The translations under genes were made by a program, and so were the position numbers. The notes below the pieces were generated by a model. It did not search any database and was not told where the DNA came from. It was given only the letters and a program-made list of their open reading frames with translations. Below, one piece after another: positions 1 through 64,000 of a stretch of 64,000 bases of DNA. The DNA is from Spirochaetaceae bacterium (GTDB lineage Bacteria; Spirochaetota; Spirochaetia; DSM-2461). The stretch's first letter is position 1. Each line of letters opens with the position of its first letter. Location: positions 1 to 64,000 of the forward strand of contig JAOPTT010000002.1 in NCBI GenBank assembly GCA_051531975.1. The letters are read 5' to 3'.

Positions 1-223
1 CGGATCTGGATTTAATTAAATTACCTATGGCCTTTTCACTATTCCCACCCTCATATACATCAGCAGTATCTATGAAGTTAACACCTCCATCTACGGCCTG
101 ATTTAGAATTTTCTCTGCATTTGAGAAGTTAAAATCATCTCCCCATTTACCACCAACTTGCCATGTTCCAAGGCTAACTTCCGATACTTTGAATCCAGTT
201 TTTCCTAAAGTTCTATAATTCAT
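1..223 (-). CDS. Aldo/keto reductase, N-terminal part (runs off the window edge)
   Basis: Manual translation from ATG at 223: MNYRTLGKTGFKVSEVSLGTWQVGGKWG...GVNFIDTADVYEGGNSEKAIG, with the AKR LGT and DTADVY motifs; AGGAG RBS at 231-235. Not in the ORF track. Confidence 0.9.
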   Translation of the reverse strand, partial: MNYRTLGKTGFKVSEVSLGTWQVGGKWGDDFNFSNAEKILNQAVDGGVNFIDTADVYEGGNSEKAIGNLIKSRS

Positions 224-366
224 AGATAAACTCCTTTTTTAGGGTATTAAAATAATTATATAAGTTTGAGTTAACTCTAAGTCAATGAAATTAATGTTTT
301 TAGTTTCAAAAAATACATCTTTTTAATGAAATCATTCTGGAATTAAAACCTTAATGTAAAATTAAT

Positions 367-394
367 TCACAGCATTATGTATAATATGCTGTGA
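367..394. other. Inverted repeat (TCACAGCAT...ATGCTGTGA), terminator or operator
   Basis: 9-bp perfect arms in the intergenic region between the divergent AKR and hrpA genes. Confidence 0.4.
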
Positions 395-670
395 TATTCA
401 CAAGTTTTGTTTAGATCCTAAGTTTTTGGAATAACGAATTAGGTTTCTTTTGTGTACAAGTGTTTTCAGCATATATAGTTGTACACCCTAGTTTAATCAT
501 TTCTAGAACTATTTTGTTGATGCTGATTATTTTGCTTTTTTAACCCTTCATCGAATTACCATTTATTAGTAGGTGTAGCGCATTTATCCTATTTTATATA
601 GATTACCCATTTTGATTCACCTACTTAAATAATAAGAAACATTCTTAAAAAAGACAAAGATTTCTTTTTA

Positions 671-679
671 TGATAGACT
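671..679 (+). promoter_or_regulatory. Extended -10 (TG-a-TAGACT) 6 nt before the hrpA ATG; probable leaderless promoter
   Basis: tgaTAGACTttatttATG, no SD sequence. Confidence 0.55.
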
Positions 680-685
680 TTATTT

Positions 686-3208
686 ATGAATCCAAAAGAG
701 TTACCAGTATATAAAGAAAAACAAAGAATATTAGATGCACTAGAACATAATCAGGTTATAATTGTAGAAAGCCCTACAGGTTCTGGTAAAACAACACAAA
801 TACCACTTATTTTAAACGAAGCTGGATATGCTTCTAAAGGTGTTATTGGAATAACTCAACCTAGAAGAATTGCAACACTTTCTGTTTCAGAATATATGGC
901 AAAACAACTTAAAGTAACAGTACCTGGTTTTGTTGGATATAAAATGAGATTCGACGATCAAACAGTTCCATCAACGGCACTAAAAATAATGACAGATGGT
1001 ATACTGTTACAAGAGATAAAACATGACCCATTACTGAGTGCTTACTCTGTTATGATGGTTGATGAGGCACACGAAAGAAGTCTAAATATAGATTTTGTAT
1101 TAGGTCTATTAAAAAATGTTTTAAAAGAACGTAAAGATTTTAAAGTAATAATATCTTCAGCAACACTAAATACCCAAAGCTTTTCAGACTACTTTTTTAA
1201 AGCTCCAATAATAACAATAGAGACAGTACCATATGTAGTAAATATGATGTATCACCCGTTAAAATCCGACCACACCGATGACCTAATAAAGGCAATTGCT
1301 GATACCGTTGAAAGAAACGTTATGAACAAAAGTAAGGGTGATGGAGATATATTAATATTTTTATCTGGAGAGAAACTTATTAAAGATACAGTTACAGCTT
1401 TAGAAGCTAGTAGTGTCTTTAAAAAACTTTTTATTATCCCTCTATATGGAAGGTTAAGTAAGGAAGAGCAAGAGAAGATTTTTATGAAGACCCCGTTGTT
1501 TAAAACTAAAGTTGTAGTTTCTACTAACATAGCAGAAACAAGTGTAACTATAGACGGTATTACAATTGTTTTAGACTCAGGTTTAAGTAAACTTAACTTC
1601 TATAATCCCCATACTTTTACCTCTTCGTTAATTGAGAACTCAATATCTAAGGCTTCAGCTGACCAGAGAAAAGGTAGAGCTGGTAGAACTGCACCAGGAA
1701 CTTGTTATCGGTTTTACTCTAAAAACGATTACGATATTAAAGATAGATTTACCAGAGAAGAGATTTTTAGAACCGACCTGTCAGAGGTTGTACTTAGAAT
1801 GTCAGAGATAGGAATTACAGACTTCCACTCTTTTGACTTTTTATCATCTCCAGGAAAACAAGGAATTACAGGAGCAGTTAATACCTTAAATCAGTTTGGA
1901 GCACTTAACTCAGATAATACTTTAAGCAGTATTGGTGACATGATGGTAATGTTTCCACTTCTACCTAGACATTCTAGAATGATAGTAGAGTCAATTTTAC
2001 GATATCCAGATGTTCTAAACGAAGTAATAATTGCTACAAGTTTTATAAGTACAAGAAGCCCTTTTACTTTTGTACAAGGTGAAGAGTTGGCATCTAGGGA
2101 AGCCCATGCATCTTTTGGAGATGCCAACGGAGATTTTAGTGCCTACTTAAAACTATATAAAATGTTTAACGATGCTGCTAAAAAAGATAAGTTTTGCAAA
2201 AGATTTTATTTAGATGAAAAAATAATGCACGAAATAATTAATATACACGAGCAGTTAAGTTCAATTGTTAGTGAAATGGGGATACCAATATCCGATAGTG
2301 GAAACTTTAACTTTAAAGAGTACATTATTAGTTTGGCTGCAGGTCTGATTCAATTTATTGGTGCAAAAAATGGTCGAGGTGTTTATAGAACCCCAACAAC
2401 TGATAAAGTAATTATACACCCTGGTTCTGTGCTGTTTAGAGAGAAACCAGATTTTATTGTAGCTGGTGAGATTGTAAAAACTAGTAGAATGTATGCAAGA
2501 AGTGTAAGCCCATTAAAGAAGCAGTGGATTAAAGATATATCTGAAGAGTTATACCTTAACCTAATTACTGGTGGAATGATAAAAGGTGATAAAAGACCTA
2601 GAAGAGAGAAAGAGCTACCTAGAAACACTAGGGAAAGAGATACTACTAATAACCTAAGTATTGGGAAGTTCATGTTCCCAATTTCCCAGGTTAGTGGTAA
2701 AAAATATATAGTTTTACAATGGAATGAGCTAAAACAGGCATTAAACCAGACAAAATGGGACGAAATTCCTCAGTTTGGTAATTTACGAGGTGAACTTAAA
2801 TATAAAAACTTTATTATATTAAAAGAAGCAAAGGTTAATAAAATATTTAAGGCTGCTAAGTTAATAGATCCTACTAAAGAGATATTAGATGATTTTCCAA
2901 AAGAGACGTTTCATATTAACAACATAGAGGATTTAGAGAAAATACTAATTCCAGCAATTGGTTTCACAATGAATTTGACCCCGGTTAGTAAAAAGAAGAA
3001 AAACAAAAATGAACTAGGGTTTTTAAGTCTTAATACTGATAATAATGGAACCTATTGGTTTAAATGTACAAAAAGATTTAATACAGCTCTTAACCAGAGT
3101 GTAGAAGCAATTGGGTCTTTATCGAATAATACAAAAGACCAGATATCCCAGGAAAGTAGGGAAAAAATTAACCTAATTTATGGGAAACTGGACTCTTTTT
3201 ACTTATAA
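686..3208 (+). CDS. hrpA: ATP-dependent DEAH-box RNA helicase HrpA
   Basis: GSGKTTQ (motif I), TQPRRIA, DEAHERS, SAT, STNIAETSVTIDG, QRKGRAGR, HA2-like region. Confidence 0.92.
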   Translation: MNPKELPVYKEKQRILDALEHNQVIIVESPTGSGKTTQIPLILNEAGYASKGVIGITQPRRIATLSVSEYMAKQLKVTVPGFVGYKMRFDDQTVPSTALKIMTDGILLQEIKHDPLLSAYSVMMVDEAHERSLNIDFVLGLLKNVLKERKDFKVIISSATLNTQSFSDYFFKAPIITIETVPYVVNMMYHPLKSDHTDDLIKAIADTVERNVMNKSKGDGDILIFLSGEKLIKDTVTALEASSVFKKLFIIPLYGRLSKEEQEKIFMKTPLFKTKVVVSTNIAETSVTIDGITIVLDSGLSKLNFYNPHTFTSSLIENSISKASADQRKGRAGRTAPGTCYRFYSKNDYDIKDRFTREEIFRTDLSEVVLRMSEIGITDFHSFDFLSSPGKQGITGAVNTLNQFGALNSDNTLSSIGDMMVMFPLLPRHSRMIVESILRYPDVLNEVIIATSFISTRSPFTFVQGEELASREAHASFGDANGDFSAYLKLYKMFNDAAKKDKFCKRFYLDEKIMHEIINIHEQLSSIVSEMGIPISDSGNFNFKEYIISLAAGLIQFIGAKNGRGVYRTPTTDKVIIHPGSVLFREKPDFIVAGEIVKTSRMYARSVSPLKKQWIKDISEELYLNLITGGMIKGDKRPRREKELPRNTRERDTTNNLSIGKFMFPISQVSGKKYIVLQWNELKQALNQTKWDEIPQFGNLRGELKYKNFIILKEAKVNKIFKAAKLIDPTKEILDDFPKETFHINNIEDLEKILIPAIGFTMNLTPVSKKKKNKNELGFLSLNTDNNGTYWFKCTKRFNTALNQSVEAIGSLSNNTKDQISQESREKINLIYGKLDSFYL

Positions 3209-3211
3209 GGT
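3165..3211 (+). repeat. 47-bp direct repeat, copy 1 (3' end of hrpA)
   Basis: Matches 4189-4235 at 44/47 nt. Confidence 0.95.
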
Positions 3212-3237
3212 ATAACACCTTATACCTACGGGGTATA
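3204..3237. terminator. Overlapping hairpins between convergent hrpA and higA
   Basis: TATAAGGT-ataac-ACCTTATA and TATACC-tacgg-GGTATA. Confidence 0.4.
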
Positions 3238-3247
3238 GAACCATAAT

Positions 3248-3673
3248 TTAAACTGCCTCATCAATAAACACTTGTTCAGGCACATTGTACTTTTTTGCTA
3301 GTGCTTTTATATGATTAAGATTAAGGTTTCGTTTCCCTGATAATATTTCACTAAGAACTGTTCGAGATATAATGTTAGATAAAGAGGTTTGTGTATCACC
3401 TCTATCTTCCATTAAATACTTCAGAGCTTGCACTCCTGTACCTTTTATTTTTGATTGAGTAGTTTCATATGCCCTTAGTATATCTAAAACTCTAAGATAA
3501 ATAGCTCTTAAGTAGTCAACACCATCGTTAACTCTCTCAAAAAGAGCTAATGCAAAATCCTCTACAATAATTGCATCATCATCTGATTCAATTGATAAGT
3601 TCGAAACATATAAAAGGAGTTGTTGTAACTCTGACAACTCTGTGAACTTTGGTTTTAATTCAATTTTATTCAC
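3248..3673 (-). CDS. higA: HigA-type antitoxin, XRE helix-turn-helix
   Basis: C-terminal ALKYLMEDRGDTQTSLS...SEILSGKRNLNLNHIKALAKKYNVP; directly downstream of higB. Confidence 0.85.
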   Translation of the reverse strand: MNKIELKPKFTELSELQQLLLYVSNLSIESDDDAIIVEDFALALFERVNDGVDYLRAIYLRVLDILRAYETTQSKIKGTGVQALKYLMEDRGDTQTSLSNIISRTVLSEILSGKRNLNLNHIKALAKKYNVPEQVFIDEAV

Positions 3674-3675
3674 TG

Positions 3676-3981
3676 TTATTTACCTTTCCTCTGTACATAT
3701 TTTCTATCATAATCCTTATGTAGTAAGAACTCTACAATCAATATACTTTGTCTTCTGTAGTCTATAGCAGTTATTAGTCTATATGTCCCACCACATATAT
3801 TGAAGCAAGTATACATATTTTTATATCCAACCGCATCTGCATGCCGTATAGACTCCCTTAACTCTATGATATGCTTTGGGTGAATATTACTTATATTCTT
3901 AATCCAACCGTTAATAGACTCTCTAGCTGTAGGATATTTATTAACAATCCTACGTAGTTTGGCTTCTGTTTCAATTATCAA
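3676..3981 (-). CDS. higB: HigB-family mRNA interferase toxin
   Basis: ADAVG...TCFNICGGTYRLITAIDY...LLHKDYD matches the HigB FNIxGNxYRL...HxEYD pattern; toxin-first gene order. Confidence 0.85.
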   Translation of the reverse strand: MIIETEAKLRRIVNKYPTARESINGWIKNISNIHPKHIIELRESIRHADAVGYKNMYTCFNICGGTYRLITAIDYRRQSILIVEFLLHKDYDRKYVQRKGK

Positions 3982-4002
3982 GTACAGCTCCTCTACTCTT
4001 AA

Positions 4003-4054
4003 ATTGTCGCATATCGAGACACTTCTGTCAATATTTTTGTCGCGAAAATCGACA
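4003..4054 (-). promoter_or_regulatory. higBA promoter with two 17-bp TGTC-N9-GACA operators
   Basis: TGTCGCATATCGAGACA (4005-4021) and TGTCGCGAAAATCGACA (4038-4054) flank a minus-strand TTGACA (4026-4031). Confidence 0.7.
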
Positions 4055-4188
4055 GGTATATATTTTTATAGCGCCTACTATCTCTCAAATTGAATATCCT
4101 TCTTGATGTAAAGTCCATATAATAGGCGTTGCTCCAAGAGTTTCTTATGTTAGTGATAATTATATAGTTTTGAAAAACAACATAACAT

Positions 4189-4235
4189 AAATTAACCTAA
4201 TTTATGGGAAACTGGACTCGTTCTATTTATAAGGT
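4189..4235 (+). repeat. 47-bp direct repeat, copy 2 (orphan hrpA 3' end, INLIYGKLDSFYL*)
   Basis: Three mismatches to copy 1, all synonymous. Confidence 0.95.
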
Positions 4236-4238
4236 GGT

Positions 4239-4267
4239 ACCTAGCTATAGCTAGGTTATAGCTAGGT
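4239..4267. terminator. Perfect 18-bp palindrome ACCTAGCTATAGCTAGGT plus an 11-bp tandem duplication; likely terminator
   Basis: Lies between the orphan hrpA tail and the convergent aroB stop. Confidence 0.5.
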
Positions 4268-5277
4268 TATAATACTTTTAATAGAACCTCTTCAGGAACT
4301 TCTCTAATTAGAGTTTCCTGGGGAGCAGTCTGAAGTATAAACTTAACGATTCCACCCTTTTTCTTTTTATCTAATTTCATGGCATTAATTATTTTATTAG
4401 AATCCACTTTGGCAGTTAATCGGTATTTATATAGGTTTAACAGATCTATAACTCTATTATAATAATCTGAATCAACAATTCCTAATTCTAAAGATGTCTG
4501 CATAGCTTTACCTATTCCCCAAACTACACCTTCACCATGGCTAAAATCTTTAAAACCAGTAACAGTTTCTAAGGCGTGTCCAAAGGTATGGCCTAGGTTT
4601 AAAGTTGCTCTAATAGATCTTTCGTATAGATCCTCTTCTACAATTTTACCTTTAGCTTTTATACACCCGTTTATCATAAACTCTAAAGCCTCTGTATCTA
4701 GGGCTAATATTTCATCTCTACTATTTTCTAAGAATTCAAATAGTTTAATATCGACTAACATTGCGGTTTTAATAACTTCACCTAAACCAGATAAAAACTC
4801 TCTAGGGCTAAGTGTCTTTAATGTTTCAACCCCTACTCGAAGTTCCTGGGCAGGATAAAATGCTCCAACTAAGTTTTTATATCCACGGTAATCAACACCG
4901 GTTTTACCACCTAAAGCGGCATCGGACATTGCAAGTAGAGTTGTAGGAACTAAAGTTACCTTACAACCTCTCATGAAAACTGAAGCTGCAAATGCTGTCA
5001 TATCGCATATTACACCACCACCAATTCCAACAAAAATAGAATCTCTAGCAAGTTCTAACTCTACAGCTTTTGAAAGTATTTTATCCACACTTTCCCAGTT
5101 TTTAAACTGCTCTCCTGGCTGTAATATAATAGCTTTATCTAGATACTTTTTAGGTATAAGATACTTCGTATTTTCATCGGCTACAAATAGAGATCCATCT
5201 GCTGGTATTAGGTCTTCTAAATCGTAAAAACCGACACTTGTTTTATACTGTCCAAAACTAAATTCATAATTACTCAT
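4267..5277 (-). CDS. aroB: 3-dehydroquinate synthase
   Basis: GGGVICDMTAFAAS, PTTLLAMSDAALGGKTG, KNLVGAF, LNLGHTFGHALE, HGEGV, DKKK. Confidence 0.95.
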   Translation of the reverse strand: MSNYEFSFGQYKTSVGFYDLEDLIPADGSLFVADENTKYLIPKKYLDKAIILQPGEQFKNWESVDKILSKAVELELARDSIFVGIGGGVICDMTAFAASVFMRGCKVTLVPTTLLAMSDAALGGKTGVDYRGYKNLVGAFYPAQELRVGVETLKTLSPREFLSGLGEVIKTAMLVDIKLFEFLENSRDEILALDTEALEFMINGCIKAKGKIVEEDLYERSIRATLNLGHTFGHALETVTGFKDFSHGEGVVWGIGKAMQTSLELGIVDSDYYNRVIDLLNLYKYRLTAKVDSNKIINAMKLDKKKKGGIVKFILQTAPQETLIREVPEEVLLKVL

Positions 5278-5349
5278 GGGATTATTTTAAAATAAATATA
5301 TCAGTTTTACTAGTGACACTTAAACCCGTTGTTGTGTTATATTACTTGT

Positions 5350-6612
5350 ATGAAAAAATTTATAATTCTTTTACTAATAACAATTAGAACATTTACTGTT
5401 TTTGCACAGCAAGAAGTATATACATTAACCGATATACAATACGATATAAAAGGGTCAACACAGCCCTTCTTTTTTGAGAATAGATTAGATTTAAATCGAG
5501 GGTTAACATTCAAGACCTTAGAAGAGATAAAAACCTTCGAAGAGACTGTAAAACAAGAGATTGAAAACCTTCGAATATACGAAGAATTTAGTGTAGAAAC
5601 TATAATAACTGGAAACAGTGTTGTTTTGCTGGTATATCTTGACGAAGCCTGGGGTCTGATTCCATTTGGTTATCCAAAGTATGACTCGGAAGAAGGTGGA
5701 CGTATAGGGATGAAACTTTACTGGTATAACTCCCTAGGAACATTAACTGATACTCTATTTCAGGGTGGTGTTAACATTGGTTTAAATAGTGATGATGATT
5801 TAGAACTACAAACCTGGGATGCACAAGTTGGAGTTTCTGATATATTAATAAACAGTAGATATTACGATTTTCATTATAAACAAGAGCTAGATCGGGAATC
5901 AAAAGACGACGAAGAGTGGAGCTTTTATAGTTCTAAGGTAAAAATAGGTACAACATTTGAACTATTTGGAATATTGAATTATTCACCTAAAATTTCCCTT
6001 GAGAGTCGATATGCATATAAACCAGTAGATGAATCAATTCTTGAAGAAGATATAATTGAAAACCCAATAACACTCTCCTACACCCATGGTTTCTCTAAAG
6101 ATACTGTAAACTGGGTTGGAAACTTTAGAGATGGTTATAAATATGGAATTGGGAATTCAATACACATGTTATATACCGATGAGGGAGACTTAAAGCCAGC
6201 TACTGATTTCACTCTGTTTGGTGCATATTATAAAGCATTTGGAACTTCCCCAATATCTATAAGCAGTAAATTAACAGGAACAATATCTATTAATAACGAA
6301 CTATTAGGCCTTGGAAGTAAAGTCCGAGGAGTAGATAGTGGAGATTTATATGGAGATATGGGTCTGTTTTCAAATAACAACATTTATATTAGAGTGATCA
6401 AAATAGAGAACTTTGCAGAAGCAATATTTGCTCCCCACTTCGATATGGGAATAACTGATAATTTGGATTTTAAATATGGAGCAGGTGCTGACTTTATCTT
6501 ATATGTAGATAAACTAAAATCCTTAGTCGCAAGAGGTTCAGTATCCTGGGATTTAACAGATTTTGATGTTACAGACTTTAAATTAGATATAACTAGTAGT
6601 CTTTTCTTCTAG
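5350..6612 (+). CDS. Putative outer-membrane beta-barrel protein (POTRA/Omp85-like layout)
   Basis: Signal peptide MKKFIILLL...VFA; short POTRA-like N-terminus; alternating aromatic beta strands; ends in FF. Start moved to ATG 5350. Confidence 0.55.
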   Translation: MKKFIILLLITIRTFTVFAQQEVYTLTDIQYDIKGSTQPFFFENRLDLNRGLTFKTLEEIKTFEETVKQEIENLRIYEEFSVETIITGNSVVLLVYLDEAWGLIPFGYPKYDSEEGGRIGMKLYWYNSLGTLTDTLFQGGVNIGLNSDDDLELQTWDAQVGVSDILINSRYYDFHYKQELDRESKDDEEWSFYSSKVKIGTTFELFGILNYSPKISLESRYAYKPVDESILEEDIIENPITLSYTHGFSKDTVNWVGNFRDGYKYGIGNSIHMLYTDEGDLKPATDFTLFGAYYKAFGTSPISISSKLTGTISINNELLGLGSKVRGVDSGDLYGDMGLFSNNNIYIRVIKIENFAEAIFAPHFDMGITDNLDFKYGAGADFILYVDKLKSLVARGSVSWDLTDFDVTDFKLDITSSLFF

Positions 6613-7813
6613 ACCAAACATCTCGTCTACTTATCTTTTTATGCCTTCTAGGCATATTCATGACTCTATGATATCGGTCTTCCCACTGGTCTAATATAAG
6701 GTTAAAATCTTGTTTTTTTACTGACTCTAAACAGTTGGCTGAGAATTTTTTATATAGTTCTTCATCTGTTAAAAGTTTTTCCATGGCATCTGTAATTTCT
6801 TCAGAGTCATTTGGAGTAACTAAAAAACCGTTATGATTATTCTCAATTACACACGGAATACCTTTAGCATCAGGTCCAATACACGGGATACCATTTGCTT
6901 CAGCTTCTAATATTGTAATAGATTGTGTTTCGGTAGTTGATGCTGTAACAAAAAGTTTACATGCTCCAAAAATACCAGATGTTTTAAGTTCATCGGTGGG
7001 AATCTGACCTAAAAATATTATTCTTTTATCTAACCCCTGACTTTTTACAAACTCTTTACACTCTGCGAAAGATGGTCCACCACCTACAACTAATAATATT
7101 GTAGTTAAATCCTTTTCACATAATTTTTTAAATGATGTTAAAAGACATATCATATTTTTTTCTGGAGCAATTCTACCAACATAGAGGGCTAATTCACCAT
7201 CTGGATTGTATTTTTGTTTAATTAGGTCCGCTTTAGAGTTATCAAAACTATCTAACTTAATTCCATTAGAAACTGCTTCAACCTCTATTCTAGCTTTGTT
7301 TCTTATTAGCTCTTTTCTTGCATTCTCTGTAGGTGTAGTTATCAGGTGTGATCGATTGTAAAATGAGTTAGTAAACCACCATGCAAACCTTTGGGTAAAA
7401 GAACCAGCTCTAGGAAAAAACTGTCTTAAATATGTAAGTTCACTAACAAATGTATGGTAAGTTCCAATAATAGGTTTTCCTAATCTTTTACCAACTAAAA
7501 TACCAAATACCGAGATGGTTATTGGTGTCATAAAATGTACAAGGTCAATATTCTCTTTTTTTAACCTTTTATATGTTGGTTTATGGATTATTGTAGACCA
7601 TTTAAATCCTTCATAAAAGGCTGCATCTACAGCTGGAATTCGAAGAACTTCAATATCTTTATATACAAATTCTACAAATGAAATACTTTCATCAGGGGAA
7701 ATTATAAATACTTTGTGACCCTTATCAGCCATACCTTTTGCGATATCAATAATGGAGGTAACAATTCCATTAACCTGTGGGTAAAATGTATCAGTAAAAA
7801 TTGCTATTTTCAT
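6593..7813 (-). CDS. GT4 glycosyltransferase (diacylglycerol glucosyltransferase-like)
   Basis: MKIAIFTDTFYPQVNGIVTS, GTYHT, YVGRIAPEKN, TETQSITILEA; RBS AAGGA before ATG 7813. Confidence 0.85.
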   Translation of the reverse strand: MKIAIFTDTFYPQVNGIVTSIIDIAKGMADKGHKVFIISPDESISFVEFVYKDIEVLRIPAVDAAFYEGFKWSTIIHKPTYKRLKKENIDLVHFMTPITISVFGILVGKRLGKPIIGTYHTFVSELTYLRQFFPRAGSFTQRFAWWFTNSFYNRSHLITTPTENARKELIRNKARIEVEAVSNGIKLDSFDNSKADLIKQKYNPDGELALYVGRIAPEKNMICLLTSFKKLCEKDLTTILLVVGGGPSFAECKEFVKSQGLDKRIIFLGQIPTDELKTSGIFGACKLFVTASTTETQSITILEAEANGIPCIGPDAKGIPCVIENNHNGFLVTPNDSEEITDAMEKLLTDEELYKKFSANCLESVKKQDFNLILDQWEDRYHRVMNMPRRHKKISRRDVWSRRKDY

Positions 7814-7956
7814 GGATTTCCTTGAATATAATGTTAATAATATTGTTACATTAAGTTGTAAAATAATCAATTATATTATTATAATTTCGTCTCTTGTAGA
7901 CAAAAGATTATACAATAGCTATTCTAATAAAAAATATACAATTAATTGGAGAAACC

Positions 7957-9666
7957 GTGAAAAAGATTTTATTAATATTATCAATTATACTTATCAGTTT
8001 TAATATATATTCATCTGGTTCTAATAGTGCTAGAGATGAAATTTACGAAGATATTGATCATTGGAGAAATATTGGCCTAATAGATAGACTACCTCCTATA
8101 AGACCATACCCTGCTCAGTACCTTATATTTATATTTAACGAAGTTATTAAAAGAGGTGGTGAGATAGATGTTATAAAAGCTCAAAGATATCTAGAATCTT
8201 TTACCACTATGAATTTGGAAAGTACTATTAAACACAACTCTTATACTGACCTGGAGGAATATGAGACAATTTCAGGCTTTGGTTTAGAAGCTAATATACC
8301 TCTGCATGAATATTTTACTGCAGGTATCGATATTAACGTATTTATGTTAAATCAGATTGATATGGACACTTTAGCACCAACAAGAAGTACCGGAATCGAT
8401 CTAAACATTGATAATATGACAATAGAGACTGGGGATATTACCTGGGATGTATTACAAAGTTTAAATATGAATGCAGGATTTGGTACTGATAGATTATGGT
8501 TCCAGTCAGGTATGATGTCATCTAGTTTTGGTCCACTATTTTCCGACAGTGTTGTTTTAAATCCAAATGCTAAACAAGCTGCACACTTCTCAGGAACATG
8601 GATACATGACCTTTTTACAGCTTCCTATCTGTTTATGCCTATTGTTGCAACAGATAACACTGGGGATGAAGAAACTGATGACAAATATATACATATTAGA
8701 AGTTTAGATTTTAAATTTACAGACTTCTGGGAATTCCAGTTTTATGAAACAGTAGTATATGGTGGAAAGGGAGTTAAACCTATCTTCTTTTTACCCTTTA
8801 ACGAGTTCTTTTATTCTGCAGGACAAGGTGGAACTTGGGATGTTAACTCACTATTAGGATTAAGTAGTAGATTTCAATTCCCACAAAACATAAGTTTATA
8901 TGGAACAGTATATTTAGACGATATAAATGCAATAGAAGTTGTTAAATTAAACTTTGATACAAGATTTAAGTTAGCTGCTCAGTTTAACTTAGACTGGTCT
9001 CCAGAAGAGTCGGTTATTAGCACTGTGAATCTTACCTATACAGCTATAATGCCGTATATGTATACTCACATAACAGAGACACCAGAAGATGATGCTTATC
9101 TTACAGATGATCAGGATTTTGATATTAGAAGCCATGCACTAGCTGAGTATTTAAACTATGAAAACTACACTAATGGTGGTGTATCAATGGGTCCAACAGG
9201 TATGGAACCAAACTCAGATAAAATTGGCTTGAATGTAACATTTAATATACCTAAAGGCTTTAAGATCAAATTAACTTCTGAAATCCTACGACATGGTAAT
9301 AGTTCATCTGACGAGGATAGAGACTATGGTGATGAAACTTTAGATGCTGATGGAAATACTATAGATACAGATAACGATGGTATAGCTGACGAAGCAATCC
9401 CAACAGACGGTACAATCTTTGACCCAGGATATGGTTGGACTGGAGGGTATCAGTATAAGAACTCAACACCATTTTTAACCCAGGATGTTATAGAGACACT
9501 GTTTTTAAATGAAATTGTAATAGTGAGCCCTAGAGTACCTTTAAGATCTGGAGAGATTTATGGTGAACTTGGATATGCATTTGCTTATATAGAGAATAAA
9601 GATTTAGTTGAAGGTGATGATGATTATGCATCCTATATTAGACTATCTTTTAACTATTCATTTTAA
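7957..9666 (+). CDS. Secreted Wzi-like outer-membrane barrel protein
   Basis: Signal peptide; helical N-terminal cap (PPIRPYP); FYETVVYGG, YLDD, PYMYTH motifs; C-terminal YSF. Confidence 0.55.
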   Translation: MKKILLILSIILISFNIYSSGSNSARDEIYEDIDHWRNIGLIDRLPPIRPYPAQYLIFIFNEVIKRGGEIDVIKAQRYLESFTTMNLESTIKHNSYTDLEEYETISGFGLEANIPLHEYFTAGIDINVFMLNQIDMDTLAPTRSTGIDLNIDNMTIETGDITWDVLQSLNMNAGFGTDRLWFQSGMMSSSFGPLFSDSVVLNPNAKQAAHFSGTWIHDLFTASYLFMPIVATDNTGDEETDDKYIHIRSLDFKFTDFWEFQFYETVVYGGKGVKPIFFLPFNEFFYSAGQGGTWDVNSLLGLSSRFQFPQNISLYGTVYLDDINAIEVVKLNFDTRFKLAAQFNLDWSPEESVISTVNLTYTAIMPYMYTHITETPEDDAYLTDDQDFDIRSHALAEYLNYENYTNGGVSMGPTGMEPNSDKIGLNVTFNIPKGFKIKLTSEILRHGNSSSDEDRDYGDETLDADGNTIDTDNDGIADEAIPTDGTIFDPGYGWTGGYQYKNSTPFLTQDVIETLFLNEIVIVSPRVPLRSGEIYGELGYAFAYIENKDLVEGDDDYASYIRLSFNYSF

Positions 9667-9686
9667 TAAGGAAATATAAACTTAAT

Positions 9687-9708
9687 AAGAGCCCTTTATT
9701 GGGCTTTT
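9687..9708. terminator. Bidirectional intrinsic terminator
   Basis: AAGAGCCC-tttatt-GGGCTTTT between convergent genes. Confidence 0.6.
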
Positions 9709-11374
9709 ACCATTTATAACTAGCGCCAATTACAAATTGAAAATCTGTTATATCCTCGCCATCAACATTATCTACGTTCTCAAAAAATAGAGCGTTAAAT
9801 TGAAGGTAGGATGTAATACTGTCATTTATCTCATATTCAGAACTAAGTGTTATTATATCTCTTTTAAAAATAGTACTACCTGATGGAGTCTCTTTATCAA
9901 AAGCTTCCGCACCTTCTTCAGCCGGGTCGGTTAATGAACTTTCACCTTTTAAAATATGATAAAACTCTAAACCTATACTTAGTCGATTAAACAGTTTGGT
10001 TGTAACTGAAGCCTTAATTAATTGAATATCTGGTCCAAAATCATAACCTAATGGTTCAACTTCTATATCGTTACTATCGTTATATACACTATGGTACCAT
10101 CTGGTTAATGCATAAATTGACCAGGAGTTGGAACTACGGTAGAGATGGGGATTTGTATAAGCGTATTCAACATTAAAAAGATACGAACTATTCTCTAAAT
10201 TAAGTAGATAATTTGTTCCTGCTAAAATACCCCATGCATTTGGGTCTCCAGATTCAGGATCATCTGATCTATCCGCCTCGGATAGGGTTTCGTACTGATC
10301 TAATGCATATTCACTATATATATTTAAGTTTTTAATTGGTGTATACGTAGCTGCAACAACAACTAATGAGTTTCCAAAAATTGTAAATTTTCTGTCTGGT
10401 AAAGCCAGGTTATGCATTAACATTAGAGGATTAAGGAACCCAAATGTTAATTCTCCTCCCCCTCTAACAGTAACTTCATGAAGAGAGAAAGCGAAGTTGT
10501 CAAATGGTCTAAATTCAAATGCATGGTCAATAAAAATTTTTAATTCATTTCTACTCTCGTCAGATATAACTTTAACTTCTTCACCATCAGTATTAAGAAC
10601 TGTTTCATATTCAATATATGGATCAAGACCTTCGATATCAATAGGATCGATATTTACTAATGTCATTGTATATTTAAATTTTTTCCAGAATGTAGATATT
10701 TTTAAAAAGTCATGATAACTTCCATCGTCGGAGATAGTAAAACTACCTGACTCCCCAACACCATAATTAAGAATATCTCGACCAAACATTACACTCCAAT
10801 TATCTCCACCAATTGCAGATAGGGCTAAAAATGGAAATTGAGCATCAATTTGATCTAGATTCCAGATTAGAGAGACATTACTCTCTGCACCTTCAGAATA
10901 CCTATTAAAATCCAGTCCTTTTTGTAAAGGTAGGGCTAAATCACCCCAGAAAAATTGGTTTATTCCAGCAGAGAAATCAATCTCTACTACAGGTTTTCTC
11001 TCTTGGTAACCGTATATCCAATAATCATTATCTTTATTTGTCTGTATATATGTCTCAAGATTTACTTCACCCCCAATAGATGGTGTAAAACCTTGTTTAT
11101 TAGAATCTAAGGATAGCTGGGACAGTACCCACTGGTACCTATCGATTCCTGTTGAACTTAAACTGTCCATCGGAATACTTGATAAAATAAATTCGAATTC
11201 CTTCTCAGTATATGGATAGGAGTAGGATATTTGGGAGATTCCAGCTTCTAACTGAAGAGACTCAAGTGCATCGTATAACTTCTGATACCTAGTTAATGAG
11301 TAAACTTTCTGAGCTTCTGAAAAAAGAGAAACTGACAACAAAAACAATAAAACAGTTAAAACTTTAAATCTCAT
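9707..11374 (-). CDS. Secreted Wzi-like outer-membrane barrel protein
   Basis: Signal peptide; FGRDILNYGVG, YSEYALDQ, EYAYTNPHLY, PLGYDFGPD motifs; C-terminal YKW. Confidence 0.6.
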   Translation of the reverse strand: MRFKVLTVLLFLLSVSLFSEAQKVYSLTRYQKLYDALESLQLEAGISQISYSYPYTEKEFEFILSSIPMDSLSSTGIDRYQWVLSQLSLDSNKQGFTPSIGGEVNLETYIQTNKDNDYWIYGYQERKPVVEIDFSAGINQFFWGDLALPLQKGLDFNRYSEGAESNVSLIWNLDQIDAQFPFLALSAIGGDNWSVMFGRDILNYGVGESGSFTISDDGSYHDFLKISTFWKKFKYTMTLVNIDPIDIEGLDPYIEYETVLNTDGEEVKVISDESRNELKIFIDHAFEFRPFDNFAFSLHEVTVRGGGELTFGFLNPLMLMHNLALPDRKFTIFGNSLVVVAATYTPIKNLNIYSEYALDQYETLSEADRSDDPESGDPNAWGILAGTNYLLNLENSSYLFNVEYAYTNPHLYRSSNSWSIYALTRWYHSVYNDSNDIEVEPLGYDFGPDIQLIKASVTTKLFNRLSIGLEFYHILKGESSLTDPAEEGAEAFDKETPSGSTIFKRDIITLSSEYEINDSITSYLQFNALFFENVDNVDGEDITDFQFVIGASYKW

Positions 11375-11380
11375 TTTAAG

Positions 11381-12580
11381 TTACCTTGATCCAAAACCTG
11401 TAAAGATAGTTCTTATTGTTTTTAAAACAATTAGTAGATCTAACCATACAGAGAAATTCTTAATATAAAACAGATCGTATTCAACCTTCTCTTCTGTCTG
11501 TTCAACTGTTGCAGCATAACCCTGGGAAACTTGGGCCCAACCAGTTATTCCTGGCCTTACAGCATGTCTATATGGGTAAAAAGGAATCTGTGTATTAAAT
11601 TCATCAGTAAAAACTTTTTGCTCAGGTCTTGGACCAATAAGACTCATATTACCTTTTAATATATTAACAAATTGTGGTAGTTCATCTAGTCGAAACTTTC
11701 TAATAAACTTACCAAATGGTGTAATTCTTTTATCGTTAGAAGATGCAAACTTTGCTCCATCTTTCTCTGATTCCACAACCATGCTTCTAAACTTATACAT
11801 ATTAAAAGGAATATCACCTCGACCAGTACGCTCTTGAACAAAGACAGCTGGACCTCTTGAGTCAATTTTTACTCCAATGGCTGTAAATAACATTAAAACA
11901 GCGATAAATGGAGAGAATATAATTGTGAGAAACAGATCTAAAAATCTTTTAACAATACTATATGTAGGAGTAATATTAAAATCTGAGAATGAACACAGAC
12001 CTATGTGCTCCATGGCGATCTTACCAGAAGTTTGTTGTAATATAGTTGAAAGTTTAATTATTGGAACTCTCTTTATGCCTTTCTCTGAAATAAATAGGGT
12101 AGCTTCGCTATCTTTGGCAACTATTTCGTCATAAATAATACCATCTAGAGCTTGGCCTTTAGCTTGGCTTGGGTCAATTTCTACAAATGTGAATTTTTTT
12201 GTATTTATTAAATACTGTGTATATTCAGTCTTAAAATAGCCTAAAACAATAGGTGAATATCTATTTTTAATAAAAGCCCAAGAACTTAACCATAAACAGG
12301 CAAAAAGGCACTCGAGTAACAGTGTAATAGTTGAGTAAGAGACATCTTTTTGGGCAAAATATAAAAACAGAATAAAATAGACAACTAGACTAAATATCAT
12401 CGGAATCATGTGGTGTTCAGTCAGTGGATAAATTTTAACTCGACCTAAAAAAATAAGAATAACTACAATAGAAGAAATATAATATATCCAATTATCTTTA
12501 CCTAACAGAGAGATAAAGTAAGTTAAAGTTATACTTAAAACAATAAATGAAATATTAACAACTGTTCTAACTTTATTCAA
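11381..12580 (-). CDS. Polyprenyl-phosphate sugar-1-phosphate transferase (WbaP/WcaJ family initiating transferase)
   Basis: Four N-terminal TM helices; KRFLD, YKFRSM, RLDELPQ, MSLIGPRPE, RPGITGWAQV. Confidence 0.92.
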   Translation of the reverse strand: MNKVRTVVNISFIVLSITLTYFISLLGKDNWIYYISSIVVILIFLGRVKIYPLTEHHMIPMIFSLVVYFILFLYFAQKDVSYSTITLLLECLFACLWLSSWAFIKNRYSPIVLGYFKTEYTQYLINTKKFTFVEIDPSQAKGQALDGIIYDEIVAKDSEATLFISEKGIKRVPIIKLSTILQQTSGKIAMEHIGLCSFSDFNITPTYSIVKRFLDLFLTIIFSPFIAVLMLFTAIGVKIDSRGPAVFVQERTGRGDIPFNMYKFRSMVVESEKDGAKFASSNDKRITPFGKFIRKFRLDELPQFVNILKGNMSLIGPRPEQKVFTDEFNTQIPFYPYRHAVRPGITGWAQVSQGYAATVEQTEEKVEYDLFYIKNFSVWLDLLIVLKTIRTIFTGFGSR

Positions 12581-12584
12581 AATA

Positions 12585-13733
12585 CTACTCCTTTAAACCT
12601 AAGATAGAATTTATCTTAGACATATATTTGCTTATAACAATTTCTTCGTTAAATTCTGTTACAACTTTTTCTCTTCCATTTTTACCTAAGTCTAATCTTT
12701 CTTGATCTGTTAGGTTAATAAACTTCTCAATTTTTAATGCAAGATCGTCACTATCTGCTTTTTTACATAGATATCCATTATATCCATCTTGCACAATGTC
12801 TCTACAACCTACATTATCCGTTGTAATAATTGGTTTACCCATAGCAGAACCTTCAATTAAAGTTCTAGGAACACCTTCTCGGTAAATTGATGGAAGAACC
12901 ATACAATCACACTCTCGAATCTGTTCCCTAACATCATTTGATGTTCCTAAATATGTAATTAGTCCAGATTCTATCCATGAATCGACTGTTTCATCTGGAA
13001 TTGCAGATGGGTTATTAACCCCTCTCTCTCCTAAAATCTGAAATTCAGTATTTGGATATTTCTCTTTTATAACTTTAATTGCATCCACATAATAACCAAC
13101 ACCTTTATCCCAAATAAGTCTAGCTATCATTAAAAACTTAAGTTTTTCAGAAGGATTAACCTTTGGTTCAGGCTTAAAAAGTTCTAGATTGATACCAGAT
13201 CCTGGAATCCGTCCACACTGTTCTTCTTTTAAGGTAGATCTTTCTAAAAATAGATCCATGTCATCCTGATTTTGGAAAAAGACAGTAGAACTTTTTTTAA
13301 ATCCCCATTTATATAAAATATCAGCTACTTTAGTAATAAGAGTTGGATTTGCATATAAGTTACCAAGACCTGTAACATTATTAATAATAGGTATACCAAC
13401 CTTACGGGCTGCAACACTACCGTATATATTAGATTTAATTGTATAACTTAAAATAACATCAGGTTTTATCTTTTTAAATTCTTTCATATAACTATTTACA
13501 AGTTTAAGATCATGAATTGGATTCATACCTTTACTATTAAAATCGATATCTTGGCAAATTACACCCCAGGATTTTAGCTCTGTTACTGCATTTTTACTAT
13601 ATGCCTCTTGGCTATAATAAGGTGCTAATATAAAAACACTATATCCGTCTGCTAGTAGTCTTTTAATTAGTCCATGTCTAAAGTTAAATAGACAGCCTGT
13701 TGTGTTTGCTATAAGTAATATTTTTTTATTCAT
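12585..13733 (-). CDS. GT4 glycosyltransferase (PglA/Cap1E-like)
   Basis: NFRHGLI, YTIKSNIYG, FFQNQDD, IPGSGI, ARLIWDKG, REGVPRTLIE. Confidence 0.9.
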   Translation of the reverse strand: MNKKILLIANTTGCLFNFRHGLIKRLLADGYSVFILAPYYSQEAYSKNAVTELKSWGVICQDIDFNSKGMNPIHDLKLVNSYMKEFKKIKPDVILSYTIKSNIYGSVAARKVGIPIINNVTGLGNLYANPTLITKVADILYKWGFKKSSTVFFQNQDDMDLFLERSTLKEEQCGRIPGSGINLELFKPEPKVNPSEKLKFLMIARLIWDKGVGYYVDAIKVIKEKYPNTEFQILGERGVNNPSAIPDETVDSWIESGLITYLGTSNDVREQIRECDCMVLPSIYREGVPRTLIEGSAMGKPIITTDNVGCRDIVQDGYNGYLCKKADSDDLALKIEKFINLTDQERLDLGKNGREKVVTEFNEEIVISKYMSKINSILGLKE

Positions 13734-13835
13734 TTAACGCCCTAACTTTTATGTATGAATATTATAGTTTTTTTTAAATGCTTTGCCTACTAGAATACTA
13801 TTAACGAATTATTAATTATTTGTTATAGTACTCTA

Positions 13836-14576
13836 ATGAAATTAGTAGTATATACATCAATTTTTGGAAATTATGACAATTTAAAAGAGATTCCTTTTAA
13901 AAAAAAGAATGTAAATTATATCTGTTTTACAGATAATGAAAAACTAAAAAGTAAAACCTGGCAGATTCGGCATATTAATCCTGGAACAGATACTCCTACG
14001 GATAAAAATCGAAAGATAAAAATATTAGTTTTGGACTACCTATCAGAATATGATAAATCTATTTATATTGATGGTAATATGGAAGTCCTTACTGACCTTG
14101 AACCGTTTTTCAAAAATCTAGATAACTATCCTATGGCAACCATTAGACATAGCAGACGAAATTGTATCTATGTTGAAGTTAATGAATGTTTAAAAATAGG
14201 TAAAGTTAAAGGAAACGACGCCTTAGAACAGGTAAACCGGTATAGAGAAGATGGTTTTCCTGAGAATTTCGGAATGACTGAAAACGGTGTATTAATTCGA
14301 GACCATAATAATCCTGAACTAAAAGTGATATTAGATTATTGGTGGGAACAGTATATAAATGGGGTAAAAAGAGATCAGATAAGTCTTCCCTACATTACAT
14401 GGAAATACGATTTAAAGATAAAAGCCTTAGATTTTAATACTAAAACTCCAAACCCCTACATTAGATGGCGACAACATGATTCTAATTATAAGGGATTAAA
14501 AAAATTAAAATATGATATTACCCGTCAATTAAAAAGCAAAGAGTGGAGAAAAGAGATAAAAAATGCAATATCCTAA
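13836..14576 (+). CDS. DUF616 (TOD1/MUCI70-like) glycosyltransferase-domain protein
   Basis: VYTSIFGNYDNL, YICFTD, SIYIDGN, RNCIYVE, RDQISLPY. Confidence 0.8.
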   Translation: MKLVVYTSIFGNYDNLKEIPFKKKNVNYICFTDNEKLKSKTWQIRHINPGTDTPTDKNRKIKILVLDYLSEYDKSIYIDGNMEVLTDLEPFFKNLDNYPMATIRHSRRNCIYVEVNECLKIGKVKGNDALEQVNRYREDGFPENFGMTENGVLIRDHNNPELKVILDYWWEQYINGVKRDQISLPYITWKYDLKIKALDFNTKTPNPYIRWRQHDSNYKGLKKLKYDITRQLKSKEWRKEIKNAIS

Positions 14577-15558
14577 AATTTCTATAATGATACCTACATA
14601 TAATCAGGAAGATTATATTAGACAAAACATAGAGAGTGTTCTTAAATTAAATTATCCTAATCTAGAGGTTGTGCTTTCTGATGACTGTTCAACAGATGGT
14701 ACGTTTGCCATTGCAAAAGAGTATGAAAAGGATCCACGATTTAAGGCATATAAGTGTAAAAAAAATCTTGGTCGAGTAAAAAATTACAAGCATACTCTAA
14801 CAAACTTAATAACTGGAGATTGGGTTCTTAACTGTGATGGAGATGATTATCTTTTAGAAACAGATTTTTTTCTAAAAGCTATGGAAATATCACAATTAAA
14901 CAGTGATATTGTTCTATTTTCAGCTAATAGATATAAATTCAAACAGAACAGTCAAAAATCATATCTACAAAAATCTCATGGAATCGAAGGTGAGATTGAT
15001 GGAACATATTTTTTTAAAAACTATTTTAATTTTGCTCATGGACTTTTACATATAACCTCTCTTTATAATAGAGACATTGCATTAAAATCATCTTTTTATA
15101 CAACTGACATTATTAGTTCTGATATCGATTCCCTACTAAAGATTACTATTGGTAAAAAATTATATCATTTTGATGATGTAATTGCAGGTTGGAGAGATCA
15201 TGATGAAAATGCAACAAAATCTATAAATATAAACCAACTAGCTGATAACCTGTTATTAATTCAATCTTTATATGAATATCATAAAAAAGAGAAATCTTTA
15301 CCTATTAAAGAATTGCATAAGTGGAAAAAACAATTTTATAAAAATAGAGTTATTAGAGTTGGTAATAGACTATTATCAGGACTAAAATATAAGGTTTTTA
15401 TTGGTTTCATCAAAGAAGTTCAAACACAGGGAAAAGGTTTGGTTCTTCCTGCTCTGTTATCACCAAGGCTTATATTTACCTTTATTTTTCCTTTCCGTCT
15501 AAAAATAATAAACAAGTTCAAAAGATTAATAAAAGGTGATCAAAGTATTAAGGGATAA
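14563..15558 (+). CDS. GT2 glycosyltransferase
   Basis: IMIPTYNQ, SDDCSTDGT, DGDDY. Confidence 0.9.
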   Translation: MQYPKISIMIPTYNQEDYIRQNIESVLKLNYPNLEVVLSDDCSTDGTFAIAKEYEKDPRFKAYKCKKNLGRVKNYKHTLTNLITGDWVLNCDGDDYLLETDFFLKAMEISQLNSDIVLFSANRYKFKQNSQKSYLQKSHGIEGEIDGTYFFKNYFNFAHGLLHITSLYNRDIALKSSFYTTDIISSDIDSLLKITIGKKLYHFDDVIAGWRDHDENATKSININQLADNLLLIQSLYEYHKKEKSLPIKELHKWKKQFYKNRVIRVGNRLLSGLKYKVFIGFIKEVQTQGKGLVLPALLSPRLIFTFIFPFRLKIINKFKRLIKGDQSIKG

Positions 15559-15564
15559 TTATAT

Positions 15565-16878
15565 ATGAAAATACCTATAAAAAAATGGCTTAATCAGAGT
15601 TTTATTAGAAGAATAATTAAAAATAGTGGAACCTTATTAACAGGGAGTTTTGGTGGATCACTTTTAGGTCTAATATCTTTTGCTCTGATAATACGGATTT
15701 TAGGTTCTAATTTATATGGTCAGTTTGTAATTATGGAAACATATATGCAATCTTTTAATCAGCTATTTAACTTTCAATGTTGGCAAGCATTAATATCTTT
15801 TGGTTCTGAAGCTTTAGAAAAAAAAGATATTACTAAATTCAAAGAACTAATAAAAACAGGTCTAATGTTTGATGTTTTAAGTGCAATTTTAGGTACAGTG
15901 GTTGCCCTACTTTTAACTGAGATTTCTGGAGCTTATCTTAATTGGACAGCTGATCAAATCTTTTTAACTAGAATATTCTCATTACTTATACTGTTTAATA
16001 TTACGGGGACTCCTATTGGAGTATTAAGATTATTAAAAAAGTTCAAATATATATCGGCACATAAGATAATAGTCGCAGTTATTAAACTAATAGCAGTTAC
16101 TATTGCTTGGTTATTACATATTGAATCCAGACCATTTATTATTCTTTTAATGATACTGTTATTAGTTGATCAGTTAACGATTATCATAATCTCTATTATT
16201 GTATTAAAACAAAATAATCTATTAGATTTTTGGAAATCAAAAATTGGAGACTGGAAACCATTTGTAAAATTTGCTTTATGGACCAATATAGAAAGTACTA
16301 TAAACCTACCTAAGAAAAAGCTAGATAAAATATTTATATCAAAATTCCTAAGTTACGAAGCTGTTAGTACTTTTGCACTATTTGGGAAATTTAATCAGAT
16401 TCTTACTAAAATTACAAGTTCAATTTATTATGCTGTATTCCCTGAACTGTCGCAAAAGATTGCTAAAGGTGAAAGAAAAAGTGCAATAAAAGAGGGTTTT
16501 AAAATAGGAATAATACTATTAGCAATTGGTCTTCCATTTTTTCTAATATTTGCTATTTCAATTAAATGGTTATTAGGTCCAATTTTTGGATATGAGTTTG
16601 AAAAGTACTACTTGTTATTAATATTCTATGTTGGATATAACTATTTATCAGTTCTATTTACTGCATTAGACCCTCTAATAATATCTTTAGGATATGTAAA
16701 AAATAAAGTAAGTATTAATATAATATCAAATGTAGCATTTTTAGCTGTAATCTTTTCACTTCATGGGAAATGGGGTCTAATGGGCTTTTTACTTGCGGAT
16801 ATTTTACAGCGTGTAATTGTTTATTATATGAAGATCAGAATTATTAGAAAAAAAGAGTATAAGAAGGAATTAAATTGA
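15565..16878 (+). CDS. wzx: Wzx-type polysaccharide flippase
   Basis: Many TM helices; IIKNSGTLL...RILGSNLYG; LDKIFISKFL; VFPELS. Confidence 0.8.
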   Translation: MKIPIKKWLNQSFIRRIIKNSGTLLTGSFGGSLLGLISFALIIRILGSNLYGQFVIMETYMQSFNQLFNFQCWQALISFGSEALEKKDITKFKELIKTGLMFDVLSAILGTVVALLLTEISGAYLNWTADQIFLTRIFSLLILFNITGTPIGVLRLLKKFKYISAHKIIVAVIKLIAVTIAWLLHIESRPFIILLMILLLVDQLTIIIISIIVLKQNNLLDFWKSKIGDWKPFVKFALWTNIESTINLPKKKLDKIFISKFLSYEAVSTFALFGKFNQILTKITSSIYYAVFPELSQKIAKGERKSAIKEGFKIGIILLAIGLPFFLIFAISIKWLLGPIFGYEFEKYYLLLIFYVGYNYLSVLFTALDPLIISLGYVKNKVSINIISNVAFLAVIFSLHGKWGLMGFLLADILQRVIVYYMKIRIIRKKEYKKELN

Positions 16879-18086
16879 AAGAAGTAACAATATTAACTAG
16901 TAAATTCCCAAATCTAACTGAAACGTTTATTCTAAATCAGGTTATTGGGTTAATGGATGAAGGCATCAAAGTAAATACAATATCTCTTCATAAAACTGAT
17001 CTTACAAATGCCCATCCAGATTTTAATAGTTATAACTGTGTCGACTTTTTATCTGTAATTGGTATTCCAAGTAATAAAATTAAAAGAGTTTTAAAATCGA
17101 TACTAATTTTTATTAAATTAATGTTTATCTGCCCAGGTAAGACTTTAAAGGCTATTGATAAAAAATATACAACAGCATCAAAATCTCTAAAAAATCTTTA
17201 TATATTAAATAGTTACCGAAATAAAAACATCGATGTTTTACAAGCACATTTTGGCCCAAACGGTATTATTGGAGCTTTTTTAAAAGATGTTGGAATTGTT
17301 AAAAAACTAGTAGTAACTTTTCATGGTTCAGATATAAACAGTTATCCTAAAAGACATGGTGAAAATGTTTATAAAACTTTATATAAAAATGCAGATGTTA
17401 TATCAACAAATACACAATTTACTGCTGATAAAGTTATAAAAAATGGAGTTGTTCCCAAAAAAATACAAATTATACCTGTTGGTCTATTATGTAAAAACTT
17501 TCCAGTAAGAGTTGATCCAGGTGATACAACTAATAAGAAAATATTAACAGTTGGCCGTTTAGTTGAGAAAAAGGGACATATATGGATGATTAAAGCCATG
17601 AAAGATATTCTTAAATCATATCCAAATACTATATGGAATATTGTAGGTTCTGGACCCTTAGAAGAGTCACTTAAAAACAGAGTAAAGGAAAATAACTTAG
17701 AGAAAAATATTATATTTCTAGGGGCACTTAAATCCCCAGATGTTATTAAAAACTTAAAAGAGAGTCACATATTTGTTTTACCAAGTGTCACTGCTTCAAG
17801 TGGAGATATGGAAGGCCAAGGTCTTGTATTACAAGAAGCTCAATCTATGGCTGTCCCTGTTGTCTCTACCCTTCATAATGGAATACCAGATGGTGTTCTT
17901 GATGGTAAAAGTGGGTATCTTGTTCCTGAAAAAGATGACAAATCATTGGCTCAAGCTATAATTAAACTTTTAGCAGATGATGATTTACGATCCTCAATGG
18001 GTAAAACAGGAGCAAAATTTGTTAGAGAAAATTACGATATATCTATCTTAAGTAAAAAGTGGTTAGATATATTTAATTCAATTTAA
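16875..18086 (+). CDS. GT4 glycosyltransferase (WcaL-like)
   Basis: FPNLTETFILNQ, AHFGPNG, TFHGSD, GRLVEKKG, GDMEGQGLVLQEA. Confidence 0.88.
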   Translation: MKEVTILTSKFPNLTETFILNQVIGLMDEGIKVNTISLHKTDLTNAHPDFNSYNCVDFLSVIGIPSNKIKRVLKSILIFIKLMFICPGKTLKAIDKKYTTASKSLKNLYILNSYRNKNIDVLQAHFGPNGIIGAFLKDVGIVKKLVVTFHGSDINSYPKRHGENVYKTLYKNADVISTNTQFTADKVIKNGVVPKKIQIIPVGLLCKNFPVRVDPGDTTNKKILTVGRLVEKKGHIWMIKAMKDILKSYPNTIWNIVGSGPLEESLKNRVKENNLEKNIIFLGALKSPDVIKNLKESHIFVLPSVTASSGDMEGQGLVLQEAQSMAVPVVSTLHNGIPDGVLDGKSGYLVPEKDDKSLAQAIIKLLADDDLRSSMGKTGAKFVRENYDISILSKKWLDIFNSI

Positions 18087-19211
18087 TGTTTCTAGAACAT
18101 TAGAGAACTTTTCAGGCCAAGAAAAATCATGGTACTCTGCTCTCTTACGGCATAATGAATGAACCTCTTTATATAATTTCTCATCATTATAAATCTCTTC
18201 AATTTTAGAAGCAATATCATCTGGATCTCCAGTTTTAAATAGAAGCTGGGGATTATCTAAAATAGCTGACATCCCTGAATTATCACTGCCTAAAACAGGA
18301 GTTCCAGTAAATATCGATTCCAATATTACATTTGGATAACTATCGTATATGGAAGGAACTATCATTAGATCATATTTTGAAAGTTTGGATATTGGATTAT
18401 TCATTCCACCATGTACCACTACTCTATCTGTTAATCCTACATCCTCTATATATTTTTGAAGTTTTATACTATCGTTACCTTTACCAAATAGATCAAGTTT
18501 AAGGTCTATATTTTTATCTTTAAGTATTTTAAATGCTTGTAAAAGGAAAATTGCACCTTTCCTATCATCGTAGTTTCCAAGGTAAATTAACTTTTTTAAT
18601 GAGGAACTACTGTTTTTATATTTATAACTATCATCAAACCATGATTCCCTTAAACTATTAGGAATAATCACACTTTTATTTTTATCAGTACAACTTCTAT
18701 TTAATATGTCATCCCTGTCAAAAGTAGTTTGGAAAATCAGAAGATCTGATAGCTTTGTAATATTTTTCTCTATTTTAAGCATTTTATAAAGCCCAAATCT
18801 TTTTTTGAGGTTCAATTTTTTATTATATTCTTTATATTCGTTTAATTTAGCTTTATATGAGTTGCTTCTAAAGGCAAAAACTACTTTTGCTTTCAATACA
18901 ATATTAGCAAGTTTTACTGTTAAATAATTTGTTTCACCAAATACGATTGTTCTCCAGCTACCTTTAGGAAGCTTTAATAGATAAGGAAATACTCTAAAAC
19001 ACTGTTTTAATGAATATGGAACCTTACCTCTATATACAGGTTTAACGCTAACTATGTTGAAAGAAAAATCTTTAGTATCTATGGTATTACTTAATATAAC
19101 AGTAACGTTCCATCCTATCTTAGAAAGGGCATTTAGAAGTTCTAAATATCTCTTATGACCACCGGTTCTAATCTCATGTCTTAAATAGTAACCTAATATA
19201 CTTGGCTTCAT
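18078..19211 (-). CDS. GT4 glycosyltransferase
   Basis: TGGHKR, YLGNYDDRKG, PSIYDSYPNVILES. Confidence 0.85.
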   Translation of the reverse strand: MKPSILGYYLRHEIRTGGHKRYLELLNALSKIGWNVTVILSNTIDTKDFSFNIVSVKPVYRGKVPYSLKQCFRVFPYLLKLPKGSWRTIVFGETNYLTVKLANIVLKAKVVFAFRSNSYKAKLNEYKEYNKKLNLKKRFGLYKMLKIEKNITKLSDLLIFQTTFDRDDILNRSCTDKNKSVIIPNSLRESWFDDSYKYKNSSSSLKKLIYLGNYDDRKGAIFLLQAFKILKDKNIDLKLDLFGKGNDSIKLQKYIEDVGLTDRVVVHGGMNNPISKLSKYDLMIVPSIYDSYPNVILESIFTGTPVLGSDNSGMSAILDNPQLLFKTGDPDDIASKIEEIYNDEKLYKEVHSLCRKRAEYHDFSWPEKFSNVLETLN

Positions 19212-19273
19212 TAAATCTCCTCTGTATAATGGGTTAGAATATTTAAATAAACCAATTATTTCAAGGATTAATA

Positions 19274-20845
19274 ATGAGAAAATACTTTTTATATATACTG
19301 ATTTTGTTTAGGTTAACACTTATACATGCAGATTTTTCTTTTCAATCAATAATAGATGACTACTATAGATTTGAGGAGATTTCAGGACTAAAAGATATAT
19401 CTTCAAAAAACTATAATATTGAAGAGTTAGTTATTCAGGAGTTTAATTATTTAGATCCCTTTTCTTTTAATAAGGAGGTATTTAATACAGATAATATTTC
19501 TATACTATTAACATCACCCCAGGTTTTTATGTCCTATAACTTTTTATCCCCTTTTGGTAATAACGATAGGGTTGCATTTCAGGGAAAGGGGTTTAACTCC
19601 TCTGTGATAACAGGTTTTAAATTTGTATCTGATATTTTTTCTATAAAGTTTAATCCTGAGGTATTTTTTTCTCAGAACCTAGATTATGACATTATTCCTA
19701 CTGAATTTAGTTCAGGTTATGGTGACTACTGGACAATTTTTGATAACCTACAAAGACATGGGGATGACCCATTTTATTATCTATCACTAGGCCAAAGTGC
19801 TCTAAAATTTAACCTTTTTAATACTACTTTAAGTATAGGTACAGAGAATATAGAGACCGCATTTAACCGAAGGAATAGTTTTTTATTAAGTAACCATGCC
19901 GATGGATTTCCACACATAGATTTAGGGACTCAAAACGATGTAAAAATCAAATACTTTGGGGATATAGAAGCAAAAATGATGTGGGGTGTTATTACAGAGT
20001 CAGAATATTTTGATGATGACCCAGATAATGATGATGCTTGGATATCAGGGCTCTTTATGGGTTATACTCCAGCTTTTATGCCAAATCTAAAACTTGGATT
20101 TAATCATTTATATACGACCCCAATGTCTGAATGGGGATCTAATGATTTAATAGCAGGTATTCCTGGTGTGGATTGGGTTAATACACCAGCAGCTGAGGGT
20201 GATAATGATATGATGGTATCCTTAGCATTTAGATGGGTATTTCCAGAATCAGGTTTTGAACTTTATGGAGAGTGGGCTAGAAACGATAATTTTACAAACT
20301 TTAAACAGCTATATAACTTTCCTGAACATACCCAGGCTTATACTGTAGGTTTTAGTAAGATATTAGGACATCCAACAAAAAATAGTTCTCTACAATTTTC
20401 CTCGGAATATAGTGATGCGAGACGACAGAGAACAGTAGTATTAAGTCCAGCAGGGCCCTGGTATAGACATGCCTTTGGAGGCTGGACTCAAGGTTATACA
20501 AATGGAGGACAAATTATTGGTGCATCTATTGGTCCTGGTGGAGAGAATTTATGGCTGGAGATAAAACTAACAACAGAAAAGGCGATATATGCTATTACTG
20601 GAGAAAGATTTGTTTTAGATAAAGATTGGTATTATATGATAAAAGAAAATGGTACTGGTGATTTAACTGGAGAAGAGGTTGGACAATCATCTGAGTTTAA
20701 TTGGGGATTTTCTGCACTACATATATTTGAAGATTTTGCCCTTTATAGTAACTTAACATATAACCTTAATTTTGATGAAAACTTTGTTAATATGGATCAT
20801 GTTAATAACTTTCATTTAGAATTAGGAATTGCTTTAACATTTTAA
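19274..20845 (+). CDS. Capsule assembly Wzi-family outer-membrane protein
   Basis: Signal peptide; LLSNHADGFPH, ELYGEWARND, IGASIGPGG; C-terminal LTF. Confidence 0.7.
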   Translation: MRKYFLYILILFRLTLIHADFSFQSIIDDYYRFEEISGLKDISSKNYNIEELVIQEFNYLDPFSFNKEVFNTDNISILLTSPQVFMSYNFLSPFGNNDRVAFQGKGFNSSVITGFKFVSDIFSIKFNPEVFFSQNLDYDIIPTEFSSGYGDYWTIFDNLQRHGDDPFYYLSLGQSALKFNLFNTTLSIGTENIETAFNRRNSFLLSNHADGFPHIDLGTQNDVKIKYFGDIEAKMMWGVITESEYFDDDPDNDDAWISGLFMGYTPAFMPNLKLGFNHLYTTPMSEWGSNDLIAGIPGVDWVNTPAAEGDNDMMVSLAFRWVFPESGFELYGEWARNDNFTNFKQLYNFPEHTQAYTVGFSKILGHPTKNSSLQFSSEYSDARRQRTVVLSPAGPWYRHAFGGWTQGYTNGGQIIGASIGPGGENLWLEIKLTTEKAIYAITGERFVLDKDWYYMIKENGTGDLTGEEVGQSSEFNWGFSALHIFEDFALYSNLTYNLNFDENFVNMDHVNNFHLELGIALTF

Positions 20846-20861
20846 TTCAGAGAGGAAATAG

Positions 20862-21554
20862 ATGAAGATATCAGATTTAAAAGTTGGTTATACCGATAAA
20901 AAACGAAATAGTGAAAAAATAGATTTATGGTTATATCATTTTGCGAGACCTTTCTCATGGCCATTAACCTGGTTATGCATAACTTTAGGTCTATCTGCAA
21001 GCGCTGTTACCTATATTTCAATAGTTGCTGTAATTGTTGGGGCTATCTGCCTTATTTTAGGAAATTATACTATAACCATAGTTGGGATATTACTTTTTAA
21101 TTTTTGGGTAATATTAGACTGTGTAGATGGAAATATTGCTCGGTATAAAAAAACATTTAGCCAATATGGTGAGTTTATAGATGCTGTTGGTGGTTATTTT
21201 GCTACTACATTTCTATTTTCTAGTTTAGGTTATCTATCCTATAGGCTTTTTGATGATCCTAACTATCTAATATTAGGTTTCTGGGCAACTATAAGTTCAC
21301 TATTTTCTAGACTATTATACCAAAAGTTTAAAAATACTTTTACAGACACAGATACAGTTATCAAACCTAGGGACAATTCAAGTTCCTTTCCTATGATGGT
21401 TGCTCAAAATATAGGGGCAGCTTCTGGTTTAGTTTTACCTATTTCTGTAATAGCAGTTATATTACACAAACCAAACTACATTGTTATTGTTTGGGCTGGT
21501 ATTAATACTCTTATGTTATTTTATACTTTTGTTAAGACATTAAAGGTTAGATAA
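20862..21554 (+). CDS. CDP-alcohol phosphotransferase family membrane protein
   Basis: Signature LDCVDGNIAR...GEFID. Confidence 0.88.
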   Translation: MKISDLKVGYTDKKRNSEKIDLWLYHFARPFSWPLTWLCITLGLSASAVTYISIVAVIVGAICLILGNYTITIVGILLFNFWVILDCVDGNIARYKKTFSQYGEFIDAVGGYFATTFLFSSLGYLSYRLFDDPNYLILGFWATISSLFSRLLYQKFKNTFTDTDTVIKPRDNSSSFPMMVAQNIGAASGLVLPISVIAVILHKPNYIVIVWAGINTLMLFYTFVKTLKVR

Positions 21555-21555
21555 A

Positions 21556-22644
21556 ATGAAAAAAATAGGAATATTTACTAGACCAATAGACCAGGGAACT
21601 AGTGGAAGTGGACATTATTTAAAAGAGATAGTAAAAGAGATTATTTTAGAGAACAAAGATTTTGATATAACTTTTATACACTATCAAAAAAATGATAAGG
21701 AGATTTATAAAGGGCAAAAGGAATTAATTATTCCAAGAAATCCTTTTAAAGCCTCTAAAATATTAAAAAAACATAACTTTGATCTACTACATTATAGTCC
21801 TTTAACAATTATGGCTCCTAGGTGGGGAGTTAAGTCTAAAAAAGTTGCAACTATTCATGGCGCAGAACCGGACTTGATTCCACAATATTATTCAAAGGTG
21901 AAGCAATTACATTCCAGATTAATTATGCCAATATATGCTAGATTTATGGATCACATATTTACAGTATCAGAAACAAGTAAAAACTATTTTGTTAAACAGT
22001 ATAAAATAGATCCTTTAGATATTTCTATTACATATAACGCTGTTAATAAAGCCTTTAAGCAGTTAGAGGGAACATCTTATCCAGCAAATAAAAAGTTTAA
22101 TACAGGTGATAAGTTTGTATTTCATATTAGTAAATGTTCTCACCGAAAAAATCCAGAGGGTATTATAAAAGCATTTAAACTATTTTCTAATAGTTATGCC
22201 GATTATAAATTAATATTAGCTGGTAGTGGTTGGAATTCTGAATATGTAACTAATCTACTTAAAGAGAACAGTATAGAGGATAAAGTTATATTCCCTGGTT
22301 TTGTTGCAGAGCAAGAGGTTGTTGAACTATTAAACAGTGCAACTATGTTTATATTTCCATCTTTTGCAGAGGGCTTTGGAATACCAAATGTTGAAGCTAT
22401 GTCATGTGGTTGTCCCGTTATTACAACAGGGGTTTTTGCACTACCAGAAGTAGTTCAAGATGCAGCACTTATTGTAGAAGATCCAGAAGATTACAAAACA
22501 ATAGCAGATAAAATGAAACAGATAATAGAAGAACCTTTAGTTAAGGAAGAGTTAATAAAAAAGGGACTTAAAAGATGCCAGGATTTCTCTTGGAAGGATA
22601 GTTCTAAACATATATTAAATACTTATTCTGAACTATTAAAATAA
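21556..22644 (+). CDS. GT4 glycosyltransferase (MtfB-like)
   Basis: ATIHG, TVSETSK, RKNPEG, FPSFAEGFGIPNVEAMSCGCP. Confidence 0.88.
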   Translation: MKKIGIFTRPIDQGTSGSGHYLKEIVKEIILENKDFDITFIHYQKNDKEIYKGQKELIIPRNPFKASKILKKHNFDLLHYSPLTIMAPRWGVKSKKVATIHGAEPDLIPQYYSKVKQLHSRLIMPIYARFMDHIFTVSETSKNYFVKQYKIDPLDISITYNAVNKAFKQLEGTSYPANKKFNTGDKFVFHISKCSHRKNPEGIIKAFKLFSNSYADYKLILAGSGWNSEYVTNLLKENSIEDKVIFPGFVAEQEVVELLNSATMFIFPSFAEGFGIPNVEAMSCGCPVITTGVFALPEVVQDAALIVEDPEDYKTIADKMKQIIEEPLVKEELIKKGLKRCQDFSWKDSSKHILNTYSELLK

Positions 22645-22645
22645 A

Positions 22646-22676
22646 AAAGGCTGCATAATGATGAACTGCAGCCTTT
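22646..22676. terminator. Bidirectional intrinsic terminator
   Basis: AAAGGCTGCA-N11-TGCAGCCTTT between convergent genes. Confidence 0.7.
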
Positions 22677-22683
22677 ATCTAAT

Positions 22684-23619
22684 CTATTTTCTATCTTTCC
22701 ACTGCCTATACTTAATATCTTCTAAAAGCTTTCTATTAACTGCTAGCAAATCTGCTAAAAATGCCACTAACATCATAGTTGCACCAAATAGTATTAATAT
22801 GGAAGCTAAAATAAGGGACTGTGTATGCCCTCCACCATCTTTGTTAATGATAAAATAGACATATCTAATACCGATGGCAACACCGGCTATAAACGAAACT
22901 AAACCTTTGTTAAAAAAGAATGGGAATGGTTTATATATTATTCTAACCCAGATCATTGTCTTAACAGAACGTCTAATATATGAGCTCATACTTTTAAATA
23001 GTCTAGAAGGTCTTAATTGACCATTTGTTCCTATTGGAACATTAACAATTTTAAGATTTTTAGAACCTGCTTGGATCAGAGTCTCCAATGTATATGTATA
23101 GTTATTATAAACATTTAGCTTCATTGCAGCATCTCTAGAAAATGCTCTAAAACCACTAGGAGCATCTTTTACATCTGTTCCACTAAATATTCTCATTACA
23201 TAACTACCAAGTTTCTGAAGCATCTTTTTAATTAAAGAGAAGTCTTTAATATCTGATATTGGTCTAGTACCTACAACTATATCTGCTCTCTCTTCTAAAA
23301 TTGGAACTACAAGATCTTTTATACATGAAGCTTTATATTGGTTATCCGCATCGGTATTCACAATAATATCTGCACCATTTTCTAAGCAGGCATTTATTCC
23401 TTGTCTAAAACCTTCGGCTAAACCTCTATTTTGTGCAAAACTAACAATATGGTCTACACCATACTCTTTAGCAACCTCTACTGTTTTATCGCTACTACCA
23501 TCGTTTATTATTAACCATTCAACTTTATCAATTCCAGGAATCTCTCTTGGTAACTCTTTAAGAGTAATAGGAAGACTTCCTTCCTCGTTAAAACATGGTA
23601 TCTGTATAATTAGCTTCAT
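22684..23619 (-). CDS. Polyprenol-phosphate glycosyltransferase (GtrB/DPM1-like GT2)
   Basis: MKLIIQIPCFNEE, INDGSSD, NTDADNQY, DAPSGFRA, two C-terminal TM helices; ATG 23619 overlaps the upstream TGA. Confidence 0.88.
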   Translation of the reverse strand: MKLIIQIPCFNEEGSLPITLKELPREIPGIDKVEWLIINDGSSDKTVEVAKEYGVDHIVSFAQNRGLAEGFRQGINACLENGADIIVNTDADNQYKASCIKDLVVPILEERADIVVGTRPISDIKDFSLIKKMLQKLGSYVMRIFSGTDVKDAPSGFRAFSRDAAMKLNVYNNYTYTLETLIQAGSKNLKIVNVPIGTNGQLRPSRLFKSMSSYIRRSVKTMIWVRIIYKPFPFFFNKGLVSFIAGVAIGIRYVYFIINKDGGGHTQSLILASILILFGATMMLVAFLADLLAVNRKLLEDIKYRQWKDRK

Positions 23620-24032
23620 GAATCGCTCCTTAATATTTTTTTGTGAAAAACCCATTTATCAAAAACAAAAAATTTAACTATCATTAAAAACCCTGTAACA
23701 AGAAAAATAGATATTTGTAAATGTATGCTAAGTATAGTACTTAATATTAATACAAAGAAATAGTCTATTAAATTAAATACCAGAACAAAGGATAGATAAC
23801 TTAGAAACCGTCCTTTTAGTCCACCTTTAACTTTAAATGTAACTAAAACGTTATAAAAAAAGTTATAACAAATTACGATAGGTAGAGTTAAACCATATAC
23901 TAATGGAGTTCCAAAGTTTGTAAACTCAGAATACAGGTAGGATATTAGTGCTTTTAAGAAATAACTCACTCCCCCACCTAATATAAAAAACATAAACTTT
24001 TTAGAGAAGTAGTACTTTACCAGTTTTTTCAT
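23616..24032 (-). CDS. GtrA-family lipid-linked sugar flippase
   Basis: 138 aa, four TM helices; FMFFILGG, YNFFYNVLVTF, KFFVFDKWVF. Confidence 0.8.
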   Translation of the reverse strand: MKKLVKYYFSKKFMFFILGGGVSYFLKALISYLYSEFTNFGTPLVYGLTLPIVICYNFFYNVLVTFKVKGGLKGRFLSYLSFVLVFNLIDYFFVLILSTILSIHLQISIFLVTGFLMIVKFFVFDKWVFHKKILRSDS

Positions 24033-25540
24033 TTAACTTCTTCCATTGTTGTCTCTTTAAGCTCAAATGGAAGTCGGTAACTTACTATTATTTGATTAGA
24101 ACTGTTGTTATCTAAAAAAAGAAATTGTCTACCTGATTCTAAAATTTCTTTATGAGTACTATAAGAACCAATACCATTATCTAATTGCAGAAACAGTCTG
24201 TTAACTGTATCTAAACTTTTATGGCTTAATCTTCTGCCTAATGTGAAAACATCATTCTCTAAATATGTTCCAAAAGTTCCACCTAAATCTTTTACTCTAT
24301 TAACCTCTTTCTCAAAATTAATAGTTTTAATAAAGTTGTGTTCAGAGGGTTTCAGAGGATTATTAAGATAGTTACCTGCTGATTTTGGTAAAAATGGTAA
24401 GATTATTGCCATAAAACAGATTAGACATAGAGGTAATACAAATGTAGATAAAACTATTAGTTTATTATCCATAAGCCTGTTTGCAACTGGTACAAAGCTA
24501 AATAGAGTCAAAGATATTAACATTGCAAAAAGTGGTAACAGTGGAGAGAAGTATCTAACAACAAAATCTTCCATTGGAATAAAAGGATTAACACTTTTAA
24601 TTGCAAAAGTAAGTATAAACATAAAAGTTATTATTACAGTTAATAACATTCCTACTTTCTGGGGCTGGATCTTATTCTTTAATAAAATTATTCCAGCCGC
24701 AATACCAGGCCAAGTAATTAAATGCCAGTATATTGGAAAGTTTTTAAAAGAGTAACGTTCAAAAAGACCTAAAAATGTACCATCAAACTGAACACCTTGA
24801 CCTAAAGTCATTGAACCACTACCAAAGTGGGTAGATAAAATTATTTCTAACCTTCCCATAGGGTAACCAGCAAAAACAGCATAACAAAAATGCTCAATTG
24901 AATATAAACCGGCTAAAATCAAGCAATATATAAAAGCAGACTTCAAAGATGATCTTTTAATAAGTAGTATTACCCAAGGAATCAATACATATAAGTTTGT
25001 TATTTTTGTCTCATACGCAATAAATAAAAATGTCACAGACAGGGCAAAATAGAGTTTTGACTTTCTACTACCTTTCTCTAGATCAAAAAATCTAAGTAAA
25101 AAATAGAGACTAATCAATACATAACTTATTGAGAACAGTGCTAAAAACAGTTGGCTTCCAATTCTAATTGTATAGGGGAAAAACTGAAATATAACTATTG
25201 ATAAAAATGCAACTTTTGAGCTAAAAAGGTATTTACCTAATTTGTAAATTACACCGTTTAGAACCAGAGTCATAAAAATAGGAATAAGATAAATAACCCA
25301 GGCTGAAGTTCCAAATATGAGCTGAAATAAGGCTATAGGGAATAAAATTCCCCACCTAATACTTCTATGAAAGAGCTCCCCATATGGGTAGTTATTTAAT
25401 AGAGCCTTACCATAATACCAATAGTCAATATTATCACCACCAGTATTAACTTCCATTAATGTTAGAAGCCTCAGTAAAACTGTTAAAATTGAAAATATTA
25501 TAAAAATCTTTAAATCTGAACTTAGCTTTTTAATTTTCAC
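24029..25540 (-). CDS. GT-C fold membrane glycosyltransferase (ArnT/PMT-like, GtrC equivalent)
   Basis: Many TM helices; Asp after TM1 (GGDNIDYW); IYKLGKYLFS, AYETKIT, VRYFSP; adjacent to GtrA and GtrB. Confidence 0.7.
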   Translation of the reverse strand: MKIKKLSSDLKIFIIFSILTVLLRLLTLMEVNTGGDNIDYWYYGKALLNNYPYGELFHRSIRWGILFPIALFQLIFGTSAWVIYLIPIFMTLVLNGVIYKLGKYLFSSKVAFLSIVIFQFFPYTIRIGSQLFLALFSISYVLISLYFLLRFFDLEKGSRKSKLYFALSVTFLFIAYETKITNLYVLIPWVILLIKRSSLKSAFIYCLILAGLYSIEHFCYAVFAGYPMGRLEIILSTHFGSGSMTLGQGVQFDGTFLGLFERYSFKNFPIYWHLITWPGIAAGIILLKNKIQPQKVGMLLTVIITFMFILTFAIKSVNPFIPMEDFVVRYFSPLLPLFAMLISLTLFSFVPVANRLMDNKLIVLSTFVLPLCLICFMAIILPFLPKSAGNYLNNPLKPSEHNFIKTINFEKEVNRVKDLGGTFGTYLENDVFTLGRRLSHKSLDTVNRLFLQLDNGIGSYSTHKEILESGRQFLFLDNNSSNQIIVSYRLPFELKETTMEEVK

Positions 25541-25543
25541 AAA

Positions 25544-26281
25544 TTATACCTTATAGAACTCTGTACATTCTCTATCTTCTGGGCAATCAACTTCCATCCA
25601 ACCATTATTAATATAAACAGCACTTAATGGAGTTATGTTATCCCCTATTAACTGTAAAAAGGAGGTCATGTACATGTTGTTATAATCTTTACCATCGTAA
25701 ATTTTATCTTTATCTAAACCGTGATAAAAAGTTCTAATCTCTTTCATAGCGTCTTTAGAGAACTTCATCATTCCAATATATTGACCTTGAATTTGATCAT
25801 AGGAAGTAGGTTTTTTACCAAGTTCTTTAATTGTATCGTCTGGGTTTAAGATCATTGTCTCGGCATCATCTAGTGGGTTAGGCATTCTTGCAGCCCAATA
25901 CTCTTTCCAACCCTTATCTACAATTACAGAAACTTTTTTATCTGATTTTATTAGTTTTTCTAGAACTTCATCTTTATAGATAATATCTCCATAAGTAATA
26001 ATTATTTCATCGTCCATTATCTCTTCTGCAGAGAATAGAGATGTTACCATATTTGTTGTTTCAAAATCTTTGCTAAAGTGTTTTGTTGTGCCTGGGAAGT
26101 CTATTACATCTTCTCTATACCCTGTAACAATATGGATATCTGTAATATTCAGACGTTTAAATACATCTAATTGATACTCTATTAGTGGTTTACCCTCTAA
26201 CTCAACCATACATTTTGGTATATTGTCTGTTAATGGTCTTAATCTAGTTCCTTGTCCTGCTGCTAAAATTATTACTTTCAT
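25544..26281 (-). CDS. Cytidylyltransferase, LicC/Cj1416 type (putative CTP:phosphoglutamine cytidylyltransferase)
   Basis: LAAGQGTRLRPLTDNIPKCM, TNMVTSL, YGDIIY, DDAETM, GQYIGM, GWMEVD. Confidence 0.8.
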   Translation of the reverse strand: MKVIILAAGQGTRLRPLTDNIPKCMVELEGKPLIEYQLDVFKRLNITDIHIVTGYREDVIDFPGTTKHFSKDFETTNMVTSLFSAEEIMDDEIIITYGDIIYKDEVLEKLIKSDKKVSVIVDKGWKEYWAARMPNPLDDAETMILNPDDTIKELGKKPTSYDQIQGQYIGMMKFSKDAMKEIRTFYHGLDKDKIYDGKDYNNMYMTSFLQLIGDNITPLSAVYINNGWMEVDCPEDRECTEFYKV

Positions 26282-26922
26282 ATCTGTTTATCCTTTAAAA
26301 AGTTTTTTATTAATATATTATCAAAAGACTCATTTTGTCTTTCTGGGTGCCATTGCACACCTAAAACTGGAAGTGTTTTGTGAATAAAAGCCTCTACAAA
26401 ACCATCTGATGTTGTTGCTATAACATTTAATTCCTTGGAAATATCATCTAATTTAAGTCCCTGGTTATGGAATGTATTTGTAACAACATCGGACAGTACT
26501 TTGTGTTCAGAAATTAACTTGTGTGGCTTTCTTACATGATCTTTAATTCCATGGGTTATTGTTCCACCAAAAGATACATTTATAAAATGAAAACCTCGAC
26601 ATATTCCTAAAAGTGGTATATTCAATCTGTTTGCTTCTCTTAAAAGTAGCTCCTCAGTTTTGTCCCTTTCTGGATATACATCAGAGAGTTTATCTGTTGA
26701 CTTATATAGTGATGGATCTACATTATTACCACCAATTAATACAACACCTTCAATACCTTGTATTTTAAAATAATCTAATACATTAGCTGAGTTATTTGGA
26801 ATTAATATAACCATATAACCTAGCTTTTCAAAAAACTCGATATATTCATAGGCTATTATATTACTAACTTCAATATAGTTAGGATTCTCTACAACCTTTG
26901 TAGAAATTAATAACTTTTTCAA
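26278..26922 (-). CDS. Class I glutamine amidotransferase/peptidase C26 (putative gamma-glutamyl-CDP-amidate hydrolase, Cj1417-like)
   Basis: GGNN, ERDKTE, LGICRG nucleophile elbow, QWHPER; context. Confidence 0.82.
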   Translation of the reverse strand: MKKLLISTKVVENPNYIEVSNIIAYEYIEFFEKLGYMVILIPNNSANVLDYFKIQGIEGVVLIGGNNVDPSLYKSTDKLSDVYPERDKTEELLLREANRLNIPLLGICRGFHFINVSFGGTITHGIKDHVRKPHKLISEHKVLSDVVTNTFHNQGLKLDDISKELNVIATTSDGFVEAFIHKTLPVLGVQWHPERQNESFDNILIKNFLKDKQI

Positions 26923-29900
26923 TGTATCACCTCTATTTTTTTACCTAAACAGTCCAGATAAATAGTGCTGTGTCTGCTAACTTTATCGTAGATACTATCT
27001 CCACAACCGATGGCTGCTGGTAGATCAAACTCTGCACACCGGATTGCCATATGGGAGTTTGTTCCACCATATTTTGTTATTAGACCAGCGATATTATGGC
27101 TAAAAATCCAATCAAAGCCAGGATCGGCATTTTCTATACAGACTATTTTACCCTCTATATCACTTTCACTGCCTTCTAAGACTATAATTTTACCTGTAAT
27201 CTGTTTCTGAGTTACAAAATTTGGTTTAGATTGGGCTAAAAAGAAATAATCTAGATCTTTTTCGCTTAAGATTATTTCTGGTAGTTTAATTGCCGAAGTT
27301 ATTAAGTGTTTTGACTTCCTATACTCTATTTTATCTATCCACTCATTTACTATATTTGAAGATATTGAACCGTATGCTCCAAGCTTTATATCTTCTACCA
27401 TCAGATAGGATGCATCAGAACTAGATATACCAATAGATTCACAATACTCTTTAATATAATCTAGGGCCATGGAGAGGTTTTTACTAAACTCAAATTTTGC
27501 TAACTCCCTACCCTCTGTTGCCTTTCTAATAAAGTTAAAAAGTATTGTAGAGTCAAAAGTAAGACCTTGGTCTGATAGAATATTATCAATTTTGAATAAC
27601 TGATCCGTTGTTAACTCAAAAGTAATATTTTCTTCTTTGGCTGGTTTATTATCTAAGTTAATATAGTGATCAAAATCCTGATGATAAGCTGATGAAGAAA
27701 CTTCGTAGGTACCAGGTCTTAGATGCCCATATTTTTTAATTAGCTGTTTCCGATCTCCACTATGGATATCAGTTACAAACTCTTTTGCAACAGTGTGTAC
27801 CGACTTAAAAAAGGTATCGTAGTCTGAATCTGATATTATTTTTAACTCTCTTAGAGATTTAAGTAGTATTACTCCCATAAAACCAAATCTGGCTAAGTTA
27901 GAAAATGGTAGGGTTCCCTTCTCTTTTGTTGAATCTAATAATATTATAACTTTTGAAAGTAGATCAATATTGGATTTTTTCAGATTCTCTCGAACTTCTT
28001 TTAGTGATCTGGTTTTATCTAACTCTTCATCTATAGATATAGTCTCTTCTAAAATTATAGAGTTGGTTAAACTTAAAAATGCACTGTTAATTTCTAGTAT
28101 TTCATCCCCAGTAAATCCATGTCCTTTTAGTTCTAATAATCTACGTTCAATTGTTAAATCGTAGGCTGTAAAAGCTACTAAAAATTCAACTTTATCGTGG
28201 TATTCAGGGTGTTTATTAAGTTTATCTATGTAGTAGTTAATCAGTTTATGGGCAGTTTTATCACTTAAAGATTTAGGAGTAAAGCTATTAAAGCTCATTC
28301 TAATATCAACATATGGTTTTCCACTAAAAGATAAGATACCCGGGTTATTTAGAGTATCTCTATAACCACAATCAACCCTGCTTATTGGCCATATTCTATC
28401 TGTAATAATCTCTTTATAGAGAGAAAATGCTAAAGGTTTAGGGTTTATACCTATAATCTCTGCTGGGTTCCAATCTGGCATAACTCCATATGCAGTTTTA
28501 TTACCAACTAACTTATGACTTCTGTTTTTATCCTGTTTAATATAGTCCCTAATAGCACTTAACTCGTTAGTTATATCGTTATTAAATACTTTTAAATCAT
28601 CTTTATGGGCTGCAATTGGTCTAACCTGTAAGATATATAACTTTCCGTTTGAAAATGCAAACTCAATATCTAATGAGTTAACTCCAGTAAAAGTCTCTAT
28701 CTCTCGAACAGCTAATATAAGTTCCTGAATATTTTTATCTGCAGGTAGATTGTTACTAAACTTATAAAAGATAAGTGTATGATGTTCACCTTTACTACCG
28801 GCAGTTATACTCTCAGTTGAACCTGATAGATCGTAATTTATGGTGTAATATGGTGCAGATGTTTCTAGATCTTTAGTAAAAAGGACTCCACACATAGTTA
28901 CGTCTTCTAACATCGGTTGTACTAAAATCTGGTTCAGAGGATTTTGTTCCTGATCCCCTTTAAGGTAACTATCTATTACTAATTTAGCACCTCTATGGAT
29001 ATCATTTTTATCATTAATATCAATGTTTAAAATGCTTTCATAATTTCCAGCCATAGAGCTATTTTCAGTATCTTCGTTTAGGGCTGAACTTCTAATAACA
29101 AGTTTATTTGAACTGAATTTTTCCTTTATTTCAGAAATTACACTGTCCTGGTTATTTTCATAATCCTGAACCACAAAACTATATTGTGGTAAAACAGTAG
29201 ATTTTGATAACTTATTTTCTAATGTTCTAAGTGTTTCAGCTTTAGTACCAAACTTGAAACGATATAGATCTTGGGATGAGTCTAATTCAGCCCATCCACC
29301 TTTTATATCTATTATCTCTGTTTTGCATGTTATAGATAACTCACCAATAAAATCTATAACGGATTTAAGGCCTTTATCTAAAGATGACTTTATCACTTCC
29401 GAAAATTTAGAAACTATACTTTTTTTAATAATTATTAGACCGGTAAACTCTCCTAATGCAGAACTAATATCCCCAACTTTAGAAACCTTATAACCAGATC
29501 CAGAACTGTATAATTTCTCAGCTTCAACCAAGAATTCATCAGTTCGACCTTCGTATCTTTTAGACCATAAACTATCGTAGGATATAACAAACTCAGCACT
29601 AGAAGAGAGTAGAGACTCTATTACTGCAGGTGAATAAACAATATCTGAATAGGATATAATAATATCGTCATTAAATAGGCTTATAGCTTTATATAGAGAG
29701 TATAAAGATTGGGTTTTACTCCATTTCTCATTGTAAAAGTACTTTAAACTTGGATAGTTTGACATTATTTTCTCTATCTCAAAACCACCAACTATATTTA
29801 TATCTTCTATACCATTTTTATTAAAAGCCTCTAAAGCCTTATCTAAAATTGTAGAATTTTTATCAAAATCTTCTAGACATTTTGGAATAGATTTATCACT

Positions 29901-29948
29901 ACTTAAGTGGATATTTCCTTTCCCTGCTGCTAAAATTATACCTTTCAT
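26919..29948 (-). CDS. Fusion of an N-terminal nucleotidyltransferase domain and a Cj1418-like L-glutamine kinase
   Basis: aa 1-~232 NTase (ILAAGKG, YSDIVY, GWAELD); then FGTKAETL, IRSSALNED..SMAG, GVLFT, DIEFA, ILQVRPI, MPDWNPAEIIG, YGHLRPGTY; C-terminal phospho-His domain ADPGFDWIF...GGTNSHMAIR; no PEP-binding barrel. Confidence 0.82.
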   Translation of the reverse strand: MKGIILAAGKGNIHLSSDKSIPKCLEDFDKNSTILDKALEAFNKNGIEDINIVGGFEIEKIMSNYPSLKYFYNEKWSKTQSLYSLYKAISLFNDDIIISYSDIVYSPAVIESLLSSSAEFVISYDSLWSKRYEGRTDEFLVEAEKLYSSGSGYKVSKVGDISSALGEFTGLIIIKKSIVSKFSEVIKSSLDKGLKSVIDFIGELSITCKTEIIDIKGGWAELDSSQDLYRFKFGTKAETLRTLENKLSKSTVLPQYSFVVQDYENNQDSVISEIKEKFSSNKLVIRSSALNEDTENSSMAGNYESILNIDINDKNDIHRGAKLVIDSYLKGDQEQNPLNQILVQPMLEDVTMCGVLFTKDLETSAPYYTINYDLSGSTESITAGSKGEHHTLIFYKFSNNLPADKNIQELILAVREIETFTGVNSLDIEFAFSNGKLYILQVRPIAAHKDDLKVFNNDITNELSAIRDYIKQDKNRSHKLVGNKTAYGVMPDWNPAEIIGINPKPLAFSLYKEIITDRIWPISRVDCGYRDTLNNPGILSFSGKPYVDIRMSFNSFTPKSLSDKTAHKLINYYIDKLNKHPEYHDKVEFLVAFTAYDLTIERRLLELKGHGFTGDEILEINSAFLSLTNSIILEETISIDEELDKTRSLKEVRENLKKSNIDLLSKVIILLDSTKEKGTLPFSNLARFGFMGVILLKSLRELKIISDSDYDTFFKSVHTVAKEFVTDIHSGDRKQLIKKYGHLRPGTYEVSSSAYHQDFDHYINLDNKPAKEENITFELTTDQLFKIDNILSDQGLTFDSTILFNFIRKATEGRELAKFEFSKNLSMALDYIKEYCESIGISSSDASYLMVEDIKLGAYGSISSNIVNEWIDKIEYRKSKHLITSAIKLPEIILSEKDLDYFFLAQSKPNFVTQKQITGKIIVLEGSESDIEGKIVCIENADPGFDWIFSHNIAGLITKYGGTNSHMAIRCAEFDLPAAIGCGDSIYDKVSRHSTIYLDCLGKKIEVIH

Positions 29949-30604
29949 GATCCCTTCTTATGTAGAATTAACATCTTTATTAACGAATATATATTATTAA
30001 ATGTCCAATATAATAACAGTCCAGCCGGGGATTTATATAGTAAAACTAAAAACAGTAGTGCTATTCCTACTAATTTAATTTTTTCACTTTTAATAAAACC
30101 TTTACTGTAAAAAAATGATGAAAAAAGATTAAAAAATGTCATGATAAATGGCATAACGTTTATAAAACCTAATATACCATCCTGGGTACCAAGGTTATTT
30201 AAAAACAGAAAACTTTGTCCCTGTAGTACCTCTAGGTTTGATAAAAATGTATAAGCTGCAATGAAAAATGGAACTTGTATAAAAAAGCCTAAAGTAGAAC
30301 GCAGACTATAAATAGGATGATAGGAGTATTTTTTATATAACTCTGTTGTTTTTATATACTTCTCTTCACCTTTAAAACTACTATTTATATCTTTAAGTTC
30401 TGGTCTCATGGAACTTTGAATATCTCGTTCTCTTTTTTGTAATTTCTCTGCATAGTTATATATAGGTATTAACAGAGTATTTACAAAGATACTTAACAAA
30501 ATTATAGATATACCATAACTACTAGTAAAATCAACCATGAAGCCTAAAAATAGATCCATTATAAATACTAAGGGTCTAATAAAAATCAGTTCAAAAATGT
30601 TCAT
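29945..30604 (-). CDS. Minimal YidC/Oxa1-family membrane protein
   Basis: SYGISIILLSIFVN, coiled-coil ...MRPELKDI, IQVPFFIA, FLFLNNL, PAGLLLYWTFNN. Confidence 0.8.
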   Translation of the reverse strand: MNIFELIFIRPLVFIMDLFLGFMVDFTSSYGISIILLSIFVNTLLIPIYNYAEKLQKRERDIQSSMRPELKDINSSFKGEEKYIKTTELYKKYSYHPIYSLRSTLGFFIQVPFFIAAYTFLSNLEVLQGQSFLFLNNLGTQDGILGFINVMPFIMTFFNLFSSFFYSKGFIKSEKIKLVGIALLFLVLLYKSPAGLLLYWTFNNIYSLIKMLILHKKGS

Positions 30605-31716
30605 AATGTTCCTCTAATATCTAATAGTTGTTTTACGGCAATCTTTCCAACATTACCAAAATTAAAAAGAGATTTTTCTCTTAATTTAGTAATGTCTTCT
30701 TTAAAATTATTGTCATTTAACTGTCTGTTTATAACTTCAATTATATTCGATATTTTATCTTGAGCTACTACAGTTCCTAAACTCTTTCGAACATCAAGTT
30801 CCCAAATAGTCTTAGAAGTCAGATCTTCGAACTCCATACCTTTTGGCTCGATATCGTAGGATAGTGATATAACAGGTTTTTGATATATAAATCCAAAATC
30901 AAATATTACACCAGAAAGATCCGAGATCATTATATCTGCACTGTTTAAACTGTCATGACCACTAGGGCTATAATCCCATCTGATATTTGAATATTTTTTA
31001 GTTTTATTTAAAATATCTTTTAGAAGCTTCTTTTCTGAAACTAACATCTGGGGATGAGGCCTAACTATAACATCAAAACCATTCTCTAATATATCAATTA
31101 AAAAGTTAGTACCATATTTTGAGAAGGCACCATTAACACCCCATGTAGGAGCAATTAATACACACTTAGGACCATCTTTTTCAATTACTTTAGATTCATT
31201 TTCTAAGTTAGAAGCTAATACATCCATATAAGGACATCCAGTTTTTAATAAAACCTTCTCTTTTGAACCTCTAATTTTTTCTAATATTCGAATTGACTCT
31301 ATCTGGTGGTTTCCAGAACACATTATATAATCAAAATGATCAAATGAATATTTTCTATATTTACCAAAATCTATTGGTGAATGAACAATATGTATATATT
31401 TTTTTACCCCTGGAGACCTTTTAATAGTTAAAGTTTGTAAACCAGGTGTTGTCATAAGTACTGTTCCAGCTTCTAACATGTTCATAAATAGAAGAGAAGC
31501 AAATCCAGAACCTATATAATAAGGTTTCAAATATTCTGAGGCTATTATTATCCCAGGATCATTTATATCCATGGAGATGTAGGAGAACTTAATTTCTTGT
31601 TTTATTAATTCTTGGATTATAGGTTTAAAAGTAGTAAAATAATTATCATTTTCAGAAAACAGTACAATTTCACTATACTCCTTAGAAAAATCTTTTAATT
31701 TACTCTTTTTTATCAT
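30601..31716 (-). CDS. CDP-glycerol glycerophosphotransferase (TagB/TagF) family protein
   Basis: MTTPGL, HIVHS, GCPYMD, VLIAPTWG, VRPHPQ, ADIMISDLSGVIFDF. Confidence 0.82.
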   Translation of the reverse strand: MIKKSKLKDFSKEYSEIVLFSENDNYFTTFKPIIQELIKQEIKFSYISMDINDPGIIIASEYLKPYYIGSGFASLLFMNMLEAGTVLMTTPGLQTLTIKRSPGVKKYIHIVHSPIDFGKYRKYSFDHFDYIMCSGNHQIESIRILEKIRGSKEKVLLKTGCPYMDVLASNLENESKVIEKDGPKCVLIAPTWGVNGAFSKYGTNFLIDILENGFDVIVRPHPQMLVSEKKLLKDILNKTKKYSNIRWDYSPSGHDSLNSADIMISDLSGVIFDFGFIYQKPVISLSYDIEPKGMEFEDLTSKTIWELDVRKSLGTVVAQDKISNIIEVINRQLNDNNFKEDITKLREKSLFNFGNVGKIAVKQLLDIRGTL

Positions 31717-31906
31717 CGTCCTGGCTCTCTACACTTTTTTTAGATTTGAATATTTTATAAAAGAAACCTTTAAAAACATACGCCAAAGTTGCGAAAACAC
31801 CAATTATTCCGGAAACAATCATGCTTCCAGTTCCTGGGTCTAAATAAGCACTTGCCTGTATTAAAATTAACATTAAAAACATTACACTAAAAAATATCTT
31901 TTTCAT
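31700..31906 (-). CDS. Small membrane protein (signal peptide, YLDPGTGS motif, TM helix)
   Basis: 68 aa; starts 3 nt after the upstream stop and overlaps the downstream gene; ASA|YLDPGTGSM. Confidence 0.8.
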   Translation of the reverse strand: MKKIFFSVMFLMLILIQASAYLDPGTGSMIVSGIIGVFATLAYVFKGFFYKIFKSKKSVESQDDDKKE

Positions 31907-31909
31907 CTA

Positions 31910-34123
31910 TTATTCTCCATTAACTGTTTCATTTACCCAGTTATTTTTATCAAATACACTACCTGAAACACTAAATTCACTTATAAAGTTATATTTATTA
32001 TACTCATTTCCTGTTAACTTCCAAGGAGTAATAAAGACTTTTAGACTTCTATTTAAATCGGGGTAGTTAATAGGGTCATTTTTCCCTAAAACAGAGCTCG
32101 CAATGTCGTAGGTATCGGCATTAGAAAGTAGCAGATCTGATACTTTTAAATCCCCACCGGAGTCTATTTCTTTTACCATCATTATTGGATGAACTCGACC
32201 AGTAGGAACTAGAACTTCCCCAGAATCGTTAAGTAATTCAGTAAAGTCAAAAAACATATCGCTTGTTCCAGAAACACCATGATCTGAGACAATTATTATT
32301 TTACTATTATTATATACATTGTTCTCTTTCATCCAATTAAACCAGTCTACAAGTAGGTTAAAAGAGGTCCTATATGTATCTAATACAACTTTAGGATTTA
32401 TATAGTTTGTATTATTATCTCTATTTAATATCTGCTGTGGATTAGAACTCATATATGTTTTTGTAACTTTACCATCTTCATCTAATCCAAAAGGCATATG
32501 TGTTAAGTTATTTGCAAAAAACTTAACTGTTTTAGTTTTTGAATCTGTAGTGGATAATTCAGGTAACATTTTTAGTACAGAAAAATTTTCTAATATATGA
32601 GTAATAGTACTGCCACCATTATTTGTTTTTAGCCACTTACCCTTAGAGTATATTCTTGATTTAAAAATATGAGGAGATGATTTAAATAGACCAATAGCCA
32701 TAAATAGACCTCTATAATCAATTGATTCTGTTAATTTATTAACTTCATTAACGTTTTTACCGAGAGACTTCCATTTTGAAAATATATCCTTGTTGGTATA
32801 ATAATTTATATCATTGTCTTCAAAAACTGATTTATCCCAAATATAGTAGAGTCCACCAAATGAGATATCATATCCTTTTTTACCAAAGTCCTTAGAATAT
32901 TGAGTATAAGCTAAGTTATATTGTTCTTTTATATCGATACCCTTTTTATTTATACTGTCCGGTGTAAAATCTCTACCACCTATAAGACTAGGCATGGATG
33001 TATATGTATTATTGGATATTGATATTGTATTAGGGTACCAGGTAAAACCTTTTAACTCACTTTCTAATTCAGGATTATCTAATAGCAGTTCTGGAATATA
33101 ACCTGCACAAAACATATCTAACATTATAATTATTACATTTTCTTCTTTAGAGAATTTAAATGCACTTAAATCTGAACTTTGGGTATTAGAGAAGTTTTGT
33201 TTAGTAGATTTTTGTTTAAATGTAACTATATTTCCAACTGTTTGTCCAAAACTCATTAGGTTAAGAATAACTAATATTGGTAATACTATTTTTGTTTTGT
33301 ATATAAACAGTAAAATAAAAGCCACAAATGATATAAAAATTAAAAACAACTCCAATAATTGTCGAACTTTTCCAAGTTTTAAGTTTTCTGCTTTAGTTAA
33401 TATTACACCATCTAAATTTCCAAAATCACCTGGTAGTAGATAGGAATAAACCCATGTCATTAGGGCTAAAAAAGTTATAAGCAGTAATAATAGGACCTTT
33501 CGGTTAAAACTAAATATTTTAACTATCCAATATAAGGCAGTAATAACTATAGCTGAAAATAGAATTAATGATATTACTATTTTTAAGCTCTCATCATATG
33601 TTTTTGCAGATGAAAAAAGTACATTAAGTGGTGAATATAAAAATGTATTGGCAATTAAAAGAATCAGGGATAAAACTGCAATTTTGTTAAAATTATCAGA
33701 AACATTTTTAGTTAAACTTTTTATCTTATTAACATAGTTATCAGAAAAACAGTAGAACAAGGATATAACCATTGAGATAAATGCTTTCAATGAACCAGAC
33801 TTGATAAAACCAAGGACATAAGAGTTAGAAGTTTCTGACTTCATATCAAATGTAAATGTAACAAATAACATCTTAAAAATTAAATATCCAGACAAAATAA
33901 GGGTTAATATTGAAAGTGATAAAAATATAAAGTATTCGATATTTTTTTCCATAAGTTTAAGTAGCTTAATTAAAAATAGGGCAGCAACTATAAATAGAAT
34001 TAAAAACAGACCTTCTCTTACTAATAAGATATCCCTGTGAATAAAAGAAGCATTCGCCCCTAAAAAGCAGAAGAGACCTAATATAAACTGTATTAGATCT
34101 CTATTTTTTGATATTTTAAACAT
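31910..34123 (-). CDS. Multi-TM protein with an extracytoplasmic alkaline-phosphatase-superfamily (LtaS/sulfatase-like) domain
   Basis: About nine TM helices, then IIIMLD, NNTYTSMPS (Thr nucleophile position), THMP, VSDHG, LSNAD. Confidence 0.78.
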   Translation of the reverse strand: MFKISKNRDLIQFILGLFCFLGANASFIHRDILLVREGLFLILFIVAALFLIKLLKLMEKNIEYFIFLSLSILTLILSGYLIFKMLFVTFTFDMKSETSNSYVLGFIKSGSLKAFISMVISLFYCFSDNYVNKIKSLTKNVSDNFNKIAVLSLILLIANTFLYSPLNVLFSSAKTYDESLKIVISLILFSAIVITALYWIVKIFSFNRKVLLLLLITFLALMTWVYSYLLPGDFGNLDGVILTKAENLKLGKVRQLLELFLIFISFVAFILLFIYKTKIVLPILVILNLMSFGQTVGNIVTFKQKSTKQNFSNTQSSDLSAFKFSKEENVIIIMLDMFCAGYIPELLLDNPELESELKGFTWYPNTISISNNTYTSMPSLIGGRDFTPDSINKKGIDIKEQYNLAYTQYSKDFGKKGYDISFGGLYYIWDKSVFEDNDINYYTNKDIFSKWKSLGKNVNEVNKLTESIDYRGLFMAIGLFKSSPHIFKSRIYSKGKWLKTNNGGSTITHILENFSVLKMLPELSTTDSKTKTVKFFANNLTHMPFGLDEDGKVTKTYMSSNPQQILNRDNNTNYINPKVVLDTYRTSFNLLVDWFNWMKENNVYNNSKIIIVSDHGVSGTSDMFFDFTELLNDSGEVLVPTGRVHPIMMVKEIDSGGDLKVSDLLLSNADTYDIASSVLGKNDPINYPDLNRSLKVFITPWKLTGNEYNKYNFISEFSVSGSVFDKNNWVNETVNGE

Positions 34124-34125
34124 AT

Positions 34126-35193
34126 TTAACCTACTATCTCTTTGATTATTCCATTAAATCGATCTTCTAAACCATCTAATTCATTTTTATAAATGTTAAA
34201 AGCGTTGTCTATAATATTTTCTCTTTCTGTTTCATTTTCTAGATAATAACTACCTTTAGAAACCATATCAGAGAGATCCCATTTAAAGGGAACGTAGGTC
34301 TCTCCTGGAATAAATATATCAGGCCATGTTTCTAAGTGGGACATATCAGGTTTAAGCAGTAGAGATCTATTATATACAGCTTCAAAATCTCTTTTACAAA
34401 GTTCTCCCCAGCCAAATGGGCTAAGAATTATTTTAGACTCTTTAATCTCTCTATTAAACTGTTTCTGGTCTACCCTACCATTTAGAAAATCTGGGTTATC
34501 TTTAATAATTTCAACAATTAATTTTCTTTGATGATGTATACTTTTTTTTGCTGGGAAACCAAGTCGACCATGTATTTTATATTTTTTTACAGAACCAACA
34601 ATACCTGCTCCATCCCAGAAGTTTCTATGATATAAAAACTTAACAAATATAGGCCCAAAAGCTCTAGCAATAACAACTCCAATTCGCTGTCTTAATTTAG
34701 TATTAGGGAAATCTGTTACACCAATATTCCAGGATAGTCTTAATTTATCTAATAAAGATTCATCGGTTAGAACTTCTCGAATTATAGGTTCTGGATCAGT
34801 AACTCCATGCTTTTCATGATGATATTCAGAGAACATCTCATCTCCATAAAAAGTTTTTTTATACAAAGAACGGTCTTTAAAAAGTGCTTTATTATAAAAT
34901 AGATCTACATAGGGTAAAACTTCAGGTCTATGAATAGCTCCACCTGCATTTCCATTAAAGAAAGCAATTCTTTTATACTTTGAACGAAGCTTTTTCATAA
35001 ATTCTAAATCGACAACATCAGGTTTCAAAAACCACCGAACCATAATAAGTATACTATTTTTATCTTTATTCAAAACATATTCACTACTATTAGTAAACTT
35101 AAATCTTTTACACTGCTTCGAAAAAAGAAATGGCTTTAAACTGTGAAAAAGAGACAATCTATCATAAAATGCTAAAACTGTTATATCTTTCAT
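34126..35193 (-). CDS. GT-B fold glycosyltransferase
   Basis: SKIILSPFGWGELCKRDFEA, LLLKPDMSHLETWPD, GETYVP. Confidence 0.7.
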   Translation of the reverse strand: MKDITVLAFYDRLSLFHSLKPFLFSKQCKRFKFTNSSEYVLNKDKNSILIMVRWFLKPDVVDLEFMKKLRSKYKRIAFFNGNAGGAIHRPEVLPYVDLFYNKALFKDRSLYKKTFYGDEMFSEYHHEKHGVTDPEPIIREVLTDESLLDKLRLSWNIGVTDFPNTKLRQRIGVVIARAFGPIFVKFLYHRNFWDGAGIVGSVKKYKIHGRLGFPAKKSIHHQRKLIVEIIKDNPDFLNGRVDQKQFNREIKESKIILSPFGWGELCKRDFEAVYNRSLLLKPDMSHLETWPDIFIPGETYVPFKWDLSDMVSKGSYYLENETERENIIDNAFNIYKNELDGLEDRFNGIIKEIVG

Positions 35194-35349
35194 TAAACTC
35201 TCTTTATAAACCCAATTATTTGTTTATTATTAATATCTATCTTGAATCCTATTCTTGTTGTGTTATAAGTCATTCTGGCACTTCCATTTAATTTTTACAA
35301 CAGTTACGTATTATGGATATTTCTTATTTAATTAAGAATAAGCAATGTT

Positions 35350-35643
35350 TTAAACACTAAGTTCTATATGATTTTTCTTAATATTATCCTGAAACTCTTT
35401 TGGTAAATCAGCCCAGATAAATAGATCCACTCTAAATGTTATATCACTCTCTTGTAAAGATTCACGAAGATTAAAAACATTATCATTATTATTAGTAAAA
35501 ACAACCATATCTAGATCAGAGTAGTTACTATACTGTTCTGTTATCCGAGAACCATAAACCCACACGACCACATTAGGAATATTATCTTTAATAAGTAATT
35601 TTAATATATTTTGATCTTTTGTAGAGATACCTAATTTATTCAT
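35350..35643 (-). CDS. Minimal nucleotidyltransferase (MNT) antitoxin, pair 1
   Basis: VYGSR...SDLDM, RVDL; start placed at ATG 35643, overlapping the HEPN stop. Confidence 0.85.
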   Translation of the reverse strand: MNKLGISTKDQNILKLLIKDNIPNVVVWVYGSRITEQYSNYSDLDMVVFTNNNDNVFNLRESLQESDITFRVDLFIWADLPKEFQDNIKKNHIELSV

Positions 35644-36049
35644 GATACTCAATAATCTTAGAATATAATAATTTAGCATTTTTTATAAAGTCTTCCATTA
35701 AACCGATAGATTCCAGGGCCTTTTCTCCATTATAGTCGTGGGATGTACTTATTCTGGCACTTGCATAACTAAACCACTGTTCAAGGGAACTGTCTAAAAG
35801 AGAGTTTTCAGCTGCAATTCTAAGTATAGGTTTAGGACTATTTGGAACATCAGGTATACCAAGTTCATGTATAAGATATTTTTTTAACAGCTTCCATAGT
35901 GTATCCCAACATGTCTCAAAACGCTGTATAACAGACTCTTGTACAGCCTCTTGAATCAATATATCCAAAGAGGGGTTAAGTGTTCTATAGTTATTATACT
36001 GTAATTCTAAGTTATTTAATGACTTAATAAACTTACTATAATCAATCAT
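35636..36049 (-). CDS. HEPN protein (nucleotidyltransferase substrate-binding, HI0074 type), pair 1
   Basis: IQRFETCWDTLWKLLK, SPKPILR, RISTSHDY (RX4H). Confidence 0.85.
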   Translation of the reverse strand: MIDYSKFIKSLNNLELQYNNYRTLNPSLDILIQEAVQESVIQRFETCWDTLWKLLKKYLIHELGIPDVPNSPKPILRIAAENSLLDSSLEQWFSYASARISTSHDYNGEKALESIGLMEDFIKNAKLLYSKIIEYHE

Positions 36050-36117
36050 AGTTAATGTTACTATCTATTAGAGCTATCGTCTAGAGAAGTTTAAAGCTTC
36101 TTTTTTAAGGGTTATAT

Positions 36118-36414
36118 TTATAACTTAAGAAGCACAGAGCTATTTTCAACTTCTGTGGATAACAGTGAGTCTGAAGAGTGATACTGAACAAAATCAACTT
36201 TTAAATCAAAATCTCTTATTGCTAAATAAGTAATAACTTCTATCCTCTTCTTTTTAAACTCTGCAGAGCTAATGTTTGTATCAATCGCAATATCAATATC
36301 TCCGCCTCTTTTACTATCGTCTACTCGACTACCAAATAGATATATATTGACATCATCAAAATAGGTATTTATAGCATTGACTAGAGTTTTAATAATACGT
36401 TTTGATACTCTCAT
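36118..36414 (-). CDS. MNT antitoxin, pair 2
   Basis: YLFGSRVDDSKRGGDIDI, KVDFV. Confidence 0.88.
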   Translation of the reverse strand: MRVSKRIIKTLVNAINTYFDDVNIYLFGSRVDDSKRGGDIDIAIDTNISSAEFKKKRIEVITYLAIRDFDLKVDFVQYHSSDSLLSTEVENSSVLLKL

Positions 36415-36887
36415 GTTAAATACCTATTTGCAAATTGAATGCTGTTTAGATAATAGAGCTCTATCTTAGAAAAATTATCTATACAAAATTTTAAGTCTTT
36501 TAAAGCTTCAGTAAGGTTTTCAGGATAATCGTGTTCAAGTTCATTTCTAACCTCTCTGAGTTCTATCCAACTGTTTAATGAGTCTATAATTTCTTCATTT
36601 TCGATATTATATAAAACTTCACTCATTTTAGAACTATTAACTCCTGCAACTTCAAGTAGCAGAGGGAATACCTTTGCACCTAAAAAGTCCTGTATAGAAC
36701 TAAATCTCTTAAGATAAGCATCTAAAACAGCTCTATCTGTAACACCTAAAGCTTTGAATATATTAGGTTCATAAATATTAGTAGTAGAAGTCATCTCTTG
36801 AATATAAATATAGTAATCTTTAATAGCGATATAATGTTTCTCTAACTTACCTAATCTTTTTTTAAGAATTTCTTTGCTATTTATCAT
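36411..36887 (-). CDS. HEPN-domain protein, pair 2
   Basis: DAYLKRFSSIQDFLGAKVF, WIELREVRNELEHDYP (RX4H); start could be 36887 or 36911. Confidence 0.82.
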   Translation of the reverse strand: MINSKEILKKRLGKLEKHYIAIKDYYIYIQEMTSTTNIYEPNIFKALGVTDRAVLDAYLKRFSSIQDFLGAKVFPLLLEVAGVNSSKMSEVLYNIENEEIIDSLNSWIELREVRNELEHDYPENLTEALKDLKFCIDNFSKIELYYLNSIQFANRYLT

Positions 36888-36932
36888 AATTAAAATACAC
36901 CCCAATACCATATTTACAACACATCTATAGGA

Positions 36933-36961
36933 ATTATAGCCAACCTAAATTTAAAAGGCAA
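36933..36961 (-). promoter_or_regulatory. Sigma70 promoter for HEPN/MNT pair 2
   Basis: TTGCCT-17 nt-TATAAT on the minus strand. Confidence 0.6.
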
Positions 36962-36994
36962 GATAAACAAATGCTATAGATAATGTAAAAGTTA

Positions 36995-37843
36995 TTACCG
37001 CTTTTGTAGTTTGATACATTCTATTTTACTAATTGGTAGTCCAGATATTTTAGATACTTCTTTAATATCCATACCATTGTTAAGCATTTTAACTACTAGT
37101 TCAGTAATTCCTTCCTGACGACCTTCCTGGCGACCTTCCTGACGACCTTTTTCCACTGAAGACTTCTGAATATAGTTATACTCTTTCCTCTTATGCTGTG
37201 CTTCCAGCTCTTCTTCTGTCATTCCAGCTTCATTTACACTATCCAGTGCATCTTTTACATAACAATCAAGGGTTTGTGGTATATACTCCAGACTTCCGGC
37301 ATTCTTAATAAAATATATCCACTGATCCTTAATATTCTCTAATTCTGATAGATCTTTATTAAATTTAGTAAGTTCTATAAATATTAACTCTATATCATCG
37401 GAATACTGTATAAATGAGTCCTTCTCCAATAGTTTAAACCTACTAATAGCATTCTCAGAATCGGGAAACATATTAAAATCAACTATAGTTAATGCAATTA
37501 CAGGGTTTAACAGAGAGTATTCATCTTTTCTTTTTAACTGTAACGAATAATTTTTTGCAGCATTATACAGTATACGTTTCTCAAAACCCTCATGGTTTAA
37601 AACTTGCATCTCTATTATAACTTTCGTTCCATCATCTAATATCGCCTTAACATCTACATATGTATCCTTCATACCCTGAATCATAGGTATATTGTATGGA
37701 TCAACAATATCTAAGTCCTGAATAGACCTACCATTAGGAAAATCAACTAGGGCATTTAAGAAACTAATTAATATTTTTTTATTCTTGGTACTTCCAAAAA
37801 CTTTTTTAAAAGCAAAATCTGTCTTAACATCTAAAAAATGCAT
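36995..37843 (-). CDS. Rpn family PD-(D/E)XK nuclease (putative transposase family)
   Basis: DFAFKKVFG, VDVKA, IIEMQV, KRILYN, FIELTKF, C-terminal EGRQEGRQEG and ISKISGL. Confidence 0.9.
   Translation of the reverse strand: MHFLDVKTDFAFKKVFGSTKNKKILISFLNALVDFPNGRSIQDLDIVDPYNIPMIQGMKDTYVDVKAILDDGTKVIIEMQVLNHEGFEKRILYNAAKNYSLQLKRKDEYSLLNPVIALTIVDFNMFPDSENAISRFKLLEKDSFIQYSDDIELIFIELTKFNKDLSELENIKDQWIYFIKNAGSLEYIPQTLDCYVKDALDSVNEAGMTEEELEAQHKRKEYNYIQKSSVEKGRQEGRQEGRQEGITELVVKMLNNGMDIKEVSKISGLPISKIECIKLQKR
37110..37149 (-). repeat. Three 12-bp tandem repeats encoding RQEG
   Basis: ccttcctgacga / ccttcctggcga / ccttcctgacga. Confidence 0.9.
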
Positions 37844-37899
37844 TTTATCCTCCAGTTAATTATTTAGTAGTAATATTTATATAAATTCAGATAATATGA

Positions 37900-37952
37900 T
37901 AAATATTATAGTTTCTTTTTATATTTATTCCCATACATCTCATATAGTATTT
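37900..37952 (-). repeat. Degenerate orphan rfbB 3' end plus downstream -10 box
   Basis: 46/54 aligned identities to 40361-40414; still reads KYY-EMYGNK. Confidence 0.75.
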
Positions 37953-38008
37953 ATAACATCCACTAAAGTTTTAATAATACGTTTTCTCCTACCCTTTTGT
38001 GTCTAATA

Positions 38009-39514
38009 TCAAAATTTACTTGCTAAAATAGACCAAAGTTCTTTTGTCTCTAAAAAATGTCTTCGCCACCTTGAGAATACAAGTTCATTATTATCAATTG
38101 ATACAAGAACAAAAAGAGCTTTAAGTACTTTAAAATCAGTCTCATGGTCAATATTTACCCAAGCTTCTTCAGAAAGAGCAATGCTTCGGTGACACAAATC
38201 TATTATTTTTAAAATCTTATCATTACTACTTAAAGGATCAAATGTTTCTTTCAAATATTCAGAATGTTCTTCTGACATCTGTTCCATAGAAGTTGCAAAT
38301 ATTTCAGTATTCTTATAATTTTGATCATCATCAGGAAGGTCCGAGGATATTATATCCATATGATCTTGATGCTCATCTATTATTGTCCCATTCAAATTAT
38401 TTAAAATTTCTTCATTTTTTTTGTGCCATTTATTTACAATATCTCTATAAGTATCTTTTTCTCCAGGATCAAACGAGCTAAAAGCTTCAATTAGTTCAAC
38501 CTGCTCTATAAAATAATTAATATCAGAAGGCTTTCTGTTAAACATAGAGATGATACTAGAAAGTTGATCTTCTACTGTATTCAACTTATTTGAATTTACT
38601 GAAAAATTTAATAATGAAGATCTTTTTTCTATGGGAATAGTAATAAATTTGGAACATAAAAGCTCCAGAAGTTCATCTAATTTAAAAACTTCACTTTTAC
38701 TAAGAACAAAAATTTCAATAACTCTTCTAACATCTTTCAAAACTACCAATGCTTCTTCAATAATTCTTGAAGCACCTATCTGAGTTATAGATTTATAATT
38801 GACAATTTGCGTCTTTAAATTTTCCTCAAAATCATTATTATTAGTGTTTTTATATATAATTTCACTTTGTGTTATATTATCCTCTCTACTTAGAACCTTA
38901 AACCGATTAATAACACTATCAATATTATCATACAAAGGATAAATTCTATCCCATAGCTTTTGTCCATCCATAGTTAGGGGCATCTGAACAGTTTTTTTTA
39001 GAAATCCATTCATCCAATTAACAACTGCTCTGCATTCTGAAGTTGTTATATCCCCTAAAACAAATGCTTTATCCCCAAGTCTATTTTCAATTAAAATAGC
39101 AACGGATAAAATAGCTAGATGATAGGGATACCCTTGTGTTTTACCACCCAATATTTGCGTTCCATTACAATCTACATAAACTAAATCATCTTCGTTAGCA
39201 AAAAGGACATCTTTTGAATTATTAGTAAAACAATGTTTATTGACTTCAAATTTGTAAAGTTCGAATGTTTCAGCCTGTTTCAATGATTTAAGATCACCAG
39301 ATATTTGCCAGTTCTCATCATCCGTTCCTATATTTTCACAAATTTGTTTAGATAATACATACCTTTCATGTCCTGCCACATTGTCCAGTGTCAATCTTAT
39401 TAAATCAACAGGAAAGTTCTTTAGTACTAATTTAGATTCTTCGTAAACACGACTCCACTCTTCCTGAGTAACCCCAGAATCAAAATTAACATATAAATTT
39501 ACAAAAATACCCAT
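38009..39514 (-). CDS. Hypothetical protein, 501 aa
   Basis: Long ORF with RBS GAGGG; no motif that I recognise. Confidence 0.8.
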   Translation of the reverse strand: MGIFVNLYVNFDSGVTQEEWSRVYEESKLVLKNFPVDLIRLTLDNVAGHERYVLSKQICENIGTDDENWQISGDLKSLKQAETFELYKFEVNKHCFTNNSKDVLFANEDDLVYVDCNGTQILGGKTQGYPYHLAILSVAILIENRLGDKAFVLGDITTSECRAVVNWMNGFLKKTVQMPLTMDGQKLWDRIYPLYDNIDSVINRFKVLSREDNITQSEIIYKNTNNNDFEENLKTQIVNYKSITQIGASRIIEEALVVLKDVRRVIEIFVLSKSEVFKLDELLELLCSKFITIPIEKRSSLLNFSVNSNKLNTVEDQLSSIISMFNRKPSDINYFIEQVELIEAFSSFDPGEKDTYRDIVNKWHKKNEEILNNLNGTIIDEHQDHMDIISSDLPDDDQNYKNTEIFATSMEQMSEEHSEYLKETFDPLSSNDKILKIIDLCHRSIALSEEAWVNIDHETDFKVLKALFVLVSIDNNELVFSRWRRHFLETKELWSILASKF

Positions 39515-39562
39515 ATATCCCTCATTACAAGTTAATAGTACTACATAATAATAAATATTATA

Positions 39563-39982
39563 TTAAGGAACTATTTTAATACCTATTTCACTACAGAAAG
39601 AAATAATTGATTTATACTCTTTTGTAGCTATTGCTTTTAATATTTCTAGATTAATCTCTTGATATTCATGTATGGCGATATTTCTAAAACCTGTCATACT
39701 AATCATAGATTTGGATACTGAGCTTGAAATGATCGAATTATTACTTAAAAGAGTGAAAGCCTCTCCACTATTCTGAGGTATACCTAAATGTTTTACAGAT
39801 ACTATATGACCAGCTAAGTCGATTACAGCTTGGCAAGCTCTCTCAATATTTAAAATCATGGCATCAACATGTGTAAAATTATCCAGACTAGGATTAGATG
39901 AAAATTCTTCTAACATACGCCGAAGAGATCTCTCAATTATGGCACCTTTATTAAAAATAATATTATCAGGCTCTATATGCAT
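39563..39982 (-). CDS. hepT: HepT (DUF86) HEPN RNase toxin, pair 3
   Basis: IERACQAVIDLA, GIPQNSGEAF, GFRNIAIHEY. Confidence 0.88.
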   Translation of the reverse strand: MHIEPDNIIFNKGAIIERSLRRMLEEFSSNPSLDNFTHVDAMILNIERACQAVIDLAGHIVSVKHLGIPQNSGEAFTLLSNNSIISSSVSKSMISMTGFRNIAIHEYQEINLEILKAIATKEYKSIISFCSEIGIKIVP

Positions 39983-40358
39983 CTAATATCTCCTTCCGAT
40001 CAATATTAAGTTGAAAATACATTCCTATAAGTGATGAACTATAAATATCGCACTTAGAGACATCTTTTTTATAGATACTTTCACCTCTAAAAAAAGCTTC
40101 GGCAGCATAAACAAGATTCTTAGATGATAATATACCAATATCAACAGATCTACCTAATAAAATCTCTAATTCCCCAGACAAAGTGACTTTATCAAAAGAA
40201 GAAAATTCACAACCATTCTCAAAAAGAATAGCAAGATCTATATCACTATCAGATCTCATTTCACCTCTATAAGCACTTCCAAGAAGATAAACTCCTAAGA
40301 TTCGATTATCATTAATAAAATGAGCTGTAATAATATCTCTAATTTTATCTACATTCAT
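39966..40358 (-). CDS. mntA: MntA adenylyltransferase antitoxin, pair 3
   Basis: YLLGSAYRGEMRSDSDIDLA (GSX10DXD), GRSVDI. Confidence 0.88.
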   Translation of the reverse strand: MNVDKIRDIITAHFINDNRILGVYLLGSAYRGEMRSDSDIDLAILFENGCEFSSFDKVTLSGELEILLGRSVDIGILSSKNLVYAAEAFFRGESIYKKDVSKCDIYSSSLIGMYFQLNIDRKEILDAYRA

Positions 40359-40381
40359 ATTAAATAGTATAGATTCTTTTT

Positions 40382-40450
40382 TTATCTGTTTCCATACATC
40401 TCTTGATAGTATTTTTGGTAATCTCCACCTGCACCCTCATATACCCACCA
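40382..40450 (-). pseudogene. Orphan 3' end of an rfbB allele (WWVYEGAGGDYQKYYQEMYGNR*)
   Basis: 59/69 nt identical to 42867-42935; 7 of the 10 differences are synonymous. Confidence 0.92.
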
Positions 40451-40494
40451 GCATTTCTATTAAAAAAAAGCTTAAATAGTTATGTCTTTCACTG

Positions 40495-41757
40495 TTATAA
40501 AGTCTCATCGGATTCAGGCAGAACCGATTTGATATCATAAACAACACAATTCTTATTTTTGTAATTTTCAAAGTTTATATCTATAAACTTATTATGTGCA
40601 ACAGCAAGAATTATTGAATCAAACTTATTAGAAGATTTTAGTTCTGATAACAGATCTAAATTAAATGCTTTTTTTACATCATTGGCACTAGCCCAAGGAT
40701 CATAAACTGAAACATTACAACCAAACTCTTTTAGCTCTTTTATTATATCAATTACCTTTGTATTTCGAATATCAGGACAATTTTCTTTAAATGTAATCCC
40801 AAGAACTAATACTTTGGAATCCTTAATTGTATGTCCTTTTTTTATCATTAATTTAATGACCTGGTTCCCCACATAGAAACCCATCTGATCGTTAACTCTA
40901 CGACCTGCTAATATAATTTGTGGGTGATACCCTACTTCTTCAGCTTTATGGGTTAAGTAGTATGGATCGACACCTATACAGTGACCACCAACTAAACCAG
41001 GTTTAAAAGGAAGGAAGTTCCACTTTGTACCAGCTGCTTCTAAAACATCTTTGGTATCTATGTTCATTTTATTAAAAATCAGAGATAGTTCATTTACAAA
41101 TGCAATGTTTATATCTCTTTGGGAGTTTTCAATTACTTTTGCTGCTTCTGCAACTTTAATTGAGGGCGCAAGATGAGTTCCTGCAACAATAATACTCTTA
41201 TATAGATCATCTACAACTTTTCCAATTTCCTTGGTAGAACCACTGGTTACTTTTTTTATCTTTGTAACAGTATGTTCTTTATCTCCTGGATTTATTCGTT
41301 CAGGGCTATAACCACAGAAAAAATCTGTATTGAATTTTAATCCAGAATAAGCCTCTAAAACAGGAACACAATCCTCTTCGGTGGCACCTGGATATACTGT
41401 ACTTTCATAGATAACAATATCATCTTTTTTTAAAATCTTTCCAATTGTCTCACTAGCTTTAATTAGTGGCGTTAAATCGGGTTTTCTATTTTTATCTATA
41501 GGAGTTGGAACAGTTACTATAAATATTTGGCAATCTGCAATATCGCTGGTATCACAAGAAAATATCATACCATTGTTTAAAGCTTCCGATACTTGTTCAC
41601 TAGATAGTTCAAGGGTTTTATCAAGACTAGAATTAAGTTCTTTAATTCTAGTTTCAGAAATATCAAAACCAACTACTGAATATTCTGAAGAAAATGCGTG
41701 AGCTAAGGGCAATCCAACATATCCTAAACCTATTATACAAATTTTACTTTTTTTCAT
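40495..41757 (-). CDS. UDP-N-acetylhexosamine 6-dehydrogenase (WbpO/TviB family)
   Basis: GLGYVGLP, VPTP, ESTVYPG, SPERINPGD, GLVGGHCIGVDPYY, FKENCPD. Confidence 0.9.
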   Translation of the reverse strand: MKKSKICIIGLGYVGLPLAHAFSSEYSVVGFDISETRIKELNSSLDKTLELSSEQVSEALNNGMIFSCDTSDIADCQIFIVTVPTPIDKNRKPDLTPLIKASETIGKILKKDDIVIYESTVYPGATEEDCVPVLEAYSGLKFNTDFFCGYSPERINPGDKEHTVTKIKKVTSGSTKEIGKVVDDLYKSIIVAGTHLAPSIKVAEAAKVIENSQRDINIAFVNELSLIFNKMNIDTKDVLEAAGTKWNFLPFKPGLVGGHCIGVDPYYLTHKAEEVGYHPQIILAGRRVNDQMGFYVGNQVIKLMIKKGHTIKDSKVLVLGITFKENCPDIRNTKVIDIIKELKEFGCNVSVYDPWASANDVKKAFNLDLLSELKSSNKFDSIILAVAHNKFIDINFENYKNKNCVVYDIKSVLPESDETL

Positions 41758-41786
41758 TTTAATCCACCTAACTATAATTTATTTAT

Positions 41787-42845
41787 TTATTTATTTATTT
41801 TAAAAAAATCTAAATACCAGTCTACAAAATTATTAACACCAACTTTAATAGATGTAGAAGGTTTATAACCTAAATCATCAACTAAATCTGTTACATCAGC
41901 ATATGTTGCTGGAACATCCCCAGCTTGCAATGGCATAAAATTCTTTTTAATTGGTATTTCTAATTTCTCTTCTATGGCATCAATAAAATCTAATAACTTT
42001 ACAGGGTTATTATTTCCAATATTATATATTTTATATGGAGCAGATGATGTGGAACTTTTTCTATTATCTCCAGTCCATTTTTCGTCTTTTTTAGCAGGAT
42101 TTTTAATAACTCGAAGAATACCTTCTACAATATCATCTATATATGTAAAGTCTCTTAGCATGTTTCCATTATTAAAAACATCTATAGTTTTACCTTCTAA
42201 TGCTGCCTTTACAAACAGAAACAGAGCCATATCAGGTCTACCCCATGGTCCATAAACTGTAAAAAATCTTAGCCCTGTAGTTGATATTCCAAAAAGATGG
42301 GAGTATGTATGAGCCATAAGTTCATTTGATTTTTTTGATGCCGCATACAGAGATATTGGATGATCAACACTTTCATCGGTACTAAATGGTAGACCTTCAT
42401 TAAGTCCATAAACAGAAGATGATGAAGCATAAGATAGGTTTTTAACATCAAAATTTCTACATGATTCTAATATATTTAAAAAACCTGTTATATTTGAATC
42501 TATATATGCTTCTGGATTAGTTAAAGAGTATCTTACACCAGCTTGAGCAGCTAAATTACATACAGCATCAAATTTTTCTTCTCTGAACAGAGTCTCTAAA
42601 TTAACTTTATCTTCTAATTTTAATTTTATAAATCTGTAATTTTTATCAGTTTTAGATTCAATTATTTTATTGTAATCTATGGATTTTGAATCTATACCTG
42701 CTCGATCCAGACGACCATATTTAACATTTATATCGTAATAGTCATTAATACAATCTAAACCAACAATATTAAAATCTTCTGCTAATAACTTTTTAACTAA
42801 ATGACTACCAATAAAACCAGCAGTTCCAGTAACTAATATCTTCAT
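41787..42845 (-). CDS. UDP-glucuronate 4-epimerase family SDR
   Basis: TGTAGFIG, LAAQAGVRYS, ASSSSVYG, YAASKK, RFFTVYGPWGRPDMA. Confidence 0.9.
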   Translation of the reverse strand: MKILVTGTAGFIGSHLVKKLLAEDFNIVGLDCINDYYDINVKYGRLDRAGIDSKSIDYNKIIESKTDKNYRFIKLKLEDKVNLETLFREEKFDAVCNLAAQAGVRYSLTNPEAYIDSNITGFLNILESCRNFDVKNLSYASSSSVYGLNEGLPFSTDESVDHPISLYAASKKSNELMAHTYSHLFGISTTGLRFFTVYGPWGRPDMALFLFVKAALEGKTIDVFNNGNMLRDFTYIDDIVEGILRVIKNPAKKDEKWTGDNRKSSTSSAPYKIYNIGNNNPVKLLDFIDAIEEKLEIPIKKNFMPLQAGDVPATYADVTDLVDDLGYKPSTSIKVGVNNFVDWYLDFFKINK

Positions 42846-42866
42846 ATTTTATATCCTTTTGTGAAA

Positions 42867-44078
42867 TTATCTATTTCCATACATCTCTTGATAATATTTC
42901 TGATAATCACCACTAGCAACTTCAGATACCCACCACTGGTTATCTAAATACCACTGTATTGTTTTTTTTATACCAACAGTAAAGGGAGTTTCAGGATAAA
43001 AACCTAACTCTTTTACTGTTTTAGTAGGATCAATTGCATACCGTGCGTCGTGACCAAGTCTATCTTGTACATATGTAATTAAGTTATATGAACAATCGGC
43101 ATAGCTCACTGTTACAAAGTCTGAATATTCAGGTTTAACAACTCCATCGATAAAAACTAGCTCTCTAACAATATCAATTGTCTGTTTTACAATATTGATA
43201 TTTAACTCTTCGTTAAATCCACCAATATTATATGCTTCTGTTAACTTTCCTTTTCTAATTACCATATCGATACCTTTACAGTGATCGTCTACATATAACC
43301 AGTCCCGAACTTGTTTACCATCTCCATAAACAGGTAGTTTTTTACCAGATAGTATGTTTTTAATAATAAGTGGAATTAGTTTTTCAGGAAAATGAAAAGG
43401 ACCATAGTTATTACTACATCTAGTTACATTAACTGGAAAATGATATGTGGCAGCATATGCCCGAACTAACATGTCAGCTGCAGTTTTAGATGTGGCATAA
43501 GGTGATCTTGGTTTCAGCGATGTCTCTTCTGTAAAAAACTCAGTTCCAAATGCTTTTGGCATTACGTATCTATCTTTTAAAACTGATTTTAAGGCATCGT
43601 TTGTAGCTTCTAAAGTTATTCCATCTGGTATATCTTTTTCTAGATCTCCATATACTTCATCAGTAGATACCTGTAAAAACTTCTTACCAGAGATAAAAGT
43701 AGGATACCCTTGTTCATCTTTGCCATTGCTCCAGTGATCTTTTGCAACGTCCATTAAGGTTTGAGTACCAATTATATTAGTTTTTAAAAAGATACCTGGG
43801 TCTTCAATTGATCTATCAACATGGGATTCTGCAGCAAAGTTTACAACAGTATCAATATCATGGCTCATAAAAATATTTTCAACTAATTCACTGTTACAAA
43901 TATCACCTTTATAAAAAGAGACACGACTATCAGCTATATCTTCTTTAATAGTTCCTAAATTACCTGCATATGTTAATTTATCTAATATAATTACTTTACA
44001 ATCTGAGTGTTTGTTAAGTATGTATTTTACAAAGTTTGCTCCGATAAAACCTGCTCCACCTGTTACTAAATATTTCAT
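42867..44078 (-). CDS. rfbB: dTDP-glucose 4,6-dehydratase, long form with internal insertions
   Basis: TGGAGFIG, AAESHVDRS, STDEVYG, SPYATSK, CSNNYGP, RDWLYV, DRLGHDARYA. Confidence 0.95.
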   Translation of the reverse strand: MKYLVTGGAGFIGANFVKYILNKHSDCKVIILDKLTYAGNLGTIKEDIADSRVSFYKGDICNSELVENIFMSHDIDTVVNFAAESHVDRSIEDPGIFLKTNIIGTQTLMDVAKDHWSNGKDEQGYPTFISGKKFLQVSTDEVYGDLEKDIPDGITLEATNDALKSVLKDRYVMPKAFGTEFFTEETSLKPRSPYATSKTAADMLVRAYAATYHFPVNVTRCSNNYGPFHFPEKLIPLIIKNILSGKKLPVYGDGKQVRDWLYVDDHCKGIDMVIRKGKLTEAYNIGGFNEELNINIVKQTIDIVRELVFIDGVVKPEYSDFVTVSYADCSYNLITYVQDRLGHDARYAIDPTKTVKELGFYPETPFTVGIKKTIQWYLDNQWWVSEVASGDYQKYYQEMYGNR

Positions 44079-44080
44079 GA

Positions 44081-44923
44081 CTAACCCCTATATTCTTTTA
44101 AAAATCTATCAATACCACTCTGCCAACTAGGAATTTTTTTACCTATAACAGATTCTAACTTACTACTATCTAATTTTGTATATTCTGATCTTTTAGCTGG
44201 CAATTTGAAGTCGACCGTTTTTGCAGTTCCTAACTCACCTTTCCATCCAATAGAGTCTAAAACATACTTAGCCTGATCAAACTTACTACACTCTCCACCG
44301 TTACTTAGATGATATAACCCAAAAGCATCAGTTTTAATAAGTTCCCATGAATATTCTGCCAAATCCCATGAATATGTAGCAGAGGACTTCTGATCATCTA
44401 CTATATTTAATTTATCTCTGTTCTCTGACCAACCAATAACCTGTTTATTAAAGTTATTATTTCCCATTCCAAATACCCAGGAAGTTCTAATTACAAAACT
44501 TTTATTATAGGAATCAAGAACACCTTGCTCACCCTGATATTTACTATCAGCATATACAGATATTGGGTTAGGAATATCAGACTCAACATAAGCCAGCCCC
44601 TTTGTCCCATCAAATACAAAGTCTGTTGAATAAGTAATATAAACAGCACTGATCTCTGATGCAATATTGGCCAATAAAACTGGAGCATCCCTATTTAATA
44701 AAAATGCCTTATCTGGTTCACTTTCAGCCTTATCAACATCATTATATGCAGCACAATTTATAATATATTTAATATTTTTACCAGTAACAAATTCCCTAAC
44801 AGCATCAATATAAGTAATATCAAGGTCCATATAGTCAGTAGCTATATAATCTAAATCTAAACCACTAAATAGTTTCTGAAAATCCTGCCCTAGTTGACCA
44901 TTTGCTCCAGTTAATAGAATCAC
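44081..44923 (-). CDS. rfbD: dTDP-4-dehydrorhamnose reductase
   Basis: TGANGQLG, CAAYNDVDKAE, STDFVFDG, YADSK, RTSWVF. Confidence 0.95.
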   Translation of the reverse strand: MILLTGANGQLGQDFQKLFSGLDLDYIATDYMDLDITYIDAVREFVTGKNIKYIINCAAYNDVDKAESEPDKAFLLNRDAPVLLANIASEISAVYITYSTDFVFDGTKGLAYVESDIPNPISVYADSKYQGEQGVLDSYNKSFVIRTSWVFGMGNNNFNKQVIGWSENRDKLNIVDDQKSSATYSWDLAEYSWELIKTDAFGLYHLSNGGECSKFDQAKYVLDSIGWKGELGTAKTVDFKLPAKRSEYTKLDSSKLESVIGKKIPSWQSGIDRFLKEYRG

Positions 44924-45486
44924 TTTTTTGCACCTATAGAAGCATCTTTAAAGTCTTTAAAACTCTTTAAAACTAGGTCTTTATCAGAAAAAGAGAGATC
45001 ATCTACTAAAGGCCACTTTATATTAATATCAACATCATTCCAAATAATTCCAGAATCATGAATTGGATCATACTCTGCAGTGCATTTATATAAAAAGTGA
45101 GTATTGTCTTTTAAAGTAACAAAACCATGTCCAAAACCAGCAGGCACATAAAGCATAGTATTGTTCTCTTCTGTTAGCTCAATACCATACCACTGTCCAA
45201 AAGTAGAAGAGTTTGGTCTTAGATCTACAACAACATCCCAAACAGCTCCTTTAATAACTCGTACAAGTTTACCTTGAGCAGAATTCCCTGTCTGAAAATG
45301 AATACCTCTTAGAACCCCTCGAGAAGAGAAAGAGTGATTATATTGCACAAATTCGTCATTTATTCCAACAGCGATAAAGTCACTTTTTTTATAAGTTTCC
45401 ATAAAAAAACCTCGCCCATCAGCAAAAACTCTAGGCTCAATTATTAATAAATCTTTAATGGATGTTTCTACAAAATTAAAAGGCAA
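44920..45486 (-). CDS. rfbC: dTDP-4-dehydrorhamnose 3,5-epimerase
   Basis: [33 protein letters not shown]. Confidence 0.95.
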
Positions 45487-46357
45487 AATGAGACTCCTTG
45501 GCTATTAGATTCAGATATTTACCATAATTATTTTTTTTATACTTATCTGCAAGAACCAACAGTTGATCTTTATCTATAAATCCCATTCTATAAGCTATTT
45601 CTTCTATACAAGCTATTTTTAATCCCTGCCTATCTTCTATTAATTTAACATAGTTAGAAGCTTCTAATAGAGAGTCATGGGTTCCAGTATCAAGCCAAGC
45701 GTGACCTCGACCCATTATAGAAACACTAAGATCACCTCGTTTTAAATACTCCTGATTAACAGTAGTAATCTCAATTTCACCACGTTTTGAAGGTTTTACA
45801 TTTTTTGCGATTTCAATAACACTATTATCATAAAAATATAGACCAACAACAGCATAATTTGATTTTGGATTAGTAGGTTTCTCTTCTAAAGAGATAGCTT
45901 TACCAGCTTTATCGAACTCAACAACACCATATCGTTCTGGATCCTGAACATAGTAACCAAAAACCTCAGCACCACTTTTTAATTTAGCAGCATTTTGTAA
46001 CATAACGGAGAGTTCATGACCATAAAATATATTATCGCCTAGAACTAGACATACATTATCTGATCCAATAAATTCAGCACCTATAATAAATGCTTCTGCT
46101 AATCCATTTGGTGCATCTTGTATCTCGTAAGAGAACTTCATTCCTAAAGCACTACCATCTCCTAATAGAGACTCAAACCTAGAGGTATCCTCTGGTGTTG
46201 ATATTATTAAAACTTCTTTTATCCCTGCTAACATTAAAGTTGATAATGGGTAGTAGATCATAGGTTTATCGTAAACTGGTAATAACTGCTTACACACTGT
46301 CTCTGTCGCGGGATAGAGTCTAGTTCCACTACCACCTGCTAATATAATTCCTTTCAT
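45476..46357 (-). CDS. rfbA: Glucose-1-phosphate thymidylyltransferase
   Basis: [45 protein letters not shown]; start ATG 46357. Confidence 0.95.
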
Positions 46358-47136
46358 TTTATCCCCTTTATAAACCAAGTTATGATTGTATCCATTCTTC
46401 TTTTAAAAGATCCTGGTATATTTACTTTATATCCCAGTACTTTTTTAATCTCAGGTTCTTCTTTTATCTCTGCTAATGCATAAAATATTAGTTTATCGTC
46501 ATAATTATATATAATAAAATTTGCTCTCTGCCCCTCTTCTTCTATTGCTTTAAAAAGAGATAAAACTGTCATATTGGTTAAGTTTTGCATCTGCAACCAG
46601 ATAGTATCAGAAGTTGTCTTTGTCACTAACTTGTACTTATTAGACCCAAATGTACTATCTTTTTGGTAATAATACATAACTTCTTTCAATGGTAATGATG
46701 TAGCTATTGGATCAGGTAGTTTTTTCTTTAAGTTTTCACCTAAATAATAAGATTTTTTAATAAGTGGATACATTTTTTTTCTGTTAGATGAATAATACTC
46801 TAAACCTTCTTGTTTTGAGAATGCCCGAATATTATTTAATAATGTAACCATCAGATCACTTTCTGGGATATTAGGTTTATCAAAAACAAATAACATCTCT
46901 ACACATAGTTCTGGATCATATTGCTTAATAGTATTGATAATATCATCGGTTAATTCCATCCCTACCGGTAGTAGCTCAAATCCATTTTTATAATCAACTC
47001 TTAATCTATCAGTATATTTCCCTTCTTCTAATCGCCTAATGTCAGTATCAGTTAAACCTGGAATAACAGTTTTCCAACTATCTGCAGCTAAATTGAGTGT
47101 AATAAAAGTTAAAGTTATTAAAATAATCTTATTCAT
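46354..47136 (-). CDS. Secreted hypothetical protein, paralogue of 48339-49133
   Basis: Signal peptide; shares [10 protein letters not shown], YYQKDx[17 protein letters not shown]. Confidence 0.8.
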
Positions 47137-47138
47137 AA

Positions 47139-48302
47139 TTAATCCCTTTTATACAGGTCTCTAGTATAAACTTTATCCTCTACATCAGCTAAATCTGAAC
47201 ATAGTCTATTTGTAACAATGACATCGGAAATATTTTTAAAATCGGATAAAGATTTTATTACTTTAGAATGGTAAAATTCATCATCATCAAAAGTGGGCTC
47301 AAATATAACTACAACGATACCTTTTGCTTTAATTCTCTTCATTATACCCTGAATTGCAGAAGCTCTAAAGTTATCGGAATCCATCTTCATGGTAAGTCTG
47401 TATATTCCAACAACAGATGGGTTTTTACTTATTATCATATCTGCAATGTGGTCTTTTCTGGTTGTATTTGCATCAACAATTGCACTTATAATATTATTAG
47501 GTACATTGTTGTAATTAGCCCGTAGTTGTTTGGTATCTTTTGGTAGACAATAACCTCCATAACCAAAGGAAGGGTTATTATAATGGTCACCTATTCTTGG
47601 ATCTAGACAAACACCTTCTATAATCTGCTTACTATTTAAACCTCTATGCTCAGCATAGGTATCTAACTCGTTAAAATATGATACTCGAAGGGCTAAATAT
47701 GTATTAGAAAAAAGTTTAACAGCCTCTGCTTCAGTACTATCTACAAATAGAGTATCTATATTCTCTTTAATAGCACCTCCTGCTAATAGTCCAGCAAATA
47801 CTTTAGCACGTTCTGAAATCTCACCTACAATAATTCTAGATGGGTGTAAGTTATCGTATAAAGCACTACCTTCTCTAAGAAATTCGGGGCTAAAAATTAT
47901 ATTATTTGTATTAAACCTAGCATTTACAGATTTGGTATAACCAACAGGAACAGTAGATTTAATAACCATAGTTGCTGTAGGATTTATAGCTAATACATCT
48001 TCTATTACACTTTCGACAGTAGAAGTATTAAAATAGTTTTTCTCTTCATCATAATCAGTAGGAGTCGCAATAATAATATATTCTGCATCAGCATACTCAG
48101 CTTTATTTAAACTTGCTTTTAAATTAAGGTTACCACTTGCTAAATATTCAGAGATTTCTTTATCCACAATTGGAGATTTCCCACTATTAATTAATTCAAC
48201 TTTAATTGCATCTATATCTACTGCTACAACTTCATTATTTTGTGCTAATAAAACAGCGTTTGATAATCCTACATATCCTGTTCCAGCTATACAAATTTTC
48301 AT
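47139..48302 (-). CDS. ugd: UDP-glucose 6-dehydrogenase
   Basis: [40 protein letters not shown]. Confidence 0.95.
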
Positions 48303-48338
48303 CTTATTATCTCCTGTACCACTTAATGTTCTTTTATG

Positions 48339-49133
48339 TTATTTTACTCTTCTAATATACCATTTTGCAATAGAATCCATTCTTCTCTGAAAAGAGTATG
48401 GAATATTTACCTTGTATCCTAATATACTCTTAATTTTAGGTTCATCTTTAATCTGTGCAATAGCATAAAACAGTACTTTATCACCTATTGGGTGAACTAT
48501 AAAGTTAACTCTTTGTCCTCCAGCATCTAAAGCTTTAAAAAATGTATAAACTTTTAACTTTCCTAAATTTTCCATCTGTAACCATATTGTTTTTGAAGTT
48601 GTATTAGTTGTTAACTTATACTTATTAGCTCCAAAGGTAGTATCTTTTTGATAATAAAAATCTTCCTGTACTGGAATAATTGAGTTATTTACTGGATCAG
48701 ATATAGTTTCTTTACTATTAGGATCAGATATAAAAAAAGAATCCTCAACTAAAAGTGACATAGCCTGCTTTCTATTAGAAAAATATTCTATACCAACTTG
48801 TTCTGAAAATGCTCTTAAATTATTAAGTAGATACAACATATAATCATCTGATGATGAAAAAGTCTTAGTAGGCTTATCTAATAGATATAACATCTCGACA
48901 CATAGTTCAGGATCATAATTTTTAATGTCTGCTAAAAAATCGGCAGAAATATCTATCCCAATAGGTAATAAACTTAAACCTTTAGAATAGTCAATCCCAG
49001 ATTTTACAACAAACTCACCACTTTCTAAAGTAGAAACATCGGAGACACTTGCTCCTGGAACCAAACTTTGCCAATCAGTTGCACCAATATTTATACATAA
49101 TAATAAACTAATAACTGTTAATAAAAATTTCAT
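48339..49133 (-). CDS. Secreted hypothetical protein, paralogue of 46354-47136
   Basis: Signal peptide; same conserved blocks. Confidence 0.8.
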   Translation of the reverse strand: MKFLLTVISLLLCINIGATDWQSLVPGASVSDVSTLESGEFVVKSGIDYSKGLSLLPIGIDISADFLADIKNYDPELCVEMLYLLDKPTKTFSSSDDYMLYLLNNLRAFSEQVGIEYFSNRKQAMSLLVEDSFFISDPNSKETISDPVNNSIIPVQEDFYYQKDTTFGANKYKLTTNTTSKTIWLQMENLGKLKVYTFFKALDAGGQRVNFIVHPIGDKVLFYAIAQIKDEPKIKSILGYKVNIPYSFQRRMDSIAKWYIRRVK

Positions 49134-49247
49134 CCTTTCTCCTGGAATAAGAACAACGTCCTCAATATTTTTTATAAATTAGGTTTTATTTATTTTGAAA
49201 TTCAACGACCCCAATCATCATTAAGGCTCCTATGTCCACTGGATATA

Positions 49248-50585
49248 TTAGTCCTCACCAAAATAAGTACCTATTTGTGTTTCTATTATAATTAATGGAA
49301 CTTGACCTATATTTTCTAATCGATGTTTAGAACCTGTAGGAATATAGACAGCTTCATTTCTGCTTAAATTCAGAATTTCATCATCTAATATAACCCGAGC
49401 AAGACCTTCAACAACAGTCCAGTGTTCTTGTCTTTTTTGATGATATTGTAAACTTAATTTTTTACCTGGTTTTACTTCTAATCTTTTTACTTTATAGGTA
49501 GGTTCATCTTGTAATACAGAATAATTACCCCAAGGTCTAATAACTCTAACTGGTGTATGTAACAAAGATGAATTATCTTTCTGCAAATTAGCAACAACCT
49601 CTTTTACTTTTTGGCTACTACCTCGTTTAGTGACCAAAAGAGCATCTTCTGAATCTATTATGATTAAATCTGAGACATCGACAATTGCCACCTTCCTTTT
49701 ATCTGACATTACAAGGTTGTGTGTACTATTAATTATTATAGGATCTTCTGCACCTAATATAGCGTTCTCTTTTGATGGATTATACATTTCATCATATAAA
49801 GAATCAAATGATCCCAAATCTGACCAACCTATATCAGATGGTATTACTTTAACTCTGTCTGACTTCTCCATTACTGCATAATCTATACTAATAGATGGTA
49901 TATTCATCATTAATTCATAACTTGGTTCTATTAAAGAACCATTACAAGAGTTATATACAGCTAGACATGTATCATAAACATTCGGACTATATTTCTTTAA
50001 TTCCTCTAGAAAAACACCTGCTTTAAAACAGAAAATTCCACTATTCCAATAATAATTACCTTTAGCTACATATTCCTCAGCTATAGACAAGATAGGTTTC
50101 TCTTTAAAGCTTACAACGTCCTCATTTGATGCTTCGATATAACCAAAACCAGTCTCTGGAAATGTTGGCTTAATCCCAAATGTTACTAAATTATTATTTG
50201 AAGCTAACTCTTCAGCTCTTAATAGGACTTTTTCATACTCTTTTTTATTAGAAATAAGATGATCCGATGGAGATACTAAAAGTACATCATCAAAGTCTAG
50301 TCCCATACATACAAGGGCTATTGCAGGGGCAGTATTACGACCACAGGGCTCTATAACTCCACCGGAATCAGACAGATCATGAGCCAGTAACTGGTCGGAA
50401 GCTAACATATACTGGTCTTTGTTTGTCGCTAATAAAACATCAGTGCATACTGACTTGTTTCTAAGTACAGTATCTTCAAAAAGAGACTTCCCATTTATTA
50501 GAGGATAAAACTGTTTTGGCATAAGTGTTCTACTTAGAGGCCATAACCTACTTCCTACACCACCACAAAGTATTAAGTTTTTCAT
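49248..50585 (-). CDS. manC: Mannose-1-phosphate guanylyltransferase/mannose-6-phosphate isomerase, C-terminally truncated
   Basis: ILCGGVGSRLWPLSR, PKQF, RNTAPA, WNSGIF, SIDYAVME, WSDLGS, cupin RPWG...SLQYH...EHW; stops at GED. Confidence 0.92.
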   Translation of the reverse strand: MKNLILCGGVGSRLWPLSRTLMPKQFYPLINGKSLFEDTVLRNKSVCTDVLLATNKDQYMLASDQLLAHDLSDSGGVIEPCGRNTAPAIALVCMGLDFDDVLLVSPSDHLISNKKEYEKVLLRAEELASNNNLVTFGIKPTFPETGFGYIEASNEDVVSFKEKPILSIAEEYVAKGNYYWNSGIFCFKAGVFLEELKKYSPNVYDTCLAVYNSCNGSLIEPSYELMMNIPSISIDYAVMEKSDRVKVIPSDIGWSDLGSFDSLYDEMYNPSKENAILGAEDPIIINSTHNLVMSDKRKVAIVDVSDLIIIDSEDALLVTKRGSSQKVKEVVANLQKDNSSLLHTPVRVIRPWGNYSVLQDEPTYKVKRLEVKPGKKLSLQYHQKRQEHWTVVEGLARVILDDEILNLSRNEAVYIPTGSKHRLENIGQVPLIIIETQIGTYFGED

Positions 50586-50638
50586 GGTTTAAAGATATAA
50601 TATCTGTATAAAACAGTCTATAGGTGTATAATAAATCT

Positions 50639-50854
50639 ATGAACAGTATAGGGGTTTGTAGAGGAATAGCTTGCCAAGCAAAAGGTGCAGGAGAAATATA
50701 CCAATATTTGATAGAAACTTTAGGTGAAAACTCAAAGCAGATTATTCCAGTAAGATGTTTAGGAGATTGTGGAAATGCTCCTATAGTAATATATAACTGT
50801 AAAACATTGATAAAACAAACTTTAGAGGATGTAAAATCCCTGTCATTAAAATAA
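50639..50854 (+). CDS. Small thioredoxin-like [2Fe-2S] ferredoxin (NuoE-like)
   Basis: CRGIAC (CX4C) and CLGDC (CX3C) then AP; start placed at ATG 50639. Confidence 0.72.
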   Translation: MNSIGVCRGIACQAKGAGEIYQYLIETLGENSKQIIPVRCLGDCGNAPIVIYNCKTLIKQTLEDVKSLSLK

Positions 50855-50861
50855 TTAAGTC

Positions 50862-50890
50862 TTGCAACATAGCAATTATAAACATAAAAT
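50862..50890 (+). promoter_or_regulatory. Sigma70 promoter for the wecA-like gene
   Basis: TTGCAA-17 nt-TAAAAT. Confidence 0.6.
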
Positions 50891-50944
50891 AATATAGACT
50901 AATAATATATTAAGAAAAATTAAGTAACTAAAAAAAGGATTTCC

Positions 50945-51979
50945 ATGAGAATCATATATAATAGTTTAAGTATAATTTTACCTTTAGCTTTAAACCTAAT
51001 ATTTACACCGATAATTATCACCATTGCACATAAAAATAAGTTGTTTGATGCAAAAGATCACCGAAAAACCCATATTGGAGATATTCCAAGACTTGGTGGT
51101 ATAGGTTTTTTCTGTTCAATTATTGTTTCTGCTATTATCATTAATATTTTGACTAAAGAGAGTGTCTCTGTATCTTTTTATATAGCAATTTCACTTATAT
51201 TTATTAGTGGTGTTGTAGACGATTTTAAGCCAATAAGGGCATTTGTAAAATTAATAGCTCAACTTGCTGCTGGTCTAACTTTAATAGTTGGGGGACATAC
51301 ACTTTCCCATGTTCTTATTCCATTTACAGATACAACTATATTCTTTGGTTATTTCCAATACCCATTAACTCTTCTTTGGGTAATAGGTGTTACAAATGCA
51401 ATAAACCTATTAGATGGTATGGATGGACAAGCAGGTGGTTTAAGCACTATTGCCGCTACAACTTTAGGAATAATTGCCCTACTATTAGGTCAAACACATA
51501 TAGCAATGGCATGTTTTATATTAGCCGGTTCATTAGCAGGATTCCTATACTTTAATTTACCACCAGCAAAAATATTTATGGGAGATAGTGGAAGTCTTAC
51601 TGTAGGATTCTTTTTAGCAACAATCCCACTGTTATACAGCACTCCTGAAATAAAAGGTAAAATGATATTGGCAGCAGTTGCAGTACTGCTAATACCAATA
51701 TTTGATGTGTTTGCAGCAATGATTAGAAGAACAAAACTAAAACAATCTTTCTTTAGTCCAGACCGAGGTCATATACACCACAAGTTTCAAGACTTCACAA
51801 GTTTAAATACTAAACAAACATTGGCGGTTATCTATGTAATTACAATTATTTCTGGAACATTTGCTACTCTATTCATAATAAAAACAAATACAATTACACA
51901 ATTAGGTCTATTTCTAAACCTAATAATACATTCAGTTCTATTTGCATTTTTACATGGTAGGAAAAAAAGTAGATCATAA
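50945..51979 (+). CDS. wecA: Undecaprenyl-phosphate HexNAc-1-phosphate transferase (WecA/TagO family)
   Basis: RKTH..IPRLGG, GVVDD, NAINLLDGMDG, FNLPPAKIFMGDSGS, DRGHIHH. Confidence 0.88.
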   Translation: MRIIYNSLSIILPLALNLIFTPIIITIAHKNKLFDAKDHRKTHIGDIPRLGGIGFFCSIIVSAIIINILTKESVSVSFYIAISLIFISGVVDDFKPIRAFVKLIAQLAAGLTLIVGGHTLSHVLIPFTDTTIFFGYFQYPLTLLWVIGVTNAINLLDGMDGQAGGLSTIAATTLGIIALLLGQTHIAMACFILAGSLAGFLYFNLPPAKIFMGDSGSLTVGFFLATIPLLYSTPEIKGKMILAAVAVLLIPIFDVFAAMIRRTKLKQSFFSPDRGHIHHKFQDFTSLNTKQTLAVIYVITIISGTFATLFIIKTNTITQLGLFLNLIIHSVLFAFLHGRKKSRS

Positions 51980-51985
51980 TTAAAA

Positions 51986-53140
51986 TTAGCTGATAAACTC
52001 TTTTCGTCTTACTTTTATAGCAATAGTACCTGGGATAGGTTTTTCAGATACCAAAATCAAGTATCCTCCTCCACCTGCACCAGCTAATTTCCATGCTAAA
52101 GCTCTCTCTTTGTATCCATCAATTACTTGCTGAATATCGTGGTTTACCATGGAAGGGAACATTTTAGTTTGTGCTTTGAAAGATTTTAAAAAAGATTTGC
52201 TAAATTTAATTAAATCTCTATCTTTTATAGCATCCCAGGTCTCATCAGTAGCTCTTGCAAGATCTTCTACATTAGTTTTATTTATATACGTATCTGATAA
52301 TAGATCCAACCCTTGTTTTCTTGGCCATAATAGAACCATAGAGATATGCTCTTCTAACCAATTTATAATAGTTTCATCGTGAATAGATTCAAACTTTTTT
52401 GGCCAATATGCATTATCATAATAATGTCTATTTAACCCTGGCATGCAAATTCCTATTGCATCCTGGGCGCCAGATATTAATTCTGAACCAGGAGTGTTTT
52501 CAAACTTAAACAACATTTCTGCAAGTTTTTCAGGTCTATCCATCGGTAAATAATAAGGCCATATTTTTTTAGCTGCATTTCGCGTAGAAGTAGACATTCC
52601 ACATCTTTCATTATATTCAATAATGGGTTCCAAAGACAGTGTAATAGCCCATCCAGGGTGATATTTTGAAACATAAGGCTGATCTATCCATGTCCCTGCT
52701 AAATCAATCCTATATGGTAGGGTGCAGTTATCCGAGGATCTTATAGAGGTTGTAGATCTTACAGGTAGACCTGCATCTGGAATTCTCTCTAGTACTTTTA
52801 GTTCTATGTTTAGTTCTTTGCATAATGATTCTTTAGTAGGAGAGAAACCATCTTCATTAACAACAAAATAATCAGGCTCTAATTCCAGAATATCTTCTTT
52901 AAAATCCATCATTCCTGATCCACAGTTTACAAATGCATCATGAACATATTTTATAGATTTAATCATATAAAGACGTTCCTGCTCACAATTTATTGTTTTA
53001 CGACCCTTTAACTCTTCTATAGTATGATCAGATCCAATGCCAACATAAAGATCACCAAACTTTGATGCTTCTTTAAAAAAAGCTACATGACCACTATGTA
53101 ACATATCGTAACAACCTGAAACAAAGACCTTTTTATTCAT
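51986..53140 (-). CDS. Bifunctional HxGH nucleotidyltransferase / GHMP-family kinase
   Basis: GCYDMLHSGH and RSTT; then PYRIDLAG, GMSTS, SGAQD, KLAGAGGGG. Confidence 0.8.
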   Translation of the reverse strand: MNKKVFVSGCYDMLHSGHVAFFKEASKFGDLYVGIGSDHTIEELKGRKTINCEQERLYMIKSIKYVHDAFVNCGSGMMDFKEDILELEPDYFVVNEDGFSPTKESLCKELNIELKVLERIPDAGLPVRSTTSIRSSDNCTLPYRIDLAGTWIDQPYVSKYHPGWAITLSLEPIIEYNERCGMSTSTRNAAKKIWPYYLPMDRPEKLAEMLFKFENTPGSELISGAQDAIGICMPGLNRHYYDNAYWPKKFESIHDETIINWLEEHISMVLLWPRKQGLDLLSDTYINKTNVEDLARATDETWDAIKDRDLIKFSKSFLKSFKAQTKMFPSMVNHDIQQVIDGYKERALAWKLAGAGGGGYLILVSEKPIPGTIAIKVRRKEFIS

Positions 53141-53196
53141 TTATTATATCTCCAAATAATTTAGTAGTAGTATTAATCAAAAAATAACTTTATGCC

Positions 53197-53862
53197 TTAA
53201 AACAGCTTTTCTAGTTGTTCTTCAGCCTTTGGTAAAGTCTTAAATCTTGATCTTGCATCAAAGTCAGATTTGAATACTGCATAAGCTGTTAAGAATATAA
53301 TTTTTATGTATAGAGTTATGTTCCTATTTGAATAGTACCAACACTCTAAATCACCTTTATATTTAGCGATTATGGTATCATGAATTACGTTATAATCCAT
53401 CCCGGATTTTTCCATAATAGATTCTTCATCTCTAAATACTAAAGAACCAATTCCAGTTAAACCTGGAGTTAGTTTAGATATAATTTTTTGTTGTTCCTCT
53501 GAATAATTATAAAACTGATCAGGAGTTAATGGTCTAGGACCAACAACACTCATCTGCCCTAGCCAAATATTAAAAAGTTGTGGTAATTCATTAATTTTAC
53601 TTTTTCTAAGGAATTTACCAAAGGGAAGAACTCTTGGGTCATCTCTTTTTGTAACGCTTGCTCCAGTCATATTTGGACTATTTTTTAACATAGTTGCAAA
53701 TTTTAATACTTTAAAAGTCTTAACATTTTTACCCATTCGTTCTTGAGCATAAAAAATATAATGTTCACCAGTTAACTTTAATATTATAATAATTGGAATT
53801 AAAAGTGGTGATAAAATTATTATAGCAATACTTGAAAGTAAAATATCAATAAATCGTGTCAT
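53197..53862 (-). CDS. Small sugar-phosphate transferase (PglC-type initiating transferase)
   Basis: KFATM, DPRV, KINELPQL, MSVVGPRP, PGLTG. Confidence 0.9.
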   Translation of the reverse strand: MTRFIDILLSSIAIIILSPLLIPIIIILKLTGEHYIFYAQERMGKNVKTFKVLKFATMLKNSPNMTGASVTKRDDPRVLPFGKFLRKSKINELPQLFNIWLGQMSVVGPRPLTPDQFYNYSEEQQKIISKLTPGLTGIGSLVFRDEESIMEKSGMDYNVIHDTIIAKYKGDLECWYYSNRNITLYIKIIFLTAYAVFKSDFDARSRFKTLPKAEEQLEKLF

Positions 53863-55046
53863 TACATTCTCCCATCTAAATACTTACCTGTTTCTTTATG
53901 TCCAAATTCTGGTAACATATGAAAAAACAGTTTAACTAAATCATCTTTACACCATTTACTGTTTTTCAATTTACCAATTTCTTCTAGAAAATAAGTTAGT
54001 TTATCTTCTGATACACTATTAGAGTTTTTTACAATACCAAGATTATTAAACCTATGCATATCAAGTTCTTCACCGTCAGTAAAAAATTCTTCAAAATCTT
54101 TTTCTCCAGTTGTATCACTTGAAAAGAAATAACATGGCCACCTATTATCACCATTATTTTTACTAGCTAACTCTCTAGCCTCATCTTCAGATTTACATAT
54201 TTGTGGCTCTAAACCTCTAGCAATTAAGTATTTTTCAGCTATAGATGAAAAAGTTACTAGGTTCAATTCTTGACTTAATTTAGGGAAGAAAATGTCTTTA
54301 CTTTCACCTAAAAGAGTAGACATCAAACAGAGTTGACCTGCTTCCTCAGGTACAACAAAATACCTTCGAACATCATTTGGTGCAGATATTGGTTGATGCT
54401 TTAAAATTCTCTGATTAAAACCATGTAATAAACTACCATCTGAAAATGCTACATTTGCAAACCTAGCTGTTGATATAGCAATCTTATCACTATATTTCAT
54501 TAGATACATTTCCATGATTCTCTTTGATGCGCCCATCATATTAACTGGATTTGCAGCTTTATCGGTTGAAACACAGAAATACTTCTTTACACCCTTTTTT
54601 ATAGATAGTTCAATTGTTTTTATTGTATTAAGAATATTAACATTAACCATTCTCATTAATGTATAAGGGTCTTTTTCACTACGTACATGCTTAAGTGCAG
54701 AGAGATTAAGAACGTAATCAAATGATTCCTCATTTAAAAAATATTGTTCATACTCTGTACTACCACAATCTATTGCAAAAGTTTTAAATTCTCCATCAAT
54801 ATATCCCAATGAAGATCTTATATCTCTTACCAATTCAACCATATTGTTTTCTGATATATCAACAACATGTAACCTTTGAGGTTTTCTTTTAAATATCTCT
54901 TTAACAACTGCTTGACCTATAGAACCTGCACCACCAATAACAAGAAAACTAGATTGGGATACTTGAGAGTCTAATATATTACTATTATGTGTTATATCTT
55001 CTTCTAATAAAGCATGTTTTCTACCAACTAAATTTAAAATATTCAC
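53862..55046 (-). CDS. UDP-GlcNAc 4,6-dehydratase (short CapD/PglF type)
   Basis: GGAGSIG, ALKHVRSE, STDKAANPVNMMGASK, RFANV, GEK. Confidence 0.88.
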   Translation of the reverse strand: MNILNLVGRKHALLEEDITHNSNILDSQVSQSSFLVIGGAGSIGQAVVKEIFKRKPQRLHVVDISENNMVELVRDIRSSLGYIDGEFKTFAIDCGSTEYEQYFLNEESFDYVLNLSALKHVRSEKDPYTLMRMVNVNILNTIKTIELSIKKGVKKYFCVSTDKAANPVNMMGASKRIMEMYLMKYSDKIAISTARFANVAFSDGSLLHGFNQRILKHQPISAPNDVRRYFVVPEEAGQLCLMSTLLGESKDIFFPKLSQELNLVTFSSIAEKYLIARGLEPQICKSEDEARELASKNNGDNRWPCYFFSSDTTGEKDFEEFFTDGEELDMHRFNNLGIVKNSNSVSEDKLTYFLEEIGKLKNSKWCKDDLVKLFFHMLPEFGHKETGKYLDGRM

Positions 55047-56002
55047 TTTTTCTCCTTTTTTAGAGCATAATACTCATAAGAATCTTTTAACCCATCTTCA
55101 AAGTTGTATTTAAATGCATTAATCATCAGTTGTTTAATTTTGCTATTATCGACTTCAAAGTCACTTTTTAAAGTTATCAGTTTGCCAAATATTCCCGATT
55201 TAAGTCTAAATAATTCCAATATAGATATAATAAAGTTAGGAATTATAATTGTTACAACCTTCTTATTGAAAATATTTTTTATTGTATATATTAAATTTCT
55301 ATAAGTATAATTATTTTCTGAAACAATATAAAGGTTTCCAATCATATCATTATTTAAAATCGTTTCTACAATTACTTCAGCAGCGTCCTCAACATAAACA
55401 ATTGGTTTGAAATTTTGTCCACGTCCAATCATTGGTATTATACCTTTCTGAACAGCCTTAATAAGTTTGCCATAATTACCTCTGTCATATTTTCCAAAAA
55501 CTGTTGCTAACCTAAATACGGTTATTGGAAATCCTTTAGATTCGTATAAATCAAAACCTACTAATTCTGCCATATGTTTACTTTTTGCATAGTCAGAAAT
55601 AGGGTTACATTCTGACATTTCATCAACCATACCTACAGTTTTTTCTCCATAGACAGAAAGAGTACTAATAAATATAAAATGTTTAACATTTCTGTTAATT
55701 CCAAAAGTATAAAGATCTTTAGTTGCTTTATAATTTACTTTATAAAATTCTTCCTTTTCTTCTTCATTAATTGGTTTAACATGAACTTTAGCAGCAAGGT
55801 GTATAATACAGCCTATATCAACCTTAATTTTGTTTGAATAATCAGTATTGGTTATATCAGATTCAATAAGGATAACGTTATCACTTGATCTATATCTGCT
55901 TAGACTTCTATCAAGTAGAAATAATTTATGATCCATTTGTAATAATTTTGAAACAACAGCAAATCCTAAACTTCCATTTGCACCTGTTATTATTATATTC
56001 AT
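55043..56002 (-). CDS. NAD-dependent epimerase/reductase (SDR)
   Basis: TGANGSLG, IHLAAKVH, STLSVYG, YAKSK. Confidence 0.85.
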   Translation of the reverse strand: MNIIITGANGSLGFAVVSKLLQMDHKLFLLDRSLSRYRSSDNVILIESDITNTDYSNKIKVDIGCIIHLAAKVHVKPINEEEKEEFYKVNYKATKDLYTFGINRNVKHFIFISTLSVYGEKTVGMVDEMSECNPISDYAKSKHMAELVGFDLYESKGFPITVFRLATVFGKYDRGNYGKLIKAVQKGIIPMIGRGQNFKPIVYVEDAAEVIVETILNNDMIGNLYIVSENNYTYRNLIYTIKNIFNKKVVTIIIPNFIISILELFRLKSGIFGKLITLKSDFEVDNSKIKQLMINAFKYNFEDGLKDSYEYYALKKEKK

Positions 56003-56784
56003 ACTTTATTCTCTCTTTTTCTTAGAAATATTTGTTTAACTTTTAATAATTTATAAAATACATATTTAAAAGTATTAAACTTACCACCATTAGAATTAAT
56101 CGAATCTTTTAGCTCTCTAATAATTATAAACAGATTTTTAAAACCTCTTTGACTTATCCCACCTTCTCTCATGGTAACTATAAATCTATCCATATAATAA
56201 GGCTTAATTTTAAAATTTTCCAAAAAACGATACATTAATTCCTGATCGGAAGCTATGATAAAATCAGTTCTATATAACCCATATTTATCATATTTTTCTT
56301 TTTTACAATAGAAAGTAGGATGACCAGGTGTCCAACTCTTTTCAAAGAGACCACTTTCATACATTTTAGGATCATATATCCTTGTTATTTTATCAACATT
56401 ATCCTCTTCAACATATTTTAGTTTACCGTATAAGCAATCAATTTGTTCATTAATAAATGTATCATTTATATCGGACAGAACATTATTGTCATAATAGAAG
56501 TCATCGGAATTTAATATTCCAACAACATCACCATTTGCGATATTAATACCTTTGTTCATTGCATCATAAAGACCATCATCATTTTCTGAAATCCATGAAA
56601 AATCAATATTGTTTTTCTTAAATGTATTTTCATAAGATTTTATGATATTAACTGTATTATCTGTTGAATTACCATCAACAATAACATATTGAATGTTTTT
56701 AAAAGTCTGGTTCAAAACAGACTCAATAGTATCACTAATAGTTTTTTCACTATTAAAAGATACTGTAATTATAGAAATTTTCAA
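55999..56784 (-). CDS. GT2 glycosyltransferase (WcaE/WfgS-like)
   Basis: SIITVSFNS, VDGNSTD, GLYDAMNKG, LNSDD, HPTFY. Confidence 0.9.
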   Translation of the reverse strand: MKISIITVSFNSEKTISDTIESVLNQTFKNIQYVIVDGNSTDNTVNIIKSYENTFKKNNIDFSWISENDDGLYDAMNKGINIANGDVVGILNSDDFYYDNNVLSDINDTFINEQIDCLYGKLKYVEEDNVDKITRIYDPKMYESGLFEKSWTPGHPTFYCKKEKYDKYGLYRTDFIIASDQELMYRFLENFKIKPYYMDRFIVTMREGGISQRGFKNLFIIIRELKDSINSNGGKFNTFKYVFYKLLKVKQIFLRKRENKV

Positions 56785-57387
56785 TCCTTGCCCTCTTTAT
56801 ATCATAATATATTTTAATTAATAATAAAACTTTCATCTGAACTTAATTATATTACTAAGATACTTTATCAAGATAAAATTAACAATATATTAACATGATA
56901 TGATACTGTAAATCTTAAGTTGTTTAACAACCCATTAAAATAGCATATTATCATTATATGATTAACTAATAAAATATTGTAACCCTCAATTATATAAGGG
57001 TAGCATAATCCTGACGATCTCATCTGGAGTGATATTCCAAGATTCTAAGAGCTCTATACCTTAACCTTCCTCAAATAGATGAGTTTTTCAAATAGCCATC
57101 TAAGACAAGCATAAGAATTTATAACATTCAACTTCACTGTATCAATTAAATAATAATAAATACACATTGAATCTGGACTCTCAGTACTTCCAGCGAATAA
57201 GAAGTTTCATTTGCCACATACAGTACCATTTCTATCCCAATTGATACATTCTAGTGTTTTCTTGTATCTCCTACAAAAAAAGGAAAAGACTTATTAATCA
57301 GGAATCCAGGACCATTTATTCTTTAGTAAATATAGTTATACCATTTATCTGTTCTCTAATATCCGTAATTCATGGTCTTACTAATAT

Positions 57388-57419
57388 AGAAATCTATAAG
57401 AAATCTATAAGAAATCTAT
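57388..57419. repeat. Nearly three tandem copies of AGAAATCTATA
   Basis: Read directly from the sequence, inside an ORF-free gap. Confidence 0.85.
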
Positions 57420-58036
57420 TATCATCATAGAACCTCTTAAATAACAGTAATTAGTTAAATTATTTTATCTAGTGACATAGTTTCTGGTATTTCCAATTTG
57501 ATTTGATTGATAGTAATTTGTATGTTTCCGACTGTTAAAATTTGCTTTAATGGTAATTTAATTAATTTATGTACTTTAGTCACAGATGTATTGAAGTTTC
57601 AAACCTAGTCAATAAATGCGGTGGCTTTAAAATCCAAGACCAATCTTTTCCACTCATCGTGACTTTTGTTACTTTTCATATTGCTTCTAGATCTAGAGGG
57701 TAACTTTAGTTTAAATTATTTAATGAGTGGTTTAATTTACGGTGACAACCAAGTTGCAATAAATAGTGGGAAGGTTTGTTTTTGATCCACAACAATTGAC
57801 CTTATCTCTTCTGATTATTGTATGATTCTTGTTAAGTTACTTTATTTTTTGTACAATATTACATACGAAACATCCAGTATTTACTTGGGTAATATACAAT
57901 TATTGTCTAAAATAATTAAAGAGTTACTTGTTAATGTTTTTCAGCAAAGTTGGTTTTAACGAATAATGTTCATTTTTGTCATTCTTAGAGATAATTAAAC
58001 TTAGTAAAAATATTTAATAAGCCAGTCTTAAAGAGG

Positions 58037-59044
58037 TTGAATTATATGGGTTATATAAAAAAAATTGTGCATACTATTATTAAAATATTGGGTTTAGGAT
58101 ATGTCTTATGGATTTATAGAATGTATAAAAAATTGAATTTTAAAATTAAAGCATTATATAATGGAGTAAAATTAAATCAAGAATCAAAAGATAATATTTT
58201 TAACTTTCGTAGAAATATTCACCGTTTAGAAAAAGGTTTAACTTACAAAATATTAAAAAGTGAATTTGCAGAAAGTTATATATATGAAACAGTTAAGTCA
58301 CTGGATTATGGAAAAAACCGTTTTGATGAAGATACAATGAATTGGGGTAAAGCAGTTTTAAAGTTGTACTTTACCAAGGTAACTCATACAGAAGTAATAA
58401 CAAAAGCATATAATCATTTTAAAAAAATTGACCAAACTTTTGATAATAACTTTATACCCTATTCTTCTATAAAAAGACCCGAATCAAATATAACTTATGA
58501 TGACCTATTTCAATTATCTTTAAAAAGAAGAAGTGTTCGGTATTTTAATGAAATCGAAATAGATGAAAAAATCATAAAGAAAGCATATAATATTGCAAAA
58601 TATTCTCCAAGTGCCTGTAATCGTCAGGCTTTTACCTTCTATTTTTATAATGACAAAAAAGTAGTAAAAGCTTTATCAGCTATTCCTGGGGGTGTACAAG
58701 GTTATACACTACCAAGCATCATTGTTATTGTAGGTAACTATGCAGGATATTTCGATGAAAGAGATATTAATGCACCTATAATTGATGCAAGTCTTACTTC
58801 AATGTCATTTATGTATGCACTTGAAACATTAGGATTATCATCTGTATGTATAAATTGGCCAAATCTACCAAATAGAGAAAAAAAAATTAGAGAAGTGATT
58901 AATTTAAAACCATATGAATTTGTCATAATGATGCTTGGAGTTGGTTACGCTTCTTTAGAAGGTAAAATACCTTATTCAGCAAAAAGAAGTGCAAATGAAG
59001 TGGTACTTGTAAATAAAAAAATAAATAATACTAGTGAATATTGA
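58037..59044 (+). CDS. Nitroreductase-family flavoprotein (polysaccharide-locus type)
   Basis: RNIHRLEKGL, RRSVRYF, SPSACNRQ, GLSSVCINW. Confidence 0.85.
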   Translation: MNYMGYIKKIVHTIIKILGLGYVLWIYRMYKKLNFKIKALYNGVKLNQESKDNIFNFRRNIHRLEKGLTYKILKSEFAESYIYETVKSLDYGKNRFDEDTMNWGKAVLKLYFTKVTHTEVITKAYNHFKKIDQTFDNNFIPYSSIKRPESNITYDDLFQLSLKRRSVRYFNEIEIDEKIIKKAYNIAKYSPSACNRQAFTFYFYNDKKVVKALSAIPGGVQGYTLPSIIVIVGNYAGYFDERDINAPIIDASLTSMSFMYALETLGLSSVCINWPNLPNREKKIREVINLKPYEFVIMMLGVGYASLEGKIPYSAKRSANEVVLVNKKINNTSEY

Positions 59045-59294
59045 TATTTCGGGAAAATGCAGTATTGATTTTGATCGAATATTCTAATAGTTATTCAAAC
59101 AGTCCTTACGGAAATAGGTACTTTCTACTGTATTAAAATTCTGAGGTTATGCATGCTTTCTCATCCTTGTTATATAATTATTGTGTAATGCTTTTGATTT
59201 AATGGGTGATTTAATTGACGGTTACATATATACTTGGATATCATTATTGATAAGGTTACTTTTACGCAATAAAAGATCTATTAGACATAAATTA

Positions 59295-60476
59295 TTACAT
59301 GTCATTATTAGATTTTTTAGTATATTTTTCTTTTAGAAGATAAATAGCAATTACAACAAATAAAATATTAGAAGGGAATACTTCAAACATTATGGTGGTT
59401 ATCATAAATGGAAAGAAAACCATAACATATAGAATATTATTTTTCTTAATTTTGACAGGTTTTAAAATAAAATAAAATAAAAATATAAACCCAATAAAAC
59501 CAACGTTAATAAGTACTGAAATTATTAATGAATCAGCAATAAATGATTCAGTAACTAAGCCTAAACTATTACTTAATAATACGCCTGTATTTGTTCCAAT
59601 ACCAAAGTTATCAGAAATAATTTTGACACTATTTGAGAGTCCTTCAAAAAACATATCAACTCTAATAAAAAGTGAATCATAAATAGACTTACGACCTGAG
59701 ATTATAGGTAAATATATTACAAAAGTAATCATTACTAATAATAATTGAGTAAAAATAAGTACTTTTCTCTTACTTTTGAAAAACTTTAATGTTAAAAAAC
59801 ACATAAATAAACTTATAATTCCACTACCAGAAGCAGTAAAAATAATACTGATTGGACATATAAAAAAAAGAAGAAATTTTTTGAGAAATTTATTCTTTTC
59901 AAACATACTTGTAAATAGAAAAAAAGTCATTGTAAAAAAAGCACCAGTCGATGGGATCATAAAAATTCCAGGATTTCTAAGACTAAATCCCAACAGTCCT
60001 ATTCCATGAAAACTTTTCATAAAAAAAAATTCATAAAACTGAAACATAAAGTGTGTAAAAAATACAATTTTTATAATTTTGAACAATCTTTTTAAATTAG
60101 ATTCATCAATAATATCATAAATTGAAAAAAACAATAATAATGGTAATAGCCATCTAATCCCAGCAGCAATAATTATTATGTTGCTTTTATCAATTATTGT
60201 GAACAAACCTGAAAGGATAACCGCAAGCATGAAGAATAATAAAGAAAAGTATTTATATATTTTGTTAAAAAAAAAGATTCTATGACTGCCAATTAATATT
60301 ATAAATATTATTAGAATATCTTTTATACCTTTAATATAAACAGGGGTAACATTAGTCGATTGATTTAAGGTCCCGAGATATAAAATAGAGTATAGCTCAC
60401 CGTAATTAAAAAATGGTGTTAATAAAATTAGTATCATAAGTAATTTAAATTTTGTTTCTCTGAGATTAACTATCAA
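59295..60476 (-). CDS. wzy: Putative Wzy polymerase / O-antigen ligase family membrane protein
   Basis: About 11 TM helices; RNPGIF, FTASGSG, FGIG, DS; start probably the TTG at 60476 (ORF extends to 60569). Confidence 0.65.
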   Translation of the reverse strand: MIVNLRETKFKLLMILILLTPFFNYGELYSILYLGTLNQSTNVTPVYIKGIKDILIIFIILIGSHRIFFFNKIYKYFSLLFFMLAVILSGLFTIIDKSNIIIIAAGIRWLLPLLLFFSIYDIIDESNLKRLFKIIKIVFFTHFMFQFYEFFFMKSFHGIGLLGFSLRNPGIFMIPSTGAFFTMTFFLFTSMFEKNKFLKKFLLFFICPISIIFTASGSGIISLFMCFLTLKFFKSKRKVLIFTQLLLVMITFVIYLPIISGRKSIYDSLFIRVDMFFEGLSNSVKIISDNFGIGTNTGVLLSNSLGLVTESFIADSLIISVLINVGFIGFIFLFYFILKPVKIKKNNILYVMVFFPFMITTIMFEVFPSNILFVVIAIYLLKEKYTKKSNNDM

Positions 60477-61650
60477 GTAATATACCACCATATATTTTCT
60501 TATATTTCTCCACCATAATTTTACTAGAAAATATATTTGCTCTATTAATATATTTAGTAGGGTTGTCATTAGTAGTATTTTTTACTTCTAAGATCTTTGA
60601 TTTTAAATCATTAATATCTTTCTCTTTTGCAAAATAACCAAGGTCGGATAGGATTTCTCTCATAATGGGTATATCAAAAGAAATAACTGGGATACCATGG
60701 TAGAATGCTTCTATGCTTGTACGACCAAAAGTCTCTGATAGACTTGGATTTATATAAACATCAGATCTATTGTATATTTCCCCAAGTTTTATTTGATCTT
60801 TAATATATCCATACTGTATAACTTCATATGAACCTAAATATTTATTTACAACCTCATTATCAATTTTATTACCAACAATATGTATAGTAGTATTAGATAA
60901 TTTTAAATCAAGTAGAGCATTTAATAAATATTTGATTCCTTTTCCTGGATTATTTACATCTGAAGCTATAAATAAAATATTGAAGTCGTTTTCAGTAAAT
61001 TTCCTGTTGACGATATATTTCTCTTCTGAGAATCCATTATATATAACACTGATATCAAAATCTTTTAATAATCCTTTTTTTAAAAGATTTTTAGATGATT
61101 CAGAAATTGTTATTAGTGATATATTAATACTATTTAGTAACGCTAATTTTTTATTATACATTTTAGAAGCTTTATCTATAAACACTTTTGGATATTTATT
61201 TAGATCTGGACAATTATTACAACCATTTACATATCCATTACAATCTAAAGGGACACAACACCTTCCAGTGGTAAGCCAAGAGTCTCTAAGCGTCCAGACA
61301 ACCTTTTTCCCTTGCTTTTGAATCTCTTTTAATAACCATATCCAATCAATAAAATAACCATGTAAATTATGTAAATGAATTATGTCTGCTTTTGAAATTT
61401 CACGTTTTATTCTTTTTCTACTCTGTATTGGGTAAAATAAAGAATCCCATCCAGTAATTCTTGTAAACATGGCATTTATATATTTTGTGAAAATATTATA
61501 TAACGTTCTATCACTTTTCTTTTCAGAAAAACCAACTAATACAGTTGAATTATAATCTTCATCATTATTTAATAATGAGGATAACTCCATAGTAGATTTA
61601 GCAGCACCAGCTTTATCAAGATATGTATTTACATGTAGTATATTTATCAT
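60466..61650 (-). CDS. GT4 glycosyltransferase (WcaC-like)
   Basis: AGAA, HLHNLHGYF, WTLRDSWLTTGRC, CNNCP, ETFGRTSIEA. Confidence 0.88.
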   Translation of the reverse strand: MINILHVNTYLDKAGAAKSTMELSSLLNNDEDYNSTVLVGFSEKKSDRTLYNIFTKYINAMFTRITGWDSLFYPIQSRKRIKREISKADIIHLHNLHGYFIDWIWLLKEIQKQGKKVVWTLRDSWLTTGRCCVPLDCNGYVNGCNNCPDLNKYPKVFIDKASKMYNKKLALLNSINISLITISESSKNLLKKGLLKDFDISVIYNGFSEEKYIVNRKFTENDFNILFIASDVNNPGKGIKYLLNALLDLKLSNTTIHIVGNKIDNEVVNKYLGSYEVIQYGYIKDQIKLGEIYNRSDVYINPSLSETFGRTSIEAFYHGIPVISFDIPIMREILSDLGYFAKEKDINDLKSKILEVKNTTNDNPTKYINRANIFSSKIMVEKYKKIYGGILLDS

Positions 61651-62687
61651 AAATCTCTCTTTATATCCTCAATATTACTCAGTATTTTATTATATAAATC
61701 AATGTTTTCATCACTATAATATACGACATCAATATCTATATCTTTTATTTGGTAAAATTCGGGAATAAATAATTTTTTACCATATTTATATGCGTCGAAT
61801 TCTGCACCTGATGCCTTAGTCTCTCCATAATACTCCTCAACTAATCCATATTGTGTAATTTGTCTATTAATTGGAGCTAAAATAAAATCTGATTTTACGA
61901 TATATTCATAATAATGGTTTTGACTAATGTAATAATCAAACCAGGTAAATTTTTCTTTATATTCAATTGGAAGTAGATTTAGAATTTCTATTATATTATT
62001 AGATACAACTTTACCTAAAAATACAAAAGAAACATTATTATGAATATCTATGATTTTTTTTAACATCTCTATTAGATCTACATAATTACGTCTTTTATCG
62101 TTTACAGTACCTGGTATTACTATTGATAAGGAACTTCCACTTTTATTGTTGAAAACATCTTTTAATTTTTCTTTGAATTTTACAACATGTACAGGCTTAT
62201 CAACACGCTGTAGTAGATTTTCTTTTAATGTAGAATTTAAGACTATAAACTTATCCACTTTACAATTTATGAATCTCTTTAATTTGTCTTTAAAAAATCC
62301 AAGATTTATATCTTGAAAGTTTGAATTCAAATTATGAACTGTGAGGGATAGATTTCTTCTTAATACTATAAATAGTGCCTGCAAATACATGTCTTTACTA
62401 TAAAAAGGGGTATTCCAATATATATGACCTTTAGCATGTAGTAATAATTCAAAAAAAATGACAAGGGAGTTTTTAGATTTATAAGTGTAGATTTGATCTA
62501 ATTTTAATTCAGAATTAATTTTAGATATTTCACTCTTAATATTTTCATATCCTTGCTGTGTAATATAAATTTTAATGTTTGAATCAGCATTATTCTTTTT
62601 TACATAATTAAATAATGATATACAATAATCAAAGTGATTAGGTTCTAACTCAATGATACTTATATTATTTCTCATAAGATCTACCAT
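61647..62687 (-). CDS. Putative glycosyltransferase
   Basis: TVHN, IVIPGTVNDKRRNY, EYYGETKASG; lies inside the GT operon. Confidence 0.55.
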   Translation of the reverse strand: MVDLMRNNISIIELEPNHFDYCISLFNYVKKNNADSNIKIYITQQGYENIKSEISKINSELKLDQIYTYKSKNSLVIFFELLLHAKGHIYWNTPFYSKDMYLQALFIVLRRNLSLTVHNLNSNFQDINLGFFKDKLKRFINCKVDKFIVLNSTLKENLLQRVDKPVHVVKFKEKLKDVFNNKSGSSLSIVIPGTVNDKRRNYVDLIEMLKKIIDIHNNVSFVFLGKVVSNNIIEILNLLPIEYKEKFTWFDYYISQNHYYEYIVKSDFILAPINRQITQYGLVEEYYGETKASGAEFDAYKYGKKLFIPEFYQIKDIDIDVVYYSDENIDLYNKILSNIEDIKRDL

Positions 62688-63660
62688 AAGATATAAACAA
62701 CGGTTTCATAACGGTTGTAACATAACTTTTCCTTAAAATATTAATTAAAAACATATAACGAAATCTATTTTTAACCATGTAAAATAAATTTATATAAAAT
62801 TTCATAGAATGTTGTATACCCCTAAGACAAAAGAAAACCTTTTTCATCTCTTTACTTTTTAGTGAATTATAGAAAAATCTCTCTTTCATATAAAAAATAT
62901 ATGCAGTTCTTATATATCTTGGAAAACCTAAAAAAGAAGAATCATCAAAGTAATTATCCCAAATACTAAAAGAGTTTGTAAGTTTGTTTAGTCTATCAGA
63001 ATAATTTGTAGTCATTCTGTCGTCATCTATACTAATATTTGGCATAGAGAATGCTTCCTGAGAAGTTACAACTCTTTTGTTATTGGCTGCTAATTTAAAC
63101 CATAAATCATGATCAACGCCACTTTTTATATTTTCATTATATCCACCTAGATCACTTAGCATTTCTCTATTATAAAACTGAGAACCTACTGGAGGAGTAA
63201 AACCTTTTTTAATTATATCTAGTAAAAATCCATCAAAGAATGGAGGTGTAATTCTCACAAAGCTATCACCTTTTTTGAATATATTTCCACCAAAACTTGA
63301 ATACTGCTCACTATATTTATCACATAAGATAACCATATTGTTAATAAAATCTTCATGCCATACATCGTCATCATCAATAAAAGTAAAATATTTGCCAATT
63401 CCATTTTTGATAACATAATTTCTATTATATGCTAACTTTCTATTGGTTTTATTTTTTGTATATTTAATTCGCTTATCTGAATTTACATATTCTAAAACAA
63501 CCTCATCTGTGCAATCAGTTGAATTATCATTAATTATATAAATTTCCAAATTTTTATACGTTTGGTTAATTACAGAGTTTATGCATTTTCTAAGAGATTT
63601 TTCTCTATTATAAGTTGCTATACATATTGTAACTAAGTTTCTATTATCAAGCAAAGCCAA
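62665..63660 (-). CDS. GT2 glycosyltransferase
   Basis: ICIATYNR, INDNSTD, FIDDDD, VDHDLW. Confidence 0.9.
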   Translation of the reverse strand: MALLDNRNLVTICIATYNREKSLRKCINSVINQTYKNLEIYIINDNSTDCTDEVVLEYVNSDKRIKYTKNKTNRKLAYNRNYVIKNGIGKYFTFIDDDDVWHEDFINNMVILCDKYSEQYSSFGGNIFKKGDSFVRITPPFFDGFLLDIIKKGFTPPVGSQFYNREMLSDLGGYNENIKSGVDHDLWFKLAANNKRVVTSQEAFSMPNISIDDDRMTTNYSDRLNKLTNSFSIWDNYFDDSSFLGFPRYIRTAYIFYMKERFFYNSLKSKEMKKVFFCLRGIQHSMKFYINLFYMVKNRFRYMFLINILRKSYVTTVMKPLFISYGRSYEK

Positions 63661-63677
63661 ATCCCTCTAAAATGTTT

Positions 63678-64000
63678 CTAAAATAATGCGTAATATATAA
63701 ATTTAATTACTAATTTTAATTTAAATCCACCTAATTTTAAGGAGGCTTTAATATAGTTAATTGAATTAATTTTATCCTGCTTATCTTTGGATATTCTATT
63801 TTTTTTAAAATATAAATGGCCTAGTTTTTCAAGATAAATACACTTAGCTTTATCATATATACTATAAAGATCATTAAACTTCTCTAAATTATATTCCATA
63901 GCCGATATGTGTCTATTTATTGATAAAACACTATGTTTGCCAGTCATTCTTTCATTTGCAGTTCCAACGTATATTTTAGCAAAAAATTCAGGTATGATAT
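63678..64000 (-). CDS. C-terminal part of a gene starting beyond the window, probably a glycosyltransferase
   Basis: Frame is open from the window edge (IIPEFFAKIYVGTANERMTGK...) to the stop at 63678. Confidence 0.6.
   Translation of the reverse strand, partial: IIPEFFAKIYVGTANERMTGKHSVLSINRHISAMEYNLEKFNDLYSIYDKAKCIYLEKLGHLYFKKNRISKDKQDKINSINYIKASLKLGGFKLKLVIKFIYYALF

Follow-up and report, generated by a model that had tools for sequence, protein, structure and literature searches.

A seven-gene, 8.6-kb cassette (25544–34123, minus strand), set in a surface-glycan operon of a Spirochaetaceae bacterium, is predicted from its gene content to turn glutamine, ATP and CTP into cytidine diphosphoramidate, and its own TagF-like enzyme likely transfers the phosphoramidate directly from the CDP donor, a reading that we hold with moderate confidence. 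From the gene set we infer CDP-NH2 as the product and an unmethylated phosphoramidate as the displayed group; a search of the literature for this variant returned no description. In the proposed pathway, the kinase would N-phosphorylate glutamine, a free cytidylyltransferase would make CDP-glutamine and a hydrolase would release CDP-amidate, all three being soluble proteins. An acceptor hydroxyl would then attack the β-phosphorus via the TagF-like enzyme, with CMP as the leaving group, and a membrane module composed of a small peptide, a YidC-like protein and an alkaline-phosphatase (AP)-superfamily protein would deliver the small phosphorus head group to an acceptor in the envelope, beyond the cytoplasmic membrane.

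The cassette and its insertion site

The window, a contiguous stretch of 64,000 nucleotides, carries the older parts of the operon on both sides of the cassette and on the same strand. The downstream part (22684–25540) encodes, by Pfam matches, a GT-C type PMT_2 glycosyltransferase (24029–25540), a GtrA-like protein (23616–24032) and a GT2 polyprenyl-phosphate sugar synthase-like protein (22684–23655), and the upstream part a 355-aa Glyco_trans_1_2-like glycosyltransferase (34126–35193), which matches PF13524 weakly but has Atlas neighbours that score 0.98 and carry this family. In a genome of the same genus (G002, locus L176), homologues of the flanking genes (amino-acid identity 74% and 51%, the former for the 34126–35193 protein) abut without the cassette, and the PMT_2, GtrA-like and GT2 genes come straight after the 34126–35193 homologue. 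Because the flanking genes abut there, the cassette is, on this genomic comparison, one inserted unit in a pre-existing surface-glycan operon. A search for the kinase found it in none of 40 relatives' genomes and, elsewhere in the phylum, in only 2 of 400 genomes, each time in an unfused form.

The three donor-forming enzymes

Three consecutive minus-strand ORFs, 26919–29948 (1009 aa), 26278–26922 (214 aa) and 25544–26281 (245 aa, the downstream end of the cassette), overlap by 4 bases at each junction and were described in the initial annotation as genes for Cj1418-, Cj1417- and Cj1416-type enzymes; the ORFs, their motifs and the homology matches all agree with that description. No other proteins of the genome match these three C. 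jejuni proteins as well, and essentially none match them at all; the family matches of the trio lie far beyond chance. The 1009-aa protein matches Pfam PPDK_N (56.2 bits) and PEP-utilizers (47 bits) and, over its full length, NCBIfam NF004508 (918.9 bits, E 2e-276, cut-off 501), a model on which the C. jejuni Cj1418-type protein scores 1173 bits; the two proteins share 39% identity over 786 aa (E 8e-174). Its translation contains MPDWNPAEIIG, GHLRPGTY and the histidine motif GGTNSHMAIR, which aligns with GGANSHMAIR of the C. jejuni protein, and its kinase domain (ATP-grasp plus phospho-histidine swivel domain, 26919–29264) is a predicted L-glutamine kinase. The LicC-type 245-aa nucleotidyltransferase, the closest Cj1416 relative in the genome (40.6% identity over 249 aa, E 9e-59), has the canonical LAAGQGTRLRP...PKCM signature (GxGxR...PK) and LicC as its best solved relative (1jyk, E 7.8e-17); we predict CTP:phosphoglutamine cytidylyltransferase activity.

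The 214-aa protein, a Peptidase_C26/class-I amidotransferase-type hydrolase (Peptidase_C26 132.5 bits, with GATase also matched), is 30% identical to the Cj1417-type protein (E 2e-14) and has a C108/H192/E194 triad that is invariant in a seven-sequence alignment. We predict it to be a gamma-glutamyl-CDP-amidate hydrolase, the function of its best NCBIfam family, NF045546, although at 104.9 bits it falls under the cut-off of 250. Of the 74 loci with a fused kinase like that of the window (see below), many of them truncated, 51 keep the hydrolase gene as a neighbour of the kinase, and the retention of a C26 (gamma-glutamyl-type) hydrolase in this position is consistent with a gamma-glutamyl intermediate.

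The order of hydrolysis and transfer is not fixed by sequence, and the TagF-like enzyme could instead use CDP-L-glutamine and put N-phosphoglutamine on the acceptor, with the hydrolase trimming it later or acting elsewhere, in which case the displayed group could be phosphoglutamine. The TagF-like FtaD of C. difficile, the only characterised enzyme of this type with an amino-acid donor, uses a CDP-amino acid and moves the whole phospho-amino acid, a substituted phosphate, onto GlcNAc (bioRxiv 10.64898/2026.02.12.704994). Yet the hydrolase appears soluble, with no transmembrane or signal segment in hydropathy prediction, its Campylobacter relative works on the free nucleotide, and it would be dispensable, rather than kept beside the kinase, were CDP-glutamine the final donor. 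We therefore consider this the best placed of the alternatives, but unlikely.

Missing from the initial annotation's description of the kinase was an N-terminal nucleotidyltransferase-like domain (PF12804; residues 1–228 of the 1009-aa protein, 29265–29948), which shares 28.7% identity with the Cj1416-type protein (E 8e-19) and, on this similarity, is a paralogue of that enzyme. Its NTP-binding signature is degenerate (LAAGKGNIH, without the Arg). In a motif census, G11, R13 and K23 are kept in 51/51 and 36/36 sequences of free nucleotidyltransferases; among 56 fused domains, G11 is found in 6 and K23 in 11, a loop deletion in 49, and Y97, D99, W125, E141, G170, W228 and D236 are each kept in 55–56. 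The fused domain is probably non-catalytic. A single split in the kinase-domain tree, with support 1.0, separates 46 fused and 5 archaeal unfused sequences from 57 unfused ones; as far as the tree tells, the window kinase is thus a fused form whose clade is distinct from the Campylobacter one.

Given this separation and an identity of only 39%, the substrate could differ from that in Campylobacter: the fused clade may phosphorylate another amide or amine, and the cassette would then yield some other phosphorus compound activated by cytidine. The additional domain suggests that the substrate is handled differently, and the hydrolases of the fused loci all score under the NF045546 cut-off (105–141 bits vs 250). 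On the other hand, the kinase exceeds the curated NF004508 cut-off along its whole length, all three enzymes are retained in the same gene order, and the hydrolase is a member of C26, a gamma-glutamyl-specific family, with NF045546 as its top match, so that a change of substrate ranks next and seems quite unlikely.

A candidate transferase and its membrane partners

The different transfer route suggested in the initial annotation gains substance from TagF-like, YidC-like, peptide and AP-superfamily genes that adjoin the trio at 29945–34123 and that it had overlooked. The soluble 371-aa product of 30601–31716 (minus strand) is a predicted TagF-like CDP-dependent phosphotransferase (Pfam Glyphos_transf, PF04464, 60.8 bits, cut-off 22.1). 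Its family profile matches Cps3D (E 4.6e-6), TagF (E 2.4e-4) and TarL (E 5.1e-4), the family has an invariant R219/H221 pair aligned to the 'RMH' of TagF, and the AlphaFold model (pLDDT 85.7) finds TagF as its top Foldseek match (3l7i, E 2.6e-12). A homologue with 30% identity over 365 aa (E 5.7e-57) occurs in a Pseudomonas brenneri locus (L026), and when the profile alone was run over 401 Pseudomonadota genomes (that of P. brenneri and 400 others), two genomes matched, both at loci with a fused kinase. Matches to TagD-type cytidylyltransferases turn up in only about 4 of the 74 loci with a fused kinase, and most of these loci thus offer no local source of CDP-glycerol. We propose this enzyme as a candidate phosphoramidate transferase; direct transfer from CDP-amidate would need no 3'-phosphorylation.

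Were it an ordinary glycerol- or ribitol-phosphate transferase, the CDP-amidate could be used by the AP-superfamily protein, by the CDP-alcohol phosphatidyltransferase at 20862–21554 or by a protein elsewhere, or could be a soluble metabolite. The window encodes a TagD-like cytidylyltransferase (51986–53140) as well as this phosphatidyltransferase, so that this glycan region may also carry out chemistry based on CDP-glycerol, and TagF-like genes occur in 7 of 48 unfused loci too. We nevertheless judge this improbable, as the TagF-like gene lies within the insertion that is missing from G002 and travels with the fused kinase across distant phyla, while TagD-type matches are scarce in fused loci and homologues of the 20862–21554 protein are found in only 2–3 of 80.

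The proposed transferase gene is flanked by those of the putative membrane module, all on the minus strand. The YidC/Oxa1-like protein (219 aa, 29945–30604; Pfam 60KD_IMP 87.1 bits, cut-off 35) is a second copy, the housekeeping YidC being encoded on contig C13; it has homologues in two fused-kinase loci (L026 and L059), and carries an Asn at a position that is occupied by Arg or Lys in 12 of 12 homologues as well as in the housekeeping YidC. At the upstream end of the cassette, the 737-aa polytopic protein AP737 (31910–34123) has, by hydropathy, about eight predicted transmembrane helices followed by a soluble alkaline-phosphatase-superfamily (sulfatase/LtaS-like) domain. It reaches only 21.8 bits with Pfam Phosphodiest, under the cut-off of 23, and its AlphaFold model is poor (pLDDT 45), but its L026 homologue (23% identity over 409 aa, E 5.6e-9) matches Sulfatase (PF00884) at 29.8 bits, over the cut-off of 25, the family profile matches sulfatases (E 3e-4) and LtaS (E 1e-2), and D614-H615-G616 is invariant in the family.

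Between AP737 and the TagF-like gene, whose start its stop overlaps, lies a previously unannotated gene for a 68-aa membrane peptide (31700–31906), with a signal-like hydrophobic N-terminus ending in A-x-A, one transmembrane helix and a basic tail. It matched no Pfam or NCBIfam family; its Y-[LI]-D-P-G-[ST]-G-S motif is invariant, with Y21, D23, P24, G25 and G27 invariant in an alignment of 20 sequences. A count over short ORFs gave the motif in 25 of the 73 loci with a fused kinase, in none of the 71 with an unfused kinase and a single time in the genome that the window comes from. The motif is also carried by 13 of 400 further spirochaete genomes (0 for a reversed-pattern control), and in the 12 of these loci that were fetched, kinase and hydrolase were found in none and a TagF-like gene adjoined the peptide in 8. 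In two spirochaete loci (L199 and L200), the module abuts genes for a PEP mutase, a TPP decarboxylase and a nucleotidyltransferase-aminotransferase fusion (phosphonate, PntC-type); a fusion of this architecture makes CMP-2-aminoethylphosphonate in Treponema (PMC6697681), and the same module is thus coupled, in L199 and L200, to a second small phosphorus head group activated by cytidine. In other spirochaetes, a YidC-like domain is fused to a sulfatase-like domain (L194:4184–6907, 907 aa, PF02096 and PF00884). By its gene neighbourhoods the membrane module is modular, and what we infer about the functions of its three members (peptide, YidC-like protein, AP737) comes from co-occurrence and this one domain fusion.

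Comparison with known phosphoramidate and CDP-dependent systems

The initial annotation had seen no homologues of the later MeOPN genes in the window, and their absence extends to the whole genome (98.5% complete): in tblastn searches, Cj1415-type, Cj1419-type and MeOPN-transferase proteins gave no matches and a Cj1420-type protein a weak generic match only, and the profiles NF058596, NF004041 and PF01583, whose positive controls in a C. jejuni genome worked, found nothing or 18–22-bit P-loop fragments. The homology check against Cj1415–Cj1422 that had been suggested, run genome-wide, matched the trio and, apart from that weak generic match, none of the late genes. A Campylobacter-type pathway lacking its late genes is borne out to this extent, but with a kinase of a fused form from a separate clade and a hydrolase under the equivalog cut-off. 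The lack of the late genes might suggest a defunct leftover of a MeOPN-type pathway, but this is scarcely credible with seven of seven ORFs intact and tightly coupled, catalytic motifs kept and the same late-gene-free architecture recurring in many lineages.

The two classes of locus were compared after dereplication, on loci that keep 3 kb or more of flanking sequence on both sides, with partners counted within 5 kb. The 48 unfused-kinase loci contain the Cj1415/methyltransferase cluster in 42 cases, a TagF-like gene in 7 and AP737-like or YidC-like genes in none, whereas the corresponding numbers for the 21 fused-kinase loci are 1, 14, 5 and 5; this contrast spans two sampling frames, species genomes for the unfused class and mostly a metagenome scan seeded with the fused domain for the other, and relatives within it are not independent. 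The association with TagF-like genes is not absolute, 7 of the 21 fused loci being without one. Sulfotransferase-like or DUF2972 proteins, labelled from weak Pfam matches of cluster representatives (23–40 bits) and custom iterated HMMs, are encoded at 35 of the 71 loci of the unfused class and at 2 of the 74 of the fused class. By gene content, the unfused class fits a PAPS-like logic (3'-kinase plus sulfotransferase-like transferase) and the fused class a CDP-glycerol-like one. In Campylobacter, the donor pathway continues with an extra kinase, methylases and transferases, whereas the spirochaete cassette is without these and has instead a TagF-like gene and membrane partners; for TagF-like transfer from a CDP-amino-acid donor, C. 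difficile FtaD provides an experimental precedent.

Donor genes and their insertion

Three consecutive minus-strand genes encode a kinase (1009 aa, 26919-29948), a hydrolase (214 aa, 26278-26922) and a free nucleotidyltransferase (NTase; 245 aa, 25544-26281), whose open reading frames (ORFs) each overlap the next by four bases. The initial annotation had recognised this trio by its motifs, and the genes are borne out with exact ORF coordinates and with MPDWNPAEIIG, GHLRPGTY and GGTNSHMAIR all found in the translation. These donor enzymes are members of a known pathway. The O-methyl phosphoramidate (MeOPN) pathway of Campylobacter jejuni, encoded by Cj1415-Cj1422, was reportedly described in papers by Taylor and Raushel in 2017-2018. 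Its steps are summarised in PMC6429109 and in a preprint (bioRxiv 10.64898/2026.02.12.704994).

We searched the whole genome to which the window belongs (5.46 Mb, 98.5% complete) with queries from a C. jejuni locus (L037), namely proteins of the Cj1415 to Cj1420 types and a MeOPN transferase fragment (its C-terminal 410 aa). In NCBIfam, these queries are identified by 1173 bits on NF004508 (the Cj1418-type kinase), 330.7 bits on NF045546 (gamma-glutamyl-CDP-amidate hydrolase), 290.6 bits on NF004041 (adenylyl-sulfate-kinase subfamily) and, for the transferase fragment, 407 bits on NF058596 ('O-methyl phosphoramidate transferase'), while the Cj1416-type protein itself lies under every NCBIfam cut-off. 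By tblastn, the kinase is 39% identical to the Cj1418-type protein (E 8e-174) and the hydrolase 30% identical to the Cj1417-type protein (E 2e-14); the free NTase is the genome's closest relative of Cj1416 (40.6% identity over 249 aa, E 9e-59), the sole other match in the genome being the N-terminus of the kinase (28.7% identity, E 8e-19).

The kinase reaches 918.9 bits on NF004508 (PRK05849; cut-off 501) and covers model positions 4-788 of 789, combining an ATP-grasp PPDK_N domain (PF01326) with a C-terminal phospho-histidine swivel domain (PEP-utilizers, PF00391). Its H966, invariant in 24 sequences, aligns with the histidine of the C. jejuni GG(A/T)NSHMAIR motif, which we take to be the phospho-carrier. 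At 1009 aa, against ~780 aa in the stand-alone Cj1418, it carries an extra NTase-like domain at residues 1-228, unremarked in the initial annotation; kinases with such a domain, and their loci, are here called fused, and those without it unfused. The hydrolase belongs to the Peptidase_C26/class-I amidotransferase family (PF07722, 132.5 bits) and finds its best NCBIfam family in NF045546 at 104.9 bits, under the equivalog cut-off of 250, on a model where three further hydrolases from fused loci reach 122-141 bits; its triad C108/H192/E194 is invariant in an alignment that includes the C. jejuni protein (A3). The best solved relative of the free NTase is the phosphocholine cytidylyltransferase LicC, and its GxG(T/S)R...PK signature is kept.

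The late Campylobacter genes (Cj1415, Cj1419/20 and Cj1421/22), noted before as missing from the window, are absent genome-wide, with tblastn and profiles in agreement. No tblastn match to the Cj1415-type protein, the Cj1419-type protein or the MeOPN transferase was found in the whole genome, and the Cj1420-type query gave just a generic match on contig C10 (28% identity, 102 aa). Likewise, the MeOPN transferase/DUF2972 profile (NF058596) finds nothing in the genome, and the Cj1415-type 3'-kinase profiles (NF004041, PF01583) hit just P-loop fragments of 18-22 bits inside large ORFs; the C. jejuni genome, run as a control, was positive for NF058596 and yielded the NF004041 kinase at 291 bits.

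Upstream of the trio, closely linked to it and likewise on the minus strand, lie genes for a YidC-like protein (219 aa, 29945-30604) and a TagF-like protein (371 aa, 30601-31716) and an unannotated ORF for a 68-aa membrane peptide (31700-31906), followed by AP737 (31910-34123), a polytopic protein of 737 aa in which the alkaline-phosphatase-superfamily signal is weak. The initial annotation had noted neither these four neighbours nor the insertion. A DNA search of family genomes led to a same-genus comparison genome (G002, 81% complete), in which the homologue of the gene for a 355-aa protein (34126-35193) runs straight into those of the PMT_2, GtrA and GT2 genes (74%, 51%, 56% and 80% amino-acid identity, respectively). 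Since the flanking genes thus adjoin in G002, the 8,580 bases at 25544-34123 are an insertion, with their seven genes as one unit. The 355-aa protein was considered as a further member and rejected because the same-genus genome has it without the cassette. The insertion does not stand out by GC content (0.297 in both the cassette and its left flank), and a promoter/terminator scan was uninformative (73 promoter-like sites vs. 83 expected). The kinase is absent from the 40 relatives examined (3 of the same genus, 21 of the same family and 16 of the same class); among 400 further genomes of the phylum just 2 encode it, in each case unfused and 38-39% identical. The genome itself is that of a spirochaete, as the FlaA family has a strong match in it and none in 14 control genomes. 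The sole sequencing run listed as containing the sequence is a DNA run labelled marine metagenome, which may be its source; RNA runs are absent from the list.

The surrounding 64 kb form a glycan region with rml, UDP-glucose dehydrogenase, GDP-mannose and many glycosyltransferase genes. It also encodes two weak Wzi-like proteins and two DUF6675 paralogues (9707-11374, minus strand; 19274-20845, plus strand; 46354-47136 and 48339-49133, minus strand), as well as a CDP-alcohol phosphatidyltransferase-family protein (20862-21554, plus strand) and a TagD-like cytidylyltransferase fusion (51986-53140, minus strand), which suggest a separate CDP-alcohol chemistry, of the glycerol- or inositol-phosphate type, in the polysaccharide locus. 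Just upstream of the operon that bears the cassette are NTase/HEPN-type toxin-antitoxin-like pairs (35350-36911 and 39563-40358, minus strand), made up of Polbeta and NTase_sub_bind, a second Polbeta and a 166-aa neighbour, and HepT and Polbeta. Between them lies an Rpn-family PD-(D/E)XK 'recombination-promoting nuclease/putative transposase' (36995-37843, minus strand; TIGR01784, 192 bits), with a 76%-identical DNA copy at C2:86440-87195 and further copies in same-genus genomes, and a HigB/HTH pair is found at 3248-3981.

Fused and unfused kinase loci

A scan of genome contigs with a single protein as query returned no relative, but an alignment-seeded scan of species genomes did, yielding 80 loci, one of them from the C. 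jejuni record (L037). An alignment of the fused domain brought in 80 further loci from metagenomes, and the ORFs of all 160 loci and the window were clustered; 71 are unfused, 74 fused (window included) and 16 too short to class. Partners within 5 kb were counted after dereplication, in loci flanked by 3 kb or more on both sides, and the contrast is one between classes drawn from different collections under different selection rules, with relatives that are not independent: the Cj1415/methyltransferase cluster accompanies 42 of 48 unfused but 1 of 21 fused loci, whereas TagF-like genes are found in 7 of 48 unfused and 14 of 21 fused loci, and AP737-like and YidC-like genes each in 0/48 and 5/21. 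Sulfotransferase-like or DUF2972 proteins, labels that rest on weak Pfam hits, occur in 35/71 unfused vs. 2/74 fused loci. In a FastTree phylogeny of 108 kinase domains, 46 fused and 5 archaeal unfused forms are separated from 57 unfused ones with a split support of 1.0; the fused forms lie outside the Campylobacter clade, and the window's kinase belongs to a small clade of 10 fused forms. Our reading of these patterns is that the unfused class would follow a PAPS-like logic, with 3'-phosphorylation and then a sulfotransferase-like transferase, and the fused class a CDP-glycerol-like logic, with a TagF-like enzyme that uses the CDP donor directly.

In a dereplicated motif census, 56 fused domains were set against free NTases, of which 51 belong to unfused and 36 to fused loci. 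While the G-x-G-x-R and P-K signature is kept in all free NTases of both sets, the fused domains retain the second glycine in 6/56 and the lysine in 11/56 sequences and show a two-residue loop deletion in 49/56; the window's own has GxG and PK but lacks the arginine. Nine further core positions are kept in 44 to 56 of the 56 fused domains, and Y97, D99, W125, E141, G170, W228 and D236 in 55-56 of them, the acidic residues among these seven being likely metal ligands. According to PMC6697681, the signature forms the pyrophosphate pocket and its lysine stabilises the transition state; because this signature is degenerate, the fused domain is, judged by sequence, probably a non-catalytic paralogue.

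Also common in fused loci (11/21; e.g., L059, L063, L179 and the Pseudomonas brenneri locus L026) is a family, c3, of 290-570 aa with a weak formyltransferase-like N-terminal part and, in some members, a SAM-methyltransferase-like part, which may modify the head group in the lineages having it. The window's genome has no c3 homologue, just Fmt/PurN-like and generic methyltransferase matches. A Helicobacteraceae MAG (G441) with a fused, TagF-linked locus (L008) encodes an NF004041-type kinase above cut-off (207 bits) on another contig and may carry both pathway types.

The TagF-like enzyme and the membrane module

The TagF-like protein scores 60.8 bits on PF04464 (cut-off 22.1). Single-sequence searches of the PDB were empty for both this protein and AP737, but profile searches gave matches, which for the TagF-like family comprise Cps3D, TagF and TarL, with an invariant R219-x-H221 aligned to the 'RMH' of TagF; the AlphaFold model (pLDDT 85.7) has TagF chains as its first Foldseek matches (3l7i, E 2.6e-12). 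Used alone against 401 Pseudomonadota genomes (P. brenneri and 400 others), the TagF-like profile detected 2, both at loci with a fused kinase, and TagD-type matches occur in about 4 of the 74 fused loci. This context argues for a CDP donor other than CDP-glycerol or CDP-ribitol. An experimental precedent is FtaD, a TagF-like protein of Clostridioides difficile, which takes a substituted phosphate off a CDP-amino acid and places it on a sugar (bioRxiv 10.64898/2026.02.12.704994).

The 68-aa peptide, under the usual gene-calling length, occupies the sole 'gap' of the operon. It has an A-x-A site followed by an invariant Y-[LI]-D-P-G-[ST]-G-S motif (YLDPGTGS), a helix and a basic tail, and its family has no Pfam or NCBIfam model. 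In short ORFs, the motif is found in 0/71 unfused (1.34 Mb) vs. 25/73 fused loci, and once in the window's genome; among the well-flanked dereplicated fused loci it occurs in 8/21, all eight with a TagF-like gene, and in none of the seven that have no such gene.

A degenerate DNA pattern for the motif also detected it in 13 of 400 other spirochaete genomes (reversed-pattern control, 0), which do not overlap with the two kinase-bearing genomes of the phylum. Kinase and hydrolase are absent from all 12 of the corresponding loci fetched, and a TagF-like gene lies beside the peptide in 8 of the 12. In two of these loci (L199 and L200), genes for YidC-like, peptide/TagF-like and sulfatase-like proteins adjoin those for a PEP mutase, a TPP decarboxylase and an NTase-aminotransferase fusion, and two more (L201 and L202) look the same by ORF pattern. 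Such a fusion is the architecture of Treponema PntC-AEPT, the maker of CMP-2-aminoethylphosphonate (PMC6697681). With phosphonate genes next to it in L199 and L200 and the glutamine-kinase trio in the window, the membrane module appears to be an exchangeable device that serves small phosphorus head groups in cytidine-activated form. Furthermore, the YidC-like and sulfatase-like parts form a single 900-aa protein in locus L194 and, by tblastn, in L192, which argues that they work together.

Other arrangements were also observed. In L192 (G205) and L193 (G294), a unit of peptide, TagF-like protein and YidC-like/AP-superfamily fusion occurs in two or three tandem copies, with no kinase or phosphonate genes in the stretch fetched. 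In L195-L198 (G147, G414, G406 and G090), the motif stands at the start of, or just before, an ORF of 462-485 aa with no Pfam family (one weak methyltransferase match) and no detected TagF-like similarity, which in L196 and L198 is followed by a sulfatase-like protein.

The window's YidC-like protein (PF02096, 60KD_IMP, 87.1 bits; cut-off 35) is a second copy beside the 591-aa housekeeping gene on contig C13. It has an asparagine in the first core helix, where 12 homologues and the housekeeping YidC have arginine or lysine; as the asparagine is confined to the window's copy, the lost basic residue was rejected as a mark of the whole family. AP737 lies under the Pfam cut-off (PF01663, 21.8 bits; cut-off 23) and its homologue in L026 above that of another family (PF00884, 29.8 bits; cut-off 25). 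Its family profile weakly matches sulfatases (E 3e-4) and LtaS (E 1e-2), and D614-H615-G616 is invariant, while its AlphaFold model is poor (pLDDT 45).

Proposed mechanism and comparison with known systems

We lean slightly towards a mechanism in which the trio makes CDP-amidate from glutamine, the predicted substrate of the kinase, and the TagF-like enzyme, as the candidate phosphoramidate transferase, transfers the phosphoramidate directly; the roles of the peptide, the YidC-like protein and AP737, as well as the acceptor, are likewise predicted ones. That CDP-glutamine is instead the donor actually transferred is unlikely. Somewhat less probable again is a kinase acting on another substrate. 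An unrelated function of the TagF-like protein we consider improbable, and an inactive remnant, with its motifs intact, highly so.

Beyond the direct transfer by the TagF-like enzyme, we suggest tentatively, as a possibility that falls short of probable, that bacteria and some archaea have a second, 3'-kinase-independent envelope P-N route with a dedicated TagF-like phosphoramidyl transferase acting on CDP-amidate, and that the four-part module (YLDPGSGS peptide, TagF-like, private YidC-like and LtaS-like proteins) is a general swappable machine, its head groups being phosphoramidate here and aminoethylphosphonate in other spirochaetes. Glycan phosphoramidate has so far been documented for Campylobacter capsules. 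No paper retrieved by our literature searches describes the fused, TagF-linked form without 3'-kinase and with the membrane module. A 2022 review still terms the glutamine kinase 'C. jejuni-specific' (PMC9561416); the family's spread is visible in databases, as a Borg preprint (bioRxiv) annotates Cj1416-1418-like genes in archaeal elements and the JGI annotation of relatives reads 'glutamine kinase'. If the proposal is true, P-N chemistry would be present on many environmental cell surfaces, with two solutions for transfer, either a PAPS-like 3'-phospho donor and sulfotransferase-like enzymes or a TagF-like enzyme working directly with the CDP donor, and small phosphorus head groups, phosphonates included, would be handled by a hitherto undescribed membrane module that has a YidC-like protein and a small peptide of its own. 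The transfer step is directly testable in culturable carriers, such as the P. brenneri strain of L026.

LtaS and EptA/phosphoethanolamine transferases are membrane transferases of the alkaline-phosphatase superfamily. AP737 would resemble them in its polytopic N-terminus followed by a putative soluble AP domain with an S-D-H-G metal-site motif, but its profile match is weak (E 3e-4 to 1e-2) and the protein lies under the Pfam cut-off. The C. jejuni MeOPN system shares with the window a kinase in NF004508, a C26-type hydrolase and a LicC-type cytidylyltransferase (39%, 30% and 41% identity), their order and their place in a surface-polysaccharide region. In contrast to C. jejuni, the window's genome is without 3'-kinase, Cj1419/20-type methyltransferase and DUF2972/NF058596 transferase, its kinase carries a degenerate NTase-like domain and belongs to another clade, its hydrolase scores under the curated cut-off, and the cassette partners are a TagF-like protein, a YidC-like protein, a small peptide and an AP-superfamily membrane protein.

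With TagF/TarL/Cps3D and FtaD (a CDP-N-methylthreonine:GlcNAc phosphotransferase), the TagF-like protein shares the GT-B TagF-like fold (PF04464), the conserved histidine and D-x-S motifs and, in the proposed logic, a CDP donor that gives up a substituted phosphate and leaves CMP behind. Unlike these enzymes, it is a single domain of 371 aa with 15-19% identity to the solved enzymes, in a cassette without a glycerol-phosphate supply gene, and we know of no precedent in the TagF-like family for CDP-amidate as donor. Finally, in Pnt clusters (PEP mutase, phosphonopyruvate decarboxylase and PntC-AEPT; PMC6697681, PDB 6pd1), whose neighbours named by Rice et al. (2019; PMC6697681) are LicD-like transferases and glycosyltransferases, with 'TagF' absent from the main text, a LicC-type cytidylyltransferase also activates a small phosphorus head group. 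Whereas the donor genes beside the window's module are the glutamine-kinase trio and not PEP mutase genes, Pnt-type genes adjoin the YidC-like/peptide/TagF-like/sulfatase-like module in L199 and L200 just as the trio does in the window.

Follow-up and report, generated by a model that had tools for sequence, protein, structure and literature searches.

A putative membrane-spanning relay for phospho-head groups, encoded by four abutting genes next to predicted CDP-amidate genes in a Spirochaetaceae bacterium

Introduction

Several membrane-bound enzymes of the alkaline phosphatase (AP) superfamily, among them EptA, MCR-1, EptC, LtaS, LtaP, PbgA/YejM and BcsG, combine an N-terminal polytopic part with an outward catalytic domain, and EptA and LtaS take their phospho-groups from bulk PE or PG. 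Enzymes of the TagF/TagB/TarF/TarL class (PF04464) use CDP-activated phospho-donors, and the acceptors known for them are hydroxyls of sugars or glycerol in lipid-linked glycans, as opposed to bulk lipids.

Other systems carry groups across the membrane in relays. In Dlt D-alanylation, as in MBOAT-SGNH pairs such as PatA/PatB, an activated donor in the cytoplasm, a bilayer-bridging membrane protein and an outward transferase act together, and one account of the Dlt microprotein DltX (PMC12148441) describes a helix whose outer end bears an invariant Tyr motif, and stand-alone or fused forms depending on the system. Gtr-type sets (GtrA, a GtrB-like GT2 and a GT-C) load a lipid carrier, polyprenyl phosphate, with a sugar in the cytoplasm, flip it and transfer the sugar outside. 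For the O-methyl phosphoramidate of Campylobacter jejuni, one report assigns biosynthesis to cj1415-1418 and transfer to cj1421/22 (PMC3907429), and a preprint describes scrambling of lipids in vitro by E. coli YidC (10.1101/2023.09.01.555937). Here we compare these systems with a locus in a 64,000-nucleotide stretch of spirochaete DNA (the window).

Results and discussion

Four abutting genes are the split form of a two-protein module

Four minus-strand genes at 29945-34123 encode an AP-like membrane protein, a microprotein, a TagF-like enzyme and a YidC-like protein (Table 1). Their ORF coordinates confirm what the initial annotation had reported, four abutting genes directly upstream of putative phosphoramidate enzymes: the 737-aa and 68-aa genes are 3 nt apart, the 68-aa and 371-aa genes overlap by 17 nt, and 4-nt ATGA overlaps join the 371-aa gene to the 219-aa gene and the latter to the next gene downstream. 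With one gene upstream, across a 2-nt gap, and six downstream, the whole array comprises 11 genes (35193-22684). The 355-aa product of the upstream gene has homologues at only 2 of 77 related loci (L043, L048) and is accessory, outside the conserved core.

Table 1. Features of the window discussed in the text
Feature	Coordinates	Strand	Basis
Weak glycosyltransferase-like, 355 aa	34126..35193	-	Glyco_trans_1_2 25.1 bits, cut-off 25
Polytopic membrane protein with AP (LtaS/EptA-like) domain, 737 aa	31910..34123	-	AlphaFold and Foldseek
YLDPGTGS microprotein, 68 aa	31700..31906	-	Motif; no family
TagF-like CDP-alcohol phosphotransferase domain, 371 aa	30601..31716	-	PF04464
YidC/Oxa1 core paralogue, 219 aa	29945..30604	-	PF02096, TIGR03592
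MobA-like nucleotidyltransferase and glutamine-kinase-like PEP-utilising fusion, 1009 aa	26919..29948	-	NF004508, PPDK_N, PEP-utilizers, NTP_transf_3
Class-I amidotransferase-like hydrolase, 214 aa	26278..26922	-	NF045546 best match; Peptidase_C26
Nucleotidyltransferase, Cj1416-like candidate, 245 aa	25544..26281	-	NTP_transf_3, NTP_transferase
Three abutting genes: PMT_2 GT-C 503 aa, GtrA-like 138 aa, GT2 polyprenyl-phosphate-sugar-synthase-like 323 aa	22684..25540	-	
CTP_transf_like gene	51986..53140		
CDP-alcohol phosphatidyltransferase gene	20862..21554		

We surveyed 77 related genome loci, 8 metagenome loci, a 401-genome sample of the phylum and 40 relatives, and found that the window's four genes are the split form of a widespread module conserved as two proteins; our literature searches found no paper that describes it. 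The YidC-like part is fused to the AP-like protein at 65 of the 77 loci and in 8 of 13 database homologues, the peptide is fused to the TagF-like ORF as its N-terminal anchor at 51 of the 77, and YidC-TagF fusions make up 26 of 28 longer homologues. A TagF-like gene accompanies 64 of the 77 AP-like loci. Across the phylum sample, 72 genomes hold both the TagF-like and the AP-like partner, 12 hold a single partner (6 for each) and 317 have neither. The proposal that these families form one machine is thus borne out to the extent that all four co-occur and fuse elsewhere. Diderm lineages commonly carry the module, within glycosyltransferase clusters, and several tandem YidC-AP paralogues can share one peptide-TagF gene.

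The initial annotation had also linked the module to CDP-donor pathways, and varied cytidylyl-donor genes of phosphonate, choline-kinase and decarboxylase types do accompany it. Nucleotidyltransferase genes lie at most 300 bp from the module on the same strand at 22 loci; ten of these 22 genes are fused to CobD-like decarboxylase/aminotransferase domains and others to HAD or choline-kinase domains. AEP-transaminase and PEP-mutase fusions also occur near module loci. In the nearest relatives a nucleotidyltransferase-aminotransferase gene directly follows the YidC-like gene, the slot held by the amidate genes in the window, and some complete genomes carry the module with no adjoining donor gene.

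A membrane-spanning relay is the best explanation

From the observed gene order, domain identities, fusions, co-occurrence, conserved residues and variable donor genes, we infer a carrier, a crossing step and an acceptor. The module would be a membrane-spanning relay for phospho-head groups, and its cargo in the window, predicted to be phosphoramidate, would pass from the cytoplasm onto surface sugars; we put the probability of this reading at roughly 0.45. The YxDPGTGS peptide would hold the cytoplasmic TagF-like enzyme at the membrane, where the enzyme would take the phospho-group from a CDP-activated donor, here predicted to be cytidine diphosphoramidate supplied by the next three genes downstream. 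It would then load a carrier bound to the membrane, the likeliest acceptor site being a lipid hydroxyl, for instance that of diacylglycerol or a polyprenyl-phosphate sugar. The YidC-like fold, which lacks the groove arginine, would dock the peptide and let the polar head cross the bilayer along a hydrophilic path, and the outward AP-type domain would take the group over at Thr373 and transfer it to a glycan on the surface.

Such a relay would share its layout with the Dlt and Gtr systems, but its protein families are entirely different from those of Dlt and it would move a phospho-group, not an acyl group; compared with Gtr sets it lacks a GT-C and uses TagF-like and AP-type enzymes. Several observations count against it. 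The TagF-like gene is missing from 13 of the 77 loci, four of them with long flanks (L041, L058, L062, L070), and 12 genomes of the phylum sample hold a single partner. Known TagF-family acceptors also speak against loading of a bulk lipid, and a purely lipid-carrier model leaves the invariant Tyr-Asp-Pro of the peptide without explanation.

The peptide is a detached anchor of the TagF-like enzyme

The 68-aa peptide consists of a signal-peptide-like segment (residues 1-20, ending in ASA), YLDPGTGS at 21-28, a TM helix, and a Lys-rich and then acidic tail; a profile search gave no family match. In an alignment of 53 sequences Y21, D23 and P24 are invariant, and G25, T26, G27 and S28 are each conserved in at least 90%. 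The motif occurs in 55 of the 64 TagF-like ORFs of the related loci, and in a six-frame translation of those loci (1.23 million residues) it was never found outside such ORFs, bar two stand-alone peptides adjoining a TagF-like gene. The nearest relatives also encode the peptide separately, and a separate peptide gene lies immediately upstream of the YidC-like gene at 8 loci on 7 contigs. We conclude that the peptide is a detached anchor of the TagF-like enzyme. It had initially been annotated as a component in its own right, which holds for the window, where it stands alone; in most species it is the enzyme's N-terminal anchor, with its motif predicted to face outward. This orientation is suggested by the Lys/Arg-rich stretch after the helix, which would place the motif outside and the TagF domain inside.

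The strict conservation of the motif, its exclusive association with the module, its occurrence in stand-alone and enzyme-fused forms and the position of the separate gene next to the YidC-like gene would also suit a peptide that is itself the carrier. The invariant Tyr (or a Thr/Ser) of the head would then bear the phospho-group covalently. The TagF-like enzyme would charge the head while it lies in the YidC-like groove, open to the cytoplasm, and the AP-type domain would take the group off outside, in what would be the phosphoryl equivalent of the DltX acyl shuttle. The two peptide forms, a hairpin with a cleavable leader and an N-tail-out helix, resemble classical YidC clients, which would also fit. 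However, with the motif predicted outside and the TagF domain in the cytoplasm, the head would need to cover a distance of roughly the membrane's thickness; no DltB-like tunnel-forming enzyme is present, and one peptide-TagF gene is common to several tandem YidC-AP paralogues. In form the module peptide resembles DltX, with an invariant Tyr motif and stand-alone or fused occurrence; a covalent role for it is a proposal that we regard as unlikely.

The YidC-like protein lacks the groove arginine and accompanies a predicted outward AP domain

The 219-aa protein scores above cut-off for 60KD_IMP (PF02096, 87.1 bits against 35) and TIGR03592 (92.3 against 84.3), and the YidC-like domain of a homologue superposes on Bacillus halodurans YidC (3wo7; Z 18.0, rmsd 2.8 A over 206 residues). 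It differs from YidC/SpoIIIJ/Oxa1 in being a second copy beside a housekeeping YidC encoded elsewhere in the same genome (196.7 bits), in being fused to enzymes in homologues, and in its groove. Asn42 takes the place of the groove arginine, and the column aligned to E. coli R366 holds N in 32, S in 17, T in 17 and Q in 2 of 68 YidC-like sequences, with Arg or Lys in none.

The 737-aa protein has about nine TM helices (residues 7-310), with a conserved loop, PGDFGNLDG, at 231-239, followed by the AP-superfamily domain at 319-737. Its sole family-profile match is sub-threshold (Phosphodiest, 21.8 against 23), and similarity to LtaS and MCR-1 is marginal at the sequence level (family profile, E 1.5e-5 and 0.015). 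The AlphaFold model (pLDDT 90.6, pTM 0.85) matched sulfatases (4e-7), EptA 5fgn (8e-7) and LtaS 2w5q (1.6e-6) in Foldseek. The AP part shares the fold of LtaP (Z 20.5), PbgA (19.7), LtaS (18.6), EptC (18.4), MCR-1 (18.0), EptA (17.4) and BcsG (17.2), although soluble sulfatases score equally. As in these transferases, an Asp, His, Asp-His ligand set is conserved (D336, H542, D614 and H615, 62/62 aligned sequences). The LtaS-like Thr nucleophile that the initial annotation had postulated has a candidate in position 373, a Thr in 59 of the 62 sequences and a Ser in the other three, which lies at the expected nucleophile site; the metal ligands are kept as well. A fused YidC-AP homologue (pLDDT 92.1, pTM 0.87) is ordered as YidC core, 7 helices and AP domain, which with canonical YidC topology would place the AP domain outside.

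Quite unlikely, in our view, is a YidC-like part that only assists assembly, inserting or scaffolding the polytopic AP enzyme and the N-out anchor as its dedicated clients, with the AP domain using bulk PE or PG like EptA and LtaS and the TagF-like enzyme separately modifying a lipid-linked glycan at the cytoplasmic face. Insertion is what YidC is established to do, and its fold is preserved here; EptA, LtaS and PbgA are the membrane-bound proteins closest in structure to the AP part, and the genomes with no adjoining donor gene would be accommodated. Yet the groove arginine is replaced throughout and a normal YidC is kept, and insertion of the AP protein does not explain the tight TagF/AP co-occurrence or YidC fusions to a soluble cytoplasmic TagF-like enzyme. 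In contrast to the EptA/LtaS class, the module's AP protein has 7-9 membrane helices, a YidC fold fused or encoded alongside, and ties to a cytoplasmic TagF-like enzyme and CDP-donor genes.

Predicted CDP-amidate genes were seen beside the module in this genome alone

Downstream of the four genes, glutamine-kinase-like, gamma-glutamyl-CDP-amidate-hydrolase-like and cytidylyltransferase genes lie in a row, as in C. jejuni. The 1009-aa fusion, predicted to catalyse the first steps towards CDP-amidate, matches NF004508 (918.9 bits, cut-off 501), and its homologues at 48-52% identity carry the JGI name 'glutamine kinase'. The 214-aa hydrolase matches gamma-glutamyl-CDP-amidate hydrolase NF045546 best (104.9 bits, E 5.7e-30) but under the curated cut-off of 250, which weakens the predicted cargo; it also matches Peptidase_C26 (132.5 bits). 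The 245-aa nucleotidyltransferase matches NTP_transf_3 (49.9 bits) and NTP_transferase (48.6 bits), and has homologues in the same gene trio in two other genomes (G218, G203).

Unlike in C. jejuni, the kinase here is joined to a second nucleotidyltransferase; the genome has no convincing APS-kinase-type (Cj1415-type) gene, and the window no methyltransferase or sulfotransferase match. The canonical set, complete with an APS-kinase-type gene, methyltransferases and sulfotransferase-like ORFs, occurs in two further amidate-positive genomes of the phylum, where the 17 and 33 kb examined contain no module. The missing kinase, methyltransferase and sulfotransferase-like genes fit the initial suggestion that the module replaces the Cj1421/22 route, the transferase role passing to the TagF/YidC/AP proteins. 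The survey is less favourable to that suggestion: module and CDP-amidate genes were seen together in this genome alone, and at 0 of the 77 genome loci, 0 of the 8 metagenome loci and in 0 of the 40 relatives.

A pairing seen once could reflect no more than the proximity of genes within one large glycan locus. The module would then use another donor, such as CDP-glycerol or a CDP-amino-alcohol, and the amidate genes would supply some other transferase, so far unrecognised, in the same locus. The CTP_transf_like and CDP-alcohol phosphatidyltransferase genes of the window (Table 1) and its several ORFs without a family would fit this reading. We give this little credence: the YidC-like gene is chained to the amidate genes by 4-nt overlaps, these genes fill the slot of the nearest relatives' nucleotidyltransferase fusion, and the Cj1415-type kinase, methyltransferase and sulfotransferase-like partners are absent.

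The TagF-like enzyme is probably distinct from teichoic acid polymerases

The 371-aa protein matches Glyphos_transf (PF04464, 60.8 bits, cut-off 22.1) and has no membrane anchor of its own. H112, RPHPQ at 219-223 (including H221), P190/W192 and D266/S268 are invariant in 51 of 51 aligned sequences, so that it shares two invariant His and the APTW and RPHP-type motifs with the TagF/TarL class, along with predicted use of a CDP-activated donor; it has no PDB sequence match at E<=0.01. The module enzyme differs from that class in bearing, or pairing with, an N-out anchor that carries YxDPGTGS, and its donor genes are of AEP, amino-alcohol, choline or amidate type, not CDP-glycerol or CDP-ribitol. 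Teichoic-acid-like synthesis, in which the TagF-like enzyme would build a poly(phospho-alcohol) chain for the LtaS-like domain to extend or ligate, accords with the PF04464 match and with the best-known TagF and LtaS members being polymerases, but is very improbable given TarL and TarF equivalog scores of 28 and 24 bits (cut-offs 1000 and 550), donor genes that indicate single head groups, and the module's place in diderm glycosyltransferase clusters.

The last three genes of the array form a Gtr-type set, with PMT_2 at 40.7 bits in the 503-aa protein, GtrA_DPMS_TM at 22.8 bits, under its cut-off of 26.1, in the 138-aa protein and Glycos_transf_2 at 83.7 bits in the 323-aa protein. This set may be tied to the module; a GT2 like the 323-aa protein also follows the module at L089-L095 and L102.

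A four-gene module ahead of phosphoramidate-type genes

Eleven genes run head to tail on the minus strand from 35193 to 22684 of the window, among them four that we term the module: an alkaline-phosphatase-superfamily protein resembling LtaS and EptA (AP-like), a YxDPGTGS peptide, a TagF-like enzyme and a YidC-like protein. Directly downstream lie three genes, here called the amidate genes, for a glutamine-kinase-like fusion, a hydrolase-like protein and a nucleotidyltransferase. The AP-like and peptide genes are 3 nt apart, the peptide and TagF-like genes overlap by 17 nt, the TagF-like and YidC-like genes share a 4-nt ATGA overlap, and the end of the YidC-like gene overlaps the following gene by a second ATGA. 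The initial annotation had described four abutting genes, translationally coupled to phosphoramidate-type genes, and the ORFs, their spacing and their family matches confirm that observation.

Features of the module, its downstream genes and the compared phosphoramidate clusters
Feature	Position	Strand	Product and evidence
AP-like gene	31910-34123	minus	737 aa; ORF
Peptide gene	31700-31906	minus	68 aa; ORF, no Pfam or NCBIfam match; residues 21-28 are YLDPGTGS
TagF-like gene	30601-31716	minus	371 aa; Glyphos_transf 60.8 bits
YidC-like gene	29945-30604	minus	219 aa; 60KD_IMP/YidC 87.1 bits; TIGR03592 92.3 bits
Downstream gene 1		minus	1009 aa; fusion of MobA-like nucleotidyltransferase and PEP-utilising kinase; NF004508 918.9 bits
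Downstream gene 2		minus	214 aa; amidotransferase-like; best match gamma-glutamyl-CDP-amidate hydrolase
Downstream gene 3		minus	245 aa; nucleotidyltransferase
Downstream genes 4-6		minus	GT-C, GtrA-like and GT2 trio
Canonical-looking phosphoramidate clusters	L086 (G218:C29) 8388-16401; L087/L088 (G203:C2)		

The remainder of the window makes up a large surface-glycan locus, which encodes numerous glycosyltransferases, a Wzx-type flippase, Wzi-like proteins and two initiating transferases and also has rhamnose, GDP-mannose and UDP-glucuronate genes. The operon does not depart clearly from the rest of the window in base composition, and counts of promoter-like sites (83 against 92.3 expected) and terminator-like sites (6 against 5.1 expected) between 22000 and 38000 were uninformative. 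Shortly upstream of the operon are three nucleotidyltransferase-type toxin-antitoxin-like pairs (35350-36911 and 39563-40358), in which a Polbeta NTase accompanies NTase_sub_bind, a HepT-like protein or a partner without a family, and a PD-(D/E)XK transposase-family gene (36995-37843). They break up the glycan locus and possibly mark the boundary of a cassette.

The module families co-occur and are fused elsewhere

A first search for AP-like homologues found two size classes: six relatives of about 730 aa without a fusion, and eight of about 900 aa in which a YidC domain precedes the membrane-plus-AP part. Publicly the fused protein is annotated as 'YidC/Oxa1 family membrane protein insertase' or 'hypothetical protein', and being named a YidC insertase hides the module in databases. 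Scanning one genome per species gave at least 643 stretches, at least 618 of them confirmed by tblastn; the best 77 loci, chosen via the AP-like protein, were kept and their six-frame ORFs searched with the window proteins. They span Spirochaetia/Treponema, Leptospirales, Bacteroidales, Helicobacter, Steroidobacter, Desulfovibrionaceae, Lachnospiraceae and other Clostridia, and Atopobiaceae/Collinsella; gut and oral Treponema are among the carriers listed.

The expectation that the families co-occur and are fused elsewhere held in these loci, where three kinds of fusion were found. A YidC-like domain was present in 72 of the 77 and fused to the AP-like ORF in 65; in all five loci without it, the AP-like ORF is cut by the contig start. 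A TagF-like gene was found in 64/77, and the 13 loci without one comprise four with long flanks (L041, L058, L062 and L070) and others that are short, end-cut or filled by tandem paralogues. The peptide, detected by phmmer in 53/77, lies at the N-terminus of the same ORF as the TagF-like domain in 51 of those 53. The third kind of fusion appeared among 28 longer TagF-like relatives, 26 of which (670–751 aa) begin with a YidC-like part and end with a TagF-like one; Pfam recognized both domains on each of the two scanned. Two further proteins, P0022 and P0023 (1023–1036 aa), carry the anchor motif and a TagF-like domain; the remaining 600 or so residues include membrane segments, and their C-terminal part contains GDHG. 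Both looked like TagF-AP fusions, but neither Pfam nor profile comparison with the AP family supported this. Three to five tandem YidC-AP paralogues stand beside one TagF-like gene in four loci (L026, L039, L075 and L099), with at least five in L039, where the run reaches the end of the fetched stretch. This arrangement suggests that the outer enzyme has diversified to act on different acceptors.

A second sample was independent of the choice by AP-like protein. In this set of 401 genomes from the window's phylum, 78 had the TagF-like subfamily (E≤1e-30) and 78 the AP-like family (E≤1e-20); 72 had both, 6 had the first alone, 6 the second alone, and 317 neither, with the caveat that kin are not independent. 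Both were present in 23 of 153 genera. Some of the genomes with one only may be misses, because AP-profile scoring covered just two candidates in each genome. Twenty-two Atlas clusters with at least 50 members were found for the module. Within the window's family the module occurs in 9/24 genomes (0/3 in the genus), a patchy spread that fits mobile glycan-locus cassettes.

An LtaS/EptA-like enzyme predicted to face outward

The AlphaFold model of the 737-aa protein, built with an alignment of 62 relatives (pLDDT 90.6, pTM 0.85), has about nine membrane helices (residues 7–310) followed by a globular domain (319–737). Foldseek matched the globular domain to the AP superfamily, namely carrageenan sulfatases (4e-7), EptA 5fgn (8e-7) and LtaS 2w5q (1.6e-6), and also YejM and MCR-1; it returned no close solved structure, the top target-normalised TM-score being 0.54 among the matches listed. 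By Pfam the protein falls below the Phosphodiest cut-off (21.8 against 23) and has no Sulfatase match, and some homologues pass the Sulfatase/Phosphodiest cut-off (P0017 at 54.8 bits, P0015 at 54.5 bits). A 906-aa YidC-AP fusion from a Treponema MAG (L013) was modelled as one compact body (pLDDT 92.1, pTM 0.87). Its residues 490–906 matched sulfatases with Z 20.8 and, at Z 17–20.5, the LtaS/EptA-type enzymes, which likewise carry the AP fold after a polytopic membrane part (LtaP 20.5, PbgA 19.7, LtaS 18.6, EptC 18.4, MCR-1 18.0, EptA 17.4).

Nine residues are invariant in all 62 AP-like sequences (N329, D336, F360, H542, Y604, N606, D614, H615 and K651), among them candidates for the metal-binding Asp and Asp-His of LtaS/EptA-type enzymes (D336, D614 and H615); at position 373, 59 sequences have Thr and three have Ser. 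Judged from this alignment, the residue pattern resembles that of the phosphotransferase branch (LtaS, EptA), and T373 is the putative nucleophile, given where it lies and a weak alignment to MCR-1 (E 0.015). Formylglycine sulfatases have a Cys/Ser-x-Pro-x-Arg maturation motif at the nucleophile. That motif is absent around 373, where the sequence is NNTYTSMPSLIGG (given also as NNTYTSMPS) and the Thr is conserved. The model of the 906-aa fusion has seven helices between the YidC core and the AP domain, and canonical YidC topology places the C-terminus inside. On this helix count and topology, the AP domain and its conserved PGDFGxLD loop would lie outside the cytoplasmic membrane.

A TagF-like enzyme and its anchor peptide

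The TagF-like protein matches PF04464 over residues 121–290, well above the 22.1-bit cut-off, and its H112 and H221, candidate counterparts of the TagF catalytic/donor-binding histidines, are invariant in 51/51 TagF-like sequences. A PDB sequence search with it gave no match at E≤0.01.

In the alignment of 53 peptides, Y21, D23 and P24 are invariant and G25, T26, G27 and S28 are at least 90% conserved. There are two forms. One, in spirochaetes and further diderms, has a hydrophobic, signal-peptide-like segment before the Tyr, with small residues at its end (ASA in the window). The other, in Treponema, Clostridia and Actinobacteria, begins only a few hydrophobic residues ahead of the Tyr. Both continue with a membrane helix, a Lys/Arg-rich stretch and, when fused, the TagF-like domain. 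Because the Lys/Arg-rich stretch follows the helix, the positive-inside rule predicts that the motif faces outward and the TagF-like enzyme faces the cytoplasm. The strict motif pattern was found in 55 of the 64 TagF-like ORFs (from the best 77 of at least 618 loci); the nine misses are four variants (YIDPMSGS, YIDPASTS twice and YLDPGSGN), two Helicobacter MAG cases in which the peptide has an upstream ORF of its own, and three ORFs cut at the N-terminus or contig end. Across 1.23 million six-frame residues of the loci, the pattern occurred nowhere outside TagF-like ORFs, except in two stand-alone peptides beside a TagF-like gene.

In the window, a six-A run (31700-31720, GATAAAAAAGAG) lies where the peptide gene's stop overlaps the start of the TagF-like gene, and a 1-nt change in it would join the frames into the anchored form common elsewhere. 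We rejected an assembly artefact as the source of this split, because the peptide is also separate, in different gene orders, in five metagenome loci on four contigs and in three genomes of the same family. The nearest relatives are the metagenome loci L089, L091, L094 and, on one contig, L090/L095 (TagF-like E 1e-112 to 1e-121); in them the peptide gene comes after, not before, the anchor-less TagF-like gene. In all eight (the five metagenome loci and the three genomes), the separate peptide gene lies immediately upstream of the YidC-like gene.

A YidC-like core without its groove arginine, and a possible relay across the membrane

The 219-aa protein is a YidC-family member with the five-helix core, passing both the PF02096 and TIGR03592 cut-offs (35 and 84.3 bits). 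It is the only extra copy in the genome, whose normal YidC is on contig 13 (196.7 bits, 591-aa frame).

Our leading reading, to which we give a probability of roughly 45%, is that the module is a lipid-carrier relay across the membrane. The TagF-like enzyme would transfer phospho-X from CDP-X (or a CMP-phosphonate) to a membrane-bound hydroxyl; the polar head would cross through the YidC-like fold, where the anchor would dock; and the AP domain would take phospho-X on Thr373 and give it to the glycan, with tandem AP paralogues serving different acceptors. E. coli YidC and other Oxa1-family insertases have been reported to scramble phospholipids in vitro and in simulations (10.1101/2023.09.01.555937), and this offers a precedent for a head-group path through a YidC-type groove.

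The main rival, which we consider unlikely, would have the cargo carried covalently by the peptide itself, on its invariant Tyr-Asp-Pro head. A close formal precedent is found in the Dlt pathway: the DltX microprotein, with an invariant Tyr near its extracellular end, is described as shuttling D-alanine between inner and outer enzymes, and sister pathways have the same motif fused to an enzyme (PMC12148441). The module peptide, too, carries a Tyr motif and is either stand-alone or enzyme-fused. A peptide carrier would, however, face a distance problem, with the TagF domain predicted to lie on the opposite side of the membrane.

We place still less weight on the YidC-like part being only a private insertase or scaffold. 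Its fold is that of the family, residues 1–224 of the 906-aa fusion superposing on Bacillus halodurans YidC 3wo7 with Z 18.0 (rmsd 2.8 Å over 206 residues, 22% identity). YidC/Oxa1 insertases, however, have a positively charged groove residue (R366 in E. coli), and this is absent from module YidC-like domains (0/68): R366 aligns with Asn42 of the window protein in a profile alignment, and the column in 68 module sequences holds N (32), S (17), T (17) or Q (2), never Arg or Lys.

Donor genes beside the module and the phosphoramidate link

As to which CDP-donor pathways accompany the module, a question raised by the initial annotation, the answer is varied nucleotidyltransferase fusions: 35 of the best 77 loci contain 47 nucleotidyltransferase ORFs. 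The fusion partners recognized by Pfam are class I/II aminotransferase-fold domains (12), class V aminotransferases (4), choline/ethanolamine kinases (5), HAD phosphatases (3) and, once, a PEP mutase with a second cytidylyltransferase. Twenty-two of these ORFs, spread over 22 loci, share the strand of a module gene and are no more than 300 bp from it; 10 of them are the class I/II fusion. By NCBIfam, the class V partner is a 2-aminoethylphosphonate transaminase (360 bits) and the mutase a PEP mutase (392 bits); nucleotidyl activation of AEP by such fusions has been documented (PMC6697681). The family closest to the class I/II partner is either CobD, a threonine-phosphate decarboxylase (155 bits, below cut-off), or histidinol-phosphate aminotransferase. 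As the related C. jejuni Cj1436 makes ethanolamine phosphate from serine phosphate by decarboxylation (PMC12409886), a CDP-amino-alcohol is a reasonable guess for the donor of this type. In the nearest relatives, a nucleotidyltransferase-aminotransferase gene directly follows the YidC-like gene, in the slot held by the three amidate genes of the window; this looks like a donor-cassette swap at a fixed slot.

The 1009-aa amidate protein exceeds the NF004508 cut-off of 501 bits as a glutamine-kinase-type enzyme, its substrate being predicted; its kinase part belongs to a large family in which the fused form of about 1000 aa is common and several members are named glutamine kinase by JGI; its close homologues show 69–75% identity. 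The best match of the 214-aa protein, NF045546, scores 104.9 bits, below its cut-off of 250. In C. jejuni, cj1415–cj1418 are the biosynthesis genes for O-methyl phosphoramidate and cj1421/cj1422 the transferases (PMC3907429), and the pathway leads via N-phospho-glutamine to 3'-phospho-cytidine diphosphoramidate (PMC6429109).

Compared with a complete O-methyl phosphoramidate system of the Cj1415–Cj1422 kind, later steps are missing here. Cj1415 is presumably an APS-kinase-family cytidine diphosphoramidate kinase; the window's genome has no convincing gene of that family, a 22-bit PF01583 match lying inside an unrelated 592-aa ORF on another contig, and no methyltransferase or sulfotransferase family matched the window ORFs scanned. 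Since kinase, methyltransferase and sulfotransferase matches are lacking, with a CDP-using transferase module in their place, the product predicted from gene content is an unmethylated phosphoramidate. Such a group has been reported on Xanthomonas and Shewanella LPS (PMC3907429).

A glutamine-kinase gene was found in only 2/400 other genomes of the phylum (G218 and G203). Their amidate clusters have an APS-kinase-family gene (115 and 98 bits), glutamine kinase, hydrolase and cytidylyltransferase, plus two or three methyltransferases. Adjoining the kinase gene are ORFs that weakly match sulfotransferase families, candidate transferases for a PAPS-like donor. One cluster is beside ABC-2/Wzt exporter genes and the other beside a B12-radical SAM gene; no module genes occur in the 17 and 33 kb read.

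By analogy with DltX, a bolder version would have the YidC fold act as a small-molecule relay core. In it, a TagF-type loader would charge the YxDPGTGS Tyr head, a phosphoryl analogue of the DltX acyl shuttle, with a phosphoramidate, phospho- or phosphono-group, and the head would carry this through the groove that lacks arginine to an LtaS/EptA-type unloader; here unmethylated phosphoramidate would be installed without the Campylobacter kinase and transferases. As a whole we regard this as improbable. Adjacency without any coupling of the module to the amidate genes has, in our estimate, a small chance of being correct. The two sets are joined by an ATGA overlap; against a phosphoramidate link stand a pairing unique so far (0/77 best genome loci, 0/8 metagenome loci and 0/40 relatives), a hydrolase below its equivalog cut-off and the patchiness of the module in the family. 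Polymer synthesis by the module is very improbable, the TagF-like protein lying far below the NCBIfam equivalog cut-offs of the TarL/TarF teichoic acid polymerases (28.1 against 1000 and 24.4 against 550).

Significance

A full-text literature search, with most subscription journals outside its coverage, found no paper on the YidC/TagF/AP domain combination. To the fused forms the window adds a fully split four-gene module, a conserved stand-alone peptide gene adjoining the YidC-like gene, and the only pairing seen so far of the module with cytidine diphosphoramidate genes. The way in which small charged head groups are added to bacterial surface glycans is for the most part unsettled; among such groups are aminoethylphosphonate, phospho-amino-alcohols, phosphoramidate and groups resembling phosphocholine. 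A 2019 paper described the steps that follow nucleotidyl activation of phosphonates as enigmatic (PMC6697681), and another in 2025 still assigned the enzymology of methyl phosphoramidate decoration to future work (PMC12409886). The module is a concrete and widespread candidate for the missing transfer step. If the relay reading is true, YidC-fold proteins would have a new kind of job, cytidine diphosphoramidate would have a second, kinase-independent use, and there would be a new route by which surfaces acquire zwitterionic or cationic decoration, a property linked to immune recognition, phage receptors and resistance to peptides. The four-way split is handy experimentally, each part being separately expressible, deletable and purifiable.

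Other genes of the glycan locus

Two further genes of the glycan locus, for a CDP-alcohol phosphatidyltransferase-family membrane protein (20862-21554, plus strand) and a 384-aa CTP_transf_like protein (51986-53140, minus strand), might be alternatives that use or make CDP-activated donors. In the sugar-nucleotide part, paralogous DUF6675 genes (46354-47136 and 48339-49133; 179 and 176 bits) lie on either side of a UDP-glucose dehydrogenase gene. At 3248-3981, a HigB-type toxin gene is accompanied by an HTH antitoxin-like partner.

Follow-up and report, generated by a model that had tools for sequence, protein, structure and literature searches.

Gene content of the rfbB and hrpA loci

The window analysed here is a 64-kb stretch of DNA from a Spirochaetaceae bacterium, with a G+C content of about 30%. 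Its features of interest are collected in Table 1. The rfbB gene, with rmlA, rmlC and rmlD directly upstream (44081-46378), was identified by an NCBIfam profile search (TIGR01181, 429.7 bits, cutoff 365.1) and also matched the Pfam families GDP_Man_Dehyd and Epimerase. At 46354-49133, DUF6675 paralogues with 68% identity over 567 nt in a self-BLAST of the window lie on either side of a dehydrogenase gene.

Table 1. Features of the hrpA and rfbB loci, in window coordinates.
Feature	Position	Strand	Basis or remark
Live hrpA tail: last 14 codons, stop codon and 3 further nt	3165..3211	+	hrpA = 686-3208
higB toxin (3676-3981) and HTH antitoxin (3248-3673)	3248..3981	-	PF09907 HigB_toxin 5.6e-18; PF01381 HTH_3
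Orphan hrpA tail, 31 nt upstream of the stop codon of convergent aroB	4189..4235	+	72.5 bits
Two further HEPN/MNT-type pairs	35350..36911	-	Pfam NTase_sub_bind and Polbeta
HI0074-type HEPN protein and MNT	35350..36049	-	NCBIfam, weak
166-aa HEPN-like protein and 98-aa MNT	36118..36911	-	MNT gene = 36118-36414
Rpn-family (PD-(D/E)XK) recombination-promoting nuclease / "putative transposase"	36995..37843	-	TIGR01784, PF12784
Second mntA leader copy	37871..37920	-	followed by the Rpn gene, not mntA
Orphan 2: last 32 nt of an rfbB tail, 1-nt deletion, stop codon lost	37921..37952	-	27/33 identity
Orphaned piece of an MNT nucleotidyltransferase gene (5' end, codons ~5-17), joined to orphan 2	37947..37985	-	35/39 to 36365-36403
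Block 2: 501-aa protein, unnamed widespread family	38009..39514	-	sequence and structure searches
Block 2: type VII toxin-antitoxin pair mntA (39966-40358) and hepT (39563-39982)	39563..40358	-	NCBIfam
Leader, orphan 1 stop codon to mntA start codon	40359..40381	-	19/23 identical to 37898-37920
Orphan 1: last 22 codons and stop codon of rfbB	40382..40450	-	59/69 identity, 80.6 bits
44-nt spacer, dehydrogenase stop codon to orphan 1	40451..40494	-	alignments
Block 1, gene 2: TviB-like UDP-N-acetyl-sugar 6-dehydrogenase, 420 aa	40495..41757	-	NCBIfam
Block 1, gene 1: extended-SDR NAD-dependent sugar epimerase/dehydratase, 352 aa	41787..42845	-	Pfam Epimerase 1.6e-55
Live rfbB/rmlB	42867..44078	-	dTDP-glucose 4,6-dehydratase, 403 aa

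The DNA behind rfbB is punctuated by two orphan copies of the gene's own 3' end, and these delimit two cargo blocks, as a previous reading made from the sequence alone had described. Block 1 holds the epimerase and the dehydrogenase. For the epimerase, every NCBIfam equivalog match fell under its cutoff (TviC, 110 bits against 760), and the dehydrogenase scored 571.9 bits with NF011729 (TviB), 20 bits under the cutoff of 592, and 402.9 bits with TIGR03026, over its cutoff. Block 2 holds mntA-hepT and the gene for the 501-aa protein. Both toxin-antitoxin components exceeded the cutoff of 60 bits (NF047752 MntA, 70.6; NF047751 HepT, 127.2). The 501-aa protein had no match in Pfam, NCBIfam or PADLOC and belongs to a family of 565 representatives at E<=1e-3; a search of the PDB with its structure model (pLDDT 92, pTM 0.90) gave no fold match at E<=0.001. 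Base composition does not change along the blocks.

Orphan 2 is adjoined by the Rpn-family gene (TIGR01784, 192.3 bits, cutoff 52.1; PF12784, 1.6e-48). In the two HEPN/MNT-type pairs further downstream the NCBIfam HI0074 and MntA matches are weak, and an RNELEH motif could be read in the 166-aa HEPN-like protein. At hrpA, higB and the HTH antitoxin are the only cargo between the live and the orphan tail. The live hrpA tail ends in 8 nt that pair perfectly with the first bases of this cassette (3204-3211 / 3217-3224), a potential stem which suggests that tail and cassette were together earlier in a donor.

Sequence of the orphan tails

The orphan-tail repeats are real, and all coordinates and counts given for them in the sequence-only reading held. 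The parent of the rfbB repeats is the last 69 nt of the live gene (42867-42935), which align ungapped with orphan 1. The hrpA copies are identical in 44/47 positions, and the longest identical runs in the repeats are 20 and 31 nt. In 100 random 64-kb sequences with the dinucleotide content of the window, the best match to the repeat queries reached at most 37.4 bits, compared with the 80.6 (orphan 1), 59.9 (orphan 2) and 72.5 bits (hrpA) observed by self-BLAST. Both first-order orphans lie on the strand of their parent gene, 1.0 and 2.5 kb downstream; unrelated landing at such sites has a probability of approximately 0.02, calculated within the window alone, and anchoring by homology is therefore implied. 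At orphan 1 the junction is the 3' end of the spacer, where similarity to rfbB begins abruptly; upstream of 40450 no rfbB similarity was found in the alignments.

Recounting confirmed that 7 of the 10 differences between the live rfbB tail and orphan 1 are synonymous, where 1.44 would be expected under random substitution (P = 5e-5). All three differences between the hrpA copies are synonymous, so that the encoded peptide is identical. Duplication in place, with a neutrally evolving orphan, fits neither pair well (P = 0.0037 for rfbB and 0.016 for hrpA; combined, P = 1.4e-4). The copies at both loci therefore diverged as working alleles and not by duplication followed by decay, and at least one tail of each pair would consequently have arrived with foreign DNA. 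The synonymous excess thus supports the view that imported DNA brought its own gene tail. Orphan 1 itself is not translatable as part of a gene, because an in-frame TAG lies two codons upstream and a start codon is absent. Two of its three non-synonymous changes, V->G and S->G, fall at positions where V and S are kept in all aligned relatives (59 relatives printed, about 46 of them in register), which fits decay after displacement.

Orphan 2 is a chimera of an rfbB tail and an MNT gene 5' end, joined at a 6-nt microhomology: the two parts overlap at 37947-37952 (AAATAC on the minus strand), the MNT gene being cut at about codon 17 and meeting the rfbB tail at position -32. The MNT fragment scored 55.4 bits in the self-BLAST, with a tblastn E-value of 0.001. 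The region 37900-37952 had been described as a more decayed copy; its alignment to 40361-40414 (46/54 columns, one 1-nt gap) was reproduced and extends further (37871-37952 against 40340-40414, 65/83 columns), but it is not a simple old tail. Nor did the proposed age order of the array survive as far as it is read from identity to the live tail: orphan 2 is equidistant from orphan 1 and the live tail (27/33 to each), and such identity is not a clock, because most differences in orphan 1 would predate its displacement. Since the chimera carries the mntA leader, it records an extra illegitimate event, and the leader shared by both orphans implies that the order rfbB-leader-mntA already stood on either side of that event. 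New cargo behind an old tail is therefore too simple a description of the older event.

The sequence shared by the orphans after the stop codon had been noted for a -10 box that the live gene lacks. The shared leader stands (19/23 nt, whereas the sequence downstream of live rfbB aligns with it in only 15/28 columns), but the box discriminates poorly. A weak promoter-like match, TGGAAA-17-TATACT (40394->40366), has its -35 inside the rfbB tail and TATACT in the leader; the argument carries little weight, because such matches are as numerous between 35.0 and 44.2 kb as in shuffled sequence (58 against 54.9 +/- 8.2) and a match of equal score (9/12) occurs at the live rfbB tail too (42873->42846).

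As had been stated earlier, no integrase is present: neither an integrase nor a resolvase or DDE transposase was found among 58 ORFs scanned over the whole 64 kb. The window also lacks tRNA genes, and no inverted repeat of >=8 nt occurs in the live rfbB tail or orphan 1. The Rpn-family gene beside orphan 2 nevertheless means that the absence of an integrase is not the absence of any DNA-active enzyme. A second RfbB C-terminus was found in none of 80 other rfbB loci (best second match E = 0.13, compared with 5.5e-10 in the window), and a coding tail duplicated at an intergenic site in none of 82 (1.39 Mb); scars of this kind are no common background. The nearest public relatives share approximately 81-89% protein identity, and the window proteins looked up were singletons at 90% identity, RfbB excepted. 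Live RfbB gave no mosaic signal in four segments compared with 16 relatives, at poor resolution.

Origin of the repeats

We somewhat favour the reading that the orphan tails are scars of serial, homology-anchored acquisition, a sequential displacement that may be depicted as follows. DNA from a diverged relative would pair with a conserved resident gene, rfbB or hrpA, and would carry its own 3' end of that gene together with different downstream genes. Its far end, having no homologue, would be joined illegitimately, a few tens of bases upstream of the resident stop codon. The resident gene would thereby be left intact with the donor's tail and with new genes behind it, the resident tail ending up further downstream as a stub that cannot be translated. 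At least two events would be needed at rfbB: an older one that brought mntA-hepT, the gene for the 501-aa protein and the truncated MNT gene, and a later one that brought the epimerase and the dehydrogenase. At hrpA, one event with higBA as cargo would suffice. Both the order of these events and the route of import are inferred. An arbitrary donor end joined at microhomology, as in orphan 2, is the hallmark of illegitimate joining, and the neighbouring Rpn-family nuclease may have provided breaks or template-switch joining, a role proposed from association only. The arrays may have survived because toxin-antitoxin cargo penalises recombinants that delete it, and because repeats so short and diverged would support RecA-mediated loop-out only poorly. 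When illegitimate recombination is simply one-sided, recipient DNA past the anchor is usually lost. All three joints lie inside the anchor gene, 32-69 nt before the stop codon, which under displacement would be explicable only by survivorship or selection. Of the two mechanisms proposed in the earlier reading, homology-anchored illegitimate recombination is the one preferred here; the insertion order and the generality of the mechanism rest on two loci in one 64-kb window.

Integrative cassettes without an integrase of their own, satellite or decayed, would account for the synonymous pattern equally well, since an element carrying a replacement gene end is expected to differ from its host mainly at synonymous sites; site-specific integration is therefore still compatible with the data. 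The recombinase would be encoded elsewhere in the genome, the att sites would lie in the 3' ends of rfbB and hrpA, and each cassette would bring a replacement end, the displaced ends being stacked in tandem. Direct repeats do flank each of the small, self-contained blocks (1.0, 2.4 and 2.4 kb), one repeat being the live gene end, and runs of perfect identity (10 nt at rfbB, 31 nt at hrpA) occur at the upstream edge of the repeats, where the crossover core would sit. By our estimates, however, these runs are not significant (about 0.2 and 0.04, respectively), the rfbB tails lack dyad symmetry of >=8 nt, and the only 8-mer that rfbB and hrpA tails have in common, TATGGRAA, is estimated to be within chance for such composition. 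With no tyrosine or serine recombinase among the ORFs scanned, ordinary sugar-pathway genes in block 1, and a truncated gene at microhomology instead of an att site at the joint of orphan 2, we consider such cassettes unlikely. That same joint is what would be expected from local duplication without import, by unequal exchange between the downstream MNT gene and the rfbB tail via AAATAC. Such microhomology-mediated exchange, or tandem duplication, would have been followed by deletions and gene replacement, or a whole second gene copy would later have been trimmed to a stub. The full MNT gene, whose 5' end is the match to the fragment, lies 1.5 kb further downstream, the orphans share a leader, orphan 2 is equidistant from both other tails, and the DUF6675 paralogues attest segmental duplication in the rfbB locus. 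Orphan 2 could have originated in this manner. The synonymous excess speaks against such an origin of orphan 1 and of the hrpA orphan. The fragment is moreover preceded by the stop codon of the 501-aa gene and 23 nt, whereas the full MNT gene is preceded by the overlapping gene for the 166-aa protein, and no duplicate of mntA-hepT and the 501-aa gene is present, although one would be expected. Local duplication, both variants taken together, is accordingly an improbable source of the arrays.

Functional retention, in which the rfbB end and leader form a portable promoter travelling with a toxin-antitoxin or defence gene, is still harder to credit. The match at orphan 1 spans tail and leader and ends 7 nt before the start codon of mntA, a gene without a Shine-Dalgarno sequence and thus compatible with a leaderless transcript; in orphan 2, TGGGAA and TATAAT are likewise 17 nt apart, although an indel lies immediately upstream. 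But the -35 of orphan 2 falls under the threshold of the promoter scanner, the stretch from -35 to -10 (23/29) is no better conserved than its flanks, and promoter-like matches are about as frequent in shuffled sequence. The hrpA orphan, which points towards the 3' end of aroB, has no gene that it could drive as a promoter, and the position of the copies just downstream of their parent gene would be left unexplained. Chance similarity or an assembly artefact is barely conceivable. The window is AT-rich, and orphan 2 reached only E = 0.0075 to 0.36 with nhmmer; the BLAST scores, however, exceed the best of the 100 composition-matched random sequences by 18-45 bits, which refutes chance for orphan 1 and for the hrpA copy. 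Being short and diverged, the copies are not collapsed repeats, and the locus lies on a 698-kb contig.

Comparison with known systems

Sequential displacement as proposed here resembles homology-facilitated illegitimate recombination, reportedly described in transformable bacteria by de Vries & Wackernagel in 2002, Prudhomme et al. in 2002 and Meier & Wackernagel in 2003, in that a one-sided homologous anchor and a second joint at short microhomology trap foreign DNA beside the anchor. The experimental events are said mostly to delete recipient DNA past the anchor, whereas here every joint lies inside the anchor and leaves a short duplication. Integrative elements such as e14 and phage 21 in icd enter the 3' end of a coding gene and carry a replacement end, and integrase-less cassettes stack by tandem integration, as in CIME/ICE accretion and in the tycheposon arrays at tRNA genes. 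These elements likewise leave the displaced end at the far side of the insert, differ from it mostly at synonymous sites and may stack. At the present loci, in contrast, there is no integrase in or near the blocks and no att-like symmetry, one joint is a truncated-gene microhomology joint, and block 1 consists of ordinary polysaccharide genes.

In the sections of Jackson et al. 2009 (PMC2935791) on displaced Rhs tips, homologous recombination with circular intermediates was proposed. The "C-terminal displacement" arrays treated there share with ours an intact gene and, behind it, fragments of its 3' region as direct repeats, each silent, decaying and placed at the head of a different downstream module; a laterally acquired alternative displaces the incumbent end, with no dedicated recombinase in that account. 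What is displaced there, however, is the tip of a polymorphic toxin together with its immunity gene, and the core repeats are long and nearly identical. Our repeats span only 32-69 nt, derive from the conserved C-terminus of a sugar dehydratase or helicase and differ by 6-18%, and the cargo consists of whole unrelated genes. Kirchberger et al. 2017 (PMC5361080) proposed homology-facilitated illegitimate recombination for orphan-immunity arrays of the T6SS. There too, insertions follow one another on a conserved upstream anchor, older modules and 3' effector ends are pushed downstream, and retention is ascribed to selection on a kept gene, which is immunity in those arrays and would be toxin-antitoxin addiction here. 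That case rests on a comparison of many strains, whereas ours comes from one genome and has no effector-immunity logic. The passages of Reeves et al. 2013 (PMC3715488) on gene remnants in O-antigen and capsule clusters, such as wzy and H-repeat remnants in Salmonella, also describe a polysaccharide locus built by block recombination, with non-functional gene pieces at its junctions. The Salmonella remnants, as described there, derive from genes inactivated in place or from IS-like elements and are not repeats of the end of a gene still intact just upstream.

A recombination scar of this kind is thus real and not unprecedented. On the reading of serial acquisition, orphan tails would mark the sites where imported genes, mostly toxin-antitoxin cassettes and sugar-pathway genes, were placed behind conserved genes.

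Repeated gene ends behind rfbB and hrpA

All genes between 31.9 and 50.6 kb of the window are carried on the minus strand, in a large polysaccharide-synthesis region whose relevant part is listed in the table below. The last 69 nt of rfbB were found again in orphan 1, an untranslatable copy of the gene end, without gaps and with 59 of 69 positions identical. Further downstream, positions 37900–37952 matched 40361–40414 in 46 of 54 columns, and this similarity continued to 37871 and 40340, respectively (65 of 83 columns). The end of hrpA at 3165–3211 was likewise repeated at 4189–4235 (44/47), with a higB/HTH-antitoxin pair on the opposite strand in between. The counts of 59/69 and 46/54, and the like pattern at hrpA, had been put forward in a sequence-only reading of this DNA and were reproduced here. 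In a self-BLAST of the window the rfbB tail and orphan 1 scored 80.6 bits, orphan 1 and orphan 2 (the more distal copy) 59.9 bits and the hrpA pair 72.5 bits, whereas the best scores of the same queries in 100 random 64-kb sequences of the same dinucleotide content were 31.9–37.4 bits. Orphan 2 was weaker by nhmmer (E = 0.0075 to 0.36), but the empirical control settles that the repeats are real. Searches of the window by nhmmer with each tail revealed no further tail copies, and tblastn with the 30-residue ends of 57 ORFs returned just the three known intergenic fragments. A 37-nt similarity between 26245–26281 and 29912–29948 was rejected as a pair of orphan tails; it represents the paralogous 5′ ends of two genes with an N-terminal MobA-like nucleotidyltransferase domain.

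Features of the rfbB locus in the order of transcription, with the intergenic segments that contain the displaced gene ends
Feature	Coordinates	Strand	Remarks
rmlA, rmlC, rmlD, rfbB/rmlB	42867-44078 (rfbB/rmlB)	-	First in 5′ to 3′ order of the locus
SDR epimerase	41787-42845	-	Next after rfbB
TviB-like UDP-sugar dehydrogenase	40495-41757	-	After the SDR epimerase
Spacer, 44 nt		-	Between the dehydrogenase gene and orphan 1
Orphan 1	40382-40450	-	Followed by a 23-nt leader
mntA-hepT	39563-40358	-	Behind the 23-nt leader
501-aa gene	38009-39514	-	After mntA-hepT
Patchwork, 165 nt		-	Between the 501-aa gene and the Rpn gene; contains orphan 2
Rpn-family nuclease gene	36995-37843	-	192.3 bits to TIGR01784 (cutoff 52.1); 165.9 bits to PF12784 (cutoff 27.4)
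Two further HEPN/MNT pairs	35350-36911	-	Followed by glycosyltransferase genes

The adjacent and overlapping mntA and hepT genes behind orphan 1 scored 70.6 and 127.2 bits, respectively, against NCBIfam equivalog cutoffs of 60, and are predicted to form a type VII toxin-antitoxin system of an MNT antitoxin and a HEPN RNase toxin. The gene by orphan 2 is, from its scores above both profile cutoffs, a predicted Rpn-family recombination-promoting nuclease. Together with the 501-aa gene and the other two MNT/HEPN pairs, these genes make up a 5-kb toxin-antitoxin/defence islet (35350–40450) inside the polysaccharide operon, and the MNT proteins of the islet match the PADLOC candidate system PDC-S09.

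The 501-aa protein is one member of an unnamed family that is widespread (565 representatives at E ≤ 1e-3, typically 500–560 aa long) and in which W20, G154 and W452 are invariant. Its confident structure model (pLDDT 92, pTM 0.90) displayed a beta-rich N-terminal domain followed by a long helical domain, and no PDB fold matched at E ≤ 0.001. The family is absent from Pfam, NCBIfam and PADLOC, a plasmid search gave no match, the ESM Atlas returned unnamed clusters only, and no similarity to the 166-aa HEPN-like protein was found. From its place in the islet it may be a defence protein.

Other parts of the polysaccharide region are of separate interest. Just upstream of rmlA, at 46354–49133, a UDP-glucose dehydrogenase gene is flanked by two DUF6675 paralogues (68% nucleotide identity over 567 nt), which gives a layout of gene, cargo and gene copy on the scale of whole genes. 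A 1.25 kb stretch (56785–58036) holds no ORF longer than 58 aa; it may represent the remains of a gene, or a regulatory region. RfbB itself is a 403-aa form carrying an insertion not present in the Pfam and TIGRFAM models, which match it in two stretches. This form is common to this spirochaete clade and Fusobacteriota (≤77% identity) and suggests an old cross-phylum transfer of rml genes.

The host is a spirochaete, and among named organisms the closest relative is Thiospirochaeta perfilievii for HrpA (81%) as well as for RfbB (86%); the next closest RfbB proteins are those of Fusobacteriota (≤77%). Relatives encoded on metagenomic contigs have 83–89% identity for RfbB and 79–84% for HrpA, and no organism closer than 81–89% in its proteins is public. 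Among the window proteins looked up, only RfbB had a public match above 90% identity. A scan of genome contigs for RfbB gave ≤74% identity among the matches listed, which include a Fusobacteriaceae and a Cetobacterium locus; unrelated genes lie behind rfbB in the former and in Ilyobacter, relatives too distant to be informative. As background, 80 rfbB loci from other species and two plasmid-collection loci were collected, 1.39 Mb in total. A second RfbB C-terminus was found in none of the 80 loci, the best second match having E = 0.13 compared with 5.5e-10 in the window. A self-BLAST screen of the loci for coding 3′ ends of genes with an intergenic copy no more than 10 kb away flagged four (L009, L020, L047 and L072), all because of intergenic repeat elements or repeated leaders and not by gene tails. 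In three of these, L009 (4560–20383), L047 (8192–12157) and L072 (13120–15573), the repeats form families of leaders that recur in front of genes and of palindromic units resembling REP or MITE elements. With two independent sites in 64 kb, the window lies well above this background of 82 loci, a hint that this genome, or the toxin-antitoxin load it carries, is in some way special.

Allelic divergence of the tails and the chimeric orphan 2

Seven of the ten differences between live rfbB and orphan 1 are synonymous. Random substitution on the rfbB tail gave a mean of 1.44 synonymous changes, and seven were reached in 1 of 20,000 trials. All three differences between the hrpA tails are synonymous, and the same 13 residues are encoded. 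Under a null model of duplication in place, in which the live copy fixes synonymous changes only and the orphan drifts, about 25% of the differences would look synonymous; the observed numbers have P = 0.0037 for rfbB, 0.016 for hrpA and 1.4e-4 combined. This excess over the in-place null argues that the two tails of each pair are different alleles, one of which was brought in with foreign DNA. Of the three amino acid changes in orphan 1, one affects a site that varies; V to G and S to G lie at conserved positions, V and S being kept by all aligned relatives among the 59 listed, a pattern that decay after loss of function would produce. A test for mosaic structure of RfbB in four segments against 16 relatives gave no signal. 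The tails diverged as working alleles, and percent identity to the live tail therefore reflects allele distance more than age, so that the age order previously read from the degree of decay does not follow from it.

Orphan 2 had been regarded as an old and decayed rfbB tail, which is correct for a part of it. Only 37921–37952 is derived from rfbB, with a 1-nt deletion and the stop codon lost, and this part matches orphan 1 in 27/33 positions and the live tail equally well. The remainder, 37947–37985, is identical in 35 of 39 positions to codons 5–17 of the 98-aa MNT gene at 36118–36414. The two parts overlap by six bases (37947–37952, AAATAC on the minus strand) present in all three parents, which makes this a microhomology joint of a truncated MNT gene to position −32 of an rfbB tail. 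A gene cut at an arbitrary point and joined over 6 nt is direct evidence of illegitimate joining at this locus. Microhomology at the second joint is seen here only, as the other two joints are unreadable without donor sequence.

Downstream of orphan 2 the leader of orphan 1 is found again (19/23), followed by about 25 bases resembling the first codons of mntA. From these remains, orphan 2 would already have had a leader of the mntA type behind it while it was the live gene end, and the Rpn gene would later have replaced whatever followed that leader. The orphan MNT 5′ fragment directly follows the 501-aa gene, a hint that in the donor this gene had an MNT partner of its own behind it; the two may have been a module whose antitoxin-like half has been cut short here.

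Proposed route of import and rival explanations

Both first-order orphans, i.e. the hrpA orphan and orphan 1, lie on the strand of their parent gene, 1.0 and 2.5 kb downstream of it, respectively, so the events were anchored on the parent gene. The inserts abut their anchor genes with the proximity, orientation and allele-like divergence of homology-facilitated illegitimate recombination, and serial homology-anchored import with an illegitimate second joint is the most likely explanation. In the route, direction and order that we infer, DNA of a diverged relative, carrying the 3′ part of the gene and different downstream genes, would have paired with the resident gene, and its non-homologous far end would have been joined illegitimately just inside the 3′ end of that gene. 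The product would be an intact gene with the donor tail, then the new genes, and then the resident tail as a stub; at rfbB this cycle would have been repeated at least twice. Repeated accretion of cassettes, as first proposed, is partly supported by the allele-like tails and the anchoring on the parent gene, with the changes that orphan 2 is no simple old tail and that identity is no measure of age.

At hrpA, a perfect hairpin (3204–3211/3217–3224) can be formed between the final 8 nt of the live tail and the start of the cassette, whereas the orphan precedes a palindromic spacer before aroB. This fits arrival of the live tail together with higBA, the two being neighbours already in the donor. 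Two TGTCG...CGACA palindromes upstream of higB (4005–4054) are operator-like, and a perfect palindrome at 4239–4267, in the presumed ancestral hrpA/aroB spacer, resembles a bidirectional terminator. A possible logic of retention concerns the shortness of the duplications: long repeats would recombine and expel the insert, and loss of the neighbouring toxin-antitoxin pair, or of aroB 31 nt away, would be penalised. The longest identical runs in the surviving repeats are 20 and 31 nt, and identity of 20–31 nt is near the minimum for efficient RecA-dependent exchange.

The array had been described as lacking an integrase, and this held throughout the window: no integrase, resolvase, DDE transposase or tyrosine or serine recombinase was present among the 58 ORFs scanned, and no att features were seen. 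Neither did the window contain a tRNA or tmRNA gene by ARAGORN, an Rfam family, or a step in its flat base composition that would mark a foreign-looking block, and no inverted repeats of at least 8 nt occur in the live rfbB tail or orphan 1. Competence genes are likewise absent from the window. An integron cassette array was rejected, there being no integrase and the repeats being coding gene tails without imperfect-palindrome structure; a reading as dif modules was likewise rejected, with no integrase and no symmetric sites. In the one tail pair compared at each gene, the identity runs at the upstream edge measure 10 nt (rfbB) and 31 nt (hrpA). An 8-mer common to the rfbB and hrpA tails, TATGGRAA, was put down to chance, by estimate only.

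Cassettes without an integrase of their own, moved by a recombinase encoded elsewhere in the genome, would fit the geometry and the synonymous pattern equally well. As in integrative elements, the insert is bounded by direct repeats, one of which completes the gene; e14 and phage 21 bring their own end of icd with them. Against such cassettes, no recombinase is encoded among the 58 ORFs scanned, no symmetry in the rfbB tails and no common core were seen, and one joint is plainly illegitimate. Local microhomology-mediated duplication is attractive for orphan 2, downstream of which the full MNT gene is located, but is disfavoured for orphan 1 and hrpA by their synonymous excess. A trimmed duplicate of the whole gene is a sub-variant of homology-anchored import and not an alternative to it, since import would also be needed to place a second functional rfbB at a distance of 2.4 kb.

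For orphan 1 and hrpA, chance similarity and artefact can be ruled out. The stubs might also have been kept as a portable promoter, which is possible at rfbB and impossible at hrpA, and which leaves the position of the stubs unexplained. One 9/12 promoter match (TGGAAA-17-TATACT, 40394→40366) spans the tail of orphan 1 and its leader and ends 7 nt ahead of the mntA start codon, which has no Shine-Dalgarno sequence. Promoters and terminators are not enriched; the −10 box, taken earlier as a distinguishing mark of the orphans, carries little weight because promoter-like hexamers between 35.0 and 44.2 kb (58) are no commoner than in shuffled sequences (54.9 ± 8.2).

With homology-anchored import as the preferred reading, the Rpn gene by orphan 2 is both a candidate for a helper role and, probably, one more item of cargo, because of the published roles of such proteins both in making breaks and in toxin-antitoxin or defence systems. 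Rpn proteins raise RecA-independent recombination, and their breaks could prime template switching (PMC5350276); PMC10400941 considers them unlikely to be transposases and also assigns them to toxin-antitoxin or defence systems, as genes that come and go with variable ends.

Resemblance to known displacement arrays

The closest matches to these loci are the displacement arrays of Rhs and T6SS genes, and the array here works alike. Rhs genes are followed by silent fragments of the core 3′ end, each with a different tip; PMC2935791 explains these by recombination with circular intermediates, in which the incumbent tip is displaced. In Vibrio, one insertion after another has left T6SS clusters with orphan immunity genes and 3′ effector ends, and PMC5361080 proposes homology-facilitated illegitimate recombination as the mechanism. 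In the window, too, an intact gene is followed by 3′ fragments in direct orientation, two at rfbB and one at hrpA, and the modules behind the rfbB ends differ: the epimerase and dehydrogenase genes behind the live tail, mntA-hepT and the 501-aa gene behind orphan 1, and the Rpn gene behind orphan 2. No variable toxin tip with a cognate immunity gene has been displaced here. Unlike in Rhs, CDI and T6SS loci, it is the conserved C-terminus of an enzyme that is displaced, and the cargo consists of whole unrelated toxin-antitoxin and sugar-pathway genes. Gene remnants at block junctions are familiar from O-antigen clusters; as described in PMC3715488 these are, unlike here, not repeated ends of a still-intact neighbour.

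The repeats described in the sequence-only reading are real and were well described, and its core idea finds partial support as a kind of recombination scar. The evidence comes from one genome and the mechanism is inferred. A more far-reaching possibility, which we consider rather improbable, is that this lineage stacks cassettes behind conserved gene 3′ ends independently of any integrase, as a 'gene-tail-anchored' analogue of the integron. Cassettes that had been imported or looped out, most of them with toxin-antitoxin and defence genes but some with sugar-pathway genes, would insert again through pairing with a conserved gene end over a few dozen bases; breaks by an Rpn-type nuclease and template switching might help the joining, and toxin-antitoxin addiction would make additions irreversible, so that arrays would only grow. 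If true, this would be a concrete route for toxin-antitoxin and defence genes that needs no mobile-element machinery.

Little is understood of how toxin-antitoxin and small defence modules pass from chromosome to chromosome in the absence of transposases and integrases. At two independent sites in 64 kb, such modules have the live gene end on one side and, on the other, a displaced copy of it with allele-like differences, which points to homology-anchored import as their route. The locus is also a readable record of a polysaccharide locus gaining a UDP-sugar dehydrogenase/epimerase pair, and it suggests that the displacement-array logic of polymorphic toxin loci can act at housekeeping and sugar-pathway genes.
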